Origin: Nitrospinota bacterium
GTDB taxonomy: Bacteria; Nitrospinota_A; UBA7883
Direction: 5' to 3'
NCBI GenBank assembly: GCA_029881335.1
Contig: JAOUMU010000004.1
Span: 1 to 59,056 of the forward strand
Length of the DNA stretch: 59,056 nucleotides
Shown here: positions 1 to 59,056 of the stretch, piece after piece
Layout of the letters: the number at the start of each line of letters is the position of its first letter
Numbering within the stretch: position 1 is the first letter of the stretch
Made by a program: the position numbers and the translations under genes
The notes under the pieces: generated by a model
The model's database searches: none
Told to the model about the DNA's origin: nothing
The model's input: only the letters and a program-made list of their open reading frames with translations

Positions 1-1611
1 CCCGTCACCGGGGAGACCTGTAGCAACTGTGGAGAGGGCGGTGGTTCCCGCTGCTGGAAAAGCGCCCAGATCGAAAGAGCCTGCGGCTGTGCCGACCCAA
101 ACCTGATACAGCGTGGCGCCCACTGCTGCGTTCCACGCGAAGGTGACTGTGGTTCCTGGCAACGTGGAGCCAGGAGAGGGGGAGGCCATAACCGCTGGAT
201 TGACGATCAGGTTGATTCTTGGGCGGGATAATCCATTGCGCGCGTCCAGAACAGGCGTTCCTGCATTCTGGAAAGTGGAAAGCGCCTGGGCCACCGAGGC
301 GCCCGGGTTGGCGTGCCTGTATACCGCCCATGCGCCGGTCACATGCGGGGTGGCCATTGACGTGCCATTCCACGCCACGTATGAGCCGCCCGGATACGAC
401 GAATTGATGGAGGAGCCGGGCGCCAGAAGCTTTAGTATGGAAGCGCTATTGGAATATGAAGCGATAGCGTCCGCCTTGGTGGTGGCGCCCACGCTGATAG
501 CGGATGACACACAGGCAGGCCAACTGATGGAGGTGGATGAACCATCGTTACCAGAAGCTACCACCGTGGCGATATTCACCGAAGAAAGCGCGTCCGCCGC
601 AGCTTTAAAGGCGCCCCCGTCGGCGGTGTCGCAATTGGTGGTATACAATCCTCCACCCAGGCTAAGGTTCACGGAGGCGATAAAGTATGAGCCGCGAAGC
701 GCATATACCCTGTTCAGGCCGGCGACTATGTCCGAGCCGAATGCCGTGGTCCCACCGGACCATGTGTCGTAGGTGAACACCTGAATGGCGATTACGTTCG
801 CTCCCTTGGCAACTCCGCTAAACGACGCGTTGGTCCCCGCGGCGATGCCTGCCACATGCGTCCCATGGCCGCACCCTGCATAAGCCAGATTGCAGTTAAC
901 ACCCGCTCCCGCGCCCACCTGGGCTTGCGAGGCGTCAGGGCAAGTGGTGGCGTATCCAGAAGCAGCGTTATCGTAGGAGTAGCACGCTTCGGAAACAACC
1001 TTGCCGGTAAGAAAGGGGTGAGTTTTGTCCACCCCGGTGTCCAGTATGGCGACGGTCCATCCGGCGCCGGTGTAGCCATTCCCCCAAGCTATGTCGCCTT
1101 TGATCAGGGGAACACTTTGCGCAAGATTTGCTTTAACCGCTATATCCTCGGTCACGCTGCTCACCAGAGGATGGCGAATGAGGCCGTTGAGCGCGTTCTG
1201 GTTTACCATCAGCGCCATATAGGGGATGAACTGGAATTTTTTCACATGGGAATGATCCGCCGCCGCCAATGAGTTCAGAATCGTGTCCTGATCCCGGGCT
1301 ATGGCGGCCTCCTGGGCGGCTTGGGCCCCGGCGTTGAGATGTCCCGGAGGTGTGAACTGAGATGTAAGTCCCACGATGACCTTGACTGGTTCTCCGGCGG
1401 CGGCCCTGGCGATAAGCTTCGGATAGGCTTTTTGAAGACCATCGGCCTGACTGCGCGATACCAGGTCCGATTCTAGCGGTGGCGCATAATCCATCCGCTC
1501 TCCTCCGCCACACCCTTGGAACAGAAGAACAGCGCCGATCAGCGCCAGAAATAAGTTACGGAAGAAGGTACGGGAGCGATTTTTTATGCCTCTGATTGCT
1601 TTGGTACTCAT
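1..1611 (-). CDS. S8 family (subtilisin-like) serine peptidase, probable lipoprotein; 3' end runs off the window
   Basis: Translated by hand because it is absent from the ORF track. ATG at 1611 with a GGAG RBS, lipobox-like LLFQGC, and catalytic triad motifs AILDTGVD, HGTHVAGIA and NGTSMATPHV in one frame. Confidence 0.9.
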   Translation of the reverse strand, partial: MSTKAIRGIKNRSRTFFRNLFLALIGAVLLFQGCGGGERMDYAPPLESDLVSRSQADGLQKAYPKLIARAAAGEPVKVIVGLTSQFTPPGHLNAGAQAAQEAAIARDQDTILNSLAAADHSHVKKFQFIPYMALMVNQNALNGLIRHPLVSSVTEDIAVKANLAQSVPLIKGDIAWGNGYTGAGWTVAILDTGVDKTHPFLTGKVVSEACYSYDNAASGYATTCPDASQAQVGAGAGVNCNLAYAGCGHGTHVAGIAAGTNASFSGVAKGANVIAIQVFTYDTWSGGTTAFGSDIVAGLNRVYALRGSYFIASVNLSLGGGLYTTNCDTADGGAFKAAADALSSVNIATVVASGNDGSSTSISWPACVSSAISVGATTKADAIASYSNSASILKLLAPGSSINSSYPGGSYVAWNGTSMATPHVTGAWAVYRHANPGASVAQALSTFQNAGTPVLDARNGLSRPRINLIVNPAVMASPSPGSTLPGTTVTFAWNAAVGATLYQVWVGTAAGSFDLGAFPAAGTTALSTVATGLPGDG

Positions 1612-2119
1612 AACTCACTCCAATTCTTTTTATAAATATCCCACGTCCATACTACTTCGAAACTAAGGCACTAGCAGGGGGAATACAAGAAAATAAATCA
1701 CGGATAGACCACAAGTGTATTGTTATGTATGCATGCGGCTGGGTTCTGTTGGTTTCTGTCGTTAAACATGGCAACGGCAGTATCGATATGTGGTTCTTTG
1801 GGAAAAACATTAATGACTGCTCACGGGGGTTTCATTGAGATGATATTTGAATAATCCTTGGACGGGAGGGACGGATAACCATGTTGGTGTCGTCTGAAAG
1901 CAAATAGACTATAAATCTGATTGGCGCTCCCGGCTGGATTTACTCGGAGATCACCGCAGTCAAGGCGAGTTATTTGTTGATACTATCATCACAAGCCTGA
2001 TCCCCAGGGCAAAATCAGAATCACCCCATTCCATCTTTATTCGTTTCCCCGTATAATTCGCCTTATTCTATCGATTATCGATTCTGGGCCGGGATGCGGC
2101 CGAAGGGAACAGACGCTGT

Positions 2120-3496
2120 ATGGATGAAAACGCCGAGGCTGGTGGATTTCTGATTCAACTGCAGGGAACACTTGACGCCACATCCAGTTTTCTGTGGGGT
2201 CCTCCGCTTATCGTCCTGATCCTGGGGGTGGGGCTATACCTGACCTTTTTGTTGCGTGGGATTCAGTTCACCTTTCTGGGGCAAGCCCTGTACATGGGCC
2301 TTGTGAAGCGTACGGAGCGCGACGGCGATGGCGACATCTCCCACTTCCAGGCCCTTATGACCGCGCTTTCCGCCACGGTGGGGACGGGAAACATCGTGGG
2401 CGTAGCCACCGCCATCATGCTTGGCGGGCCGGGCGCCGTCTTCTGGATGTGGATGACCGGGCTGGTGGGGATGGCCACAAAGTTCTCCGAGGCGGTGCTG
2501 GCGGTCAAGTATCGCTATAAGGACGAGAAGGGGAACATGCTCGGTGGCCCCATGACATATATCGCCGCCATAGGGCCCCATCCGGTGTGGAGCTGGATGG
2601 CCATGGCGTTTGCCCTTTTCGCGGCTATCGCCTCCTTTGGCATCGGAAACATGGTGCAGGCCCATTCCGTGGCGGACACGTTGGATGGCGCGTTTGGCCT
2701 GCCCAGGGTGTGGACCGGTGTCGGGATGGCGGCACTCACCGCCATGGTGATCCTGGGAGGGATAAAGTCGATCGGACGGGTGACCTCGGCCATCGTACCG
2801 GTCATGATTTTCATCTACGTGGGCGCGGCGCTGTATATCCTGGTGTCGATGGTGGACGGGATACCGGCCGTTATCGGGCTTATCTTCGAGAGCGCTTTCA
2901 CTCCCGCCGCAGGGGCGGGAGGTTTTGCATGGGCTGCGTTGCGCTGGGGCGTGGCCCGGGGGATTTTCTCCAACGAGTCGGGGCTCGGCTCCTCCCCAAT
3001 CGCCGCCGCAGCAGCGAAAACCAATGAGCCTGTCGCCCAGGCTCTGGTCTCCATGACGCAGACCTTCATAGACACCCTGGTGGTGTGCACCATGACAGCG
3101 TTCGTGATCCTGCTCACCGGCGCCCACCTCAACGGGCTGGAAGGGGGCCAGGTGACCACATCCGCTTTCTCCGCAGCGTTGGGAGCCGACATGGGCGAGG
3201 GACTGGTGGCGGTGGCGCTGGCTTTCTTCGCCTATTCCACGGTGCTGGGCTGGAGCTATTATGGAGAGCGGGCTACCGAATCGCTGGTTGGATTGTGGGG
3301 AGTGCTTCCCTACAGGCTGGTATATTGCGCTCTGGTGTATGTGGGAGCAAACCTGGATCTTTCCGTAGTGTGGGCCTTTTGCGATATCACGAACGCCCTG
3401 ATGGCCTTGCCAAACCTTGTGGCCCTGGTGATGCTCTCCCCCGTTGTCCGGGCGGAGACGGTGCGCTATATTAAAGGGAAAAAATGGACACAGTGA
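2120..3496 (+). CDS. Alanine/glycine:cation symporter (AGCS family)
   Basis: [27 protein letters not shown] and [12 protein letters not shown] motifs; many transmembrane helices. Confidence 0.93.
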
Positions 3497-3542
3497 GGGG
3501 GCCAACGGTTCCTGGAAACTTTTATCTTTGGGGAGTGAGGAA

Positions 3543-5072
3543 ATGGCTGAGCGGATGATGGTAATCGGCGGCGCGAATGGGGAGCGGCACGAAATTAACG
3601 CTTCCATGGCGGTGCGGCACGGGATGATCGCCGGGGCCACGGGAACTGGGAAGACTGTCACTTTGCAGACTTTGGCGGAGAGCTTTTCCCGCATGGGTGT
3701 TCCTGTGTTCATGGCGGATGTGAAGGGAGACCTCTCCGGTCTGGCGGAGGCGGGGATGGAAAATCCAAAGATAACAGACAGGCTGGGCCATATGGGGCTA
3801 TCCGGCTTTCGTGGCTCTGGCTGCCCCACTCTATTCTGGGACCTGGATGGGACTAAAGGCCACCCGGTGAGAACCACCATCTCGGAGATGGGTCCCCTTC
3901 TTTTAGCCAGCGCCCTTGGCCTGAATGAGACCCAGACCGGAGTATTGTACACCTGCTTCCGGGTGGCGGACGACAACGGGCTGTTGCTGCTGGATATAAA
4001 GGATTTGCGGGCGATGTTGAAATATGTTTCGGAAAACTCCAAGGACCTGGCCGAGGATTACGGCCTTGTCTCCACCGCCAGCGTGGGCGCCATCGGTCGC
4101 CAGCTTTTGATCCTGGAGGATCAGGGGGCGGGGGGATTTTTTGGCGAGCCGGCCCTGGTTATCGGCGACCTCATGATCCGCGATTTTTCCGGCAACGGCG
4201 TAATTAATATACTGGACGCCACCCGGCTTGTCTCCGCTTCTCCCCGGCTCTATTCCATATTCCTGTTGTGGCTTCTGTCAGAGCTTTTCGAGAACCTTCC
4301 GGAAGCTGGCGAGGTGGAACTGCCGAAGCTTGTTTTCTTCTTTGACGAGGCGCACCTGCTGTTCGACCAGGCGCCCAAGGCCCTGCTGGAGAAGATAGAA
4401 CAGATGGCCCGGCTGATCCGCTCCAAGGGGGTGGGGATATTCTTTATCAGCCAAAGCCCCCTGGATGTGCCCGATGAAGTGCTGGGTCAGCTGGGGATGA
4501 AAATACTCCATGCCCTGCGCGCGTTTACTCCAAAGGACCGCAAGACGATCAGGGCGGTGGCCGAGTCGTTTCCTGGAAATCCGGATCTAGACGTGGAAGA
4601 AGCGATAACCCAACTGGGAGTGGGAGAGGCGCTGGTTTCCTCCCTGGATCGCTCCGGCAAGCCGACACCTGTGAAGCGGTTGTTAATCAAGCCGCCTGAA
4701 TCGCGGATGGGGCCTCTGGAGGATAAGGAGAGGGAGGAAAAGATCAGCCACTCTCCCATGAAAGCAAAATATGAGGTTTTGATAGACCGAGAATCGGCAT
4801 ATGAGATTCTGCAGAAGAAAGCGGAAGAAAAGGACCGGATGGAGGAAGAGGCAATGCGGCAGGAGGAGGAGCGGGAAGCCGAGCGAAAAGAAGAGAAGGC
4901 CTCAAAACCCGCAAAGCAGGGTAGGTCCAGGCAAGGCGTTGGTGAGGCGTTCTTTAAAAGCGCCGCCCGCTCCATCGGCAGCCAGGTGGGGCGGAGCATA
5001 GTCAAGGCGGCGTTTGGCAAGAGTATATCCAGGGGCTTGCTAGGTTCGATATTGGGCGGGCTTGGCAGATAG
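3543..5072 (+). CDS. yjgR: HerA-like/DUF853 family ATPase (YjgR-like)
   Basis: [14 protein letters not shown] Walker [11 protein letters not shown] Walker [10 protein letters not shown]; start placed at ATG 3543 after a GAGG RBS. Confidence 0.88.
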
Positions 5073-5292
5073 GGACCTCGATATGACCATCGGTTTTCCT
5101 GTTTTGATCAACGGGATCATATCTGGTATGAGCCTGCCTTTTGGCCCAGGCGGTTTTTTGGCTGGGCATGCCTTGAATATTGTTTCCCAGCCTGTCGCAA
5201 AATGTTATATTTGAACGGAGGAAATGGGAAACGGATGATCCGCCTGTTATGGGTCGATCCCGCCAAATAAGCAGTATCAGCGAAATCATTGA

Positions 5293-6912
5293 ATGAGTAT
5301 CGACAAAACCTTAGTTATTGGAAGCCAGTTGGAGTCCTCCGGTTCTGGCAAACCTGAGAATGTGGATGTAGAACCGGGCGCCATCCTTGCCAACAGATAC
5401 AAAATCATCTCGAAGCTGGGTGAAGGTGGCATGGGTGTCGTGTATCAGGGGATGGATACCCAGTTGGAGCGCTTGGTGGCCATAAAGCTTTTGAAGAGAA
5501 AACTGAGCGAGGATCCCAAGGCCATAGAGAACCTGAAACAGGAAGCCCAGGTCTCCATGATCCTCACTCATCCTGGGATAATGCGGCTGATCAATTTCGA
5601 ACATCATGGCAACTTTGCCTTCCTGCTGGTGGAGCTGGTTGACGGAATGGATCTGAAGACCATCGCCAAAAGAAGAGGGGGCAAGCTGGACTCCAAGACC
5701 ACCGCCAATATCTCTTACAAACTATGCGCCGCTTTGGAGTACGCCCATAAAAATAACGTTATTCACCGGGATATTAAGCCGGCCAATATAATGATCAGCT
5801 CTAAAAAGGAAGTGAAGCTGATGGATTTCGGCATCGCCAAGGTGCTGCTGGCGGGAGATGGGGCGCGGCCCCAACTGGCCGGAACCTTGGCCTATCTGGC
5901 GCCGGAACTGATCGAAGGGGCCAAGCCGGACGCCCGATGCGATATCTACGCCCTCGGGCTTACCATGTACGAGCTTCTGGCCGGGGAACATCCATACAAG
6001 GGAATGAACGCGCAGCAGGTTGTGAAAGCGCATATAAACGACGATCCTCCCCCCATAGAAGGGGTGGACAGGGAGCTTTTCAACATAGTCTCCCAATGCA
6101 TAGAGAAAAAACCTAACGCCCGGTTCCAGACTGTGGGGGATCTGCGGGGGGCCTTGGCCAAATACCTGGGGCTTGACGAGTCCTACAAAGTGTCCCGCAT
6201 GAAAGCCACCATGGAGCACGAGAAGCGCAAGCTGGAGATCGAGCAGCAGAAGGTGGCGGCAAAGCTGGAAATGCTGCAAACGGAAATGAAAAGGATCGAA
6301 AGCAGGCCGACTGTCTCTGAGGATGCCGGGCCCGGGTTTTCGTTGTTTGGATATTCCAAAGAAGGTGTCAAGGTCCAGCTCCCATTTATGTTGATCGCCA
6401 TAGCGGCGGCCTCCGGGGTGGGAGGCGCCATTCTGGGGGAGAAGACACAAACTGGCATTCTGTATGACGCAGGCTCTGACGAGGCCAACATGACCGCAGC
6501 CATGGCGATAATGGGCGCCATGGCCCTCATGCCTCCGTCAGTCTTCAAGTATGGAGCCGCCGAATGGTTCAGGTCCGCCGCCATCGGCGCAGTGACCGGT
6601 ATCGTCTGCTTCTACATGTGGATCCATTCATATCCTTTCGGGCTCGCTCTTTCCAATCCCGCCCACTATCTTTTTTTCGGGATCGTTCTTTCGATCGGCG
6701 CGGTGCTGTGCGAGCCGGAAGGGGCGAATATGGATCGTGTGATGCGATTCGCCCCCATAACATTAATGGCGATGGCGTTGAGTTCCCTTACTTCCCTGGG
6801 ACATATGGAACTTGCTTTGAAATTCACGTCGGATAAAGCCAATATTTTCTTTCTTCCTGTCTTGTCCGCCTCCATCTGGGCGGCGTTGGACATCAGGGAG
6901 CAGAGATCCTGA
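5293..6912 (+). CDS. Hanks-type Ser/Thr protein kinase with coiled coil and C-terminal multi-TM domain
   Basis: LGEGGMGVVY, VAIK, HRDIKPAN, DFG and GTLAYLAPE motifs; hydrophobic C-terminal third. Confidence 0.92.
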   Translation: MSIDKTLVIGSQLESSGSGKPENVDVEPGAILANRYKIISKLGEGGMGVVYQGMDTQLERLVAIKLLKRKLSEDPKAIENLKQEAQVSMILTHPGIMRLINFEHHGNFAFLLVELVDGMDLKTIAKRRGGKLDSKTTANISYKLCAALEYAHKNNVIHRDIKPANIMISSKKEVKLMDFGIAKVLLAGDGARPQLAGTLAYLAPELIEGAKPDARCDIYALGLTMYELLAGEHPYKGMNAQQVVKAHINDDPPPIEGVDRELFNIVSQCIEKKPNARFQTVGDLRGALAKYLGLDESYKVSRMKATMEHEKRKLEIEQQKVAAKLEMLQTEMKRIESRPTVSEDAGPGFSLFGYSKEGVKVQLPFMLIAIAAASGVGGAILGEKTQTGILYDAGSDEANMTAAMAIMGAMALMPPSVFKYGAAEWFRSAAIGAVTGIVCFYMWIHSYPFGLALSNPAHYLFFGIVLSIGAVLCEPEGANMDRVMRFAPITLMAMALSSLTSLGHMELALKFTSDKANIFFLPVLSASIWAALDIREQRS

Positions 6913-6949
6913 TACGCCGACTTTTCACAAGGAACGGCGCAAAAACTTA

Positions 6950-7519
6950 ATGGTTAGGTTCTTCATGTTTGTATTTTCAGATTGGACCAGGTGGCTAGGC
7001 TCTGGGGTGGCTGCTGTATTGATACTGGTGGCCACATCCTCCGGAGCAGGCTGGGCGCAGGAGAAGGGGAAATTTTCCGAAGAGCTTTTCATCTCTATCC
7101 AGCGGGAAATGATATGCTTGTGCGGATGCAAATCGATCCTAAAAGATTGCCCGCATGTGAATTGCGACTACGCCATCCCCGCCAAAAAGAAGATCCGGGA
7201 GATGCTCATTGAGGGGAAGACCAGGGACCAGATACTGGCCGAATTCGTCCGTGAAAGAGGAGAGCAGGCCCTGGCCGCGCCGACAAAGGAAGGATTCAAC
7301 ATTCTGGGGTATATCCTTCCCTTCATCGCCATACTTGCGGCGGGATATGGTGTGTCCATTATCGCCATGCGCTGGGCTGGAGGCAAGGCGGCCCGAGAGC
7401 CCGAGATCCGGGAAAGGGACACCGAGCAGGAAGACTTGCAGATCCACCAAGGGCAAGGGCAGGCTTCAGATGAAATTGCAGAAAGATTGAAAAAGGAACT
7501 AGAGGAGTTCGACTCTTGA
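6950..7519 (+). CDS. ccmH: Cytochrome c maturation protein CcmH/NrfF-like
   Basis: Signal peptide, CLCGC...CPHVNC Cys cluster, GKTRDQILAEFVRERGEQALAAP, then a TM helix. Confidence 0.75.
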   Translation: MVRFFMFVFSDWTRWLGSGVAAVLILVATSSGAGWAQEKGKFSEELFISIQREMICLCGCKSILKDCPHVNCDYAIPAKKKIREMLIEGKTRDQILAEFVRERGEQALAAPTKEGFNILGYILPFIAILAAGYGVSIIAMRWAGGKAAREPEIRERDTEQEDLQIHQGQGQASDEIAERLKKELEEFDS

Positions 7520-7546
7520 TGATTTCCCCAGGAAGGTTTTGAAGTT

Positions 7547-7948
7547 ATGGGTATTTTCATCGCGGAAATCGCGATATTGCTGATAGTTCTGGCGGTGGTG
7601 GCTTTTCCTCTGTTGGGAAACGTCGCGGGCCAATCCGCCCCGGAGCTTATGGAAAACGAGCTTTCCGACCTGTTGTACAGGAAGGAAGCGGCGTACACCG
7701 CTTTAAAGGATCTGGATTTTGATATGCGAACCGGCAAAATCGGCCAGGAGGACTACGATGGGATGAAGCGTAGCCTGGAAGCCGAGGCGATCAGTCTGCT
7801 GGGGATTATCGACAGTATCGCAAAAGGGAAAGCGACAACCGCCGTTGATGGCAAGACGGACAGGAAGAGGGGGAAATTCTGCCCCGAATGCGGGGCCAGG
7901 GTGGAGAAAACCCACAAGTTCTGCCCCGAGTGCGCCAACAAGCTCTAG
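7547..7948 (+). CDS. Membrane-anchored protein with CcmI-N-like helix and C-terminal zinc ribbon
   Basis: N-terminal TM, LKDLDFDMRTGKIGQEDY segment, two FCPEC knuckles. Confidence 0.7.
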   Translation: MGIFIAEIAILLIVLAVVAFPLLGNVAGQSAPELMENELSDLLYRKEAAYTALKDLDFDMRTGKIGQEDYDGMKRSLEAEAISLLGIIDSIAKGKATTAVDGKTDRKRGKFCPECGARVEKTHKFCPECANKL

Positions 7949-7977
7949 CCCCAGGCTACGCCGGAGAATATGACCTT

Positions 7978-8508
7978 TTACCCGGTTTCCTTGCTGGTCA
8001 CAATTTTGGCTATTACCGAGTCATCTTGCGCCATGGCGTAGACCCACACGGCAGCGCCCCCATTTTTCGCCGTCCACTTGGCAGAAGCCATTCCTTCCAA
8101 CGGCGCCATTTCCGCCATGGCCCAGTCCTTGGCGGGGAACCCCGCCGCGAACCTCCCCATAAGGTCGTCCAGGGTTATTTTCGCAAATAAGGTGACTGAA
8201 TTTTCGTGCACCCCCGCCACGAAATTGTCTACCCTGGCCCCTGGAATGACGGGCAACGCGATACTGGAAAGCTGATCCTCCCCGCTCAACTTGCCGCCAA
8301 AGGAGAGGATGTATTCCTTGCCGTTGAAATGAAAAGAGGCCTTTTTCTCTCTGTATGGAGCCTGTCCGGCCTCGGCGCCGCGTTTATCATTTCCTGGGTC
8401 CTTTTCCTGCTCTGGCGCCTGGGAAACTGGCCCGGAACATGCCGCAACCAGCAAAGCCATGATCAGGGCCGCCTTTGCCGGTCTTGGCGGTTCAATCGTT
8501 TTTTTCAA
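7978..8508 (-). CDS. Hypothetical lipoprotein
   Basis: Lipobox LVAAC. TTG start at 8508 overlaps the end of the upstream Crp gene; alternative ATG at 8460. Confidence 0.55.
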   Translation of the reverse strand: MKKTIEPPRPAKAALIMALLVAACSGPVSQAPEQEKDPGNDKRGAEAGQAPYREKKASFHFNGKEYILSFGGKLSGEDQLSSIALPVIPGARVDNFVAGVHENSVTLFAKITLDDLMGRFAAGFPAKDWAMAEMAPLEGMASAKWTAKNGGAAVWVYAMAQDDSVIAKIVTSKETG

Positions 8509-9172
8509 CAAAGCTCTTGTCGACAAATAAAGATCCATCCCTGATTTCGACCATCCGCTCGTCAATGAGCAGATGTATCGCGCGGTACACGGTTTTTTCA
8601 GAAACTCCCAGCCGCTGGGATATATTGCGGTGGGTAGGCTTTTTCTTGATTCTATATTGTTCACCGAACAGCTCTCCCGACTTCACAGCCAGTGATTTGA
8701 TAAAGTTTGACACACGCTCGGCCCCGTCCATGGTTCCAAGCCTTTCAATTATCGCGTTGGCCTCATTGAGCCGATCAATAAGGATCCGGGCCATGTTTAC
8801 ACCAATGGCTGGATAAAGGATCATAAGGTCCAGAAACTTTTCCCCGCCGATCCTGTATAGCAGGCATTTGTCCAGGGCCACTACGGTGGCGCTGCGCTGG
8901 GAATGGGAAAAGAGCGACATCTCCCCCACGATATCCCCCTGTCCGATGACGTACACAACGATTTCCTTGTTGTCGTCATTGTCAATGGTGATCTGCAGGG
9001 ACCCTCTGGCCAGAAAATATAATTCGGAGCCCTGGTCCTTGCGGTAGAAAAGGTATCCCCCCTTGTCCAGATTAACAGGAGTGAGGCTCCGGCCCACATC
9101 CTCCTTTTCTTTTTCGGAAAGGCCATTGAGGACCAGGACGCCATTTAACAATGAGCCCTTGATCATGACCAT
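8492..9172 (-). CDS. Crp/Fnr family transcriptional regulator
   Basis: cNMP-binding domain (GEMSLF...RSA) and C-terminal HTH (THRNISQRLGVSEKTVYR). Confidence 0.9.
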   Translation of the reverse strand: MVMIKGSLLNGVLVLNGLSEKEKEDVGRSLTPVNLDKGGYLFYRKDQGSELYFLARGSLQITIDNDDNKEIVVYVIGQGDIVGEMSLFSHSQRSATVVALDKCLLYRIGGEKFLDLMILYPAIGVNMARILIDRLNEANAIIERLGTMDGAERVSNFIKSLAVKSGELFGEQYRIKKKPTHRNISQRLGVSEKTVYRAIHLLIDERMVEIRDGSLFVDKSFVEKND

Positions 9173-9212
9173 TCCCGCTGACGAGCCACCGGGGATACAG
9201 CGGCATCGTAGG

Positions 9213-9707
9213 TTAGTTGGAGAGAGCCTTCCCCACCATCAGAGCAGCCTTGTCCTTGCATATACCTTTTGCTTCCGCGATTTCGCTGACGATCAGCTCA
9301 TATGCGTTATCGAAAACTTGTTGCTCCACAAAGGAGAGGCCCTTGGATCCCTTCAGCTTGAACAGGGCTCTGTAAACGTGGGCCACATCTGAAAGGGCGC
9401 CGGTTTTTATCATTTCCAGGAAGCGTTTTTGGCGCTTGTTCCAGTTCGGCTCCACCTCCTCCAGTATCCCGTTTTCGAGAATGGACAGAATCTTGGGCAC
9501 ATCCCGTTTTGCGATGACTCCCCTCAATCCCAGAGAATCGGCCGTCCGGGTGGGCGCCATGATGGTCATGCCGCTTTTGCGAAGGCGAATGATATAGAAG
9601 GCATCGGCCATGCCAGCAAACTTAAGTTTTTCAATCTTTTCTATCGTTCCCAAACCGTGGGAAGGATAAACGACCTTTGTCCCGACTTTGAACTGCGCTA
9701 ATGACAT
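9213..9707 (-). CDS. carD: CarD/CdnL family transcription factor
   Basis: FKVGTKVVYPSHGLG N-terminus and NWNKR with the conserved Trp. Confidence 0.9.
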   Translation of the reverse strand: MSLAQFKVGTKVVYPSHGLGTIEKIEKLKFAGMADAFYIIRLRKSGMTIMAPTRTADSLGLRGVIAKRDVPKILSILENGILEEVEPNWNKRQKRFLEMIKTGALSDVAHVYRALFKLKGSKGLSFVEQQVFDNAYELIVSEIAEAKGICKDKAALMVGKALSN

Positions 9708-10121
9708 TATAAGATATACCCACCGAGCGGAAAAAACAAAATAAGTATAGCAGATACACCCAACCGCGTCAATTAATGCGCACTGCTTCCTCTTCTTTCA
9801 GACCTGTTTTCAGGTTAAAAAGCAGCCTAATCCCTTGGTAAGAAAGAGATTGCCGCTTTGATAATATATTTTGCGGCCGGGGGCGGGAATGCGGCCTTTG
9901 GCCCCTGATAATAGAATTGAAATTGCTAGCATTTCGCCGCCAGGGCTTCCCAGCAGAGCAGAATGGCTGACGCAAATGGGTCAGGCCACTGGTGGGCGCC
10001 GGGGGGGCTTGCCACAGGGGGCTTGCCTCATAAGGATTCCCTCGCCAGGCTCGATCAGGCTCATGTGGGCTCATGTTATGGCGGATCAGCTATTGAGCAG
10101 GAGAGGGTGATGGAAGGAGCG

Positions 10122-10158
10122 AAAATAAAAAAGCGGCCCGCATACATTTGCGGGCCGC
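10122..10158 (-). terminator. Intrinsic terminator of the small secreted repeat-protein gene
   Basis: Perfect 10-bp stem GCGGCCCGCA/TGCGGGCCGC (10133-10158) followed on the minus strand by TTTTTTATTTT. Confidence 0.8.
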
Positions 10159-10204
10159 CGGGTTTATAATGCGCGGGGCGCTTCACACACCTCGCAACCG
10201 GGTA

Positions 10205-10504
10205 CTACTTCTTGTGAAAGTTCCCGGCGTAGGGAAGACCATAAAGATCTCCTCCAAAATCGATCTTTTCGAACTTCATCTCGGTGTCATGCCCACCGCT
10301 CACGTGGGGCAGGCCATAGCCATCGGAGCCATAGTCAAGCTGTGGCTGTCCTTTATCCATATGTACATCGGATACATGAGGAAGCCCATACAGTTCCGCT
10401 CCGTTCATCCTGTCCCATGAAGCTGCGTAAACCGCCGTGGTAACCATTGTCATGAAAGCGCCAAGAACTATCGCCGCTGTGAATATCGACTTGATTAAAC
10501 TCAT
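10205..10504 (-). CDS. Small secreted protein with three YGLP(H/Y) repeats
   Basis: GGAGG RBS before ATG 10504, Sec signal ending VYA-A, three ~25-aa repeats, own terminator. Confidence 0.75.
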   Translation of the reverse strand: MSLIKSIFTAAIVLGAFMTMVTTAVYAASWDRMNGAELYGLPHVSDVHMDKGQPQLDYGSDGYGLPHVSGGHDTEMKFEKIDFGGDLYGLPYAGNFHKK

Positions 10505-10578
10505 ATCAACCTCCATCGCCATACTGGCGTCGCTATCTATCCAGAAGCCTGTCGGCTTCTTTTATAACCATTCTAATA

Positions 10579-10595
10579 TGCATGAGTGGCGCCAA
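10579..10595 (-). promoter_or_regulatory. Possible sigma54 -24/-12 promoter
   Basis: Minus strand TTGGCGCCACTCATGCA has exact GG-N10-GC spacing, ~75 bp upstream of ATG 10504; three mismatches to YTGGCACGNNNNTTGCW. Confidence 0.35.
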
Positions 10596-10936
10596 CATAA
10601 CTATTTGAATGTATTGGCTCCCAAGCTATGCTTTCTTATAACCGCCATTTGTGGCCTATATATCAGACATCCTTGTCACATCTTGCGGGATATGGCCCTC
10701 CGAAAAGCCCCATAAAATGTGGAGCGCTCCAGTCAGTTTATTTATCATCAGTGGCGGGCCGAATGGGACCAGATCGGGATTTTTACGCGCCCATATAGAT
10801 TCGCTTGCAGGATCCATCCGGTTACGAATCACCGCTTACTGGCGCCCTGCTCCCGCTTTCCCTCGCGTGACGAATTGGGTGTTTATAGGCAGTTTCGCCC
10901 AGGTCGGTTTTGTGATAGAATTTCTCGCTTGGCGAT

Positions 10937-11011
10937 GGGGCAGTAGCTCAGTTGGGAGAGCGCAGCGTTCGCAAGCTGAGGTCAGGGGTTCGATCCCCCT
11001 CTGCTCCACCA
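10937..11011 (+). tRNA. tRNA-Ala (anticodon CGC), 75 nt, anticodon stem lacks one base
   Basis: GGGGCAG/CTGCTCC acceptor stem with G3:U70, D arm GCTC/GAGC, T loop TTCGATC, encoded CCA. Confidence 0.88.
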
Positions 11012-11046
11012 TTCTCACTTCCCATGAATTTCCATAGGGTCCAGGA

Positions 11047-11346
11047 TTGCCAGGCAAAACATGGCCTGCAATTGAGGAGCCAAGATTGGCTGAATCCGAA
11101 GGCGCTTCCCCCGAGAGTAAAATGGCTTTATCCGAAGTTAGTCTTGAATCCGCCGAAAAGAAGGCCGCCGACAAGGTTGAAGTCACAATTCTTCAGGAGG
11201 CCCTCAAGCAGTTTAATGGCAATGTGAAGGAGATAGTAAAATGTCTGAACATGCCTGCAGGTGCAATCCATATGAAGCTCAACTATCCTCCGCCTGTGGA
11301 GTATGAACAACCGAGGCTTGATCCCCAGGGCGCCAGAGGACTATAA
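11047..11346 (+). pseudogene. Possible remnant carrying a degenerate Fis-type HTH (C-terminus of an NtrC-like regulator)
   Basis: AEKKAADKVEVTILQEALKQFNGNVKEIVKCLNM resembles the HTH_8 tail of enhancer-binding proteins; no AAA+ domain and no clear start. Confidence 0.35.
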
Positions 11347-11512
11347 CCTATGTCCAAACGAAAGGATTCGATCCATAATACCTGCAAAGTATCTGATGAA
11401 CCTCATGCCACAGGATTATTGAGACCATTTATATATGCGCCGGTTTCCAGGAGGAAGCAAGAAAGCATTCCCCCACCTGCATACCAGGCCTGCCGCGTGC
11501 CCACGCCGAATA

Positions 11513-14500
11513 TTACGGTGTGGGCGGGCTGTTATGTTCTGGGTGAAACAGGGAGTAGACGGCGGGGATCAGCACCAGCGTGATAAGCGTAGAGCTCAAA
11601 AGACCCCCGATCACCACCCGCGCCAGAGGCGCCTGGGCGTCCGCGCCTTCTCCGATTCCAAACGCCAGGGGTATCAGGGCCAGGATGGTGGTAAGGGTGG
11701 TCATCAGGATCGGCCGTAGCCGACGCCTGCCCGCCTCCACCACTGCGTCGTGGATGTTCATGCCGCTCTCCCGTAGTTGACCCGCCTGGTCCACCAGCAA
11801 AATGGCGTTGTTTACCACTATCCCTCCCAGCATTATCAGGCCGATGTAGGACTGGACGTTGAAGGTGGTGTCTGTGAGGAAGAGCATCAAAAGCGCTCCC
11901 ACCACCGCCAGGGGGACGGATGTCATCACCACCAGCGGAGTTCGCAACGATTCATACAGGGAAGCCAATACCATATACACCAGCGCCAGGGCCATCAGCA
12001 GGGAGATAACCAACTCCCTGGTGGCCTTCTGCTGTTCCTGGTAATTCCCGGCCACCAAAATGTCATACCCGGCGGGGCGGGGAATCTGGTCTAGCGCCTG
12101 TTGCGCGTCGGAGGCGATAGAGCCCATGTCCCTCTCCTTGATGTTGGCCCGCACCGTCACCACCCGCTGCTGGTCCTTGCGGGTGATCAGCAACGGGCCC
12201 CGGCCAGGCTCCGCGGTGACCAGGTTTCGAAGGGGCGCCTGCTCTCCAGAGGCGGTGGTGAGGGTAAGGTTCAATATCTCATCCATGGAGCGCTTTTCCG
12301 CGTCCTTCAGTTGGGCGAAAATGCGATAGGAGTTTCCCCCGGCCCGGAACTCGCCCGCCCTGGATCCGGCCACCGCCGTTTCCAGGGTTTCCGTCACATC
12401 CCGGACACTGAGTCCCATATCCGCAGCCTTGTTCCGGTTGATCCGGATCTGTTGCTGCGGGACACCTGCGTCCTGGTCCACCTCTATATCGGTGACGCCT
12501 GGGACTTTTGCGATGGCCTTGGCGGCTCGCTGGGCCAGGGCGTTGATTATATCCAGCTCGAATCCCCGGATTTCCAGGATAAGCCCCTGGTCTCCTCCCA
12601 GCAGCCGCTCCAGCAGGAACTGGCCTTGCGGCGCCGTCACCCGGATATCCATGCCGGGGATCGCCCCGGAAAGAATGTCCCGCAGGTCGTCGGCGATCCT
12701 CTTGTTGGATCTTTCCCTTTCAGCCGAGGGGGATAGGGAAAGATTGATGGAGCCTTGCGCGGCCTGGTTCGGGTTCCAGCCGGAAGCCCCCACGCTCGCC
12801 ACCCAGGCTCGCATTTCCGGCACGGCGTCTTGCGCCATCCGCTCCATACGCTTTGTTTGCCGATCCACCAGGTCCAGTTTGGTTCCCACTTCCATCTTGC
12901 CGTTGACCCGCACCTCCCCTTCGTCGCTGGGCGGCAAGAACTCCGATCCGATGAACGGCAAAAGCAGCAGGCTGGCCCCCAGGGCCGTCACGGAAAGGAT
13001 GACCGTGAGCCCTCGATGACCCAGCGCCAAATCAATCAGGCTCCGGTACCCGGTCTCCAGGCGATGAAATATGGTGGCCGCGCTGGCGGCGAGGCTCTGG
13101 ATCCATCCTGTTCTCCCGGCCCCCACGCCTCCGCCGGAGGCCAGCAGGTTAGAAGCAAGCATCGGCACCAGGCTCAAAGAGACGATCAGCGAGCAGGCCA
13201 GCGAGAATATGATCACATAGGCCAGCTCCTTGAAAAGAACGCCGGTGATTCCCCTAGTGAAGGCCAACGGGAGGAAGATCACAAGAGTGGTCAGGGTGCT
13301 GGCTATTATCGCCGGGGCCACCTCCATAGCGCCTTCCACCGAGGCCACCTTGGGCTGTTCATGGTTTTCATTGCGCCGTCTATAGATGTTCTCCAGCACT
13401 ACGATGGAACTATCCACCATCATCCCCACACCGAGAGCCAGGCCCCCCAGGGTCATCAGGTTCAGCGTGAATCCGGCGAAAAAAAGCAATGCGAAGGCGC
13501 CCACCACGGAGATGGGAATAGCCAGAGCGATCACCACCGTGCTGCGGACGTTTCGCAGGAAAAAGAGCAATACCAGCACCGCCAAACCGCCGCCGTATAC
13601 CACCGATTGGGCCACATTGAAGATGGACCTTTCTATGAAGTTACCCTGGTTTATCACCGCTTTCACATTGATCTGGGGAAACGCCCTGTTGATGGAGTCC
13701 ACCTCCGCCAAAACCCCCTTTGCCACCTCCACAGTATTGGCGTTCGATTGCTTTCTTATACCGGCCCGCAGACCTCGCCAGCCATCGACGCGGACCGTGC
13801 GCGTCTGCTTCTCGTATGTGTCCACCACTTCTGCCACCTGGCCGATCCTGACGGCGGACCCATCCTTCTGAAAAATGATAGTGTCGCGAATTTCCTTCAG
13901 GTCTGTGAACTCCGCCGGCGCCCGCAGGGTCACCTCGTATTTTCCCTCTTCGATCTTGCCCGTGGGTAGGTCCAGGTTGGCGTTCCGGATCGCGTTGGTC
14001 ACAAGGTTGATCGGCAGGCGCAGGGCGGCCAGCTTGTCCGGATCGATTTCTATCCTGATCTCCCTTTTGAACTCGCCCCATGTGTCCACCTGGGCCACGC
14101 CGGGAACCCGCGCCAGGCGGTAGCGGATCTGGTCATCTATCAGCTCCGTGAGTTCCACCGGATCGAGCTTACTGGAAATGCCGAGTATGATAACGGGGAA
14201 AGTGTTGACATCGAACTTGCTTACCCTGGGCCTGACGATATCGTCCGGAAATTCATTTATCTCGTCTTCCAGTGTGGCCTGGACATCAACCGAGGCGGTA
14301 TTGATATCCGTACCCCAGGCGAAAGTCACCCTCACATTGCTGTTTCCATCGGAGGAGATTGAGTTCATCTCCTCAACGCCGGGGACCGTGGCTACTATTT
14401 CCTCGAGAATCTGCGTTATAAGCCGCTCCATTACCTCCGGGCTGGCGCCTTCGTATTGCGTGCGGATGCTCAGGGTGGGCAATTCGATATCGGGAAGAAG

Positions 14501-14605
14501 ATCCACCCGCAATCTGGTGAGCGACATGATCCCCAGGACGACCACGATCAGTGTCACCATCGTGGCGAAGACAGGTCGCCTTACGCTGAATCCGGGCAGG
14601 CTCAC
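11513..14605 (-). CDS. RND efflux transporter permease subunit (AcrB/CzcA-like)
   Basis: FSVRRPV N-terminus, [38 protein letters not shown]; GTG start overlaps the stop of the adaptor gene (GTGA). Confidence 0.93.
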
Positions 14606-15813
14606 GGGTTGTCTTTCGCCTTTGGGGCTGGGGCAGGTTTTTCCCCGCCATCGGGTATGGAGATGGTGGATCCATCGTTGAGCAGGTGCTGGCCCAATGT
14701 TACCACCCTGCCGGAAAGCCCTTCGCCGGTCACCTGGGCCAGTCCGCCCTCCCGGATACCCACATTCGTCTCTCGCCATGCCACGGTTTTGCCGTCTTCC
14801 CGGACCAGGAACAGGCCATCGTGTCCTCCGCGAGTGGTCAGCGCCTCCTCCGGCACCAGGGTGGCCCCATCCGCTTCACCCAGGGATACTATGACCTGGA
14901 TGAACATTCCAGGTTTCAGCCGGTTACTACTGTTGTCGATATTCAACTCCACTCTGGCCTGTCGGGTGGTTTGGCGGAAGATCGGGGCTATGCGCTCAAT
15001 GACGCCCTGGAACGTTTCCCCCGGATACGCCTCCGTGGTCAAGACGGCCTTTTGACCCGGCGCCAGTCTGGAGTAGTCCTTTTCTGAAACATAAAAAACT
15101 CCCGTTATGGGATTTAACTCCACGATTTGGACCAGGGGCGTGTTCGCCGAGACGATGTATCCTTCATCTATATAACGCTCCGCCACCACCCGCTGCTCGG
15201 CGCCGCCGGTCCAGCTTGCGGTAATAGTGGTGTATCCCAGCCGGATGTTAGCCGCTTCCAATCCTGCCAAGGCGCTAGATAGTTTGGCCCTGGCCACCTC
15301 CATTTGCGCGCGTTTTTCCAGTTCCTTGGCCTTGGCTTCGTCATGCTGGGCTTCATGGGCGATCTTCTGCTCCAGCAGAAGCTCCACCCGCTTTGTCTCC
15401 CGAAGAGAGATAAGCAATACGCTTTTCGCTTCGGCAAGGGTGGCTTGAGCCACGGCCACATCCGCCCTCGCCTGGGCCACAGACTGGACATACTCCTCAT
15501 CGTCCAACCTGGCGATAAGCTGTCCACGCGAAATTGTGTCTCCGATATCCACTTCCAGGCTGGCCACCCGTCCCCCTATTTTTGGGGCCGCATTGAACTT
15601 TGCGGTGGATTCCAGGGCGCCGCTGAAGGTTCGTGTCAGTTCGATAGCACCTTGCCTGATCAGGGCCACTTCCACAGGCGCCGGAGGAGTGAAGTGGTTA
15701 TTCCCTTTCCTGCCCGCGTCCTCGCCCATTCGGCCGACCAGCTTCACACTGGTGACCGCGACCAATAAAACCACGGCGGCGGCGGACACTACCTTAATCG
15801 ACAATATTTTCAA
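14602..15813 (-). CDS. RND efflux periplasmic adaptor (membrane fusion protein)
   Basis: N-terminal anchor, lipoyl half-motifs, helical hairpin, LKPGMF. Confidence 0.9.
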
Positions 15814-15985
15814 GTCTCAATTCTCAATATTTCTTATGATGACGCAAGAAGCATATATCTCACATTCTAAATCAGTTGACCGATTACTCTCCCGAATTTA
15901 TTTGCGTAATGGCCGGGGAAGGGTTAATAAGTGTGTATGAAACAGGGAGTGTGGAACGCGACAATCGGAGAGCAGGATTGAAGAG

Positions 15986-16579
15986 ATGAACACCAAACAG
16001 GAAGGTCCGCATCTGGAGAGGCTGACTCACCGGCTGGCCCAATGCCCCGGGGAGTTTCTGGCCGAGCCGCTCATCAAGAGCCGGGGGAAGGTGGACACAG
16101 GGGCGGTGGTCAGCGACACACTGATGGATATGGGTGGAAACCTCTTGTCGAGTGAAGAATCCAACACAAGCTTCTCCTCTGAAAAAGCGGATCAAAAGAA
16201 CCGCTTGCGCCTGATCCTGATAGGCGCGTGGCTGTGCCATGACGAGTGGCTGATCCAAAAAAAGAAATACGCAGAACCCGCCAAAAAGTGGCTTGCCTCC
16301 GGGCTGGACGGCCTGGCCAGTCTGGTGGCGGCGGAGCTGTTCGTCACCGATCCGGACCGGAGGGAGGAGCTGGCGCGGCTGCTGCTGGCCGCCCTGGATT
16401 TACTCCCTACCGGGGAAACCGAGGCTCAGGCAAGCGACCGCCTGCAGTGCCTGGATAGCGTGACAAGGGATAAAGTGATTCGCCAGACGAGGGAGAAGGA
16501 GAAAAGAGCCCGCAAGCTGCGGGAGAAAATGGCCGCGGACGCCGCTCGCGAGGCTGCCGCCAAGGTAAACCGGGAGTGA
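15986..16579 (+). CDS. Hypothetical protein, tightly linked to the downstream ligase
   Basis: 197-aa ORF ending 6 bp before the next ATG; charged helical C-terminus. Confidence 0.7.
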   Translation: MNTKQEGPHLERLTHRLAQCPGEFLAEPLIKSRGKVDTGAVVSDTLMDMGGNLLSSEESNTSFSSEKADQKNRLRLILIGAWLCHDEWLIQKKKYAEPAKKWLASGLDGLASLVAAELFVTDPDRREELARLLLAALDLLPTGETEAQASDRLQCLDSVTRDKVIRQTREKEKRARKLREKMAADAAREAAAKVNRE

Positions 16580-16585
16580 CATAAG

Positions 16586-17998
16586 ATGGTATGGAGATGG
16601 AAATCAGCGCTGCCGGAGGAAATTCCCACCGAAAGGATGGAGCGCAATCCCTTGATCACCAGAGAGGGGATCAGGACGCTAAACAGCATTCTGAAAAATC
16701 CCCATGCCCCGGTATGGAACTACCAGGTGGGGGATCGGCTGCGGGCCGAAGACCTGCCTGCCGTGGAGCGGTTCCGAAAAAGCCTGTTCAATCGGAGCGC
16801 GCCGTTGGGCGCCGGGATCCCGGCGAATATTATAGAGTTGGTGGCGGCTATGCGGCCACGCTCCCTTGTCTTCATGGAGCGCATCCCGGAGGGGGCCAGC
16901 CTGGAGAGGGATTGGGAGAGTATACCCACCATGAGCCGCGAGGATATCGTATTACGGATTGACGATATCGTCCCCCTGGATGCCGACCTTTCCCGAATGA
17001 TCGTGTACGAGACCTCCGGGACCACTGGTCATGCCCTTGACGTTCCCCATCATCCATGCGCCATGGCGAAGAACCATCCGGTGCTCGAATATATATTGGC
17101 CCAATACGGTGTGGCGCCTGGATTCGGCCCGGATGTGACAGCATGTCTTAATGTGGGCGCCGAGGAGCACACTGTCGTCTTCGCCAACGTTTTCTCCGTG
17201 TGGAATGACGCCGGTTTCGCCAAGGTCAATATCCACCCTGGCTCCTGGCGGCGGGAGGGGGATATCCACCAGTTTTTCCAGAGCCTTGCGCCGCTCTTCC
17301 TCACCGGGGATCCGGTCGCCTTCGCGCAGATGATGAAGTGGGAAATAGCAGCCCGACCGTTGGCCATGATCTCCACCGCCGTGGAGCTCAACCCCGGCCT
17401 GAAGGCCCGGCTGGAGGAGCGTTACGGATGCCCGGTCATCGACTATTACTCCACCACGGAGACGGGGCCCATCGCCTGCTCCTTGCCGGGTGAGGATGCG
17501 CTTGGCGTTATCTGCCCGGATATATATGTGGAGGCGATCGATGATGACGGTTGCACAGTGGCGGAAGGGGAAGTGGGGGAGATCACCGTGACTGGCGGGC
17601 GCAATCCTTTCGTTCCCCTATTGAGATACCGCACCGGGGATTTCGGACGGGTGGTCCGGGATGAAAGGGGGGCCCGGATTCTGGACCTGAAGGCCAGGCA
17701 GGCGGTTTCTTTTATCTCCAGCTCCGGATCGATGGTACATCCACTGGATATAGGGAGGACGTTGCGGCTGAGCCCTTTCGTGCAGAGCCAGTTTATCCAG
17801 AGGAGGGACAAATCCATCGACCTGACGATCCGACCGGCGCCGGGAGAGAGCATGGGGGAGGGGGTCATCGAAGAGCGGCTGAGGTTTCTGTTCGGCGTGG
17901 ATCAGGTGATAAGGGTCCATATGGATGAGAACCTGGGCAAGGGGGAGCGTGGGGGGAAGGTGATTCCCTTCATTTGTGAACTGGGGCAGGCGCTGTAA
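16586..17998 (+). CDS. Phenylacetate-CoA ligase/CapK-like adenylate-forming enzyme
   Basis: ETSGTTGH, YSTTETG and LLRYRTGD adenylation motifs. Confidence 0.85.
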   Translation: MVWRWKSALPEEIPTERMERNPLITREGIRTLNSILKNPHAPVWNYQVGDRLRAEDLPAVERFRKSLFNRSAPLGAGIPANIIELVAAMRPRSLVFMERIPEGASLERDWESIPTMSREDIVLRIDDIVPLDADLSRMIVYETSGTTGHALDVPHHPCAMAKNHPVLEYILAQYGVAPGFGPDVTACLNVGAEEHTVVFANVFSVWNDAGFAKVNIHPGSWRREGDIHQFFQSLAPLFLTGDPVAFAQMMKWEIAARPLAMISTAVELNPGLKARLEERYGCPVIDYYSTTETGPIACSLPGEDALGVICPDIYVEAIDDDGCTVAEGEVGEITVTGGRNPFVPLLRYRTGDFGRVVRDERGARILDLKARQAVSFISSSGSMVHPLDIGRTLRLSPFVQSQFIQRRDKSIDLTIRPAPGESMGEGVIEERLRFLFGVDQVIRVHMDENLGKGERGGKVIPFICELGQAL

Positions 17999-18003
17999 CC
18001 GGG

Positions 18004-18999
18004 TCATCCAGTATGGACCCGGCCTCCACTGGCCAGCAGGCGGTCCACAGCGTGGATCGCTTTTTCGAATCGCTCATCCCACGAGCCGCTGATCTTCACA
18101 AATGGCCTGTCGCGCGATTCCAGCTCATGGAGGCAGCGCTCATGGAACCATTTGCGCTTATGGGGAAGGTAGCGTTGCGGATCCTTCACGAACGGGGTGT
18201 CCATGTCCAGTAGGAGGTATAGATCATACTGCCGTTTTTCCGCTTCCTCCCTGATCCGTGGGGGGCAGTTATCGAAAAGCGCCTCGCTCCATATGGTGGT
18301 TGTGATAAGGTCCGTGTCGCAGAAAAGGATTCGGTTGGCCATCCGGGCCATCGCCTCCTCGGAAGCCGCCTGCCCCCTGGCGATTCTGGGTATGTCCTCC
18401 GGATAGCATTCATCGTTCTGCAGGTTCAGCATCCCCCTGGCGTATTCGCTGACATATGCGGTGTCATAATGCGCCGCCAGATTTTTGGCCATGGTGCTCT
18501 TGCCGGCTGACTCGGGGCCGAACAGGCACACGCGCAATGCGTAATATGGCCGGACGCAGGGAGGGATGTATTTCCAGTTTGTCATAGGGTCGGCGCGCAG
18601 GGCCTCGCCGGAGATCGGCGCCAGTTCCCTGGCGTGGTCCACGGGGACGTACCTGGCCCCCAATACCTCCGCCAGCCGATATCCGTAATCCTCCGAGGCG
18701 AAGACGTAATCCGGCCCGGAGGAGACGAAGCGCCGGATGCTGGCGAGCCATATGTCCCAAAAATCGGGATGCTCATGTGGGAACTGGGGATTCTCATCGG
18801 CGCAATGGACCACATTCACATCTGGGAACATCTCCCTCATCCATCGATACCGCAGATCACCGGGGATAGGCTCCGCCTGGATGGTGGCCACCATCACCGT
18901 AAGCTCTTTCACATAGTTGCGGGCGAAATCCACCAGGTATTGATGCCCCAGGTGTGGGGGCAGGAACTTGCCCAGCAGCATGCCGGTTCCCTGTTTCAT
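18004..18999 (-). CDS. nadR: NadR-like NMN adenylyltransferase / ribosylnicotinamide kinase without HTH
   Basis: GKFLPPHLGH nucleotidyltransferase motif, GPESAGKST P-loop, LFCDTD; ATG overlaps the pnuC stop. Confidence 0.88.
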   Translation of the reverse strand: MKQGTGMLLGKFLPPHLGHQYLVDFARNYVKELTVMVATIQAEPIPGDLRYRWMREMFPDVNVVHCADENPQFPHEHPDFWDIWLASIRRFVSSGPDYVFASEDYGYRLAEVLGARYVPVDHARELAPISGEALRADPMTNWKYIPPCVRPYYALRVCLFGPESAGKSTMAKNLAAHYDTAYVSEYARGMLNLQNDECYPEDIPRIARGQAASEEAMARMANRILFCDTDLITTTIWSEALFDNCPPRIREEAEKRQYDLYLLLDMDTPFVKDPQRYLPHKRKWFHERCLHELESRDRPFVKISGSWDERFEKAIHAVDRLLASGGRVHTG

Positions 19000-19547
19000 A
19001 AGGTTCGCCTCCATGCAAAATATCCGATGGTGGCCAGGGCCAGGAACACCATGTAGAGTCCCGCGGTGAGGGAGAGCCCCTTTAGCGCGTATATGGCCAC
19101 ACTGATAATGTCCACAGTGATCCAGATCAGCCAGCTTTCCAGAATCTTTTTGGCCATGAGCCATTGGGCGATAAGGCTAAGGGTGGTGGTGACAGCGTCG
19201 GCGAAGGCGAAATCGGCGTCGGTGTATCTCTCCATTGTGTAGCCCAGGGCCGTGGCGGTCGCCATGGCTATCACGCTCCAGGCTGCCGCCCCCAGGCGTG
19301 AAAGCCGCGTGACCTTCAGCTCGCTATGCTTTTGGCCACCGTGCAGCCAGTTGTGCCAGCCGTATATCTGCATGAAGATATAAACGAACTGCAACCCCAT
19401 GTCCGAGTATAGCCTGGCGTCGAAAAAAATAAATATGTAGAGGGTCACCATGACCAGCCCCGTGGGCCAGCACCATATGCTCTGCCGCACGGTCAGCCAT
19501 ACACACGCCAGGCCGAATAAAACGGCGCTTGTCTCGATCAAACTCAT
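18996..19547 (-). CDS. pnuC: Nicotinamide riboside transporter PnuC
   Basis: IWCWPTG, QIYGWHNW, AQWLMAKKILESWLIWITVD; adjacent to nadR. Confidence 0.9.
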   Translation of the reverse strand: MSLIETSAVLFGLACVWLTVRQSIWCWPTGLVMVTLYIFIFFDARLYSDMGLQFVYIFMQIYGWHNWLHGGQKHSELKVTRLSRLGAAAWSVIAMATATALGYTMERYTDADFAFADAVTTTLSLIAQWLMAKKILESWLIWITVDIISVAIYALKGLSLTAGLYMVFLALATIGYFAWRRTL

Positions 19548-19822
19548 TTTGCACGTTGGTTTATTTTCAGGGTACGATAATGATAACAGACTGCCGGGAG
19601 TGTCGTTTATCGCTGATATCGAAACCCAGAGGAGATGTCCAACCCAAGAATCTCTGTGGATCATATGGTACGTTCCAATACCAGTCACGTTGTCTTGAAT
19701 CAGGACAGACGGTTCGGCTGTAGGGATTTTGTGACCCCAAACCTTGAAAACCATGAGTGTCTAACCTGTTTAAAAACAAAACGTAATCCTTGGTCGCTAG
19801 ACTGAATTTAATTGTCGATGGT

Positions 19823-19839
19823 TTGGCCCGGATCCTGCT
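19823..19839 (+). promoter_or_regulatory. Putative sigma54 -24/-12 promoter of the multiheme cytochrome cluster
   Basis: TTGGCCCGGATCCTGCT: GG-N10-GC with two mismatches to consensus, 70 bp upstream of ATG 19910. Confidence 0.55.
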
Positions 19840-19909
19840 CTAAGTTAGCGGGAAAACTGAATCAAGCTGGCAACCAAGGATAATTTCTTGGGGGTATGAG
19901 GGAATTTTA

Positions 19910-20812
19910 ATGGACTATTTAGTGATGAGTAGAAAAAATTATATTAGAATGCTTCCGATCCTGGCCATTGCGGTGGCCGCGGGGATGTTCACCGGTTGCG
20001 GTGATGTGACGATCAACACGGATCAGTTTGGCTTGCCTGTCAACAATAATAGTACAGGCGACCTGGGCGGGAAAGGGCAAACCCCCGATCCCTCCTGGCA
20101 CAACTCATATCTGGATGGCCGTCACTCATCCTTTGTGTGCACCGATTGTCATGTTTCCACTGCCAGGACCGATATGGGAGAGACGGACCTGGCGCGGTCC
20201 CCTTTCCGGGAAACCCCTAAGGACCAGATATGCTCCCGGTGCCACATGGGGGATTACAACAGAACCTCCCTTTTCAATCACACAGTGGCAAATACAGGGA
20301 CCTACTGCAACTCCTGTCATTACTCAGACAGCTTCACCGCGCATACCAGGATTTCAGCCGATACGTATCACGGCCTGATCGGCGGATCCTGCTCATCTTG
20401 CCACTCCAACAGGACTCCCGGCAACCACCGCGCCGATGGCAGGGCTTCAGCGTGCGAGAGATGTCATAGTTACCCCAGTTGGAGCGGCGCTTCTGGCGCT
20501 CACACGGCCACCTCCAATTGCGTGAGTTGCCACGCCGCCAGGACTCCTGGCAATCACCAGAGGGATGGAAGAACCTCCAAATGTGAGAACTGCCACAATT
20601 ATCCGGATTGGAGTAACGCCTCCTTCAGCCATTCCGGGGTTTCCACCGGATGCGCCAGCTGCCACAGCAGGCATTACAGTGGTTACGCTTGCGAGTCTTG
20701 CCACACCTCCGGGATAAGCTGGTCTTATAAGCACTCAAGGGTGCGATCCGATGGGTGCATTGCTTGCCATGACGGCGACGGGCATGGCGACGGGCATGGC
20801 GATGATGACTAG
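19910..20812 (+). CDS. Decaheme c-type cytochrome, lipoprotein
   Basis: Lipobox MFTGC; 10 CxxCH; His/Asp tail HDGDGHGDGHGDDD. Confidence 0.9.
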   Translation: MDYLVMSRKNYIRMLPILAIAVAAGMFTGCGDVTINTDQFGLPVNNNSTGDLGGKGQTPDPSWHNSYLDGRHSSFVCTDCHVSTARTDMGETDLARSPFRETPKDQICSRCHMGDYNRTSLFNHTVANTGTYCNSCHYSDSFTAHTRISADTYHGLIGGSCSSCHSNRTPGNHRADGRASACERCHSYPSWSGASGAHTATSNCVSCHAARTPGNHQRDGRTSKCENCHNYPDWSNASFSHSGVSTGCASCHSRHYSGYACESCHTSGISWSYKHSRVRSDGCIACHDGDGHGDGHGDDD

Positions 20813-21053
20813 CATTCAACTTGAAGCATGTAATGTGGGGAGCATCCGGAAATTGTCCGGATGCTTCCTCGTTTCACGGCTTGGATAGGTGTACATTGGG
20901 TATAATGAAGCTGGAGACGCGCAGGATCGGCGCAAAGGTTGATAAGGCTCCAGGCTCCCGGAGTTTCTCGGAGTTTGGCTTGTAGTGAAAGAGGTCTTAT
21001 CATGAAGATGGGTCGTTTGTAGTTGATGAAGGCTGGCTGGTTCTGAATTAAAT

Positions 21054-21797
21054 ATGGAAAAACAAAATAAAACAAGTTACCTTGCGCCTCTGTTTGCGGC
21101 TTTGGGAATAGCCGTGATGACAGGGCTATTCGCCGGTTGTGGAGACATCACGATCGACACGGGTCAGCTAGGCCTGGGGGACAATTCTAACGACTTATCC
21201 AATATCGGCCTTTCTCCTGATCCCTCCTGGCACAACTCCTACCTGGTGGGCGCCCACGGCAGCTTTGCTTGTGGGGACTGCCATGCTTCTACAGCAAGGA
21301 CGGGGGCCAGTTCCCCGCTTCTGCGGGAGATGTCCGGTGACCAGATATGCGCTCGATGTCATATGGGCGATTACAACAGGACGAGCCTTTTTAACCATGG
21401 CGCATACAAGATCGGAACTCATTGCAACTCCTGTCATTATTCGGACAACTTTAAGTACCACACCAGGCCCAGCCACAATAAATATCATGAAAAGATATCC
21501 TCCTCGTGCGTTGCCTGCCACCCTGGCAAAACCCCTGGGGGACATCTGGCCGATGGACGAACCGGCTTATGTGAAATGTGCCATAAATATCCGAACTGGC
21601 AGGGGACGGGCTTTAGCCATTCGGGCGTCACCTCCGGTTGCTCCAACTGCCATAGCAAGCATTATTCGGGCTTCCCTTGCGAGTCATGCCATACCTTCGG
21701 AATCAGCTGGGGTTTCAGCCACTCCAGGGTGCGCTCCGATGGGTGTCCGGCTTGCCATGGGTCTGATGGACATGGCGGCGGGGGTCATGACGACTAA
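21054..21797 (+). CDS. Octaheme c-type cytochrome, lipoprotein, paralog of the upstream gene
   Basis: Lipobox LFAGC; 8 CxxCH; shares PDPSWHNSYL, CHMGDYNRTSLFNH and HSRVRSDGC with 19910..20812. Confidence 0.9.
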   Translation: MEKQNKTSYLAPLFAALGIAVMTGLFAGCGDITIDTGQLGLGDNSNDLSNIGLSPDPSWHNSYLVGAHGSFACGDCHASTARTGASSPLLREMSGDQICARCHMGDYNRTSLFNHGAYKIGTHCNSCHYSDNFKYHTRPSHNKYHEKISSSCVACHPGKTPGGHLADGRTGLCEMCHKYPNWQGTGFSHSGVTSGCSNCHSKHYSGFPCESCHTFGISWGFSHSRVRSDGCPACHGSDGHGGGGHDD

Positions 21798-21996
21798 ATA
21801 CGGCTTGATTTTGGCCTGCCCTGTCCCCTATATTGGGGGCGGGAGCGTGAGTGGACCGGTTGACCGGTCCTAAGTTGGGAACGAATTGGTATTCCAATCC
21901 AGAGTGGAGAGGGGTAGGGGTGTGGTGTCCGCCTTGGCGCCTCGCTTTTCTGCGTATTAAGACAAGGCAGAATTAATTATCTTTCAAGGGGGTCTT

Positions 21997-24735
21997 TTGT
22001 CGCGAAGCGGTTTTCTAGCCATTCTGCTGGCGGCGGCGCTTTCCGCTGCCTCGGCCCATGGGCAGGGTCTGGGTTCGCTGATCAGCCCTGGCCCTCTGGC
22101 AAAACCTCATGTAGAGGTGGAAGGGCTCACCAACTGCGTTAAATGCCATGCCATTGGCGCCGGAGTGCCCAGTGAAAAGTGCTTCGAATGCCACAAGGAG
22201 ATATCCAGCCGAATCACCTCCAACAAAGGCTACCATGCCAGCGTGGCGAAGAAGAAATGCCACGACTGCCACGAGGATCATAAGGGGCAGGAGTACAAGA
22301 TGATCCAGTGGCCCGGCAAGGATATGAACCGGTTCGAGCACAAGGAGAGCGGCTACCTGTTAGATGGCAAGCATGTCCAGGTGAGGTGCGAGAAATGCCA
22401 CACTGCCAAGACCAAACAGGCGCGGCAAAGCTTTCTTTTGACATCGGACACATGCCTCTCCTGCCACAAGAAGGACGATGTCCACAAGGGCGTTCTGGGT
22501 GACAAGTGCGAAACCTGCCACACCACCAGCGGCTGGAAGGGGAAGGATCTTAAGTTCGATCACGACAAGGCGTACAAGCTTGAATATTCCCATATAAAGA
22601 CCCCTTGCGAAAAGTGTCACCCGGTGATAGGGCAGTACAAAGTTCCCGGCTTTGAAAAATGTGTCACCTGCCACAAAAAGGACGATGTGCACAAAGGCGC
22701 CCTGGGTGACGCTTGCGACAAGTGCCATGTCGCCAGGACGTGGAAGGGCAAGGATGTCCTTCTAAACCACGACAAGTTCTACAAACTAGATACAGGGCAC
22801 CGGAAGACCCCGTGTGAGAAGTGCCATCCGGTGAAAGGGCAGTTCAAGGTTCCCGCTTTTGAGCAGTGCGTCACCTGCCACAAAAAGGACGATGTGCACA
22901 AGGGCGCTCTGGGTGACAGGTGCGACAAGTGCCATGTCGCCAGGACGTGGAAGGGCAAGGATGTGCTCTTCGACCATGGGAAGGTCTACCAGCTGGAAAA
23001 ATCCCACGCTGCGGTCAAGTGCGAAAAGTGCCATCTGGTAAAGGGCCAGTATAAGGTGCCCGATTACAAGCTGTGCGTCACCTGCCACCGAAAGGACGAT
23101 GTGCACAAGGGTTCGCTGGGCGACACTTGTGACAAGTGCCACGACGAGAGCAAGTGGAAGAAGGTGATGATGAATCACTCCAAGACCAAATACCCCCTGG
23201 AAGGGAAGCACCTGAAAGTGGAATGCGCCAAGTGTCACCCCAGGGCCAAGGATAAGATTTACAAGGTGGAAAGGTTCGATCGCTGCTCTTCCTCTGGCTG
23301 CCACGATACACGGCAGCGGGGGGATGTGCATGGCGAGCAGTTCCGGGGCCGAGATTGTAATGAGTGCCACAATCTGAACGGGTGGATGCCGCCGCTTTTC
23401 TCCCACTCGGATGCGAACTACAGAGGATATAAACTGGATGGGAAGCACGCCGGAGTGGCTTGCGCCAAATGCCATGTCAAAAGCGCTTTCGGTGTGGTCA
23501 ACTATCGGCCCATACGATACGACACCTGTATGGGCCCCGGCTGTCACGACATACCCAGCCGCGGCGCCATCCATGGCAAGCAGTTCAACGGGACCAATTG
23601 CGACACATGCCACGACCTGAAAGGGTGGAAACCATCGGTGTTCTCCCACGACTCCCCATCCTACACCGGCTACAAGCTGTATGGCAAACACCGGCCGCTC
23701 AAATGCGAGCAGTGCCACGCAAAGAGCCTGTTCGGCGTGGTGCATTACCGGCCTGTAAAGAGTGGTATGTGCGATGACTGCCACAAGGATCCGCATCGCG
23801 GCCAGTTCGGCTCCACCACGTGCGCCACTTGCCATACGGAAGATGACTGGAAAAAGCTGCAGTTCGACCATAACCGCAACAGCCGGTTCGCCCTATACGG
23901 CAAACATGTGGGACCAGCCTGCGCCAAATGCCACCTGAAGAAGGGAATCCTGGGGGACGCAATGGTGTGGAAACCTCTGGGCAGGGAATGCATCGATTGC
24001 CATGCTGACAAGGATAAGCACAAGGGCGCCCTGGGCAAGCAATGTGACCAGTGCCATACCGAGCAAACATGGAAGACGGATAGGTTCGCCCACGAGCTGA
24101 CAGGATTCCGGCTGGAATACGCCCACCTGAGGCTCCACTGCTCCGATTGCCATGACAAGAAGGACAACTGGGCCGGCGTGGGCGAGAACTGCCGCAACTG
24201 CCACACAGACCCGCACTTCAACCAGTTCGGGAGTGCATGCTCCGACTGCCACAACGCCAGGGATTGGGAGCCGCGCAAGTTCAAGCACGCGCTGTTCGGA
24301 TTCCGCCTTGAGGGGGCTCACAGAATAGTGGAGTGCAAGGTGTGCCACCAGAACAGGCTGTACGCCAACACACCCACGGAGTGTATAGACTGCCACAGGG
24401 CCGAGTTCTTCAGCGCTGGCGCCGCGGCGATACACTCCCCGGACAATATCGACTGCCAGTTCTGCCACAGGCCATACTCCTGGAGGCCGGCATCGGGCCA
24501 CATGCACCGATCCATGACATTTTCCGGAGCCCATAAAAGGATCCAGGGCCAGTGCGACTATTGCCACACAAACGACTATGGGCTCAAGTGGCCAGGCGCC
24601 CAGACGGAACAGGATTGCGAGTTCTGCCACATGGCCGATTACAGGAAGGAGCATAGAAATTGCCCGACCACGTGTGGCTTGTGTCATAACACTAACGATT
24701 TCGATGATGGCAAGGAGACCATAAGGTGCGACTAA
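21997..24735 (+). CDS. Very large multiheme c-type cytochrome (34 CxxCH + 2 CxxxxCH), Sec-exported
   Basis: Signal peptide ending AHG-Q; 36 heme-binding motifs counted by hand in a three-heme periodicity. Confidence 0.92.
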   Translation: MSRSGFLAILLAAALSAASAHGQGLGSLISPGPLAKPHVEVEGLTNCVKCHAIGAGVPSEKCFECHKEISSRITSNKGYHASVAKKKCHDCHEDHKGQEYKMIQWPGKDMNRFEHKESGYLLDGKHVQVRCEKCHTAKTKQARQSFLLTSDTCLSCHKKDDVHKGVLGDKCETCHTTSGWKGKDLKFDHDKAYKLEYSHIKTPCEKCHPVIGQYKVPGFEKCVTCHKKDDVHKGALGDACDKCHVARTWKGKDVLLNHDKFYKLDTGHRKTPCEKCHPVKGQFKVPAFEQCVTCHKKDDVHKGALGDRCDKCHVARTWKGKDVLFDHGKVYQLEKSHAAVKCEKCHLVKGQYKVPDYKLCVTCHRKDDVHKGSLGDTCDKCHDESKWKKVMMNHSKTKYPLEGKHLKVECAKCHPRAKDKIYKVERFDRCSSSGCHDTRQRGDVHGEQFRGRDCNECHNLNGWMPPLFSHSDANYRGYKLDGKHAGVACAKCHVKSAFGVVNYRPIRYDTCMGPGCHDIPSRGAIHGKQFNGTNCDTCHDLKGWKPSVFSHDSPSYTGYKLYGKHRPLKCEQCHAKSLFGVVHYRPVKSGMCDDCHKDPHRGQFGSTTCATCHTEDDWKKLQFDHNRNSRFALYGKHVGPACAKCHLKKGILGDAMVWKPLGRECIDCHADKDKHKGALGKQCDQCHTEQTWKTDRFAHELTGFRLEYAHLRLHCSDCHDKKDNWAGVGENCRNCHTDPHFNQFGSACSDCHNARDWEPRKFKHALFGFRLEGAHRIVECKVCHQNRLYANTPTECIDCHRAEFFSAGAAAIHSPDNIDCQFCHRPYSWRPASGHMHRSMTFSGAHKRIQGQCDYCHTNDYGLKWPGAQTEQDCEFCHMADYRKEHRNCPTTCGLCHNTNDFDDGKETIRCD
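22453..23150 (+). repeat. Intragenic tandem repeat with 207-nt (69-aa, three-heme) period
   Basis: CxxCH-(K/R)KDDVHKG units start at 22453, 22660, 22867 and 23074; the units at 22660 and 22867 are nearly identical in DNA over ~100 nt. Confidence 0.85.
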
Positions 24736-25982
24736 GGTTGACTTTGGCCTTTGTGGCCGCGCTATTCACCGTATGGGCGCTTCCCGCCTCCGCTGTTAAC
24801 CTGAGCGGTCGGCTGGCCGGATCTTACTATAATCACGATGACGATGTGTCCGAGCAGGACCGCAGCGTCAGTAGATTCAAGCTGCGTCTGGACATCACCG
24901 ATTTCATGGCTTACGACTCGGCTTTCCACTTGAAGACCATCACTCGCTCCGTTTCCGGGCACGACTATAACGGCAACCTTCCCAGCCAGAGGATCGATCG
25001 GGCCGAGTTCGAATTGAAGGGCTTGGGCGGATTCATGGACTTGCATCTGGGCAGGATGAACATCCAGGATCTTTTCTCCACCAGGGTGGACGGAGCCAGC
25101 GTCGACTTCCACCTGGGCAAGACTTTTGGCCTGGGAGTGTTCGGCGGGCAGACTCCGGATCCTTTTTCCGACCAGATCAGCTCCAGCTATTCCACTTACG
25201 GGGCATACCTCTTCAATAGAGGACAGGCCACCCGCTTCTCTCTGGGATATGTGGCCACCGCCAAGGGGGGGGAGGATTCCACATACATTTCAGGCATGTA
25301 CTATTCCCTTTCATCCAGGGCTTTCAATTGGATGGCTGATTTCAGGATGGATGAGGACAAGGTGAGGAGCGAGTGGCGGATCACCGAGGCGATGGTGAAT
25401 CTGACCTACAGGCCAAGCAGAAGGGCCAAGGTGAACCTGACCTACAGCGAGTACCGTTCCATACAGCTGTTTGAATCGATGGACTACAGCGCCAGCTACG
25501 ACATGCAAAGGGCCACCAGGGTTTCAGGCGATCTTTTTTTCCTCCACAGCTCTATGTTGTACGCACGGTTCGACGCGAGGATGCGCGACTTCGACAGCAG
25601 CACGGCGGCTATGTTCATTGGCGGTTTCAGGCAGGACGATATGTTCGGATTGCTTAATCTGGACATATCCTACAGCGGAATAAACTATTTCACGACTACC
25701 TCGGACAGAATCAATATTGTTTTGGGCGCCGACTTTTTGCGGGACCTGAGTGGCGAGATAGAGATTACATCCATCAACAGCAAGCAGGAAGGGCAGAACA
25801 ACGCTATGACCCAGTTCGTTTATGGCGCCACTGTGGACTGGAGATGGAACAACCTGTTCGTATCGGCCCTGCTCCAGTTTTCCAACGAGAAGTTCCTGGA
25901 TGTGGACGCTGTTTACCAAAACAAAGCCTCCGACCATTTCGCCACCACTTCCTACTATCTGAACATGGGGTACAATTTCTAG
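24726..25982 (+). CDS. Outer-membrane beta-barrel protein (putative porin of a porin-cytochrome conduit)
   Basis: Signal peptide ASA-V, alternating amphipathic strands, BAM-type C-terminus YYLNMGYNF; overlaps the cytochrome gene by 10 bp. Confidence 0.82.
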   Translation: MRLRLTLAFVAALFTVWALPASAVNLSGRLAGSYYNHDDDVSEQDRSVSRFKLRLDITDFMAYDSAFHLKTITRSVSGHDYNGNLPSQRIDRAEFELKGLGGFMDLHLGRMNIQDLFSTRVDGASVDFHLGKTFGLGVFGGQTPDPFSDQISSSYSTYGAYLFNRGQATRFSLGYVATAKGGEDSTYISGMYYSLSSRAFNWMADFRMDEDKVRSEWRITEAMVNLTYRPSRRAKVNLTYSEYRSIQLFESMDYSASYDMQRATRVSGDLFFLHSSMLYARFDARMRDFDSSTAAMFIGGFRQDDMFGLLNLDISYSGINYFTTTSDRINIVLGADFLRDLSGEIEITSINSKQEGQNNAMTQFVYGATVDWRWNNLFVSALLQFSNEKFLDVDAVYQNKASDHFATTSYYLNMGYNF

Positions 25983-26017
25983 GATGCTGGCCTTGGCTGT
26001 TCGTCGGGATACCTGAC

Positions 26018-26443
26018 ATGGAACTGTTCAGGGTGTACACCGTCCGGGAAAACTATCAGGATCGCGACTCTGTGGTGGTGGACTGGTTCTGCGAGAATCG
26101 TAAAGCGCCGGTCGCGGCGCTGGAGCTGATGGTGGAGAACCTAGTGGATCTCACCGCCGTGGAGAAGACCGAGGCGCAAACTCGGCTGAACCAGCTTCTG
26201 ACCTCCGGCGAAACCGATGAACTGGCCCAGTACATCAGGGCCACTACCGGGTTCGAGGTGAAGCGGACAAGGATCGACATCCCTTTGCCGGATGGAAGAA
26301 AGGTTCCGGACTTCTCCGGCAAGTCCGCCAGCATGGAAGGGGAATATTTTCATATTCATGAAAACAGTGAATACAACCTGTCTATCCCCATCACAGGATT
26401 TGTAGACCTTTCCGAACCGCCCAACACCTTTTCGGTGGCGTAG
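26018..26443 (+). CDS. Hypothetical cytoplasmic protein
   Basis: 141-aa ORF from ATG 26018, 35 bp after the porin stop; no recognisable motif. Confidence 0.6.
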   Translation: MELFRVYTVRENYQDRDSVVVDWFCENRKAPVAALELMVENLVDLTAVEKTEAQTRLNQLLTSGETDELAQYIRATTGFEVKRTRIDIPLPDGRKVPDFSGKSASMEGEYFHIHENSEYNLSIPITGFVDLSEPPNTFSVA

Positions 26444-26456
26444 ATAAGAAGCCCTA

Positions 26457-27608
26457 CTATTTTATGGCCGGGTTCAGGCTGACCACATATTTTTGCGTTC
26501 CGGAGACCTCCTCCTGGGAGAAAGACGCAGAGCTCCAGAACATGATGTTTGGACCGTCCAGAGCTGAGCATTCGTCCGCGCTGACCATCCCGTCATTATC
26601 CTTGTCCCGGACATTGACATCGCATTCCGGAGTGTCCGCAATAGGATCGAAAGTGTCGCCATATCTCTCTGAAGTGTGCAGCAAACCCAGGTAATGCCCA
26701 ACTTCATGAGCCATGGTGTTCGCCACGGTGTTGATGTTCTTTCCCTGCAGGCTGGTGAACCCTCCGAAAGTGTTTATCGCTACACCGGAATTGGCGGAGC
26801 CCTGGACCAGTTGCGGGCCGGGCGCTCCTCCGGCGATTCCCAGAATCCCCTGAAAGCCGAAAGAGTCGACAAAGAAAATATTGATATGACCTTTCTTGTA
26901 GTTGGCGGACATCATGAAGAGGGCGTCCATATCGTCCGGCTGGCCGTTATTGTCAAAATCCGTGTCCATGTTCACATGGATATGTTTCCTCGCCTCGTCA
27001 GAGGTCAGGTATATAACCTCCACCGCCCCAACCGTAATATTCATCAAGCCCATGGACGCCTGGAAACGCGCCAGAACTTCGTTCAGGATCGGCTCCGCCT
27101 GGGCGGAGACATCCCCGGACGCGATTATAAAAAGGTTCAGGTTCAGTCGGGAGCCGGGAGCGGATTTTACATCGGTGTAGATTCCCACTTCTTTGGGTTC
27201 CGGCTCTCTGCTGCGGGTGTGCTTTATCCAGAAGGTCCACACCCCAGGCGGAAAATCGTAGTCTCCGCCATGGGGAATGGTCATCTCCACGGCGCTTTGC
27301 CCATAACCGTTGGCGAAGTTGCGGCCGATCAGGTCGTTACTCCCGCCATCGATAAAGCTTTCTCCGGACGGTCCTGAAACCTTTATGATATCCATGTCCG
27401 AGGCGTTTGCTCCATCGGCCATGATGGTAAGTGACACCGACCCTGCGGGAACCTGGATGGAGTAAGGGCCCGCTATCTGGCCAGGCGCCAGGAACTCAAC
27501 GGCCATGGCGTCCGGGTGACGGGGTGGCGGATCCCCATTCCCCTTGTCGCATGAGGCCGTCATGGCCGCCAGAGCCAGTAATATTAAAGTGATTCCACCA
27601 TTTCTCAC
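26457..27608 (-). CDS. Metzincin-type zinc metallopeptidase lipoprotein (M43/pappalysin-like)
   Basis: Lipobox MTASC, HEVGHYLGLLH (HExxHxxGxxH), Met-turn NIMFW, DKDNDGMVS Ca-loop. Confidence 0.8.
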   Translation of the reverse strand: MRNGGITLILLALAAMTASCDKGNGDPPPRHPDAMAVEFLAPGQIAGPYSIQVPAGSVSLTIMADGANASDMDIIKVSGPSGESFIDGGSNDLIGRNFANGYGQSAVEMTIPHGGDYDFPPGVWTFWIKHTRSREPEPKEVGIYTDVKSAPGSRLNLNLFIIASGDVSAQAEPILNEVLARFQASMGLMNITVGAVEVIYLTSDEARKHIHVNMDTDFDNNGQPDDMDALFMMSANYKKGHINIFFVDSFGFQGILGIAGGAPGPQLVQGSANSGVAINTFGGFTSLQGKNINTVANTMAHEVGHYLGLLHTSERYGDTFDPIADTPECDVNVRDKDNDGMVSADECSALDGPNIMFWSSASFSQEEVSGTQKYVVSLNPAIK

Positions 27609-27628
27609 AGGCCCTCTCCAGCTTCCTG

Positions 27629-28129
27629 TTACTTCAGCGAGGCCAGAGCCTTTTCATAATCCGGCTCCTCTGTTATATCGGGAACCTGTTGCGCGTAGAG
27701 CACAACGCCATCCTTCCCCACCACAACCACTGCCCTGGACAATAGTCCGGCCAGAGGTCCGTCAACCATCCGCACACCGTAATCCTCGCCAAACTTGCGG
27801 CTGCGAAGCTCGCAGGTGGTCACCACGTTCTCGATCCCCTCGGCGGAGCAGAATCTTTTGTGGGCGAAGGGCAGGTCCAGCGAAACGCCCAGGCACACCG
27901 TGTCTGGAATGGAGGTGATATCCTGATTGAAACGCCGGACAGAGGCAGCGCACACGGCGGTGTCCACACTGGGGAAAATATTGATGACCAGATTCTTTCC
28001 CGCAAAGTCCTTGAGTGAAACGTCGGACAAATCGGTTTTTGTAAGTAAAAAATCGGGCGCTTTCGAGCCGACCGCAGGGAGGGCTCCAGACGTGTTTACC
28101 GGATTGCCCTTAAGCTTGATTTCAGACAT
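27629..28129 (-). CDS. tpx: Thiol peroxidase (atypical 2-Cys peroxiredoxin)
   Basis: FPSVDTAVCA, SLDLPFAHKRFC, GPLAGLLSRAV. Confidence 0.95.
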   Translation of the reverse strand: MSEIKLKGNPVNTSGALPAVGSKAPDFLLTKTDLSDVSLKDFAGKNLVINIFPSVDTAVCAASVRRFNQDITSIPDTVCLGVSLDLPFAHKRFCSAEGIENVVTTCELRSRKFGEDYGVRMVDGPLAGLLSRAVVVVGKDGVVLYAQQVPDITEEPDYEKALASLK

Positions 28130-28455
28130 GCTACACCTCTCAACTTTAGAATTATACTATTGGAGTACATTGTAGTATATCCAGGTGTGATTCGAAAAAT
28201 GATTCTTCAATGTTTGTGGTTGCGCTCTCCTGAGAGGCGAGACCATGCCGGGGTAGCCTGGAATCGATTAATAATTTAGGATTTATTCGGCCCGATGGAA
28301 TATAATGCGGGTAGACAAAAGGATTCAGTTCCCAGGTTCCCTATGATTCGTGCGCTTTGACACATGAAGCAGGTAGCGGTCTGAAGCCAGGCGGGGGGGC
28401 GATATTGCTGTGATGTGCTACTACATGAACCCTGGTTGAGAAGGTTGCCATTGTG

Positions 28456-29460
28456 ATGAACTCCAAGCCACTTGAAGAAATGAGCATACTGCTGGTCGAC
28501 GATTCCCGCTTCAGTCGCGAAATCATCCAAAGTCTCCTGGTGAAGAACAACTTCAAAAACCTTATGCTCTCCGGATCATCAGCGGAGGCGATGGCGGTAT
28601 TGGGTGTCTCCACTCCCCAAAAGGAGGAGCGCGATGTGGACCTTATCCTAATGGATGTGGTTATGAAGACGATGGACGGGATAGAGGCCACCAGAGAGAT
28701 AAAGAAGCATTTCAGGTTCAAGGACGTGCCTATCGTCATGGTCTCCGGTGTAACGGAAAAAGAGAAGCTCCAGGAGGCCTTCTCCGCCGGCGCTTCGGAT
28801 TATATCGAAAAGCCGGTCAATGAAATAGAACTCGTGGCAAGGGTAAAGTCGATCCTGAGCCTGAGCAGGGAGATAAAGGAAAGAAAGGACAGGGAACTTA
28901 AACTGCTGAAGCTGACCAGGGAGCTGGAGGAGGCCAATAAGAAGCTGGAGGTTCTCTCCTCGCTGGATGGACTCACAGGAGTGGCCAACCGGAGGATCCT
29001 GGACCAGGCCCTCTCCAAGGAGTGGATGCGGATGGCGCGCAGCTCCCAGCCGATATCGATGCTCCTCATCGACGTGGATTATTTTAAAAAATTCAACGAT
29101 TCATACGGCCACATCGCTGGGGATGAATGTCTGAAAAAAGTGGCCAGGGCCATCAGCTTCTCCGTGTCTCGCCCGGGGGACACCGTGGCCCGATATGGGG
29201 GAGAAGAATTCGCCGTGATCCTGCCGGAAACCGATGGGCCAGGGGCTCAAAGGGTTGCTGTCGCCATCATGGAGAGGGTGGGCAAGCTTGGAATAAGGCA
29301 CGAATCCTCGGAGATAGGCAAAACCCTGACTGTCAGCCAGGGCGTGGCCACGATGATTCCCGTTGATTCAAAGAAGTCCAGCGCGCTACTGGAAATGGCC
29401 GATAAGGCCCTGTATAAGGCAAAACATGAGGGACGCGCCAGAATTGTGGCGATGAAATAA
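28456..29460 (+). CDS. Response-regulator diguanylate cyclase (REC-GGDEF)
   Basis: LLVDDS and LILMDVVM receiver motifs, coiled coil, DGLTGVANRR, RPGD I-site, GGEEF. Confidence 0.93.
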   Translation: MNSKPLEEMSILLVDDSRFSREIIQSLLVKNNFKNLMLSGSSAEAMAVLGVSTPQKEERDVDLILMDVVMKTMDGIEATREIKKHFRFKDVPIVMVSGVTEKEKLQEAFSAGASDYIEKPVNEIELVARVKSILSLSREIKERKDRELKLLKLTRELEEANKKLEVLSSLDGLTGVANRRILDQALSKEWMRMARSSQPISMLLIDVDYFKKFNDSYGHIAGDECLKKVARAISFSVSRPGDTVARYGGEEFAVILPETDGPGAQRVAVAIMERVGKLGIRHESSEIGKTLTVSQGVATMIPVDSKKSSALLEMADKALYKAKHEGRARIVAMK

Positions 29461-29631
29461 TTCAGGTCATGGCGGAGGCGGGATTGGTTCTATGTTGGAC
29501 GGGTGGTCGCGTTTTCACATACCCTGTTGGCGGAATAAACCTGCCGGAGCAGTGGAAGCCTGCATACCGGATGTTAAATATAGGGCCGTCATGAATCCTT
29601 CCTGGAGCATCGTTCATCTATCCACTTGATA

Positions 29632-29668
29632 TATAATCAGCCGTCCCCATGCCGGGGGCCGGCATGGG
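29632..29668 (+). promoter_or_regulatory. TATAAT -10 element followed by a perfect 10-bp hairpin in the dsrE leader
   Basis: TATAAT at 29632-29637; CCCATGCCGG-GGG-CCGGCATGGG at 29646-29668 just before the RBS. Confidence 0.45.
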
Positions 29669-29683
29669 AGTTAAGAGGGAAAT

Positions 29684-30040
29684 ATGAAATTCGCGGTGCA
29701 GGTGCTGGAGGCGCCATACAACAACCAGGCTTCAGACACGGCCTACCATTTCATCAAGGCGGCCCTGGAGAAAGGGCACACCATCGTCCGGGTATTCTTC
29801 TATCACAACGGCGTGATCAACGCGATCAACTCCGCCGAGCCGCCCAATGACGACAGGAACATCTACAAGCGCTGGACGGAACTGGGCAAGGAAAAGGGAA
29901 TCGATATCGTGGCCTGCATCGCCGCCTCCAAGCGGCGCGGGATCAAGGAGGGCCAGATAGTGGAAGGAACCCGCATATCCGGCCTGGGTCAGCTTGCCGA
30001 CATGACCATAGAAGCCGACAGGCTTATAACCTTCGGATAA
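29684..30040 (+). CDS. dsrE: Sulfurtransferase complex subunit DsrE/TusD
   Basis: RVFFYHNGV, active-site CIAASKRRGI, ISGLGQL. Confidence 0.92.
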   Translation: MKFAVQVLEAPYNNQASDTAYHFIKAALEKGHTIVRVFFYHNGVINAINSAEPPNDDRNIYKRWTELGKEKGIDIVACIAASKRRGIKEGQIVEGTRISGLGQLADMTIEADRLITFG

Positions 30041-30045
30041 GGGAG

Positions 30046-30438
30046 ATGGAAATGGACGAAGAGATGGAAGTAAACCAGAACGTAAAGAAGGTAATGTTCG
30101 TGATGCGCAAGGCGCCCCATGGGTCCATATACAGCTATGAGGGATTGGAGACGGTGCTGATCACCGCCGCATACGAGCAGGACATGACTATGGTGTTCGT
30201 CGGTGATGGTGTGTTCGCCCTGGTCAAGGGGCAGGACACCACCGAAATAGGCATAAAAGGATTCATCAAGACCTATGGCGCCCTGGAGCATTACGATGTG
30301 GAGAAGATATATGTAGATCGTGTCTCCATGGAGGAACGAGGCCTTACGGTTGATGATTTCGCCATCGATGTGGAGGTGAAGGAAGCGGAAGAGATCGCCG
30401 CCTTGATGGAAGAACAGCACGCGACGATTCCCTATTGA
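30046..30438 (+). CDS. dsrF: Sulfurtransferase complex subunit DsrF/TusC
   Basis: RKAPHGSIYSYEGLE, FVGDGVFALVKGQD, YDVEKIYVD. Confidence 0.92.
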   Translation: MEMDEEMEVNQNVKKVMFVMRKAPHGSIYSYEGLETVLITAAYEQDMTMVFVGDGVFALVKGQDTTEIGIKGFIKTYGALEHYDVEKIYVDRVSMEERGLTVDDFAIDVEVKEAEEIAALMEEQHATIPY

Positions 30439-30472
30439 TTGCGGGAATATAACAGAAATAAGGAGCCTGAAA

Positions 30473-30766
30473 ATGTTGCATATGGTCAATAAATCCCCAT
30501 TCACCAGCAGCGCCCTGGACGAGGCGGCCCGGATCGCCGCCAAGGGATCGCCCATTCTGTTGATCGAGGATGGAGTGTACGCCGCCCGGGCGGGGACCTC
30601 TTACGAGCCGAAGCTGGCCGAGATAATGAAAGACCACCCCGTGTACGCATTGGCGCCGGATCTGAAGGCCAGGGCCGTGGGGAAAATGACCGATGGGGTG
30701 ACCCAGGTGGACTATGCGGGCTTCGTGGATCTGGTGGAGAAGGATAAGATCCATTCCTGGCTTTAG
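30473..30766 (+). CDS. dsrH: Sulfurtransferase complex subunit DsrH/TusB
   Basis: MLHMVNKSPF, LLIEDGVYAA, VDYAGFVDLV. Confidence 0.92.
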   Translation: MLHMVNKSPFTSSALDEAARIAAKGSPILLIEDGVYAARAGTSYEPKLAEIMKDHPVYALAPDLKARAVGKMTDGVTQVDYAGFVDLVEKDKIHSWL

Positions 30767-31097
30767 CAATGGACATAAAGCGGCCTGAGCTTTAGCGAAT
30801 ATTTTTAGCTTCCGTTGCGCAATATTGATAGTTAGCCGTTGTCCCGTAAGAGTTATATATGCGGATATGTATGGCCCCTGATCCTACATCCTCACTTTGA
30901 GGCATGTCACCAAACAATGCAGTTACCTCTTGTATGCTCATCCAACTCCATGGCGCATGGAAAACTGGGTATGCTTCGCCTGGGGACACCATTATACACA
31001 TTGATGATGCATAAATAGAGCGAAAGGTGTTATACTGTCTTAACTCGATCTAGATTCGAGTGACAAAGGAAACTTAATTATTACAGAGCGCTTTGTC

Positions 31098-32651
31098 ATG
31101 AATGCCTACCTTAAATTTCCCAGTGCTGCCCTCCTGACCGTAACAATTCTTTTTGCGGGAGTGGTTTCCGCATCCGCCAAGGCGAAAATAGTCGCACGGG
31201 CGTCTTTCGTGGAAGGAAAGGCCGTGGTATATCCGTTGAATTCGGAAGAGGACTGTAAGATACAGAAGGGCTACAAGTTTTCAGAGGGGGACAGGATTGT
31301 CACAATGGATGGAGCCTCTCTGGGGATTTCGTATGAAGACGGGAGCGTGACATCCATATCCGAGAAGACACAGATATTCATCCGGAGAATGGAGCGAACG
31401 CCGAATGGCTCCACGCTTTTTTCCTTCAGGCTGATCGAGGGCAAGATGCGCTCGCTGGTGGCCAAACTGGGTGGGAAGGATTCCCGCTTTGAATACGTGA
31501 CAAATTCCGCGATTTGCACAGTGGCCGGGTCCGACCTGGAGGGAGAGACCTCCGAAGAAGGGGATAAATTCACGATAGGTTCCGAAGGTGTCGGCATGAC
31601 CTACCCCAACCGGGACGACGCCGATTACCTGGCGGATGGCGTACTGATTACTCCCGGCTTGGCAGTGAAGGTTCCCATCGATTCCGGTAGGAAGAAATAC
31701 AAGTCCATCATTCCGTATTCAAGGGGTCAGAAAAATGCATTCGATGGCGAAAGGCAAAGCGGCGCGGGCTGGAAAAAATCATCCGATCTTCCTAATGTGG
31801 CGGTGCTGGTGGCTGAGCTTTCCGGCAAGACCATGAACCTGGTGGCCATGACGGAAGTTGTGAAAAAAAGATCCTCACAAGCCCCCCTATTGGCGGCTGT
31901 TGTGCTTGGGACCGCCACGACGAACGACTCCGCTAAAATCTCCGGCGCCTCCCTGCTATCGGCGGCTGGGGTAGGGGCGGCCACCACGAATAGAGCCGCG
32001 AATATCGCCGGATCCATAACGTCCGGCACTCCCTCGGCTGCCCCCCAAGTGGCTGCGACACTGGCTACAATGGCCCCGGATCAGGCGGCGCAAATCGCAG
32101 CCAGCGCGGCAAAGAGTTCTCCTGGCTTGGCCAGCCAAGTCGCCGCAAGCGCGGCTGCGGTAAATCCGCAAGAGGCCTTGAACATTGTTACGCAGACCGC
32201 CAATGCGGTTCCGGGAAGCTTACTTGATATCGCCGGCGCGGTGGCGGCGTTGTATCCAGATAAAATTGCCGACATATTAAAGGCCGTACAGAAAATTAAT
32301 CCGTCCATGTCGTTGAAGGATTTACAGGACGCGGCCGCAAAAGCCGTGGATACGGCCAAGAAAGCGCGAAAAGATGCCAAGGCTGCGAAAATCACAGTTA
32401 GCAAGTGGAAAAAAGCGAAGGAGGACGCCAAGAAAGCTTTTACTGCAAAAGTCTCTTCTGTGAACCAAAAAGCGGAAAATAAGGTCAGCAAGAAGCAAAC
32501 GGTAGGCTCGGGATCAAAAAAACAGAAGGATGGCGGTGGTGATGAGGATGGCGATGCGGCTGCCGCTGCAGCTGCCGCCGCTGCAGCTGCCGCATACGGA
32601 GGTGGAGTCTCACCATCGGAAAATCCCTCCCAATCGGTTTCGGGGCGGTAG
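31098..32651 (+). CDS. Secreted FecR-like domain protein with Ala-rich helical repeats and poly-Ala tail
   Basis: Signal peptide; GDRIVT...YEDGS...LIEGK...TNSAICTVAGS FecR-like pattern; 15-aa P-x-x-A-x-x-(I/V)-A repeats; Ala13 tract. Confidence 0.7.
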   Translation: MNAYLKFPSAALLTVTILFAGVVSASAKAKIVARASFVEGKAVVYPLNSEEDCKIQKGYKFSEGDRIVTMDGASLGISYEDGSVTSISEKTQIFIRRMERTPNGSTLFSFRLIEGKMRSLVAKLGGKDSRFEYVTNSAICTVAGSDLEGETSEEGDKFTIGSEGVGMTYPNRDDADYLADGVLITPGLAVKVPIDSGRKKYKSIIPYSRGQKNAFDGERQSGAGWKKSSDLPNVAVLVAELSGKTMNLVAMTEVVKKRSSQAPLLAAVVLGTATTNDSAKISGASLLSAAGVGAATTNRAANIAGSITSGTPSAAPQVAATLATMAPDQAAQIAASAAKSSPGLASQVAASAAAVNPQEALNIVTQTANAVPGSLLDIAGAVAALYPDKIADILKAVQKINPSMSLKDLQDAAAKAVDTAKKARKDAKAAKITVSKWKKAKEDAKKAFTAKVSSVNQKAENKVSKKQTVGSGSKKQKDGGGDEDGDAAAAAAAAAAAAAYGGGVSPSENPSQSVSGR

Positions 32652-32756
32652 TGGAACAGGAAATATGAGCCATGGACAGGGTTTGATGAAAGGGCGGGTG
32701 GAGATGACACCACGGAAGCTGGTGGTGTCTAAATTGTCAATATATAGCGAGGAGCA

Positions 32757-33977
32757 ATGTTCGGATTTTTCAAGGAGTCAGTTTGGATTATGGTTTTGCC
32801 GCTGTTTTTCGGCGTCCATGGAGTGGCCTGGGGGCAGACATTCCATCAAATACCCAAGGGAATCGCAGCCGGGTCTTTCTATCTTTTCCCCGCTCTTGAG
32901 TTCGCATACGAGCAGAACGACAACATCTATGCCATGCCCAGCGGCGAAGTGAAGGACGAAATAGAAATCACCAAGGCAGGCTTGGGGCTTGTGTCAAACT
33001 GGTCGAATCATTTTTTGATGATCCAGGGCAATGCTGAAATGGGGAAGTACTCCAGGCAGAATGATGAGGATTATCTAGATTATACAGCCACTGCCAGTGG
33101 TCGGCTGGACATTCTCAGGGGCGTCAACGTGAGCGCCGGCCTAGGCGTAAAGCGTCGTCATGAGGAGCGAGGCTCCGCCAATGACCTGTATGGAAGCGAG
33201 CCAGCCAAATACAATCTCATATCAGGAGACTTTAGCTTCGCCCATGAAGTGTCCGTACTGCGGCTTAATGCCAACCTGAAGTCGGATAATTACCAGTATG
33301 ACAACACTCCCACCTCCGCGTTGATCGATATGGACCAGGCGGGGAGGAACAGGACGCAAATCGAAGGTACTTTGCGTCTGGCCCTGGTGGCGCTGGATTT
33401 GAACTCCTTTTTTGTGCAGGGGAGGTATTTTGGAAGGGATTATGAATTCAGGGACAAGGCAAAGTATGGGTACGACAGAAACTCCACCGGCTATGAATTC
33501 ACAGTCGGGTACAAGCGGGTAATATCGGGAATCTCGGTGTTCGAGATTCAGTTCGGCAACAGAGGGCAGGAATATGTGGATGAAGACCTTCAAGATATAA
33601 AAGGATTTCAGGCGGTTGGCAGCTTCAAGTGGACCCCTTCGCCATTGACCAGTGTGACAATATATGTGAACAGATCTATCGAGGAGTCGATTATGGAGAA
33701 TGTCTCCGGATACTTCGCGACGAACTACGGGATCTCGATAGACAAGGAATTTTCATCCAGCTTACTGCTAAAAGCGGGTTTCGTGAGTAACGATCTGGAC
33801 TACCAAGGCGTGGAGAGGCAGGATAAAATGCACACCTATGACGTTGGTCTATTCCTGTTTATGACCGAATACGTGTATATGGGTGTTTCTTATAATTACA
33901 AAAACAGAGAATCCAGCGACACAGGGATGAATTACCATGCGAGCGTGTCAAAGGTGACTCTGGTTGGAAGGATTTAG
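32757..33977 (+). CDS. Outer-membrane beta-barrel protein of a polysaccharide export locus (BBP2/VpsM-like)
   Basis: Signal peptide, YEQNDNIY motif, amphipathic strands, KWTPSPLTSV; directly upstream of wza. Confidence 0.78.
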   Translation: MFGFFKESVWIMVLPLFFGVHGVAWGQTFHQIPKGIAAGSFYLFPALEFAYEQNDNIYAMPSGEVKDEIEITKAGLGLVSNWSNHFLMIQGNAEMGKYSRQNDEDYLDYTATASGRLDILRGVNVSAGLGVKRRHEERGSANDLYGSEPAKYNLISGDFSFAHEVSVLRLNANLKSDNYQYDNTPTSALIDMDQAGRNRTQIEGTLRLALVALDLNSFFVQGRYFGRDYEFRDKAKYGYDRNSTGYEFTVGYKRVISGISVFEIQFGNRGQEYVDEDLQDIKGFQAVGSFKWTPSPLTSVTIYVNRSIEESIMENVSGYFATNYGISIDKEFSSSLLLKAGFVSNDLDYQGVERQDKMHTYDVGLFLFMTEYVYMGVSYNYKNRESSDTGMNYHASVSKVTLVGRI

Positions 33978-34023
33978 CCAAGTCAATGAGATATTTAGGG
34001 CTTAGAAGTTGTATAATGTTTGC

Positions 34024-34596
34024 ATGGTTAAACTGAACAAGGTTATCGGCATAGTCTCCTGCATTTTGGCGCTCATGTTCCTCGTCCAGGCGCCTCATGC
34101 GCAGACGGTGTCATTGAAAGCCCAGCTTGCGGATAACAGCCAGTACACCCTCGGGCCTGGGGACATCCTTAGAATAAAAGTTTTCAAACACAAGGACATT
34201 ACCGGTGATTACAGGGTTGATGGAACTGGGAACATCGCCTTTCCTTTAGTGGGCAACATCAGGGCGGAAGGAAAAACTGTACAACAATTCCAAAAAAGTT
34301 TGATAGAAAAACTGAAGGCTGGGTACCTGGTGAATCCCAATGTGAGCATAGAGGTGACCAACTACCGGCCGTTCTTTATCCTGGGGGAGGTCAACTCTCC
34401 TGGCAACTTTCCATATCAAAATGGCATGACAGTGATCAACGCCGTGGCCTTGGCTGGGGGCTTTACCAACAGGGCGGACAAGGGCGATATAACCATTACC
34501 CGCATCGTGGCCGGGAAAGAGACAAAGATACACGCTTCCCTGAACCAGGTGGTCCTGCCGGGAGACACGATAGACGTTTCGCAGAGGCTTTTTTAA
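34024..34596 (+). CDS. wza: Polysaccharide export OPX protein (short Wza, Poly_export + SLBB)
   Basis: YTLGPGDILRIKVF, GNIAFPLVG, RPFFILGEVNSPG, AGGFTNRA; lacks the C-terminal outer-membrane helix. Confidence 0.88.
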   Translation: MVKLNKVIGIVSCILALMFLVQAPHAQTVSLKAQLADNSQYTLGPGDILRIKVFKHKDITGDYRVDGTGNIAFPLVGNIRAEGKTVQQFQKSLIEKLKAGYLVNPNVSIEVTNYRPFFILGEVNSPGNFPYQNGMTVINAVALAGGFTNRADKGDITITRIVAGKETKIHASLNQVVLPGDTIDVSQRLF

Positions 34597-34623
34597 AAGG
34601 GCCCCAAAGTAGGACTACGTTGG

Positions 34624-36879
34624 ATGATTGACAAGTCGAGGATGGGCAACCCGGGCAAATACCCGGACTACTGGCTGGATGACCAGGAGGAGCACGAAGG
34701 GCTGTTCTTTGTCTGGTGGGCGGCGCAGGCCCACAAACGCCTTGTTTTCTGGATTTGTTTCGGGGCCATTTTCCTTTGCGCCCTGGTGGTAATGCAGTTG
34801 ACTCCGCTATACACGTCGCATTCCCTGGTGTTCCTGGAAACAGGGGGAGTCAAGGTGGTGGATCTGGAATCGGCCATGGAGAAAAACTATGGAGACCGAT
34901 ACAAGGTGCAAAGCGAGATCGAGATGATCAAATCTCCCGAACTGGCCAGACGGGTGATTAATAAACTTGGGATAGACAAGCTGCCAGAGTTTTCGCCAGC
35001 CGCCAAAAAAACCTCGGTGGTGTACAACCTGTTGAACTTCATACTGCCGGCCGACTGGTCCGAGGCCCTGACCGAATCGATATGGGGAGGACAATCCCCC
35101 GTATATGACGAACAGGTCCTCAGTTCGAAGGTTCTGGAAAAATATTTGAAGCGGCTCAGTGTGAGCGGCATCAGAGAATCGCTCGTCATCAGAATAAGTT
35201 TCACCTCCGCAGACCCGAAACTGGCGGCCCTGGTGGCAAACACCATGGCCAGCGAATACACCGCGATGCAGGTGGAATTGAAGCTCGAAGAGGCGAAGAA
35301 AGCCAATTACTGGCTTCGGGACAGGCTGGTGGAACTGAAGGAAAAGCTGGAGGCCAGCGAGGCCGCCATCGGCGAGTTTTTGAGGGATAACACCCTGTTC
35401 GAGGCGGGGGGGAGGACGATGGACGCCCAGCAGATGTCGGAGTTAAACAGCCAGCTGATCATCGCCAAGTCCCAGTTCGCCCAGGCGAACGCCAAATATA
35501 TGCATTTGAAGGCGCTGTATGAGCGTGGCGACACCAGGAAGATGGTGGGCGCCGAGGAGGTCTTGTCTTCACCGGTCATCCAGAAGCTGCGAATGCAGGA
35601 AGCCGATCTGGCCAACAAAATATCGGAACTTTCCCAGGATTATGGCGAAAAGCACCCAGTAATGATCAACACCAAGGCCCAGTACCAGGATATCAAGAGG
35701 GAGATAAACGAGGAAATCGGCAACATCCTCAAGTCTCTTGATAACAATGTGGACGTGGCCCGGGTGAAAGTGTATTCCCTCCAAAGCGAGCTGGCCCGGG
35801 TGGTAGCCGAAACCGGAGCGGAGACAGGAGCCAAAATTAAACTAATGGCCCTGGAGCGAGAGGCCAACGCCAACAGGACCCTGTACGAGCAGTTCCTTGG
35901 CAGATTCAAGGAAACCAACGAGGGACAAAACCTCGAGCAGCCGGAGTCTAGGATTGTGGCCAGGGGCGAGATTCCCATCCATCCATCCTTCCCGAAAAAG
36001 CCAGCCATCTTCGCCGGGACGCTTTTCGTCGCTCTTTTATTCGGGGTATTGGCAGCCTTTTTAATTGAGAGAAGGAACATTACTCATGGTTTCATGAATC
36101 AGGATCAGATAAAGTCGATCCTCGGTATCAAGGTGCTGGGGGCGGCGCCAGAGCTGGAGTCGCTGGATATATTAGACATCTCCCCGGAGGAATGTGTCAT
36201 GTCACATCCATATTCGCCATATTCAGAAGCCATACGCTCCATATCAATGTCGTTGTACATCAACTCCGCAGAGCGAAATGAAAAAACCTACCTTTTCACA
36301 TCGTCGTTACCGGAAGAGGGAAAAACTGCTCTGTCCATCTCCCTTGCGCGGTCATGCGCCATGGACTCTCACAAGGTCCTGCATATCGATTTCGACCTGC
36401 GAAAGCCGAAAGTGCAATCCCGGATAGGGGTAAAAACAAAATTCGGCATATTGGACGTGCTCGATAAAAGATGCAAGATCAACGAGGCGATAATAATAGA
36501 CAAATCCGGCGCCCACTTCATGACCAGCGGCGCCAGAAGGCAAAGCAAGCCAACCTCCCTTAAGGTGGAACAGATAAAGAAAATGTTGGACAATCTGGCC
36601 AAGTATTACGACTTGATCCTGCTGGACTCGGCGCCTGTCCTGCCGGTGGGTGACAGCAGATCACTGGTAAAATGCGTGGATTCGGTGATATACCTGGCCA
36701 AGTGGAAAGAGACCAAGCGCGAGGCGGTGCAAAGCGGAGTACAAATCCTGCTGGATCATAACGCAAAGATTCACGGACTGGTGCTCACATCACTCGATGT
36801 TAGAGAGAACAGCCGATATTACGGCTATAAGAGCTCCTACTATTACTACGGCGACGCCTACACTCACAGCTACAGCTGA
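34624..36879 (+). CDS. wzc: Polysaccharide co-polymerase / tyrosine autokinase (Wzc/GumC)
   Basis: Two TMs flanking a periplasmic coiled coil, SSLPEEGKT, IDFDLRKP, LLDSAP, C-terminal Tyr cluster. Confidence 0.92.
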   Translation: MIDKSRMGNPGKYPDYWLDDQEEHEGLFFVWWAAQAHKRLVFWICFGAIFLCALVVMQLTPLYTSHSLVFLETGGVKVVDLESAMEKNYGDRYKVQSEIEMIKSPELARRVINKLGIDKLPEFSPAAKKTSVVYNLLNFILPADWSEALTESIWGGQSPVYDEQVLSSKVLEKYLKRLSVSGIRESLVIRISFTSADPKLAALVANTMASEYTAMQVELKLEEAKKANYWLRDRLVELKEKLEASEAAIGEFLRDNTLFEAGGRTMDAQQMSELNSQLIIAKSQFAQANAKYMHLKALYERGDTRKMVGAEEVLSSPVIQKLRMQEADLANKISELSQDYGEKHPVMINTKAQYQDIKREINEEIGNILKSLDNNVDVARVKVYSLQSELARVVAETGAETGAKIKLMALEREANANRTLYEQFLGRFKETNEGQNLEQPESRIVARGEIPIHPSFPKKPAIFAGTLFVALLFGVLAAFLIERRNITHGFMNQDQIKSILGIKVLGAAPELESLDILDISPEECVMSHPYSPYSEAIRSISMSLYINSAERNEKTYLFTSSLPEEGKTALSISLARSCAMDSHKVLHIDFDLRKPKVQSRIGVKTKFGILDVLDKRCKINEAIIIDKSGAHFMTSGARRQSKPTSLKVEQIKKMLDNLAKYYDLILLDSAPVLPVGDSRSLVKCVDSVIYLAKWKETKREAVQSGVQILLDHNAKIHGLVLTSLDVRENSRYYGYKSSYYYYGDAYTHSYS

Positions 36880-36892
36880 CAGCTGACAGCTG
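36872..36892. repeat. Three tandem ACAGCTG heptamers overlapping the wzc stop codon
   Basis: ACAGCTG at 36872, 36879 and 36886. Confidence 0.8.
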
Positions 36893-36911
36893 GCAGCGGC
36901 CGGTATGGCCC

Positions 36912-37541
36912 ATGGAAATGAACAAGGATTACACCCGATATCTCCCGATGATTTTCGGGACGGCGCTCGTCCTGTACTCCGCGCCGATGCTCATGAAAAG
37001 CTTCTTGTTGCTGGCAGGCGGCTCTACTCTGGCCAGGCTGGAGCGTGGCGATCAGGCGCGACCTGAAAGCCTGGGGATCCTTGAGCGCTCCCGCGAAATG
37101 GCCGCTTCGGTCATCGAAACGGGCAGCTCCTGGAACCAACTGTCCCTTGCCCTTGTACACCAGGCGAATTTATACGAACCCGGCTCCGCCGAACAGACCG
37201 AGAAGCTGGAGCGCGCCAGGGAGGCCCAGGGAAAGGGTCTGGGGCTACAGCCAGCCAATCCCCACAGTTGGTTGAGGCTGGCGTATATCAACCAGCGGTT
37301 GGACGCCCCCCAAAAAACCGCCGCCGCGTTATACATGTCATACTGGACCGGACCCTATGAAATACATCTGGCGGAGTACCGCCTGGCCATGAGCGCCGGA
37401 ATGTGGCAACAACTGGATAACTGGACTATGATGGCGGTTCACGCCGAGGTCAGGCTACTCAACTCTCAAAAGCCCGGATCGCTCAAGTTCCTGATGGAAA
37501 ATGACGACAATGTCCGCAACATAGCTCAGCAAGCCTTGTAA
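36912..37541 (+). CDS. Hypothetical membrane-anchored helical (TPR-like) protein of the polysaccharide locus
   Basis: N-terminal hydrophobic segment; GLGLQPANPHSWLRLAY TPR-like motif; SYWTGPYE. Confidence 0.65.
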   Translation: MEMNKDYTRYLPMIFGTALVLYSAPMLMKSFLLLAGGSTLARLERGDQARPESLGILERSREMAASVIETGSSWNQLSLALVHQANLYEPGSAEQTEKLERAREAQGKGLGLQPANPHSWLRLAYINQRLDAPQKTAAALYMSYWTGPYEIHLAEYRLAMSAGMWQQLDNWTMMAVHAEVRLLNSQKPGSLKFLMENDDNVRNIAQQAL

Positions 37542-37595
37542 AGCAGTGGAGAGCCCGCATGAGTGGTGTGGGAAAAAAGCGGCCCCCCCCTATAC

Positions 37596-39017
37596 TCAGA
37601 CGGGACGAAACGAGGCCCTGGCCTGGCGCGAACCGAAGGATCGCGAGCATGCCGCCCCCGCGATAGCAGCGAATGTTACCGCGACTGCCGGGATCTGCAT
37701 TGAAAAATCGAATATGGAATGAAACCCCACCAGGATTAGCGCCGCCAGGCCCGCCGCCGAGTAAGGTCTTCCGCGATGACTCTTCTTCATGCCCCGGACG
37801 CAGGTGAGCAGGATGGCGGCTATCGATACAAAGAGGAAAAAAGAGGCCGGGATTCCAAGTTCCATGGCGCTCTCCAGATATACGTTGTGCGCCGTATCGA
37901 GTTGATGAAATAGTTCGATATTCTTATACCGTTTGATTGCGTGGTTGTATGCGCCATGCCCGATGCCGGACCAGGGCCGATGGGCTATACCCTCCTTCGT
38001 GGCCTCGTAAAGGGCGAATCGGAATTCACCGCTCTCCTCCAGGTATTCCATCCGCTTTTCAAAAGCATATCCGCTGACTGTGTATACCATGGTCGTAATC
38101 GCCAGAAAGGCCATGACCAAGCCGATCCTGACGGACTTCGCCCGATGGAAAATGAAAACGAACATGGTCAGGTACACCGCCACCGCCAAAAGAGTGAACA
38201 CCAGCCCGGCCCGCGAATGGCTCAACACAAGGCCGCTAATCAGAATTACAAACGCCAGCAGACCAGGGACTACAAGGGAGGCGAAATTGCTCGTTTCCTC
38301 CGAGGATATACGGCCAGAGTCGCCAGTGGCGCTTAGTACTTGAGGGATTTTATCCGCCATTACGGCCAGCAGGCAGATGAGGCCCAGCCCGGCGTAGGTG
38401 GCGTAATGATTGTGGTTTATAAAGGTGGCCACCACATGATCCGCGGAGGGAGCCGCGAAATCATCCAGGTTGTACCAAAGAATCGTCCTGGAGCCTGTCC
38501 AGAAAACCGTGACTCCATACAGGGAATACACCACAGCTCCCGCCGCGATCCAAAACAAAAGCCGTCTGCTCCGGCGGCGGGAATGGCACAGCTGCAAAGA
38601 AAGAAAGAACACCGCGCCATATGAAGCCAGCTTCATCAGGGCGGTTTTGGTGGCCCCTGGGTCCAGGCTCAGCCTGGGGTCCACCAGTCCCCCCAGCGCC
38701 ACGGCGGTCTGGTTCCACAGCGGGTCCGCCCACCCGGCTGGGATGGGAAGATAAGCTTGGGTGAAAGACCAGGCCAGGGTGAGCATGAAAGGCGCCACGA
38801 TCCACTTGATTCTGCCTATCGGAATGAATTCCATAGACGAATTGTGGAGAAGGAGCAAGCCCCACCAGATGGTTAATATCCCGATCGCAAAGGCAAGAAG
38901 GGACCAGGACCAGGGCCTGTTGGAGCCGAAGGGAAGAGGGGCCAACAAAAGCAGCGCCACGAGGAACCGGAAGATCGTTCCCTCGTGGCGGAGCGCGTAG
39001 CCTATTCGAAAACGCAC
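37596..39017 (-). CDS. O-antigen ligase / Wzy_C family membrane protein
   Basis: PLPFGSNRPWSW, ATFINHNHYA, SHSRAG, AHNVYLE, HSIFDFSMQIPA. Confidence 0.88.
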   Translation of the reverse strand: MRFRIGYALRHEGTIFRFLVALLLLAPLPFGSNRPWSWSLLAFAIGILTIWWGLLLLHNSSMEFIPIGRIKWIVAPFMLTLAWSFTQAYLPIPAGWADPLWNQTAVALGGLVDPRLSLDPGATKTALMKLASYGAVFFLSLQLCHSRRRSRRLLFWIAAGAVVYSLYGVTVFWTGSRTILWYNLDDFAAPSADHVVATFINHNHYATYAGLGLICLLAVMADKIPQVLSATGDSGRISSEETSNFASLVVPGLLAFVILISGLVLSHSRAGLVFTLLAVAVYLTMFVFIFHRAKSVRIGLVMAFLAITTMVYTVSGYAFEKRMEYLEESGEFRFALYEATKEGIAHRPWSGIGHGAYNHAIKRYKNIELFHQLDTAHNVYLESAMELGIPASFFLFVSIAAILLTCVRGMKKSHRGRPYSAAGLAALILVGFHSIFDFSMQIPAVAVTFAAIAGAACSRSFGSRQARASFRPV

Positions 39018-39206
39018 GGGGGTCGCAATTCCAGCGATAATGGTTGAACAGCGTCAATCATTTCAGAAAAATAGTAGCTCCTCATAATGCAAAGAAACGG
39101 TACATCGGACCGAATCAGCTTATCATCAACCTTCATGATTTGCCATAATGTAGAGGTGGGCCAGGGAAGGGTGAATTCCACTTATAAGGAAAAGTGATTA
39201 GACGGG

Positions 39207-39395
39207 ATGATTAAGACTATATTAATGGCATTGGGGATTGTGATGATTTTTGAGGGGATCCCATATTTTGCCATTCCGGAAAGGTTGAAGGCGATGATGG
39301 CGCAAATCATGGAGATGGAAGACTCCACATTGCGGGTGATAGGGTTCATGATGATGATGGGTGGTCTGGCGCTGCTGGGTCTGAGCAGGATATGA
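39207..39395 (+). CDS. DUF2065 family small membrane protein
   Basis: ALGIVMIFEGIPYFAIP...LRVIG pattern. Confidence 0.75.
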   Translation: MIKTILMALGIVMIFEGIPYFAIPERLKAMMAQIMEMEDSTLRVIGFMMMMGGLALLGLSRI

Positions 39396-40330
39396 TCCGG
39401 GCCGCCGTTTTTGCGATTTGCCTTCCCCTGGCGATGTTGGCGCTGGCATTGCTGGCCCTCTACGCGATCAGGTGGTATGACCTGTCGATAAGAGGTTTCG
39501 ATCCCCTCCGCCCCTGGACCGGTTGGCTAAGCGGGCATTTCGGGCGTCCAGTCCGAACCTTTGTGGCGGAGTTTCTCTATTGTATGGTAAACGCGTTCTT
39601 TTTGGTCGTGGGGTATGTTATGCGGCTATTCGGCCGGAGGAGCTCCATTCCATCCGGAAAAAACGCAGTCCAGGGGGCGCCTTTGGTAGTCCTGATCCAT
39701 GGGCTGATGAGCACGGGAGCGAACATGTGGATAATGAAGCTTCGACTAAATATGCGTGGAATTAGAAATATCGCTGTGTACGACTACGAGTCGACAAAAG
39801 GAACAGTGGAACTGCAGCGCGACAAGCTGCGCGATTTTTTGGCTACCGCCCACCAGCAGACCGGCGCCGAGGGGGTGGCGTTTATCGCCCACAGCATGGG
39901 GGGGGTGATCGCCCATGACTATGCATGCCAGTATGGCGAGGCGTGGGGGGGGACATTGGCGCTGGTTACCACAGGTTCGCCGATGCGTGGGAGCCGTCTG
40001 GCGGCTTTTGGGCTCTCCGCCGCCGCCAGGGCGCTGCATCCGGAAAATCCATATTTCACCCAACTCGGCGCTCGACGGCCACAGGCCCCCTTTGTCTGCA
40101 TAGGCTCCGTGTACGACGAACTGGTTATTCCGTACACCAATTCCTCCCACCCCCTGGCGGACCGCTTTGAGCTGGTGGATACATGCGGCCACGCTGGCCT
40201 GATATACAACGGCCGAGCCTTTGGCCATGTGATGGAGGCGCTCCGGTCAGCGCTTCCGGACGAGGCCGGCTCGGAGTGCGAGTCCATCGATGGCGGTTTA
40301 CCCGGCCATGCTCAATCTGGGAAAATCTAG
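39392..40330 (+). CDS. Alpha/beta hydrolase (lipase-like) with N-terminal TM helices
   Basis: VLIHGL, AHSMGG nucleophile elbow, TGSPMRGS, DELVIP, CGHAGL. Confidence 0.85.
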   Translation: MIRAAVFAICLPLAMLALALLALYAIRWYDLSIRGFDPLRPWTGWLSGHFGRPVRTFVAEFLYCMVNAFFLVVGYVMRLFGRRSSIPSGKNAVQGAPLVVLIHGLMSTGANMWIMKLRLNMRGIRNIAVYDYESTKGTVELQRDKLRDFLATAHQQTGAEGVAFIAHSMGGVIAHDYACQYGEAWGGTLALVTTGSPMRGSRLAAFGLSAAARALHPENPYFTQLGARRPQAPFVCIGSVYDELVIPYTNSSHPLADRFELVDTCGHAGLIYNGRAFGHVMEALRSALPDEAGSECESIDGGLPGHAQSGKI

Positions 40331-40356
40331 GCAGAGAAATATAAAAGGAACACGCG

Positions 40357-40659
40357 ATGTTTGGAATCGGATTCACAGAAATGATGATCATTCTGGTGGT
40401 GGCCCTGGTGGTGCTGGGCCCTTCGAAGCTGCCGGAGATCGCCAGAAGCCTCGGGAAGGGTTACGCCGAGTTAATACGATCCATGCGGGATGTCCGCGCG
40501 GAAGTGGACAGGGCCTCCATGGGCCTGGATGAAGAGCGAAAAATCTTCCAGAACCCGGCGAAGATGGTGGAAAACATAATGGAAACCACCTTTCCAGAAT
40601 CCAAGAAACCGGAGGAGGGGACAAAACCCAAGGTCGGCGAAAACAGCTCCAAGAGCTGA
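40357..40659 (+). CDS. tatB: Twin-arginine translocase TatA/TatB family subunit
   Basis: MFGIGFTEMMIILVVALVVLGPSKLPEIARSLGKG. Confidence 0.85.
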   Translation: MFGIGFTEMMIILVVALVVLGPSKLPEIARSLGKGYAELIRSMRDVRAEVDRASMGLDEERKIFQNPAKMVENIMETTFPESKKPEEGTKPKVGENSSKS

Positions 40660-40768
40660 TGACTGACATGATGTCCTGAATCTTTTTCCCAACCTTTTAA
40701 TCGTATGTTTAAGGGGAGAGCGAAGATCCTGTGGCGTGGGCCTCTGCGGCGCGCAAGAGAAACATTAC

Positions 40769-41233
40769 ATGGTTACGGATATGGGCGAGGAAAGTACATC
40801 GGCAGACGTGGAGGCGCCGGAAGAACCGGGCCGGAGCCGGGCCATTCTGGTGGTGGGAACCGAAGAGGGCTTCTCCAGCATGCTGGTGGATTATGCGCTT
40901 GGGCTGGCTGGAAGGATGGGGTATTCGATAGTCGCCCTGAACCTGCTGGAGGCGGATAAAAGGGAGATGCGCCGGTACCATGGCGAGACAGGTAAGAGGG
41001 AGCTGGAAACCATGCAAAAGATGGCCCAGGCCGCCGCGGAGGATTTCGGGGGCAAGGCGTGGGCTCGTAAAGTGGCTTTCAAGAGCGAATGGACCATGGG
41101 TGAGCTGGACAAGTGCGCCCAGGATATTCTTGCGCGGGAAGGTAACATAGAACTGGCGCTGACCGAGCCGGAATATTTTGGCGATAGTGATGGGGAATAT
41201 AAGTCGATCCCAACTTTCATGTATTCCGAATAA
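40769..41233 (+). CDS. Hypothetical protein, universal-stress-protein-like fold
   Basis: ILVVG...VDYALGLAGRMGYSIVALN pattern; directly upstream of the SLC13 permease. Confidence 0.55.
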   Translation: MVTDMGEESTSADVEAPEEPGRSRAILVVGTEEGFSSMLVDYALGLAGRMGYSIVALNLLEADKREMRRYHGETGKRELETMQKMAQAAAEDFGGKAWARKVAFKSEWTMGELDKCAQDILAREGNIELALTEPEYFGDSDGEYKSIPTFMYSE

Positions 41234-41291
41234 TCCAGGCGCTGGACCTGATAATGAACCAACCGGAAAAACGCGTTATATAAAGGCCTGG

Positions 41292-43124
41292 ATGGAACCT
41301 ATAGCCCTGACACCCCAGATGCTGACGGTGCTAGTCGTGATCGCCGTAGCCATATTACTATTTGTCACCGAACTGGTCCGCGTGGATGTGGTGGCTATAT
41401 TGATCATGGTAATTCTGCCAATCCTGGGGCTCGTGGGCCCAATGGAAGCCTTCTCCGGCCTCTCGTCAAACGCGGTGATATCGATTATTGCGGTGATAAT
41501 CCTGGGCTCCGGGCTGGACAAAACCGGCGTAATGAACAAGGTGGCGGCGCCGATAGTCCGCTTCACCGGGGGCAGCTACTCCAGGGCGGTGGTGGGGATA
41601 AGCGGCACGGTGGGAATAATATCCAGCTTCATGCAGAACATCGGCGCCGCGGCTCTCTTTCTACCCGCCACCATGCGGGTGAGTCGGCAGATCAACGTTC
41701 CCCTTTCAAGGCTTCTGATGCCGATGGGATTCAGCGCCATCCTGGGCGGCACGGTGACTTTGGTTGGTTCCAGCCCCCTGATACTGCTCAACGACCTGTT
41801 GCCGCCGGGGACAGAGCATTTCGGCCTTTTTTCCGTCACTCCCATAGGACTCATGCTGCTGATTTCCGGGCTCCTGTATTTCGCGCTGCTTGGCAGGTAT
41901 ATCCTGCCAGAGAAGAAAGGCGCCGCAGGCGAGCAACGCGCCGGAGGATTGAGAATCCTTAAAGATTACGGGGTGACACAGAAGGTCATGGAGCTGACCG
42001 TGCCGGAGGATTTCAAGGACAGCGGTAAAACCCTCGAGGATCTGGCGCTGAGAAAAGCCTTTCTGGTAACAGTGATCGGAAGAGCCAGGAGCGATGGTTC
42101 GGAAAAAGTGATCTCCCCTTTGCGGACTCACCGGGTTCTGGCGGGAGATGTCTTGGTGGTGATAGGGCGCCTGGACAACATAAAGAAAATGAGCGATTAC
42201 TTTGGGTTCATGATCCTGCCGGAAATGGTCGTTTTCCGCGAGGATATGGCCTCAGACACCGCCGGGCTGCTGGAGGCTGTGGTGGCGCCGGATTCGCCCC
42301 TTAACTGCTCCACTTTGCGAAAAGAGGGATTGTTGCAGCAGTTCGGAATTATGCCCGTGGCACTCTACCGCGAGGGAAAGGTTTTTGTGGCGGGGATCAT
42401 GGACATCCCTCTCAAACAGGGGGATACTTTGCTGCTCCACGGCTTGTGGGAAAGCTTTTCCAGGATGAGAAAATCGCCGGATCTTCTCTTCGCCGGGCCG
42501 GCGGAATATGAGGTGTTCCGCAAGGATAAAGCCAAGGCCGCCCTGTTCGCGTTCGGATTGACCATGGCCATGGTGGCCGGCATGGACGTGTTCGATTTGA
42601 AATTGTCGCTTTCCAACTGCCTGATGACCGGCGCCCTGACCATGGTGCTGCTGAAAGTTATTTCCATAGACGAGGCCTATAAAAGCGTGGATTGGCGCAC
42701 AGTGTTTCTCTTGGGCGGGTTGATCCCCCTGGGTGTGGCCACAGAAAAGAGCGGGACCGCAGCCTACATCGCCCAGCACATTTTAGTTCTTTTGGGGCAG
42801 GTCTCCCCAATCACCCTTCTGCTGGTGATCGCGGTTCTTACCACTGGGTTCACCTTGGTGATATCCAACGTGGGGGCTACCGTGTTGCTGGCCCCGCTAG
42901 TGTGGAACATGGCCCTGGGCGCCGGCGCAGACCCGAGGCTGGCCGTGCTGGTGGTGGGGTTGGCCGCGTCGAACTCTTTTATTCTCCCCACCCACCAGGT
43001 GAACGCCTTGTTGATGGGGCCTGGAGGATACCGCACAGTTGACTACATCAGAGCCGGTGGCGTTATGACGGTCATTTTCATCGCGGTGACCATATTCGGG
43101 ATATGGGCTTTTCACGGTATATAA
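41292..43124 (+). CDS. SLC13/DASS family permease with TrkA-C (RCK-C) domains
   Basis: RVDVVA, SSFMQNIGAAA, LGGTVTLVGSS, central soluble region, PTHQVNALLMGPGGY. Confidence 0.9.
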   Translation: MEPIALTPQMLTVLVVIAVAILLFVTELVRVDVVAILIMVILPILGLVGPMEAFSGLSSNAVISIIAVIILGSGLDKTGVMNKVAAPIVRFTGGSYSRAVVGISGTVGIISSFMQNIGAAALFLPATMRVSRQINVPLSRLLMPMGFSAILGGTVTLVGSSPLILLNDLLPPGTEHFGLFSVTPIGLMLLISGLLYFALLGRYILPEKKGAAGEQRAGGLRILKDYGVTQKVMELTVPEDFKDSGKTLEDLALRKAFLVTVIGRARSDGSEKVISPLRTHRVLAGDVLVVIGRLDNIKKMSDYFGFMILPEMVVFREDMASDTAGLLEAVVAPDSPLNCSTLRKEGLLQQFGIMPVALYREGKVFVAGIMDIPLKQGDTLLLHGLWESFSRMRKSPDLLFAGPAEYEVFRKDKAKAALFAFGLTMAMVAGMDVFDLKLSLSNCLMTGALTMVLLKVISIDEAYKSVDWRTVFLLGGLIPLGVATEKSGTAAYIAQHILVLLGQVSPITLLLVIAVLTTGFTLVISNVGATVLLAPLVWNMALGAGADPRLAVLVVGLAASNSFILPTHQVNALLMGPGGYRTVDYIRAGGVMTVIFIAVTIFGIWAFHGI

Positions 43125-43210
43125 CCTTTCACTGATCTTTTTCTCCAAATCGCGTAATATATGGGAGCTTTGTGTCAGCGGGCGGATATCGCGCCATTTT
43201 CAGGAAAATA

Positions 43211-44869
43211 ATGAGAATCACTGTTAGAAAAGCCATCGAAAAAGCGTATAAGGAGCTAAACGACCGGGAGGGCTGGGGGGAAGCGGACCCTGGCGCCTTT
43301 GACGTGTCGCCCCCCAGGGAAGAAAAGTTTGGCGACTTCTCCACCAACCTGGCCATGATCCTGGCTGCCAGGCTGAAAAAAAAACCGCGGGACCTGGCCG
43401 AGAAACTGGCCGCCGCCTTTCTGGACGACGACCTGTTCGAGTCGGTGGAGGTGGCCGGTCCTGGATTCATGAATTTCAGGCTCAAACCGGTCCATTGGGC
43501 TCGGGAGCTGTCCCGGGTCAGCGGCGAGGCAGATTCCTTTGGCAGGACGGACCTGGGTCAGGGAGAAAAGGTTATGGTGGAGTTTGTCTCCGCAAACCCC
43601 ACCGGGCCGCTGCATATAGGCCACGGACGCGGCGCCGCCGTGGGTGACGCGCTGGCCAGCATCCTTGCATGGGCGGGATACGATGTCACCCGGGAGTATT
43701 ACACCAACGATGTGGGCCTGCAGATGGACAACCTGGGGCGCTCCACCCTTATGCGAGCCAGGGAGGCGGCCGGGAACCCGATGGAGGAGGAGCCGCCTTA
43801 CAGGGGAGAGTATATGAAGGATGTGGCCAGGGCTTTTATCGAAAAGTATGGCCCGGAAATCCTCTCAGCCCCCGATGATGAGGCCCTGACCGCCGCCAGG
43901 AGGTTTGCTTCGGAGAGTATAATGGAAGGGATCCGGAAGGATCTGGCTGATTTTAATGTCCGGTTCGACGTATGGTATTCGGAAAAAACCCTGCACGATT
44001 CCGGCTCGGTGGATAGCCTGATAGGCCTGCTGCTGGAGAAGGGGCTGATATATGAACAGGAAGGCGCCTTGTGGCTGAAGACCGGGGAGCAGGGGGACGA
44101 GAAGGACCGGGTGGTGCGCCGGGCCAATGGGGTGACCACATACCTGGCGGCGGATATCGCGTATCACAAGACCAAGCTGGACCGGGAATTCAGCACTCTT
44201 GTGAACATATGGGGGGCTGATCACCATGGTTATGTGCCCCGGATGAAGGCTGTGATATCGGCTCTGGGCGGTGATCCGGAAAAGCTTGTGGTGCGGCTGG
44301 TGCAGTTGGTGAGCCTGAAGAAGGGTGGCCAGTCATACGCCATGAGCACCAGGGAAGGAGTGTTCACGACATTGCGGCAGATCATCGACGAGGTGGGGAC
44401 CGACGCTGTGCGATATTTCTTCCTGATGCGTTCCTCCGACAGCCAGATGGAATTCGACGTGGACCTGGCCAAAAGCCAGAGCAGCGAAAACCCGGTGTAC
44501 TACGTCCAGTACGCCCATGCCCGCTGTTGCAGCATTTTCAGGCAGGCCGACGAGAAAGGGGTGGCAGAACCCAGATTCGAGGAGGTGGATCTGTCATTGC
44601 TCACCGGCAGGGACGAGCTGCGGCTGATCCGGAAGCTTCTGCAGCTGCCGGAAGTGGTGGAGTTGGCGGCCAGGAGCTTTCAGCCGCATCACATCACGGG
44701 GTATCTTTACGAAGTGGCTGGGTTGTTCCACTTTTTTTACAAACACAACAGGGTAGTGAGCGAGGACTCGGCTCTCACGGCCTCCAGGATGGCGCTGATC
44801 AGGGCCCTTCAGATCACCTTGAAAAACGGATTGGAGATTCTAGGTATAAACGCGCCGGAAAAGATGTGA
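43211..44869 (+). CDS. argS: Arginine--tRNA ligase
   Basis: FGDFSTN, VEFVSANPTGPLHIGHGR, WGADHHGY, MSTR, YYVQYAHAR. Confidence 0.97.
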   Translation: MRITVRKAIEKAYKELNDREGWGEADPGAFDVSPPREEKFGDFSTNLAMILAARLKKKPRDLAEKLAAAFLDDDLFESVEVAGPGFMNFRLKPVHWARELSRVSGEADSFGRTDLGQGEKVMVEFVSANPTGPLHIGHGRGAAVGDALASILAWAGYDVTREYYTNDVGLQMDNLGRSTLMRAREAAGNPMEEEPPYRGEYMKDVARAFIEKYGPEILSAPDDEALTAARRFASESIMEGIRKDLADFNVRFDVWYSEKTLHDSGSVDSLIGLLLEKGLIYEQEGALWLKTGEQGDEKDRVVRRANGVTTYLAADIAYHKTKLDREFSTLVNIWGADHHGYVPRMKAVISALGGDPEKLVVRLVQLVSLKKGGQSYAMSTREGVFTTLRQIIDEVGTDAVRYFFLMRSSDSQMEFDVDLAKSQSSENPVYYVQYAHARCCSIFRQADEKGVAEPRFEEVDLSLLTGRDELRLIRKLLQLPEVVELAARSFQPHHITGYLYEVAGLFHFFYKHNRVVSEDSALTASRMALIRALQITLKNGLEILGINAPEKM

Positions 44870-44890
44870 TATTATCCAAACGAGAAGGAT

Positions 44891-45514
44891 ATGAAACCTG
44901 AACTTGTCACCATCCAGAAGATTAGGCTGATCCAGCTTGGCGCCGTGGCGTTGGTTGTCTGCGTCCTGTCTTTCATCATCGGCTATTACTATCATGGCTC
45001 CGGGGATGGAGAAACAGAGGCCCCTAGCCGGGTGGAGACCGCAAAAGAGCCCCAGAGGGGGAATGAAGGGCCGATCATAAAGCTTATCGGCCCCGATCCG
45101 GAGAAAAGGGAAGCTGAAATCGGGGAGGACACAGAGGCGCCTGTCACGCGTTTATCACCTCCCCCCCCAAAAAAGGCTTCGGTGCCGCCAAAGCAGCCCG
45201 CCGCCATGAAACCCGCCGTGGAGCCAATAGCGGCGCCCCCGCCCACCCCGGCGCCCAAAGAGCCGAAAGCCTCCACCAACCGCAAATATACAGTTCAGGT
45301 GGCTTCATTCCAGAAGATGGAGGACGCCAACAGGCTGATGGAGTCCCTGAAGAAAAGCAAATACCCCTCCTATATAAAGACCGTGGTGATAAAGGGGAAG
45401 AGATGGAACCGGGTTCGGGTTGGCTCGTATGAATCGATCGAGAAAGCCCGGAAGGTTTCCCTGCAAATAGAGAAGCAAAACAAGCTCAAAACTATGGTGG
45501 TAAGGTATGAGTAG
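44891..45514 (+). CDS. SPOR domain protein (FtsN/DedD-like)
   Basis: Single TM, Pro-rich linker, YTVQVASF...WNRVRVG SPOR domain; follows argS. Confidence 0.88.
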   Translation: MKPELVTIQKIRLIQLGAVALVVCVLSFIIGYYYHGSGDGETEAPSRVETAKEPQRGNEGPIIKLIGPDPEKREAEIGEDTEAPVTRLSPPPPKKASVPPKQPAAMKPAVEPIAAPPPTPAPKEPKASTNRKYTVQVASFQKMEDANRLMESLKKSKYPSYIKTVVIKGKRWNRVRVGSYESIEKARKVSLQIEKQNKLKTMVVRYE

Positions 45515-45520
45515 CGCTTT

Positions 45521-46132
45521 TTACAATATTTGCAGGCTCACCCTGGCGCCATCGAATCCAAGGGCAACCACTGCCTGCTCCCCCAGCTGAAAACGAGCTT
45601 CGGCGGGAGCGCCCGCATATAGTTTCACCATGGTTTCAATGACACCGTAATGGGTGATGACCAGCGCATGGTTATCCTCATTATCCCGGCGCAATGCATC
45701 CATAAAGCTGTCCACTCTTGCCCGCATGTCATCTCCCGATTCACCCCCTGGGTATTTCAATGAAGTCTTGGACTTATGCATGTTTATGATCTCCATAACT
45801 TCCTGTTTCACCGCGCCGGTGTAACTGCCGAAGTCGATTTCCCGCAGTGCTTTGGTGAACGCTGGCGCAGGGAGGCCGGGTAGACGCTCCTGAATGATGG
45901 CCAGGGTGGCGCGCGCGCGGGGAAGGTCACTGCAATAGACGGCGGATATCGGAAAGGCGGCCAGCTTGTCAGCCTTCACCACGCTGGAAAGCCTTCCCTT
46001 CCGGGTCAGCGGGCTGTCCCCCTGTCCCTGAATGGTTCCTTTTTCGTTCGCTTCTGTCTGCCCATGCCGGACCAATAACAGCGTAAACCGCGCTGAGGAA
46101 GGAAGTTGGGTGCGATAAGGAGTGTGTGTCAT
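45521..46132 (-). CDS. Histidine phosphatase family protein
   Basis: LVRHGQT, SDLPRA, LREIDFG, GGES, ITHYG. Confidence 0.9.
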   Translation of the reverse strand: MTHTPYRTQLPSSARFTLLLVRHGQTEANEKGTIQGQGDSPLTRKGRLSSVVKADKLAAFPISAVYCSDLPRARATLAIIQERLPGLPAPAFTKALREIDFGSYTGAVKQEVMEIINMHKSKTSLKYPGGESGDDMRARVDSFMDALRRDNEDNHALVITHYGVIETMVKLYAGAPAEARFQLGEQAVVALGFDGARVSLQIL

Positions 46133-46164
46133 GTAGACTAGTTTAACATGGGAGGAATCAACAA

Positions 46165-46686
46165 ATGATTGATGGTGCGGCTCCGTCGGATAAGCCGATC
46201 CCGCCGGAGAAGTCGGCGCCCTGGTTTAGATATGTTTCCACCAGTGTGGAGAAGACTCTGGCGCTGGCCGAGGCGATAGGCGCATTGTTAAGGTCCGGAG
46301 ACCTGGTGCTACTGATTGGGGAACTGGGGGCGGGGAAAACCACATTCACCCAGGGGCTGTGTCGGGGGGCGGGCATGAACCCCGGTATGGGGGCCCGGTC
46401 CCCCACGTTTACATTGATAAACGAGTATCCAGGCAGGACCCCCATCCGGCACGCGGACCTGTACAGGATCGACTCGCCGGAGGACTTTGACAGCATAGGA
46501 TTGTTCGATGTGGCTTTTGAGGGGATAAGCATAATCGAATGGGCGGACAAGCTCCCGGAGGGGTTGGATCTGGCTCCGGCATTGACAATAAGGCTCCTGG
46601 AGATTTCCCAGAGAGACCGGGAGATAGACATACAATGCGTACAGGAACTGGAAGAGGAGATAAGGCGTAATATAACAACAGAGTAA
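46165..46686 (+). CDS. tsaE: tRNA threonylcarbamoyladenosine biosynthesis ATPase TsaE
   Basis: GELGAGKTT, SPTFTL, HADLYR, IEW. Confidence 0.95.
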   Translation: MIDGAAPSDKPIPPEKSAPWFRYVSTSVEKTLALAEAIGALLRSGDLVLLIGELGAGKTTFTQGLCRGAGMNPGMGARSPTFTLINEYPGRTPIRHADLYRIDSPEDFDSIGLFDVAFEGISIIEWADKLPEGLDLAPALTIRLLEISQRDREIDIQCVQELEEEIRRNITTE

Positions 46687-46723
46687 GGGTTGTTCGGTTA
46701 ATCGTTTACAAACAATAGGCCGT

Positions 46724-46740
46724 ATGGCACACTAATTGCC
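46724..46740 (+). promoter_or_regulatory. Near-consensus sigma54 -24/-12 site overlapping the start of lptC
   Basis: TGGCAC-ACTAA-TTGC at 46725-46739. Confidence 0.65.
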
Positions 46741-46741
46741 T

Positions 46742-47308
46742 ATGTTTGTTTCGTCACCATCATTCCGAATTCTCCTGGCGCTATGCACCGGGGGACTGAT
46801 TGGGGTGATGATATGGTTTGCCGTTGGCAGGAGCGCCGGTCCCTCAATAGAGACTATCGTCAACGTTTTGACGGAAGGGGAGGGGATGGCGATCCAGTGG
46901 GCGGAGCTGCTGGAGAAAAAGGACAACAAGGTTACTCTGCGGATCAAGGCCAAGAAGGCGGTGATATCGGAGGATCGTACCCAGATAAGACTTTCGAACT
47001 TTTCGATGGTGTCGTACGGAGAGGAATCGGAGCGGACGACAATAATCGCCAGGGAGGGCCTGTTGGACAACGAAACCAAAGACGTGACCGCCGAAGGTGG
47101 AGTGCTGGTGATGAGTGATGACGGCAGGGCCATGTACACCGAAAAGTTGCGCTGGTATGAGGGCAAAAAAGCTCTTTCGAGCGATTCGCAAGTGAAGATA
47201 TTCGGGGGCAATTTCGTTATAAAAGGCAAAACGCTGGAAGTGGATACCATCGCCGACAGGGCGCTGATCGGTGGCGGCGTGACAGCGATTTTTAAGAAGA
47301 GCCGATGA
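46742..47308 (+). CDS. lptC: LPS export ABC transporter periplasmic protein LptC
   Basis: N-terminal TM, beta-jellyroll-like strands, YTEKLRW; position before lptA-lptB; start uncertain (46736 or 46742). Confidence 0.82.
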   Translation: MFVSSPSFRILLALCTGGLIGVMIWFAVGRSAGPSIETIVNVLTEGEGMAIQWAELLEKKDNKVTLRIKAKKAVISEDRTQIRLSNFSMVSYGEESERTTIIAREGLLDNETKDVTAEGGVLVMSDDGRAMYTEKLRWYEGKKALSSDSQVKIFGGNFVIKGKTLEVDTIADRALIGGGVTAIFKKSR

Positions 47309-48207
47309 ATTTAATTCAACCGCTGGCTGTGGGGGCGCTGATGGCCGTTTGCCTGGCGGGCCAGGGGTGGGCGGCCAGGATAGATGCGGGGAATTCGTCC
47401 GACGCCAATGCGCCGCTGAAAGTTACTTCCGACCAGATGCTCACCGACAAGAAAAACAGGAAGATCGTATTTTCAGGAGCGGTGGTGGCGGTGAAGGGGC
47501 GGCTGCGGATTAAGACGGACGAGATGACCGTGTGGACCGACGATGAACAGCGCGAGTTCCAGAAGATCGTGGCCCGCGGTTCAGTGCAAATCACCAAGGA
47601 TGACAAGACCGCGACCGGTGAAAATGCCGAGTATTTCAACGAGAACAAAAAGAGCGGCCAGGCGGAGCGAATTGAGATAACGGGGAATGCCCACATGAGG
47701 GACGGCAAAAACAGCGCCTCCGGGAGCAAGGTGATCTACTATTTCAAGACGGAGGATATGAAGTTATCGGGAGACTCCTCCCGGCCTTCCTCCATTACCT
47801 TTTTCCCCGGTGAGGGAGGCGCCATGGCGCCCGCGCCGGAGTCGCCAATGTCGGAGACGCCAGCGCCTGAGACGCCAGCGCCTGAAAAGAAGGTATCGGC
47901 AAAACCGTCCGTGGAAGAATTTCCCGTAGTCATGGGAAGGCCTACGGTGTCCTCTGAAAAGGGAAGCGGTCTCCGCTACATGATCCAGGCGGCTTCCTTT
48001 CCCAACGAAAATGACGCCCAATCAATGGCGGCGAAGCTGCGCAAAAGGGGATTCTCCCCCCAGGTGGTGGAAGCGAGCGTAAAAGGCGCGCCATGGTACA
48101 GGGTGAGGGTGGGTGAGTATCACAGCTACGAGGAAGCCGAAAATGCCGCCGAGAGAATGCGCGAGGAGATGCGTTTGAAGCCGATGATCATCCAGAGCAG
48201 AGATTAG
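47305..48207 (+). CDS. lptA: LptA/OstA domain protein fused to a C-terminal SPOR domain
   Basis: PLKVTSDQM...FSGAVVA...ARGSVQI...TGNAHM OstA pattern, Pro-rich linker, YMIQAASF...[13 protein letters not shown] domain. Confidence 0.85.
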
Positions 48208-48223
48208 GAGAATCAAAGGTACG

Positions 48224-49033
48224 ATGGCAGGGAAGTCGATGGAAAAGAGGGCCGCCAGTGTACAAGGTGTCGTGGAGCCCCATGGACCGAAAGGGGCGCA
48301 GGTCACAGAAAAAATCCTTACATCGGAGAATCTGTTCAAATCATACAGGAACAGGAATGTGGTCAATGGTGTGTCGCTTTCCATGACCAACCGGGAGGTC
48401 GTGGGGCTTTTGGGCCCCAATGGAGCGGGGAAAACAACCACTTTTTACATGATCGTGGGTTTGACGCGATGCGATTCAGGGAAGGTGTATTATTGTGGCG
48501 AGGACGTGACCTACTATCCCATGTATAAAAGGGCTAGGATAGGGATAGGATATCTGCCGCAGGAGCCTTCTGTTTTCAGAAAACTGACGGTGTTCCAGAA
48601 CATATACGCCATCATGGAGACTCTTCCATACACCAGGTTTGAGCGGGTGCGCCGAACCGAGGAGCTTATGGAGGATTTCGGGATCAGCCATCTTTCCTCC
48701 GAGAGGGCGGTATCGCTCTCCGGCGGAGAGCGGCGAAGGCTGGAGATAGCCCGGGCGCTCTGCGCGAATCCATCGTTCATCCTGCTGGACGAGCCTTTCG
48801 CGGGGATAGACCCGATCGCCGTTGGGGATATCCAGAAAATAGTGTTGAAACTAAAAGAGATGGGTATAGGTGTGTTAATTACCGATCATAACGTGAGATA
48901 CACTCTGGGGATAACAGACAGGGCTTATATTATAAACGAGGGGAGTGTGCTGGAGGAGGGCACACCGGAGGAGATAGCCTCTTCGGATAGAGCCAGAAAA
49001 ATATATTTGGGAGAGGATTTTTCGCTAGAATAG
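48224..49033 (+). CDS. lptB: LPS export ABC transporter ATP-binding protein LptB
   Basis: [52 protein letters not shown]. Confidence 0.96.
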
Positions 49034-49070
49034 GACTTTGTAAGGAAACGATAGCGAGAACCGGGAATAT

Positions 49071-50546
49071 ATGGGTATTGAATTAAAGTTGCAGATGCGC
49101 CAGGCGCAACGTCTGGTGATGACGCCCATGTTGCAACAGGCGATAAAGCTTTTGCCCATGACCCGTCTGGAGCTGGTCCAGGCCATCCGTCTGGAATTGG
49201 ATCAAAATCCCCTGCTGGAGGAAGAAACGGCCGAAATCGCCGCCGAAGCTGAAACCGAGGCTGAAGTTGGCGAGGGGCTGAACTCCGATGAGGTGGAAGT
49301 ACAGCCCCAGGAGGCGGTGTTCGAAGAACAAGCCGCCCTGGAAGAGGGGAAGCCCCTGGAAAAGAAGGATGATGTGGACTGGGACTCCTATATGCAGAAC
49401 GACCTGTACGAGGGGCGCACCGGTGACGGAAACACCGAATTTCCCAGCATTGAGAACACTCTTAGGCAAAAAGAGAGCCTGGAATTCCACCTGATGTGGC
49501 AGCTGAGCGCCTCCGCCCTGGACAGCGAGGAAGAGCGCTTGGGGGAGATGATAATCGGGAACATCAACACGGAAGGCTATCTGGTGGAGTCCCTGGAGGA
49601 TCTGGCTGCGGAAGCGGAGGTGGACACCGAGACGATGGAGGACGCGCTGCTGCTGGTGCAAAGCTTCGATCCTCCCGGCGTTGGCGCCAGAAACCTGAAA
49701 GAATGCCTGATGCTGCAGATGTCCAACGCGAAACTGAAAGGGAGCGTTGTCGAGAAGCTGATTCAGGATCATCTGGAAGATCTGGATGAGAAGAACTATA
49801 AAAAAATAGCCAAAGCCATGGACGTCACCCTGGATGAAGTCATCGATGCCATGCGGGTGATAAAGGAGTTCGACCCAAAGCCTGGACTGGAGTACAATCC
49901 AGAGGAAGCGGTATATATCACGCCAGACCTTTATGTAGTGAAGATGGACAACGAGTATCAGGTTTATCTGAACGACGAAGACGTGCCCCGGCTCAGGATA
50001 AACGCGTATTACCAGTCGATATTAAAAAACAAGGCCAAGGACGCCACCCAGACCCGGGAATATGTGGAGGAGAAATTCAGGAGCGCGCTCTGGATGATAA
50101 AGAGCATCGAGCAGCGCAGGCAAACCATGATAAAAGTGGGCAGGAGCATCTGCAAGTTCCAGAAAGAGTTCATGGACAATGGGCTTGAATATCTGAAACC
50201 GCTGGTGCTAAAGGACGTGGCCGAGGATATTGGAATGCACGAATCCACTATCAGCCGGGTGACCACGAACAAGTATATCCACACTCCCCAGGGACTATAC
50301 GAGCTCAAGTATTTCTTCCATTCGTCAGTGGGAAGCATGCATGGCAGCAATATGTCTTCGGTGAGGGTAAAAGATATGATCCGGATGATCTGCAAGGAGG
50401 AGGATGCGGGCAAGCCATACACCGACGACCAGATAGTCCGGATGCTGGAAGAAAAAAATGTGAAAATAGCCCGCAGGACGGTTACCAAGTATCGAAAAGA
50501 GCTTAAAATACCATCTACTTCCAAAAGGAAGAGGCTGTTTCTATAA
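49071..50546 (+). CDS. rpoN: RNA polymerase sigma-54 factor
   Basis: MTPMLQQAIKLL, HESTISRVT, RpoN box ARRTVTKYR. Confidence 0.97.
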   Translation: MGIELKLQMRQAQRLVMTPMLQQAIKLLPMTRLELVQAIRLELDQNPLLEEETAEIAAEAETEAEVGEGLNSDEVEVQPQEAVFEEQAALEEGKPLEKKDDVDWDSYMQNDLYEGRTGDGNTEFPSIENTLRQKESLEFHLMWQLSASALDSEEERLGEMIIGNINTEGYLVESLEDLAAEAEVDTETMEDALLLVQSFDPPGVGARNLKECLMLQMSNAKLKGSVVEKLIQDHLEDLDEKNYKKIAKAMDVTLDEVIDAMRVIKEFDPKPGLEYNPEEAVYITPDLYVVKMDNEYQVYLNDEDVPRLRINAYYQSILKNKAKDATQTREYVEEKFRSALWMIKSIEQRRQTMIKVGRSICKFQKEFMDNGLEYLKPLVLKDVAEDIGMHESTISRVTTNKYIHTPQGLYELKYFFHSSVGSMHGSNMSSVRVKDMIRMICKEEDAGKPYTDDQIVRMLEEKNVKIARRTVTKYRKELKIPSTSKRKRLFL

Positions 50547-50572
50547 CGCCACAGGAGTAAGAGGAGAAGAAA

Positions 50573-50902
50573 ATGCAAATAACGATTACAGGACACCATG
50601 TCGAGGTGACGCCAGCCTTGAGGCAATATGCCGAAGAAAAAGTGGCTAAAGTGCGCAAGTACCTGAATACAACCATCAATGCCCATGTGACGTTGAAGGT
50701 GGAGAAATTAACCCACATCGCGGAGGTGACCATCCACGCCAACGGAGTGGACCTGCATGGGATGGAAAAGACCGACAACCTGTATGCCGCTATTGATAAA
50801 GTGATGGACAAGATCGATCGCCAGGCGAAGAAAGTGAAAGGCAAGATCCAGGAGAAGCGCAAAGACCCAGCGCCGACACGAGTCGGCGGTGAAGGGGAAT
50901 AA
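50573..50902 (+). CDS. hpf: Ribosome hibernation promoting factor (short HPF/RaiA)
   Basis: MQITITGHHVEVTPALR, LYAAID; follows rpoN. Confidence 0.93.
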   Translation: MQITITGHHVEVTPALRQYAEEKVAKVRKYLNTTINAHVTLKVEKLTHIAEVTIHANGVDLHGMEKTDNLYAAIDKVMDKIDRQAKKVKGKIQEKRKDPAPTRVGGEGE

Positions 50903-50931
50903 GCGGCCTTGAAGCATATGGCCGAACACTC

Positions 50932-51396
50932 TTGAAAATCACCGATTTCCTCAGTCAGGAGAACTGCGTGGCCTCGCTGGCCTCCTCCGAAAAGGAAGAG
51001 GCCTTGCGGGAGTTGACGGCGCAGATCCGGATTGATGGGGAGCCTGTCGATGTGGAGGTCATCTACAAGGCCCTGATGGAAAGAGAAAAGCTCGGTTCCA
51101 CGGGCATAGGCGAGGAGGTGGCCATACCCCACGCAAAGATCAAGGGATTACCACCTTTGGTGGGGGCCTTTGCCCGCTCCGAAAAGGGGATAGAGTACTA
51201 TTCCGTGGACGATAAACCCGTGAAGTGGATCTTCCTCCTGCTAGCTTCGGACAACTCCACCGGAAGCCACCTAAAGGCCCTGGCCCGGATATCACGCCTG
51301 ATGAAGAGCAAAAGCCTGAGGGAAAACATGAGAAGAGCCGGTACAGCCGAGGATATATACTCGCTTATAACCGAAGAGGATGAAAAACTCGGCTGA
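50932..51396 (+). CDS. ptsN: PTS EIIA(Ntr)-like protein
   Basis: REKLGSTGIGEEVAIPHAK, HLKALARISR. Confidence 0.9.
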   Translation: MKITDFLSQENCVASLASSEKEEALRELTAQIRIDGEPVDVEVIYKALMEREKLGSTGIGEEVAIPHAKIKGLPPLVGAFARSEKGIEYYSVDDKPVKWIFLLLASDNSTGSHLKALARISRLMKSKSLRENMRRAGTAEDIYSLITEEDEKLG

Positions 51397-51425
51397 GCGC
51401 GCCTGGCCGGGAAAAGGAGAGGATC

Positions 51426-51872
51426 ATGGAAAAGGACGATAGTAATAACGCGGCGCCAAAGAGGACGGGGCATCTGTTAATCGCCCACGGGGCGCTGGCC
51501 GGAGAGATGCTCAACGTCCTGGAATTCATCACCGGTAAAAGGCTCGATTACCGCGCGCTGGCCATTGACCATGCTCTGGACGTGGATAAAGCCCGCCAGA
51601 TAGTCGAAAAAGCCGTTGATGAAATGATGGGGCCAGCCGGAGTGCTGGTTTATACCGACCTTTTCGGCGGCGCCCCCTCCAACATAGCTCTTTCCATGCT
51701 GGAGGAAAAGAATATAGAAATAATCGCCGGTGTAAACCTGCCTATCCTGTTGCGTTCCACCACTCTTAACGAGGAGATGTCCCTGTCCGAAAAGGCCGGG
51801 ACGTTGCGAAACTATGGGCGGGACAACATTTTTATCGCCTCGGAAGTTCTTTTGGGAAAGGGTAGACGGTGA
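51426..51872 (+). CDS. PTS EIIA, mannose/fructose family
   Basis: LLIAHG, TDLFGGAPSN, GVNLP. Confidence 0.9.
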   Translation: MEKDDSNNAAPKRTGHLLIAHGALAGEMLNVLEFITGKRLDYRALAIDHALDVDKARQIVEKAVDEMMGPAGVLVYTDLFGGAPSNIALSMLEEKNIEIIAGVNLPILLRSTTLNEEMSLSEKAGTLRNYGRDNIFIASEVLLGKGRR

Positions 51873-51909
51873 GAGGGGCGCCCATCCGGCCAGGCGCAAA
51901 TTACGGGGC

Positions 51910-52185
51910 GTGACCCAGCGATTCCGGATCAGCGTCAAGCTGGGAAATAAATGGGGACTGCACGCCAGGGCCTCCTTTATGCTGGCATCCGCCGCCATGG
52001 GCTATCAGGCGGATATCATAGTGGAAAAGGATGGGGCCGCCGCAGACGCGAAAAGAATGGACGAGCTATTGCTGCTGATTGCGAAGGCGGGCGACACTTT
52101 ACTTATTACCGCCACTGGCCCGGATGGGCCGGAGGCGGCGGAAAAAATAGTCGGCATGATAAGGTCCGGCTTCGGCGAGGAATGA
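51910..52185 (+). CDS. ptsH: HPr family phosphocarrier
   Basis: GLHARA with the active His; DAKRM at the Ser46 position; GTG start inferred from typical length. Confidence 0.88.
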   Translation: MTQRFRISVKLGNKWGLHARASFMLASAAMGYQADIIVEKDGAAADAKRMDELLLLIAKAGDTLLITATGPDGPEAAEKIVGMIRSGFGEE

Positions 52186-53990
52186 TGGATGTAACTAAAA
52201 ACCGGGGGGCTCCACCAGGAGTGATCGTAAAGGGGATACCCGCCTCCTCGGGGATAGCCATCGGCAAGGCCTATCTGCTCGACGCGCAATACTTCTGTCT
52301 GCTTCGGCAGCTGATCGCTCCGGAGGAGATAGAGGATGAGATCATCCGGTTTCGTGGGGCCGTGGACACCGCACAGCAGGAGATTAACAGCATCAGAGAG
52401 GGAGCCCTGGAGGATGTGCCAGGGGATCTTCCCATATTGCTGCTGGACACCCACGCCCAGATCCTCAAGGACCCGACACTGATCAGGGAAATCGAGGAGA
52501 ATATACGCAAGGAAAAGCACAACGCCGAATGGGCGCTAAAGACCGTGCTGGAGGAATACAACGCAAAGTTCTCCCGGATCCGGGATGGGTATTTCCGGGA
52601 CAGATTGTTGGATATCAAAAGCGCCGTGGAAAGGCTCCAGCGAAACCTGATCCGGAGCGAGGAGGAGGGCGCCTCGCTGGTGGAGCCGGTGATCCTGGTG
52701 GCCCATGACCTGACCCCGGCGGACACCTTGAAACTGGATACCCGAAAAGTGCTGGGCATCGCCACAGACGCCGGAGGGAAAACTTCCCATGCCGGCATCC
52801 TGGCCGCCTCCATGGATATCCCAGCTGTGGTGGGGCTCAAGACTCTGGCCAACGAAATCCGCACCGGAGACACCCTGATAGTGGACGGCGGAGCCGGGGT
52901 GGTGGTGTGCAATCCCAGCCGAGAGCAGTTCCTAGAGTACAACTCCAAACGACAAAAGTATCTCTATGTCGAGAAGGAGCTCCACGGGCAAAAGGATCTG
53001 GAAGCCAAAACCCTGGACGGTGAAACAATCCGGATAATGGCTAATATCGAATCGGCAAACGACCTTGCACACATAAAGGAACACGGCGCCGAGGGGGTAG
53101 GCCTTTTCCGCACCGAATACCTGTTCCTACGCAGCCCCAGCCAGCCTGATGAAGCAGAACAGTATCAGGACTACCGCAAAGTCGCCGAATTCCTGAAAGG
53201 CAAAGAGGGGGTAATCAGGACTTTCGATCTTGGCGGAGACAAGCTGGCCTCCCACGCCGGAAACCAGTGGCCGGAGCCAAACCCGGCGCTGGGTCTGCGG
53301 GCGATTCGCTACAGTCTGGCCCATGTGGATATGTTCAAGATCCAGCTTCGGGCGATCCTGCGCGCTTCCGCCCATGGGAACATAAAGATCATGTATCCTC
53401 TGATCACAACCCTGGAGGAACTGCAGGAGGCCAACGCCATCCTGGCCCAGGCCAAGGAGGATCTGCGCAAGGAGGGGATACCCTTCAAGGATCCGATAAA
53501 GGTGGGGATCATGATAGAGACACCATCCTCGGTCATGATCGCCAGGGAACTGGCCGCCAATTGCGACTTCTTCTCCATCGGCACCAACGACCTGATCCAG
53601 TACACCATGGCCATAGACCGGCTGAACGAAAAGGTAGCCTATCTATACCAGCCGCTGTCGCCGGCGATCCTGAGGATGTTGCAGAGGGTCATCAACGCCG
53701 CCGACGAGGCAGGAGTGGAGGTCTCCGTATGCGGAAAGATGGCGGGAGACCCGGTGTATGCCCTTCTGCTGTTGGGATTTGGCGGGGTGCGAGAGCTCTC
53801 CATGGATCCCCATTCCATCCCCAGGATGAAAAAGATAATCCGCTCCGTACGGATGGAGGATGCCAGGAAAATGGCATCCCAAGTGGGGAAAATGGGCTCG
53901 ATAATGGAGATCCATGATTATGTCCTTCAGTCGGTAAAATCCATTCTGGGCCAGGACCTGACCTCCGATTTATTTGAAGATGACATCTGA
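52182..53990 (+). CDS. ptsI: Phosphoenolpyruvate--protein phosphotransferase (Enzyme I, no GAF domain)
   Basis: GGKTSHAGI, GVGLFRTE, NPALGLRAIR, FFSIGTNDL; ATG overlaps the HPr stop. Confidence 0.95.
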   Translation: MMDVTKNRGAPPGVIVKGIPASSGIAIGKAYLLDAQYFCLLRQLIAPEEIEDEIIRFRGAVDTAQQEINSIREGALEDVPGDLPILLLDTHAQILKDPTLIREIEENIRKEKHNAEWALKTVLEEYNAKFSRIRDGYFRDRLLDIKSAVERLQRNLIRSEEEGASLVEPVILVAHDLTPADTLKLDTRKVLGIATDAGGKTSHAGILAASMDIPAVVGLKTLANEIRTGDTLIVDGGAGVVVCNPSREQFLEYNSKRQKYLYVEKELHGQKDLEAKTLDGETIRIMANIESANDLAHIKEHGAEGVGLFRTEYLFLRSPSQPDEAEQYQDYRKVAEFLKGKEGVIRTFDLGGDKLASHAGNQWPEPNPALGLRAIRYSLAHVDMFKIQLRAILRASAHGNIKIMYPLITTLEELQEANAILAQAKEDLRKEGIPFKDPIKVGIMIETPSSVMIARELAANCDFFSIGTNDLIQYTMAIDRLNEKVAYLYQPLSPAILRMLQRVINAADEAGVEVSVCGKMAGDPVYALLLLGFGGVRELSMDPHSIPRMKKIIRSVRMEDARKMASQVGKMGSIMEIHDYVLQSVKSILGQDLTSDLFEDDI

Positions 53991-55587
53991 CGGCTCCACC
54001 AGGGAGGATGTAGATGGCCTGAAAAGGCATGTGACGAAAACGGCCGGCCATGTTGGGCTGGCCACTTTGCTCTCCAGGATCACCGGATTTATCCGCGATA
54101 TGGTGATCGCCCACTATTTTGGCGCCAGGGAGATAGCGGACGCGTTTTTCATCGCCTTCCGGATCCCCAACCTTCTGCGCCGCTACACCGCCGAAGGAGC
54201 GCTCACTGCGGCCATGGTTCCGGTATTCTCCGAGAAACTGCGTAAAAACCGGGAGGAGGCGTTCCGGCTGGGTCGGAACCTTCTGACCCTGATGTCCATG
54301 ACGCTGGTGGTGATCGTGGTGTTGGGGATGGTGGTGACATCGCTGGTTGTCATGGTCATAGCGCCTGGATTCTACGACAATCCGGAGCAGTTCGGCCTGA
54401 CGGTGGACCTGACCAGGATTATGTTTCCATACATACTGCTGATCTCGCTGGCATCGGCGCTGATGGGGATGTCCAATTCCATGGGCAGATTCTTCATTCC
54501 GGCCACGGCTCCTGTGCTGCTTAACATCTCCATCATATTGTGCGCCCTGGGATTGAGGGATTTATTCGAGAGGCCGGTGATGAGCCTGGCGGTGGGAGTC
54601 CTGATAGGCGGCGTGGCCCAGCTGGCTCTCCAGTATTCCCAGATCGTGAAGCTGGGCTTCAAATACACTCCCCTGGTAGACTTCAATGACAAGGACGCGC
54701 TCCGGGTGGGGGCGCTGATGGTTCCTGCAGCCATAGGGATGGCCGCTGTGGAGATTAACCTTTTGATAGACACCATCATGGCCTCGTTTCTGGTCAAGGG
54801 GAGCGTGTCGTACCTCTATTACGCAAACAGGGTGGTGCAGCTGCCTATGGGGATTTTTGGCGCGGCCGTGAGCCTGGCGACGTTGCCGGCGATGTCCAAG
54901 GAAATCTCCGCAGATGGCGCCGTGGGAAGGCTTGTTGATATTTTCTCCCACGCCTTGCGCATCACCATGCTGGTGTCGATCCCCTCAATGGTGGGGATCA
55001 TCCTGCTGGCCGATCCGATCACCAATCTTCTTTTCGAAAGGGGAGAGTTCGACCAGGCGGCCCGGATAGGATCCGCCTACGCCCTGGTCATGCTGGCTGT
55101 GGGATTGCCCGCCTTTTCGCTGATCCGGGTGGCCGCCAACGCCTTTTACTCCATGAAGGACACCGCCACCCCTGCGAAGGTGGCCGGATGGTGCCTGCTG
55201 ATAAAGCTGGCCACAAGCCTGGCGCTGATCGGCCCGATGTCCTATGCGGGGCTGGCGCTCTCAACTTCCATTACGGCCATAGCCAACATATCGATCCTGG
55301 TGTGGATATTGCGTCGACGCCTGGGTCGCGTGGATGGTGGTAAGATCGTCAGGTCGACCATTATGATGGGGGCCGCCGCCATAGTGATGGGACTTGTTAC
55401 CGTGGTGTACGCCTGGGCCTTTTATTCCCTGGAGGCTGCGGCCTTCGCCAAGGCGTTGCATATGGCCTTGATGATAGGCCTCTCCGCGGGAGCGTATTTC
55501 GCCCTTCTTTGGGCCCTGGGGAGCGAAGAGGTGGAGGAGCTTGGGGCAATGGTCTGGTCTAAACTGGCAGGCCGGAGGGGCGGATGA
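53980..55587 (+). CDS. murJ: Lipid II flippase MurJ (MviN)
   Basis: LSRITGFIRD, AFRIPNLLRR, AEGAL, YYANRVVQLP. Confidence 0.95.
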   Translation: MTSDGSTREDVDGLKRHVTKTAGHVGLATLLSRITGFIRDMVIAHYFGAREIADAFFIAFRIPNLLRRYTAEGALTAAMVPVFSEKLRKNREEAFRLGRNLLTLMSMTLVVIVVLGMVVTSLVVMVIAPGFYDNPEQFGLTVDLTRIMFPYILLISLASALMGMSNSMGRFFIPATAPVLLNISIILCALGLRDLFERPVMSLAVGVLIGGVAQLALQYSQIVKLGFKYTPLVDFNDKDALRVGALMVPAAIGMAAVEINLLIDTIMASFLVKGSVSYLYYANRVVQLPMGIFGAAVSLATLPAMSKEISADGAVGRLVDIFSHALRITMLVSIPSMVGIILLADPITNLLFERGEFDQAARIGSAYALVMLAVGLPAFSLIRVAANAFYSMKDTATPAKVAGWCLLIKLATSLALIGPMSYAGLALSTSITAIANISILVWILRRRLGRVDGGKIVRSTIMMGAAAIVMGLVTVVYAWAFYSLEAAAFAKALHMALMIGLSAGAYFALLWALGSEEVEELGAMVWSKLAGRRGG

Positions 55588-56033
55588 TCGCCGTAACGCA
55601 AAGAGTGGCCCATGCAAAGGTGGATGTGGATGGCCAAACAGTGGGTTCCATAGGGCCAGGATTTATGATACTGGTGGGAGTGGCCAAGGGGGATGGCGCA
55701 GAGGAAGTGACATATCTGTGCAATAAGATCGTCAACCTGAGAGTTTTTGACAACGAAGATGGAAAGTTCGATCTGTCGCTTCTGGATGTGAAAGGAGAGG
55801 CACTGGTGGTGAGCCAATTTACGTTGCTGGGCTCCTGGCGCAAGGGAAGAAGACCTGGGTTTGACCAGGCCGCCAGGCCGGAAGAAGCCGCCCAACTGGT
55901 GGAAATGTTCGCCAGGGAGCTGGAAAAACTGGGAGTCAAGGTGAGCCAAGGGGCTTTCGGCGCCAGGATGGAAGTGAGTCTGCTGAATGACGGGCCTGTG
56001 ACTTTTTGCATGAATACGCAAATCTCTGAGTGA
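55584..56033 (+). CDS. dtd: D-aminoacyl-tRNA deacylase
   Basis: QRV, VSQFTL, NDGPVT. Confidence 0.96.
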   Translation: MIAVTQRVAHAKVDVDGQTVGSIGPGFMILVGVAKGDGAEEVTYLCNKIVNLRVFDNEDGKFDLSLLDVKGEALVVSQFTLLGSWRKGRRPGFDQAARPEEAAQLVEMFARELEKLGVKVSQGAFGARMEVSLLNDGPVTFCMNTQISE

Positions 56034-56169
56034 AGAATAAAGAATAATTATGTTAAAACGTTCAAAATAACGCTACAATAGGGAGTTGGATAGGTGGGAT
56101 CAAGTGTACTGGAACATTTCAAATAAAATGACGCTTGTGGTTGATTATGGCCCTTAAGGAAGATGGCTG

Positions 56170-56652
56170 ATGCCTAGCGAAAAAGAGCACGAACTTTATC
56201 AACACCTGCGGAAGGACTACTTCGGGCGGGCTTTGCTCTTTCATATAGAAAAATATTTCCCCACCGACAGAGAAACTTCCAAAAGAATACTGATGGAGCC
56301 GGTGGACGGATTTTTGCCGCGCCAGGTGGCCCAGGGGATAATTAACGCCATCAAGGAATCCCAGGCTAAAAACGCAGGGCATTTCACAAATGTCTTCAAC
56401 CGCAACGTGGCTAGACACACATTCTCCTCCAACGGTCCGGACTATGCCGCCTTCGCCAGCGATGGCAATATGCGCAGTATGGTGGCGTTCATAATCAAAA
56501 AGTTTGAGAAATACTTCAAAGAGCTAGACAGCACCACCAGACGCGAATGGCTGGTGGATCATATCGTCAATAGCCCATCGTTTTCCTCCATGCAAAGGGA
56601 ACTCACCGAGCAGGAGGTGAATCTTTTGGTAGATAATATATTTATCATCTAG
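56170..56652 (+). CDS. Hypothetical protein
   Basis: 160-aa ORF filling the gap between dtd and the radical SAM gene; no recognisable motif. Confidence 0.6.
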   Translation: MPSEKEHELYQHLRKDYFGRALLFHIEKYFPTDRETSKRILMEPVDGFLPRQVAQGIINAIKESQAKNAGHFTNVFNRNVARHTFSSNGPDYAAFASDGNMRSMVAFIIKKFEKYFKELDSTTRREWLVDHIVNSPSFSSMQRELTEQEVNLLVDNIFII

Positions 56653-56797
56653 CCCGGCTGCACAGCGTTTCACCCGGAAAAATTCTCTCGAGAATTTACA
56701 TTTCAAACATATTTCCATAGTACTGTAAGCAGCGCCTCCTTCTCATGTTCGCGGGATGGCGGCGTTATAATGAACATCAGGATACTGATGGATCGCG

Positions 56798-57703
56798 ATG
56801 AACCTTACCCCCTCATATATGAAGCTGCGCGATACGGGAGAGCTGTGGCGCCGCGCGGAGCAAATGCCCCCCATGCTGAAAAAATGCGCGCTATGCCCCA
56901 GAGCCTGCGCTGTGGACAGGACCGTCGGCGAGTTGGGCGAGTGCAAGGCCGGAGCCGGGATAATGGTCTCCAGCGCATTCCCTCATTTAGGCGAGGAGCC
57001 GCCATTGGTGGGGATGGGTGGCTCTGGGACCATATTCCTGACCCATTGCAACCTGCGTTGCGTCTTCTGCCAGAACTTCGACATCAGCCACATGGGCAGG
57101 GGGGAGGAAGTGACCACGGAGGAGGTGGCTCGGATGACGCTCCAGCTGCAGGCTATGGGAGTCGCGAATATAAACTTCGTCACCCCCACCCACTACGCGC
57201 CGCAGATCGTGGAGGCGGTGGCCTTGGCCGCAGAGCGGGGGCTGCAGCTGCCTATCGTGTGGAACTGCGGCGGCTACGAGTCCCTGCCAGTGATCCGGGC
57301 GCTGGAGGGGATCGTGGACATATACATGCCGGATATCAAGTTTTTCGACAAAGCCTCCGCGGAAAAATACATGGCCGCCCCCAACTATCCACAGGTAGTC
57401 CGCAAAGCGCTATTGGAAATGCATCGGCAGGTGGGGCCGTTGGAGCTGGACCGGCGGGGGATCGCCCGCAAAGGAGTACTGATCCGCCACCTGGTGATGC
57501 CGGGGCACAAGGAGGACACCGAGGCCATCCTGAAGTTCATCGCCGAAAAGTTGTCACCGGATAGTTATGTGAACATCATGGAGCAATACCACCCCGCATG
57601 GCGGTCCCATGAATTCGATAAGATCAACCGGAGAATCACCCACGCCGAATGGGAAGAGGCGTGCGAAACGGCAAGGAAGCTGGGATTGAGCAGGGGGTTT
57701 TAA
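56798..57703 (+). CDS. Radical SAM protein, PflX-like
   Basis: CALCPRAC, HLGEEPPL, GSGTIF, CNLRCVFCQN (CxxxCxxC), RHLVMPG. Confidence 0.9.
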   Translation: MNLTPSYMKLRDTGELWRRAEQMPPMLKKCALCPRACAVDRTVGELGECKAGAGIMVSSAFPHLGEEPPLVGMGGSGTIFLTHCNLRCVFCQNFDISHMGRGEEVTTEEVARMTLQLQAMGVANINFVTPTHYAPQIVEAVALAAERGLQLPIVWNCGGYESLPVIRALEGIVDIYMPDIKFFDKASAEKYMAAPNYPQVVRKALLEMHRQVGPLELDRRGIARKGVLIRHLVMPGHKEDTEAILKFIAEKLSPDSYVNIMEQYHPAWRSHEFDKINRRITHAEWEEACETARKLGLSRGF

Positions 57704-57933
57704 GAGTGGTGGGGTGGCAGAACACCAATGAAACAGAGTCACTCAGCGGGATATTTCTCTTCATGAATCATTTGCTCTGGAGCTGTGAGGAATCTGAATT
57801 CTTTTTGGAGAGATTCCGGGGCAAGCCATCTTTATCGCAAGCCCGGAATGGCAAACGCTGTCAAAAGTTGGATAAACCTGATCCTCCCCTCATTCTCTTG
57901 TATAATCAATATTTCCCTTTTGTACGGAACTAA

Positions 57934-59056
57934 ATGAGCTATAAGGAATGGCCTTACATAGAGGCCCAGAGAATCACCGACCGCGCCGCCAGGCTGGATA
58001 AGGACAACATCACAGCCCAGACAGGATACGGCCCTTCCGGCCTGCCGCATATCGGCACATTCGGCGAGGTGGCGCGCACATCCTTCGTGCTGCAGGCGCT
58101 GGAAGTGGTGGCGCCCCAGCTAAAAACCCATCTGATCTGTTTCTCCGACGACATGGACGGCCTGCGGGAGGTCCCCCAGAATGTCCCAAACAAAGAAATG
58201 GTGATAAAGCACCTGGGCAAACCATTGACCTCCGTGCCGGATCCATACGGCGAGGAGCCATCCTTCGCTCACTACATGAACCGGAACCTGCGCGAGTTCC
58301 TGGATTCGTTCGGGTTCAAGTACGAGTTCGCCTCCTCCACAGAGAAATACGAGTCCGGCGCCTTCAATGAGGGTTTGACGCGGATCATGAAGAAGTATGA
58401 CAAGATAAAGAAAATGTTCGTGGCCAACATCGCCGAGGATAAAAGAGAAGCCTGGTCACCCTTCTTTCCCATTTGCGAAAACTGCGGAAAGATATACACC
58501 ACCGTGGTCACAGATTACAACCCGGAGGAGCTGACGGTGACATACCTTTGCCAGGCGGGGGTGGAAGGCAAATACTCCGCCTGCGGCCACACCGGCCAGA
58601 TAAGTGTGCTGGACGGCGGTTGCAAGGTCGGCTGGAAGGTGGATTGGGCCCTGCGTTGGGCGGCGCTGGGGATCGACTACGAGATGCATGGCGAGGATCT
58701 GCTGGACTCGGCGCGGCTCTCATCGAAGATCGTGAGAGAGATCGGTGGCAAACCTCCGGAGCTGTTCAAGTATGAGCTGTTTCTGGACGAGACCGGCAAG
58801 AAGATTTCCAAAAAGATCGGCAACGGCATCTCCATCGAGCATTGGCTGCGCTACGCCCCGGTGGACTCGTTGCTCTACTTCATGTTTTTAAAACCTCAGC
58901 AGACAAAGAAGATGGGCCTGCCCATTCTGCCGAAGATCGTAGATGGCTATCTGGAATTGATGGCCGGGTATGATGGCCGCACCCACGACTCCCCGGCGTT
59001 TTTCGTGGGAAGGCTGGCCAGTGGCGCCCACGCCAGCGCCCAGCATGGACAGAATA
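57934..59056 (+). CDS. lysS: Class I lysine--tRNA ligase; 3' end runs off the window
   Basis: Translated by hand from ATG 57934: WPYIEA, TGYGPSGLPHIGTFGEV, SDDMDGLR, KVGWKVDWALRW, KISKKIGN. Confidence 0.93.
   Translation, partial: MSYKEWPYIEAQRITDRAARLDKDNITAQTGYGPSGLPHIGTFGEVARTSFVLQALEVVAPQLKTHLICFSDDMDGLREVPQNVPNKEMVIKHLGKPLTSVPDPYGEEPSFAHYMNRNLREFLDSFGFKYEFASSTEKYESGAFNEGLTRIMKKYDKIKKMFVANIAEDKREAWSPFFPICENCGKIYTTVVTDYNPEELTVTYLCQAGVEGKYSACGHTGQISVLDGGCKVGWKVDWALRWAALGIDYEMHGEDLLDSARLSSKIVREIGGKPPELFKYELFLDETGKKISKKIGNGISIEHWLRYAPVDSLLYFMFLKPQQTKKMGLPILPKIVDGYLELMAGYDGRTHDSPAFFVGRLASGAHASAQHGQN

What the first reader, a model, noticed from the sequence alone, without database searches (positions are those of the whole stretch)
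19910..25982. Putative porin-cytochrome electron conduit carrying 54 heme motifs
Seen: four co-directional genes encoding a 10-heme lipoprotein, an 8-heme lipoprotein, a 36-heme Sec-exported cytochrome and a 418-aa beta-barrel whose start overlaps the large cytochrome. Established: a periplasmic multiheme cytochrome plus porin plus lipoprotein cytochromes is the layout of trans-outer-membrane conduits (Shewanella MtrCAB; Geobacter OmbB-OmaB-OmcB and ExtABCD, the last with two lipoprotein cytochromes). Here the barrel is far shorter than MtrB, I see no MtrA/MtrC resemblance, and the periplasmic partner has about three times the hemes of characterised ones. Inference: an undescribed conduit type for exchanging electrons with minerals, electrodes or partner cells; direction unknown. 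Best candidate in the window for a new system.
Basis: partly seen in the sequence, partly recalled or inferred. Interest (0 to 1): 0.88.

Follow-up and report, generated by a model that had tools for sequence, protein, structure and literature searches.

The report
Giant cytochrome plus barrel electron conduit
A sediment bacterium of the phylum Nitrospinota carries a four-gene cluster for a 36-heme "wire" protein, a small outer-membrane barrel and two lipid-anchored cytochromes, which probably moves electrons across the cell envelope and whose core pair recurs in several bacterial phyla without any curated name.

Summary
In detail: four co-directional genes (10-heme lipoprotein, 8-heme lipoprotein, 36-heme exported cytochrome, 418-aa cysteine-free barrel) carry 54 heme motifs.

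The conserved core is the giant cytochrome plus the barrel.
- The barrel occurs in 27 of 33 Nitrospinota genomes.
- It sits directly after a multiheme cytochrome (18-42 hemes where the gene is whole) in 20 of 20 other loci checked.
- The pair recurs in Bacteroidota, a Melioribacteraceae genome and an Acidobacteriota genome, and on an Emticicia plasmid.
- The barrel matches no Pfam or NCBIfam model and shows no relation to MtrB.

The cytochrome is 12 c7-like triheme modules. In relatives the pair lies beside an inner-membrane protein with two invariant WX3HX13H motifs and a membrane-anchored FeS/NAD(P)-flavoprotein. This genome encodes those two genes on another contig.

That motif set, and the gene order of the Bacteroidota form, match the predicted but uncharacterised "PCC3" system of iron oxidisers. 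So this is a new variant of the porin-cytochrome kind, not a wholly new kind.

The parts
19910..20812 (+). Gene A: 300-aa decaheme c-type cytochrome. Predicted lipoprotein (signal ...AAGMFTGC|GD) with a His/Asp/Gly-rich acidic C-terminal tail.
   Evidence: ORF. Translation. 10 CxxCH and 23 His. Pfam Cytochrome_C7 1.3e-11. 51% identical to gene B.
21054..21797 (+). Gene B: 247-aa octaheme c-type cytochrome. Predicted lipoprotein (...TGLFAGC|GD), a paralog of A with a similar C-terminal tail.
   Evidence: ORF. Translation. 8 CxxCH. Pfam Cytochrome_C7 5.8e-10. A third paralog, 50% identical, lies on another contig of the genome.
21997..24735 (+). Gene C: 912-aa Sec-exported cytochrome with 36 heme sites, built as 12 c7-like triheme modules. 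About 25 aa per heme and about 6 His per module.
   Evidence: Pfam Cytochrome_C7 8.2e-36 in 8 stretches. No PDB sequence relative at E<=0.01. 165 homologs of its C-terminal part at E<=1e-5 among 383 candidates.
24726..25982 (+). Gene D: 418-aa cysteine-free outer-membrane beta-barrel candidate, translationally coupled to gene C by a 10-nt overlap. Signal ...ALPASA|VN, C-terminal ...GYNF.
   Evidence: No Pfam or NCBIfam family at E<=1. 27 of 33 phylum genomes have a homolog. Always next to a large cytochrome. F418 is invariant in the 15-sequence alignment A2.

Best explanation
The cluster encodes a porin-cytochrome type conduit that carries electrons between the periplasmic side of the inner membrane and the cell surface.

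Shown by the calls:
- The conserved unit is the giant cytochrome plus the barrel.
- The cytochrome is a chain of 12 c7-like triheme modules with enough His for bis-His ligation of all 36 hemes.
- Both ends of that chain keep the same heme spacing among most Nitrospinota relatives, while the number of modules varies.
- In relatives the pair is flanked by two further genes. One is a 5-helix inner-membrane protein with four invariant heme-ligand-like His (called F3 here). The other is a membrane-anchored 2x[4Fe-4S] + FAD/NAD(P) oxidoreductase (called F4 here). This genome encodes the F3-F4 pair on another contig.

Inferred:
- The 36-heme chain is long enough to bridge the periplasm as one wire.
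- Its N-terminal end faces the inner membrane, and its C-terminal modules dock in or thread through the barrel.
- The two lipoprotein cytochromes, with flexible linkers and acidic His/Asp tails, act as the outer contact to metal ions or minerals.

Direction: I favour outward flow (NAD(P)H or another reductant -> F4 -> F3 b-hemes -> giant cytochrome -> barrel -> extracellular acceptor) at about 55%. Inward electron uptake is about 30%. The rest is reversible or other.
For: Gene content and motif counts.

Synteny and distribution:
- The barrel is found in 27 of 33 Nitrospinota genomes.
- It lies directly downstream of a multiheme cytochrome in 20 of 20 other loci. That cytochrome has 18-42 hemes where the gene is whole; two of the loci are cut by contig ends.
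- The same holds in 2 of 2 metagenome loci whose barrel is only 25% identical.
- A barrel-HMM hit (E 1e-14 to 1e-37) abuts a 15-65-heme cytochrome in 14 of 16 loci from Bacteroidota, a Melioribacteraceae genome and an Acidobacteriota genome. The other 2 loci end at a contig edge before that position.
- An Emticicia oligotrophica plasmid carries ccsA, F3, F4, two cytochromes, the barrel and a GW-domain protein in one direction.

Cytochrome anatomy: module layout and conserved ends. Module 1 and modules 1-4 align collinearly with the N-termini of 21-23-heme proteins. Modules 11-12 match best the repeat of the barrel-adjacent 43-heme type.

F3 and F4:
- F3 has invariant W/H/H x2 and GxxG in 13 of 13 sequences.
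- F4 domains.
- F3/F4 lie within the fetched stretch around the pair in 6 loci.
- F4 is found in 17 of 33 phylum genomes. In 7 of them it lies within 3.5 kb of the barrel.
- The pair is present in this genome on contig C162.

Other: lipoboxes, Gly/Ser/Thr linkers and poly-Asp/His tails of the lipoprotein cytochromes. The Geobacter precedent, in which the periplasmic cytochrome and barrel are conserved while the outer lipoproteins are swapped (PMC6148476, passages).
Against: - No structure or complex model could be made, so the strand count (my crude estimates are about 20-25), lumen size and insertion of a heme module are untested.
- Conservation along the cytochrome is uniform (0.41-0.47 excluding Cys and His), so it gives no hint which end docks.
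- No expression data: no RNA holder was listed.
- In this genome F3-F4 are not adjacent to the cluster, and F4 was not found with this query in 10 genomes that have the barrel.
- Three distant barrel relatives carry N-terminal repeats that looked SPOR-like to me by eye instead of an obvious cytochrome link, so the wider barrel family need not always serve cytochromes.
- The genome already has a canonical Mto/Mtr-type conduit.
- The cassette occurs in cultured freshwater Bacteroidota that, to my recollection, are not known for metal respiration.
Confidence: 0.6

Rival explanations
1. Periplasmic electron store or wire only. The giant cytochrome is a periplasm-spanning capacitor or relay that the barrel merely anchors to the outer membrane. 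Electrons do not cross the outer membrane here.
For: 36 closely spaced bis-His-capable hemes would suit charge storage, an idea also raised for PCC3 (PMC10734462). Most loci (for example L015-L017, L019, L021-L024) have no adjacent lipoprotein or other outer cytochrome. The genome has a separate Mto-type conduit.
Against: A dedicated, translationally coupled barrel kept across several phyla is an expensive anchor. In the family of this genome, lipoprotein cytochromes with mineral-binding-like acidic tails precede the pair.
Confidence: 0.15
2. Export or anchoring pore. The barrel secretes or tethers the giant cytochrome, or its C-terminal half, as a mainly extracellular wire, by analogy with the 'extracellular' cytochrome gene that precedes the porin in PCC3.
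For: In the Bacteroidota form and in Sideroxydans PCC3 the cytochrome directly upstream of the porin is the one called extracellular. Modules 11-12 of the window protein resemble that type. In three relatives (L016, L023, L026) the extra modules are added at the C-terminal end.
Against: The N-terminal third is collinear with the 21-23-heme type, which I infer to be periplasmic. No secretion-system component lies in the cluster.
Confidence: 0.1
3. The conduit runs inward. It takes electrons from Fe(II), Mn(II), reduced minerals or partner cells to the respiratory chain, as proposed for MtoAB and PCC3.
For: The genome has heme-copper oxidase genes. MtoA and Cyc2 homologs are reported in Nitrospinota genomes from metagenomes (PMC11442690, PMC9769843, passages). 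PCC3 was found in iron oxidisers.
Against: The recurrent neighbour F4 is a cytoplasm-facing NAD(P)-type flavoprotein. Reducing NAD(P)+ from outside would be uphill. Carriers include cultured Bacteroidota that I recall to be aerobic heterotrophs.
Confidence: 0.3
4. Chance adjacency. The barrel is an ordinary solute porin unrelated to the cytochromes.
For: Weak hits of 2 of 36 family members to Porin_4 and 2 of 36 to BBP2_2.
Against: Adjacency holds in 20 of 20, 2 of 2 and 14 of 16 loci over several phyla, often with overlapping stop and start codons.
Confidence: 0.02

Closest known systems
PCC3 (predicted porin-cytochrome complex 3 of neutrophilic iron oxidisers; He et al. 2017, PMC5566968; Sideroxydans Slit_1446-1449)
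   Same: Both have a porin next to very heme-rich, repeat-built cytochromes thought to span the periplasm. Both have an inner-membrane protein of about 300 aa with 5 helices, two WX3HX13H motifs and SGXXG; F3 meets this description. The gene order IMP, cytochrome, cytochrome, porin equals the Bacteroidota form of this system. Gammaproteobacterial proteins with 21 hemes share the N-terminal heme spacing.
   Different: Here one 36-heme protein appears to merge the two cytochrome types. The barrel is small (418 aa, against PCC3 porins predicted with up to 42 strands). The outer partners are small lipoprotein cytochromes. An FeS/NAD(P) flavoprotein accompanies the IMP. The IMP pair is unlinked in this genome. 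Direct homology to named PCC3 proteins could not be tested. PCC3 itself has no demonstrated function.
Geobacter Pcc / Ext conduits (OmbB-OmaB-OmcB; ExtABCD)
   Same: A small barrel (predicted 18-22 strands), a periplasmic multiheme cytochrome and one or two lipoprotein cytochromes. The periplasmic and barrel parts are conserved while the outer lipoproteins vary (PMC4245776, PMC6148476).
   Different: The periplasmic partners there have 5-15 hemes, against 36 here. The gene order differs. No sequence comparison was possible. Language-model look-alikes of the barrel in Myxococcota and Thermodesulfobacteriota are only a lead.
MtrCAB / MtoAB / PioAB
   Same: It works like it: a cytochrome sheathed by an outer-membrane barrel, with an outer cytochrome.
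   Different: The family models are not met. MtrB_PioB gets no hit from 36 of 36 barrel relatives, and hhalign gives probability 6% against this genome's own MtrB-type protein. The DmsE/MtrA model scores 24.9 bits against a cut-off of 192.2, and OmcA/MtrC scores 17.6 against 209.3. A true Mto-type cluster lies elsewhere in the genome.
Polymeric c7-type 'nanowire' cytochromes of Geobacter (GSU1996 type; recalled)
   Same: Tandem triheme c7-like modules. Pfam Cytochrome_C7 matches in 8 stretches.
   Different: 12 modules here instead of 4. The protein is coupled to a barrel. NCBIfam nanowire_3heme (TIGR04257) gives no hit for gene C at E<=1.
Eukaryotic NOX / ferric reductase (FRE) enzymes
   Same: For the partner pair F3+F4, it works like them: a cytoplasmic NAD(P)H flavoprotein feeding two transmembrane b-hemes bound by paired His on two helices. 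He et al. draw the same analogy for the IMP.
   Different: The function is split over two proteins. The dehydrogenase is of the TrxR/YpdA-like type plus ferredoxin. There is no Pfam Ferric_reduct hit at E<=0.01. b-heme binding is inferred only.

Membership tests
MtrCAB/MtoAB/PioAB | Barrel of the MtrB/PioB family (PF11854) | tested here: not met
   No Pfam or NCBIfam hit for gene D at E<=1. 0 of 36 barrel relatives hit PF11854 at E<=0.1. hhalign of the barrel profile against this genome's MtrB_PioB C-half gives probability 6%.
MtrCAB/MtoAB/PioAB | Periplasmic decaheme of the DmsE/MtrA family (TIGR03508) and outer decaheme of the OmcA/MtrC family (TIGR03507) | tested here: not met
   Gene C scores 24.9 bits against a cut-off of 192.2. 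Gene A scores 17.6 bits against 209.3.
Geobacter Pcc/Ext conduits | Integral outer-membrane protein with about 18-22 strands | tested here: inconclusive
   The size (about 395 mature residues) fits. My crude sequence-based counts give about 20-25 strand-like segments. No 3D model could be made.
Geobacter Pcc/Ext conduits | Periplasmic cytochrome with 5-15 hemes | tested here: not met
   36 heme motifs here. Relatives have 18-42 where the gene is whole.
Geobacter Pcc/Ext conduits | One or more outer-membrane lipoprotein cytochromes | tested here: met
   Lipobox-like ...FTGC and ...FAGC read from the translations. The localisation itself is not tested.
Geobacter Pcc/Ext conduits | Sequence homology to OmbB/OmaB/OmcB or ExtA-D | not testable with these tools
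   No reference sequences could be obtained. No NCBIfam model with such a name came up at E<=1.
PCC3 (He et al. 2017) | Conserved inner-membrane protein: about 300 aa, 5 helices, two WX3HX13H motifs, SGXXG | tested here: met
   The protein on G000 C162:8468-9427 has both motifs and SSGLLG. W/H/H x2 and GxxG are invariant in 13 of 13 relatives. It is unlinked to the window cluster, but lies within the fetched stretch around the pair in 6 related loci and is adjacent in the Bacteroidota form.
PCC3 (He et al. 2017) | Periplasmic repeat-built cytochrome of 21-27 hemes plus a separate extracellular many-heme cytochrome | tested here: inconclusive
   The window has one 36-heme protein. Its N-terminal part is collinear with 21-23-heme proteins, and its modules 11-12 resemble the barrel-adjacent 43-heme type. 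That the 21-heme proteins are PCC3 members is my inference from heme count and taxon.
PCC3 (He et al. 2017) | Large porin (up to 42 predicted transmembrane regions) homologous to the PCC3 porins | not testable with these tools
   No PCC3 porin sequence was available. At 418 aa the barrel is much smaller than that description implies.
c7-type polymer cytochromes | Tandem triheme c7 domains | tested here: met
   Pfam Cytochrome_C7 8.2e-36 in 8 stretches. 12 triplets of heme motifs with a period of 65-87 aa. The NCBIfam nanowire_3heme domain is not met.

The most novel reading that the evidence does not exclude
The cytochrome-barrel pair, together with the di-heme-b-like membrane protein and the FeS/NAD(P) flavoprotein, forms a self-contained, horizontally mobile machine. 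It wires cytoplasmic NAD(P)H (or ferredoxin) straight to the cell surface, bypassing the quinone pool, like a bacterial NOX/ferric-reductase extended by a heme wire through both membranes. It is the ancestral and near-universal extracellular redox interface of the Nitrospinota, a phylum known mainly for aerobic nitrite oxidation. It also serves other carriers, such as the freshwater Bacteroidota Emticicia and Lacihabitans, for example in reductive iron or manganese mobilisation or as an electron sink.
Probability: 0.3. Interest if true: 0.85.

Novelty: new variant of a known kind. Interest (0 to 1): 0.72.

Why it matters
If it is a working conduit, three things follow. (1) Most Nitrospinota, including lineages regarded as plain nitrite oxidisers, would have a built-in route for exchanging electrons with solids or partner cells. 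That would change how their role in sediments, vents and corroding steel is read. (2) The barrel and the F3 membrane protein match no curated family model (Pfam, NCBIfam), and RefSeq names the cassette genes 'hypothetical protein', 'NAD(P)-binding domain-containing protein' and 'cytochrome c3 family protein'. Searches that rely on these curated libraries therefore give it no specific name, although the barrel occurs in 27 of 33 Nitrospinota and 33 of 401 sampled Bacteroidota genomes. (3) Cultured carriers (Emticicia, Lacihabitans) make the long-standing question of what PCC3-like giant-cytochrome systems do directly testable by genetics.

Tried and rejected
So there is no model, no fold search and no strand count from structure.
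- Complex prediction (barrel 24-418 with cytochrome 701-912) never entered the queue. There is no verdict of any kind.
- The search for related loci with barrel alignments A1 and A2 failed for lack of a conserved stretch. With the distant barrel P0046 it found nothing in genome contigs.
- The word-indexed profile search with A1 added almost nothing.
- The PDB sequence search found nothing for the barrel profile (best E 0.61), nothing for gene C, and only weak small-cytochrome hits for gene A.
- PF09459 (EB_dh) as a marker for nitrite oxidoreductase was uninformative. It hits diheme proteins of about 520 aa that fit the alt_NxrC-like description.
- The molybdopterin search found ORFs of at most 957 aa, so no NxrA-sized gene was seen in this 92%-complete genome. 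This is not proof of absence.
- Promoter and terminator scans were near the shuffled expectation.
- Sequencing runs: no RNA holder listed. The two DNA rows are labelled sediment metagenome, and the best holder may be the sample the window was assembled from, so this is not independent evidence of habitat.
- Conservation along the giant cytochrome is flat, so it does not show which end docks.
- Sequence-only strand counting is crude.
- Literature: searches (plus 37 and 54 for comparators) found no paper describing this cytochrome-barrel module in Nitrospinota or Bacteroidota. The Nitrospina gracilis genome paper has no occurrence of multiheme, porin or outer membrane. Supplements were closed, and those of PMC11475568 (440 unnamed clusters) and PMC5566968 may list such clusters.
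- The relation to clusters EET1-4 of bioRxiv 10.64898/2026.05.27.727921 was not tested.
Full report
**1. What is there**

- A: 19910-20812, 300 aa.
- B: 21054-21797, 247 aa.
- C: 21997-24735, 912 aa.
- D: 24726-25982, 418 aa.

A has 10 CxxCH motifs. B has 8. C has 34 CxxCH plus 2 CxxxxCH. D has none and contains no cysteine. Of 56 CxxCH motifs in all six frames of the 59-kb window, 52 lie in A, B and C.

Read from the translations:
- A and B start with signal peptides ending in ...FTGC and ...FAGC, which are lipobox-like.
- C has a Sec-type signal.
- D has a signal ending ...ASA and ends in ...GYNF.
- The stop of C overlaps the start of D by 10 nt.

Pfam assigns A, B and C to Cytochrome_C7 / Cytochrom_c3_2. 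D matches nothing in Pfam or NCBIfam at E<=1.

The flanking genes are unrelated: RND efflux pump, AMP-binding enzyme, PnuC plus an AAA_28 protein, a metallopeptidase, a redoxin, and a GGDEF response regulator.

**2. The conserved unit is the giant cytochrome plus the barrel**

The barrel is rare in sequence space.
- It has 9 hits in the word-indexed 5.8-billion-protein set, one of them named as from a Nitrospinota genome assembled from a metagenome.
- It has 54 representatives at E<=1e-3 among 1.84 billion proteins.

Inside its phylum, however, it is found in 27 of 33 genomes. By contrast, MtrB_PioB is found in 9 of 33.

I fetched 20 of those loci. In 20 of 20 the barrel lies directly downstream of a multiheme cytochrome, often with overlapping stop and start. 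That cytochrome has 18-42 heme motifs where the gene is whole, and two loci are cut by contig ends (heme lists).

An upstream lipoprotein cytochrome is present only in three genomes of the window's own family (12 hemes each) and in one further genome (9 hemes). A and B are therefore a lineage-specific accessory. They are paralogs (51% identity), and a third copy lies on contig C190.

A barrel only 25% identical, recovered from two metagenome contigs, again follows a 37-40-heme cytochrome.

**3. The pair crosses phyla**

The C-terminal 212 residues of C have 165 homologs at E<=1e-5 among 383 candidates. Some carry source names from Nitrospirota, Saprospiraceae, Lacihabitans, Bacteroidales and Pseudomonadales. 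Cluster look-ups add Aequorivita, Steroidobacteraceae, Ca. Sedimenticola and Acidiferrales.

With the Lacihabitans protein as query I obtained 16 genome loci. An HMM built from the Nitrospinota barrel alignment hits an ORF of about 530-570 aa in 14 of the 16 (E 1e-14 to 1e-37). That ORF lies directly after the giant cytochrome (15-65 hemes); in the Acidobacteriota locus it lies directly before it. The 2 loci without a hit end at a contig edge before that position.

Carriers include Emticicia aquatica CECT 8858 and three Lacihabitans strains. In a sample of 401 Bacteroidota species genomes, 33 have the barrel at E<=1e-10.

Emticicia oligotrophica DSM 17448 carries the cassette on its 100-kb plasmid pEMTOL02. 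RefSeq names the genes only as ccsA, hypothetical, NAD(P)-binding domain protein, cytochrome c3 family (twice), hypothetical, and GW-dipeptide protein.

**4. Two further recurrent partners**

Clustering the neighbours showed two families beside the pair in six loci. I call them F3 and F4.

- F3 is about 300 aa, with five hydrophobic helices by my reading. It has two WX3HX13H motifs and an SGXXG motif. In an alignment of 13 members from Nitrospinota and Bacteroidota, W119, H123, H137, W289, H293, H307, G160 and G163 are invariant.
- F4 has an N-terminal membrane helix, two [4Fe-4S] motifs and a YpdA/thioredoxin-reductase-like FAD/NAD(P) domain.

The Bacteroidota cassettes read F3, F4, 23-heme cytochrome, 43-heme cytochrome, barrel, lipoprotein.

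In the window's genome, F3 and F4 form a pair on contig C162 (8468-9427 and 9449-10792), unlinked to the cluster. F4 orthologs (E<=1e-30) occur in 17 of 33 phylum genomes. In 7 of these they lie within 3.5 kb of the barrel. Ten genomes with the barrel gave no F4 match with this query.

**5. Anatomy of the giant cytochrome**

The 36 motifs fall into 12 triplets with a period of 65-87 aa. Each triplet has 5-7 His, enough for bis-His ligation throughout. There are 25.3 residues per heme.

Among most Nitrospinota relatives, both ends keep their heme spacing. The N-terminal gaps are 15/26-28/40-45/22/16-18. The C-terminal gaps are 32/17/16/32/16/24/33/~21/~19. What varies is the number of modules, mostly internal ones. 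In three relatives extra modules are added at the C-terminal end, and in two the C-terminal end is shorter. Totals run from 30 to 42 hemes.

Modules 1-9 are basic (pI 8.3-9.0). Modules 10-12 have pI 7.2, 7.8 and 5.6. The mature barrel is acidic (pI 5.2).

Module-wise phmmer shows:
- Module 1 and modules 1-4 are collinear with the N-termini of 21-23-heme proteins (Sedimenticola 148 bits, Emticicia 23-heme 125 bits).
- Module 11 matches best, and module 12 matches only, the 43-heme type that precedes the barrel in Emticicia.

The single Nitrospinota protein thus looks like a merger of the two cytochromes of the two-gene form. The 65-heme Acidobacteriota protein behaves likewise. This is my reason, and it is an inference, for placing the N-terminus toward the inner membrane and the C-terminus at the barrel. 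Conservation along the protein is flat and does not help.

**6. Mechanism proposed**

Shown: the gene content, motif counts, synteny, and the domain and motif make-up of the partners.

Inferred:
- A 36-heme chain of c7-like units would be long enough to bridge the periplasm. For comparison, PCC3's 21-27-heme protein is already judged potentially long enough (PMC10734462, passage).
- Its C-terminal modules sit in or pass through the barrel.
- The lipoprotein cytochromes take over at the surface. They have Gly/Ser/Thr linkers after the lipidated Cys and His/Asp or poly-Asp tails.

The F3/F4 pair would give a route NAD(P)H -> flavin/FeS -> two b-hemes -> periplasm. This works like NOX/ferric reductases, an analogy He et al. 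made for the IMP. For that reason I lean toward outward flow (about 55%).

Inward flow remains possible. The genome has heme-copper oxidase genes, and it has a canonical Mto-type cluster: a tetraheme, an FeS protein, NrfD, a c554-like triheme, a decaheme and MtrB_PioB, split over contigs C64 and C76 and followed by a cytochrome with at least 18 hemes.

**7. Comparison with known systems**

- Mtr/Mto/Pio: it works alike but is not a member.
- Geobacter Pcc/Ext: same three roles, a similar barrel size (18-22 predicted strands; ExtB 18), and the same pattern of a conserved inner pair with swapped outer lipoproteins (PMC4245776 and PMC6148476, passages). The heme count is outside their range of 5-15, and homology could not be tested. 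Language-model look-alikes of the barrel are unnamed clusters commonest in Myxococcota, Acidobacteriota and Thermodesulfobacteriota (score 0.98). That is a lead only.
- PCC3 is the closest. The published IMP motif set is met. The gene order of Slit_1446-1449 (IMP, periplasmic cytochrome, extracellular cytochrome, porin; PMC12016527, Table 1) equals the Bacteroidota cassette. The 21-heme gammaproteobacterial homologs fit PCC3's periplasmic cytochrome in size and heme count. The differences are the fused 36-heme protein, the small barrel, the small lipoprotein cytochromes, the F4 partner and the unlinked IMP. PCC3 is itself a prediction without a demonstrated function.

**8. Verdict**

The finding is real, and the cluster is very probably an envelope-spanning electron-transfer module. 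It is a new variant of the porin-cytochrome kind, probably a relative of PCC3, and not a categorically new system.

What lifts its interest:
- The barrel is found in 27 of 33 Nitrospinota genomes.
- The pair spreads across phyla and occurs on a plasmid.
- No curated family model matches the barrel or F3.
- Cultured carriers exist.

Left open: strand count, lumen fit, topology of the lipoproteins, direction of flow, substrate and expression.

Noticed in passing
G000 contig C64:7139-12877 (locus L035) and contig C76:1-3146 (locus L038): A canonical Mto/Mtr-type cluster in the same genome: tetraheme, 4Fe-4S protein (Fer4_11), NrfD-type membrane protein, c554-like triheme, decaheme (Paired_CXXCH_1) and an MtrB_PioB barrel. 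The barrel is split over two contig ends and followed by a truncated cytochrome with at least 18 hemes.
   Followed up: partly
G000 contig C162:8468-10792 (locus L041): Unlinked gene pair F3 (319 aa, two WX3HX13H motifs) and F4 (447 aa, 2x[4Fe-4S] + FAD/NAD(P) domain). In relatives these genes flank the cytochrome-barrel pair.
   Followed up: yes
G000 C35:2018-3706 (locus L042) and C148:7012-10638 (locus L039): Two further F3-like membrane proteins, each with two HX13H motifs. One lies next to a 9-heme cytochrome and the other near an 11-heme lipoprotein cytochrome, with no barrel nearby.
   Followed up: partly
window 20770-20812 and 21755-21797; loci L013, L014, L031: The lipoprotein cytochromes end in His/Asp/Gly-rich or poly-Asp tails (for example a run of about 20 Asp in L014). 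After the lipidated Cys they carry Gly/Ser/Thr-rich linkers. This suggests cation or mineral binding.
   Followed up: no
proteins P0035, P0037, P0040 (distant barrel relatives): These barrels carry long N-terminal extensions with one or two repeats that looked SPOR-like (peptidoglycan-binding) to me by eye. This was not tested with a tool, and their gene context is unknown.
   Followed up: no
locus L059 (Emticicia oligotrophica plasmid pEMTOL02, NC_018749.1:78197-90781): The whole cassette, preceded by a fused cytochrome c biogenesis gene (ccsA), sits on a plasmid. This points to horizontal mobility.
   Followed up: partly
Bacteroidota genomes: Many barrel matches are listed with one stop codon 'inside' the match (TAA, TGA or TAG). 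This may only mean that the match runs past the gene end. Not examined.
   Followed up: no
window 18004-19754 (- strand): A PnuC-type nicotinamide mononucleotide transporter gene and an AAA_28-domain gene lie divergently upstream of the cluster. Their ORFs overlap as listed (18996-19164).
   Followed up: no
G000 contig C148:53561-55129: A 522-aa protein with an EB_dh domain and two heme c motifs sits inside a run of small cytochrome genes. It fits the 'alternative NxrC' described for Nitrospina gracilis. No NxrA-sized molybdopterin gene was seen.
   Followed up: partly

Follow-up and report, generated by a model that had tools for sequence, protein, structure and literature searches.

Porin-cytochrome conduits carry out the electron exchange of diderm bacteria with minerals, electrodes and partner cells. 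To our knowledge, a solved structure among these conduits exists only for the Mtr type, and all well-studied periplasmic conduit components carry 14 hemes or fewer. The Nitrospinota, to which the locus described here belongs, are mainly discussed for nitrite oxidation. PCC3, the porin-cytochrome clusters of iron-oxidising Betaproteobacteria, are described in the available portions of PMC5566968 and PMC10734462 as encoding periplasmic cytochromes of 21–27 hemes, for which periplasm-spanning and capacitor ideas have already been proposed (PMC10734462), together with an extracellular multiheme cytochrome of 10–35 hemes (median 34 in He et al. 2017, PMC5566968). The Geobacter Pcc systems (OmaB-OmbB-OmcB, Ext) combine a porin-like protein of 18–22 strands with lipoprotein outer cytochromes and, according to the part of PMC4245776 available, periplasmic cytochromes of 5–14 hemes, the largest with 14 hemes in 400 aa and none with atypical heme motifs. 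GSU1996/OmcQ-type cytochromes are chains of tri-heme modules thought, in the accessible text of PMC11492766, to arise by duplication.

Here we analyse a window of 59,056 nt (the whole stretch of DNA under study) from a Nitrospinota genome, which unites a PCC3-type 36-heme chain with a Pcc-size barrel, a combination conserved across the phylum. Because the cytochrome is paired phylum-wide with an outer-membrane barrel, its most likely role is to move electrons between the interior of the cell and its surroundings, and we favour, with a probability of roughly 0.65, the reading that the two proteins form a porin-cytochrome electron conduit in which a single chain spans both the periplasm and the outer membrane. 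Machines of this kind are known; the version here, a 36-heme PCC3-type chain with a Pcc-size barrel, is new. The pair is not described in the available portions of the Nitrospinota/Nitrospinae electron-transfer literature searched, including one preprint, nor in those of PMC10839748, PMC10203281, PMC9769843 and PMC11475568, the first of which has supplementary iron-gene tables that may bear on it.

Domain architecture of the 36-heme cytochrome

The cytochrome gene and its parts are as follows:
21997..24735, + strand: 36-heme cytochrome c gene of 12 tri-heme modules (912 aa, TTG start)
21997..22056, + strand: Sec-type signal peptide, aa 1–20, A-S-A then H, without a lipobox (read by eye)
22522..23142, + strand: modules 3–5, three tandem 69-aa (207-nt) units with 69–76% DNA identity
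23284..23547, + strand: region with both CxxxxCH motifs, aa 430–436 and 511–517 (orthologue alignment)
24058..24468, + strand: modules 10–11, aa 688–824, the predicted barrel insert (interface 701–828; invariant columns)
24469..24732, + strand: module 12 and tail with the spare Cys pair C889/C911, the predicted and putatively oriented outer end

The open reading frame contains the 36 heme motifs that a first-pass annotation of the window had counted, as 34 CxxCH and two CxxxxCH motifs (starting at aa 430 and 511), in a protein with 74 Cys, 77 His and 25.3 aa/heme. Its twelve tri-heme modules, also noted at that stage, were delimited at 65–92 aa each (92, 83, 69, 69, 69, 76, 81, 74, 74, 65, 72 and 73 aa, followed by a tail of 15 aa) and share the pattern W..F.H...L.G.H...CxxCH...Cx(2,4)CH...H...CxxCH in a 12-module alignment. 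Three extra His per module are each kept in 90% or more of the twelve, and we infer a bis-His heme at all 36 sites. In c7 proteins, the ligands of each module run in the order His, His, CxxCH, His, CxxCH, CxxCH; the order here, taken from the 12-module alignment, is His, His, CxxCH, CxxCH, His, CxxCH, unlike that of the GSU1996 c7 modules. The four Cys columns of the CxxxxCH motifs are filled by Cys in 25, 27, 28 and 28 of 28 orthologues. The two spare C-terminal Cys reported earlier are C889 and C911, whose columns are Cys in 17/28 and 23/28 aligned orthologues, respectively, and this conservation makes the pair compatible with a disulfide.

In profile searches, PF14522 (Cytochrome_C7) matched the protein over seven stretches with 122.1 bits (cut-off 24.8; E 8.2e-36), and by these sequence features the cytochrome is built as a polymer whose tri-heme modules belong to the c7/c3 superfamily. 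The proposed likeness to GSU1996 survives as far as the PF14522 polymer and the 25 aa/heme typical of published wires are concerned. It does not extend to family membership, since TIGR04257 (NCBIfam nanowire_3heme, cut-off 40 bits) was absent among the matches of the 912-aa protein at E<=0.01, which rules out assignment to the GSU1996 type. Membership of the DmsE/MtrA family was likewise rejected, as the TIGR03508 score of 24.9 bits lies below the cut-off of 192.2. The N-terminal module gave weak NCBIfam matches to small soluble tetraheme and MtrA-type cytochromes. A phmmer search with the whole cytochrome returned no matches among PDB sequences at E<=0.01; a 12-module profile recovered 3OV0 (E 1e-8) and the heme triads of MtrC (E 8.6e-9) and, weakly, of MtrA (E 3.9e-6). 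AlphaFold2, run on the whole 912-aa protein with 28 orthologues, gave an unusable model (pLDDT 49.5, pTM 0.25); on shape and length we therefore argue by analogy, assuming an extended chain.

Across the 28 orthologous sequences, the chain comprises 9 to 17 modules (27–51 hemes) with module number varying at both ends, which bears out the suggestion that its length is adjustable by repeat gain and loss. The densest run of invariant non-heme residues in this alignment lies in modules 10–11 (W692, D738, W757, F762, F769, R770, E772, R787 and Y789).

Age and integrity of the tandem repeat

The exact 207-nt period claimed for part of the gene is present: the second heme motifs of modules 2–5 start at 22453, 22660, 22867 and 23074, and Tandem Repeats Finder reports, for 22453–23141, a period of 207 with 3.3 copies and 76% matches. 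The accompanying claim, that two units are nearly identical in DNA and testify to recent duplication, does not hold. Pairs of 207-nt units are identical at 155/207, 143/207 and 157/207 positions (75%, 69% and 76%), no exact repeat exceeds 44 nt (22714 versus 22921), and identity of ~87% is confined to a sub-stretch of ~120 nt. In a module tree, the partner of modules 3 and 4 of the window is in each case the module at the corresponding position in an orthologue of 77% identity (supports 100/99 and 97/97, respectively), and the copies are therefore older than the split from that relative. Unit identity and module tree together rule out recent duplication. The 69-aa unit of modules 3–5 is single in most orthologues and, on these sequence comparisons, is a family-level expansion, not a recent one.

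Repeats of this kind raise the concern that their number, and hence the count of 36 hemes, was produced by assembly. Independent contigs from a public run break at exact 30–44-nt repeats, and none of the public-run pieces listed bridges 22900–22934. Set against this, the copies differ at 24–31% of bases, enough for unambiguous assembly, the same contigs tile the rest of the gene without differences, and an identical 12-module layout occurs in two orthologues of other assemblies (P0002, 77% identity, and that of genome G003, 59%). An assembly artefact in the repeat region is unlikely, and the chance that it accounts for the module count is very small.

Pairing with an outer-membrane barrel and upstream cytochromes

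Directly downstream lies a second gene, whose pairing with the cytochrome does not figure in the first-pass annotation:
24726..25982, + strand: 22-strand outer-membrane beta-barrel, 418 aa, with signal peptide, no plug and C-terminal Y-x-F (model and alignment)

Its GTG start (24726) overlaps the cytochrome stop and is preceded by AAGGAG. The barrel was modelled by AlphaFold2 from 18 sequences with 22 strands (pLDDT 86.3, pTM 0.75); in structural comparison it comes closest to TonB-dependent transporters, whose barrels have 22 strands (5t3r_D: Z 19.8, rmsd 4.4, 364 residues aligned), and Foldseek returned generic barrels such as the FimD usher and porins. MtrB is absent from the matches listed in both comparisons, which carries no weight in either direction. 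As the first strand begins at residue 25, the predicted protein has no plug to fill its lumen. The C-terminal Y416 and F418 are invariant, and the model places long loops (80 residues in all) opposite the termini, with turns totalling 30 residues. No Pfam family matched at E<=0.01, and no NCBIfam family either.

The barrel gene lies directly downstream of the cytochrome gene, on the same strand, in 14/14 related loci. Both genes are present in 27 of the phylum's 33 genomes, the same 27 for each, and adjoin in 25 of the 26 others besides this one, the exception (G002) having both on contig fragments. Cytochrome followed by barrel is a gene pair under strict conservation and translational coupling. 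In more distant relatives of the barrel (E ~1e-20), the N-terminal domains are SPOR-like or of other kinds, and no heme motif was found among the 149 listed; the barrel superfamily is therefore not confined to cytochrome partners.

Upstream, on the same strand, the window encodes two further multiheme proteins:
19910..20812, + strand: lipoprotein-like deca-heme cytochrome, 300 aa, 10 CxxCH, F-T-G-C lipobox-like (PF14522/PF14537; lipobox by eye)
21054..21797, + strand: lipoprotein-like octa-heme cytochrome, 247 aa, 8 CxxCH, F-A-G-C lipobox-like, paralogue of the 300-aa protein

The deca-heme protein, which has a His/Asp-rich C-terminal tail, is by its sequence a candidate surface partner. In BLAST comparisons with the related loci, the octa-heme protein matches the same subjects, and homologues of the 300-aa cytochrome lie upstream of the pair in 2/14 loci; a lipoprotein-like multiheme gene of any such kind does so in 3/14.

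Predicted complex and its orientation

The complex prediction combined the barrel with cytochrome residues 540–912, alongside three controls. The cytochrome-barrel ipSAE was 0.78 (runs 0.79, 0.78 and 0.76) against 0.00 for the best control, although this score, a model confidence, may partly reflect likeness to MtrAB, since the porin-cytochrome complex MtrAB has a solved structure (6R2Q) and the module profile weakly matches MtrA. In calibration, 116 of 157 solved complexes attained the ipSAE mark, as did 2 of 215 mismatched pairs. Contacts agree between runs to at least 84%, with partner pLDDT of at least 73. Cytochrome residues 701–828 contact alternate, lumen-facing barrel residues all round, and modules 10–11 are accordingly predicted to lie within the barrel lumen. 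Independently, this predicted insert coincides with the densest run of invariant non-heme residues.

These results bear on the earlier proposal of a periplasm-spanning wire or capacitor, of which the tri-heme polymer at 25 aa/heme stands; the chain is probably no free element, being half of a conserved barrel pair and predicted to be threaded through its partner. A free heme wire or electron capacitor, periplasmic and standing clear of the outer membrane, with the barrel an ordinary porin that merely shares the operon, would accord with the Sec signal lacking a lipobox, the 36 hemes at 25 aa/heme and the N-terminal module's weak likeness to small soluble tetraheme and MtrA-type cytochromes; a capacitor role is also discussed for the PCC3 homologues in the available part of PMC10734462. 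We nonetheless regard it as improbable given the strict co-occurrence in 27/33 genomes, the near-complete adjacency (25/26), the overlapping start and stop, the complex score against its controls and a plug-less 22-strand barrel far wider than a solute porin requires. Storage may be a second function of the periplasmic part of the cytochrome.

The orientation of the complex was judged from contact residue lists and the usual topology of outer-membrane proteins, not from coordinates. All 25 least-error pairs join cytochrome residues 741–790 to the long-loop end of the barrel, whereas contacts of 701–723 are sparser; with the long loops opposite the termini, module 12 would lie outside. The same complex could be reversed, leaving module 12 in the periplasm and placing modules 1–10 (~30 hemes) on the outside, as a single-chain nanowire tethered to the cell. 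The variation of module number at both ends among orthologues leaves room for this arrangement, as does the basing of orientation on residue lists. The distribution of least-error contacts speaks against it, and lineages without the upstream lipoprotein cytochromes tend to gain C-terminal module-12-like units, as expected if the C-terminal end is the outer one. Reversal would further require the export of ~690 residues and 30 hemes across the outer membrane, for which we know of no route, and would oppose MtrA, the C-terminal end of which faces outward. We consider it quite unlikely.

In the favoured conduit, modules 1–9 (27 hemes) would form a wire of ~20–30 nm reaching into the periplasm, modules 10–11 would cross the outer membrane inside the barrel lumen, and module 12 would emerge at the cell surface. 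The upstream 10- and 8-heme lipoprotein cytochromes may extend the surface path, a part that extra C-terminal modules could play in other lineages. The conduit may serve mineral or metal oxidation or, with the opposite electron flow, reduction.

Comparison with described conduits

The cytochrome is 33–36% identical to 24–27-heme PCC3-type proteins (P0108: 36% over 75% of its length). Relatives of P0108 lie in PCC3-layout clusters of Gallionella, Methylotenera, Piscinibacter and Burkholderiales records, with the order membrane protein, 24–27-heme cytochrome, second cytochrome and outer-membrane protein. Shared with PCC3 are the homologous periplasmic cytochrome, with hemes in multiples of three, repeats and ~25 aa/heme (22–39 in the available published text), and an inner-membrane protein whose homologue is encoded in this genome and stands beside the pair in 4/14 relatives. 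In contrast to PCC3, the cytochrome here has 36 hemes instead of 21–27; the barrel has 418 aa and 22 strands in place of a 640–740-aa porin that bears a TPR head and for which 'up to 42' transmembrane regions are predicted; the candidate outer cytochromes are small, lipoprotein-like (10 and 8 hemes) and absent from most relatives; and the conserved ~300-aa membrane protein is encoded outside the cluster (contig C162). A barrel HMM found nothing at E<0.001 among the ORFs of 32 loci (one match had E 0.008), and hhalign against two betaproteobacterial PCC3 porins gave a probability of 0.3% with a comparison profile of those two sequences; on these grounds we rejected a homologous relationship between this barrel and the PCC3 porin of Betaproteobacteria.

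Likened by size and layout, the 22-strand barrel falls in the porin size range of Geobacter Pcc as given in the available text, with an adjoining cytochrome gene, and both systems pair a periplasmic multiheme cytochrome with lipoprotein outer cytochromes, for which the lipoprotein-like proteins are the candidates here. The 36 hemes here, two of them in CxxxxCH motifs, set the present cytochrome apart. With MtrCAB, MtoAB and PioAB, the pair would share a cytochrome sheathed by a barrel, C-terminal end outward, as predicted here; with MtoAB and PioAB, a two-gene core that in most relatives lacks an outer cytochrome; and with MtrCAB, the matches of the module profile to the MtrC and MtrA heme triads. 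Unlike MtrAB, the barrel has no PF11854 match, which rules out membership of the MtrB/PioB family, and has 22 strands versus 26, and the cytochrome has 36 hemes versus 10. GSU1996/OmcQ resemble the cytochrome as chains of tri-heme modules, and the profile match to 3OV0 (E 1e-8) denotes distant relatedness only; they have four modules against 12, and here the chain is coupled to an outer-membrane barrel.

The barrel does have homologues in Zixibacteria, Ignavibacteria and Bacteroidia clusters (loci L095–L097), which encode outer-membrane proteins of 535–551 aa (hhalign 98.6%, E 6e-16, 377 columns, whole barrel length). There too, the barrel follows poly-heme cytochromes and is accompanied by the same membrane protein and a flavoprotein, whereas the barrels carry an extra N-terminal region of ~130 aa and the heme load is shared among two to four cytochrome genes. 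We found no literature description of cytochrome-barrel clusters of this type.

Links to the inner membrane and genomic context

The genome encodes ~25 ORFs with at least three heme motifs, cytochrome c assembly genes and NrfD/FeS/multiheme modules. On the contig of the window, the PCC3 membrane protein has no homologue; the best one is encoded on contig C162 (E 1.9e-59), adjoining an FeS/FAD protein, and membrane protein and FeS/FAD protein stand together beside the cytochrome-barrel pair in 4/14 related loci. In the conduit model, electrons might be exchanged with the inner membrane by way of the multiheme/NrfD modules or, alternatively, through this PCC3-type di-heme-b membrane protein and FeS-flavoprotein.

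The membrane protein weakly resembles the ferric-reductase transmembrane domain (PF01794, E 0.0026), and its partner is an FeS/FAD pyridine-nucleotide oxidoreductase, arranged as in NAD(P)H-driven ferric reductases. Both features would suit a non-respiratory pair serving as a periplasmic redox buffer or in metal handling, such as assimilatory ferric reduction or detoxification, with the barrel moving metal species. Yet 36 hemes in one chain and 18 more in the lipoprotein cytochromes far exceed the needs of a reductase, the lumen is predicted to be filled by the cytochrome, and the closest published relatives come from iron oxidisers and are treated, in the available text, as conduits for electrons. 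This alternative is, in our judgement, quite improbable.

The conduit can be taken a step further, tentatively and with more doubt than belief, to a joint reading in which one polypeptide wires the whole envelope, the phylum is constitutively electroactive and the conduit is possibly NOX-fed. The N-terminal 27–30 hemes would reach across the periplasm to the inner membrane, with modules 10–11 in a minimal barrel and module 12 at the surface, and evolution would have tuned the module number (9–17 in relatives) at three hot spots. A split NOX/ferric-reductase-like module (di-heme-b protein plus FeS-flavoprotein) might feed the conduit, bypassing the quinone pool. Constitutive electroactivity is suggested because the pair is near-universal and single-copy (27/33 genomes). 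If the joint reading is true, electron exchange with minerals, metals or partner cells would be core physiology of the nitrite oxidisers' relatives.

Should the conduit model hold, the locus would provide a compact two-gene system for asking if one chain can stand in for diffusible carriers of the periplasm and how few strands suffice for a barrel to sheath a cytochrome, and for following the evolution of wire length by module gain and loss. Sediment and groundwater Nitrospinota would then be candidates for iron/manganese or electrode-linked metabolism.

An ORF at 25844–26443, overlapping the 3' end of the barrel gene, has no homologue in the 14 related loci and was left out of the system. A promoter and terminator scan of 19600–26600 gave no excess over shuffled sequence (7 vs 4.0+/-2.5 and 8 vs 6.7+/-2.5, respectively), and we draw no operon boundaries from it. 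A genuine MtrB/PioB porin (PF11854) is encoded elsewhere in the same genome (contigs C64/C76).

Cytochrome gene and its modules

The cytochrome gene and its neighbors, of which the two minus-strand flanking genes appear unrelated to the system described here, are arranged as follows:

18004–19754 (−): PnuC-type NMN transporter with a NadR-like AAA_28 kinase (Pfam; 5′ flank)
21997–24735 (+): 36-heme cytochrome, a 912-codon open frame with a TTG start
24726–25982 (+): 418-aa outer-membrane barrel protein, its GTG start lying within the last codons of the cytochrome gene with AAGGAG ahead of it
26457–27608 (−): lipoprotein zinc metalloprotease with weak M43/reprolysin-like matches (Pfam; 3′ flank)

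The cytochrome is best read as part of a porin–cytochrome conduit, conserved across the phylum, that joins a wire of the PCC3 type (the porin–cytochrome clusters of iron-oxidising Betaproteobacteria) to a small barrel from another family. Read by eye, its N-terminus is a Sec-type signal peptide that lacks a lipobox. The protein holds 74 Cys and 77 His against just 12 Met, with 34 CxxCH and two CxxxxCH motifs (aa 430 and 511) giving 36 candidate heme sites. Cutting behind each third heme motif yields 12 modules of 92, 83, 69, 69, 69, 76, 81, 74, 74, 65, 72 and 73 aa and a 15-aa tail. Common to the 12 aligned modules are W, F-x-H, L-x-G-x-H, CxxCH, Cx(2,4)CH, H and CxxCH; three extra His are each kept in at least 90% of them, which would make three bis-His hemes per module the natural reading. 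The second heme motifs of modules 2–5 (nt 22453, 22660, 22867 and 23074) are spaced exactly 207 nt apart, and Tandem Repeats Finder reports a period of 207 with 3.3 copies and 76% matches. The gene, heme count, module pattern and period described in the first-pass annotation are real, whereas the recent duplication that it also proposed is not borne out.

Searches against Pfam placed the protein in Cytochrome_C7 (seven stretches, E 8e-36), while the GSU1996-type model TIGR04257 gave no match and the full-length sequence matched nothing among PDB sequences. The module profile, by comparison, matches MtrC (8.6e-9), GSU1996 (3OV0, 1e-8), a c7-like protein and MtrA (3.9e-6). A word-based search recovered 1989 relatives; the 120 listed carry 21–63 heme motifs, almost always a multiple of three, and have Nitrospinota, Nitrospirota, Acidobacteriota, Zixibacteria and Betaproteobacteria among their source names. 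Judged by these motif counts, a 36-heme chain is not exceptional within its family. Relatives of the betaproteobacterial homologue P0108 (36% identical) sit in clusters of exactly PCC3 layout in Gallionella, Methylotenera, Piscinibacter and Burkholderiales records, which identifies the window cytochrome, at the sequence level, as PCC3 type. In the available sections of He et al. 2017 (PMC5566968) and Hoover et al. 2023 (PMC10734462), PCC3 comprises a large porin, a periplasmic cytochrome of 21–27 hemes, an extracellular cytochrome of 10–35 hemes and an inner-membrane protein of ~300 aa, with the periplasmic cytochrome proposed as periplasm-spanning or as a capacitor.

Age of the repeat expansion and variation in module number

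Compared with one another, modules 3, 4 and 5 are identical at just 155/207, 143/207 and 157/207 positions in DNA and at 46–51 of 69 residues in protein; no exact repeat among them exceeds 44 nt, and ~87% identity is reached over ~120 nt only. Modules of the 69-aa type number three in the window protein, in its orthologue P0002 (77% identical overall) and in the G003 orthologue (59%), two in the related protein P0005, and one in most of the 28 aligned orthologues. In the maximum-likelihood module tree, window module 3, and likewise window module 4, groups with the P0002 module at the corresponding position (supports 100/99 and 97/97), and every copy from the window's family falls within a single supported clade (11 rows, 96/92). 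This topology argues that the 69-aa-unit expansion is specific to the window's family within the phylum and older than the split from its 77%-identical relative, with concerted evolution among the copies a possibility.

Module number, which the first-pass annotation had left to comparison with orthologues, does vary among the 28 sequences: we counted 27 hemes in two, 30 in six, 32 in one, 33 in eight, 36 in six, 39 in two, 42 in two and 51 in one. Gain or loss falls at three places: among the 69-aa units, in modules 7/8 with their CxxxxCH motifs, and at the C-terminus, where module-12-like units are appended. An assembly error in the repeat number, the artefact of which the first-pass annotation had warned, is unlikely. 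Contigs of a public sediment run break at exact repeats, and 22900–22934 is bridged by none of the pieces listed; even so, they tile the cytochrome gene without differences, and the same module layout recurs in independent assemblies. A further 274-nt contig of public run X1, corresponding to 24196–24469, differs from the window by 37 mismatches and two indels at a depth similar to that of the main contigs, which suggests that a related strain or species with the same gene was present alongside.

A conserved barrel partner and its predicted complex

The barrel gene lies directly 3′ of the cytochrome gene in 14/14 fetched related loci. Both are present in the same 27 of 33 genomes of the phylum, the six without them being 76–99% complete. 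In 25 of the 26 other genomes the two genes are same-strand neighbors; in the exception, G002, both genes are on contig fragments. No Pfam or NCBIfam family was matched by the barrel, which starts with a signal peptide and ends in an invariant Y-x-F. Its AlphaFold2 model (18 sequences) has 22 strands (pLDDT 86.3, pTM 0.75), with all long loops on the face opposite the termini, and its top structural matches are 22-strand barrels of TonB-dependent transporters (Z 18–20, 340–367 residues aligned). There is no plug domain, and so wide a lumen would stand open unless filled by something. The final 139 nt of the barrel gene are overlapped by a 199-aa ORF at 25844–26443 (+). None of the 14 related loci holds a homologue of this ORF, which is possibly spurious, or its real start lies further in.

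We predicted a complex once, from the mature barrel (24–418) and cytochrome residues 540–912 only, with a separate alignment for each. Three runs gave ipSAE values of 0.79, 0.78 and 0.76, while none of three controls exceeded 0.00; in calibration, the ipSAE mark was reached by 116/157 solved complexes and 2/215 mismatched pairs. At least 84% of contacts are common to the runs, with partner pLDDT of at least 73. Because the MtrAB complex has been solved, resemblance to it may account for some of the score. On the barrel, contacts involve alternate lumen-facing residues on strands all round and the conserved long loop 245–259; on the cytochrome, they span residues 701–828, that is modules 10–11, where invariant non-heme residues had been noticed, before the prediction, to cluster most densely. 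All 25 least-error pairs link cytochrome residues 741–790 to the loop end of the barrel, which, given the usual topology of outer-membrane proteins, would put module 12 outside the cell and modules 1–9 in the periplasm. The heme wire originally proposed is a reasonable interpretation, but incomplete; the cytochrome would belong to a porin–cytochrome conduit.

Comparison with known porin–cytochrome systems

A PCC3-type porin was ruled out for the barrel, since its HMM, searched against the ORFs in 32 PCC3-like loci, found nothing at E<0.001, and two betaproteobacterial PCC3 porins compared with it by hhalign gave a probability of 0.3%; a Pfam search likewise ruled out the MtrB/PioB type. Geobacter-type Pcc systems, in the available part of PMC4245776, have periplasmic cytochromes with up to 14 hemes and porins of 18–22 strands, a range that includes the 22 strands of the barrel, the likeness being one of strand number. 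Full-length homologues (hhalign probability 98.6%, E 6e-16) are the 535–551-aa outer-membrane proteins of Zixibacteria, Ignavibacteria and Bacteroidia loci, which come after poly-heme cytochromes, as the barrel does here. The literature searched, in its available portions, yielded no description of this cytochrome–barrel pair in Nitrospinota. The proposed conduit would be a known kind of machine in which a PCC3-type wire with an unrelated small barrel forms a new combination.

The source genome also has a canonical porin–cytochrome system on contigs C64 (about 7139–12877) and C76 (1–3146) (loci L028 and L029), with a tetraheme protein, a 4Fe-4S protein, NrfD, a c554-like triheme protein and a 10-heme MtrA-like cytochrome, then an MtrB/PioB porin (PF11854). 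This porin is split between the end of C64 (profile positions 6–290) and the start of C76 (251–629). Behind it comes a cytochrome of at least 18 hemes that is truncated where the contig stops.

Candidate inner-membrane components and other electron-transfer genes

A strong homologue of the PCC3-type membrane protein (E 1.9e-59) is encoded in the source genome on contig C162 rather than on the window's contig, in the following gene pair:

C162 8468–10792 (locus L098, 1469–3790): PCC3-type di-heme-b-like membrane protein (319 aa), then a 447-aa TM-anchored 4Fe-4S/FAD pyridine-nucleotide oxidoreductase

These two genes adjoin the cytochrome–barrel pair in 4/14 related Nitrospinota loci. Among 32 PCC3-like loci, the membrane protein occurs in 28 and is joined by the flavoprotein in 20; the two occur together in 4–5/14 Nitrospinota loci. 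This arrangement suggests a path in which electrons would pass from the cytoplasmic flavoprotein to the di-heme-b membrane protein and on to the cytochrome wire. The available text of the PCC3 papers (PMC5566968, PMC10734462) names the membrane protein and not the flavoprotein, which may be an overlooked fifth component.

The genome also encodes heme-copper oxidases and cytochrome c assembly genes, and four weaker paralogues of the membrane protein adjoin other multiheme cytochromes, one of them a 16-heme cytochrome (C83, 8097–9926). Three mutually paralogous proteins with two cNMP-binding domains and 4Fe-4S clusters (C64, 518–2860; C148, about 7012–10638; C35, 527–3706) each adjoin a multiheme cytochrome of up to 11 hemes and/or a weaker membrane-protein paralogue; this repeated module may represent a cyclic-nucleotide-regulated electron entry.

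Upstream lipoprotein cytochromes

Encoded 5′ of the pair are two lipoprotein-like cytochromes, paralogues of each other, which carry 10 and 8 CxxCH motifs. Only 3/14 related loci have a comparable gene ahead of the pair, so the conserved core is the two-gene unit of cytochrome and barrel. Each lipoprotein closes with a short Gly/His/Asp-rich tail (20780–20812 and 21765–21797) in which G-H-G-D repeats lead into an acidic terminus; these look like metal-binding tails. Loci L024, L025 and L026 (genomes G024, G018 and G029) have no lipoprotein cytochrome near the pair, and their orthologues of 1105–1168 aa carry three to five extra C-terminal module-12-like tri-heme units, as if a fused surface extension took the place of separate outer cytochromes.
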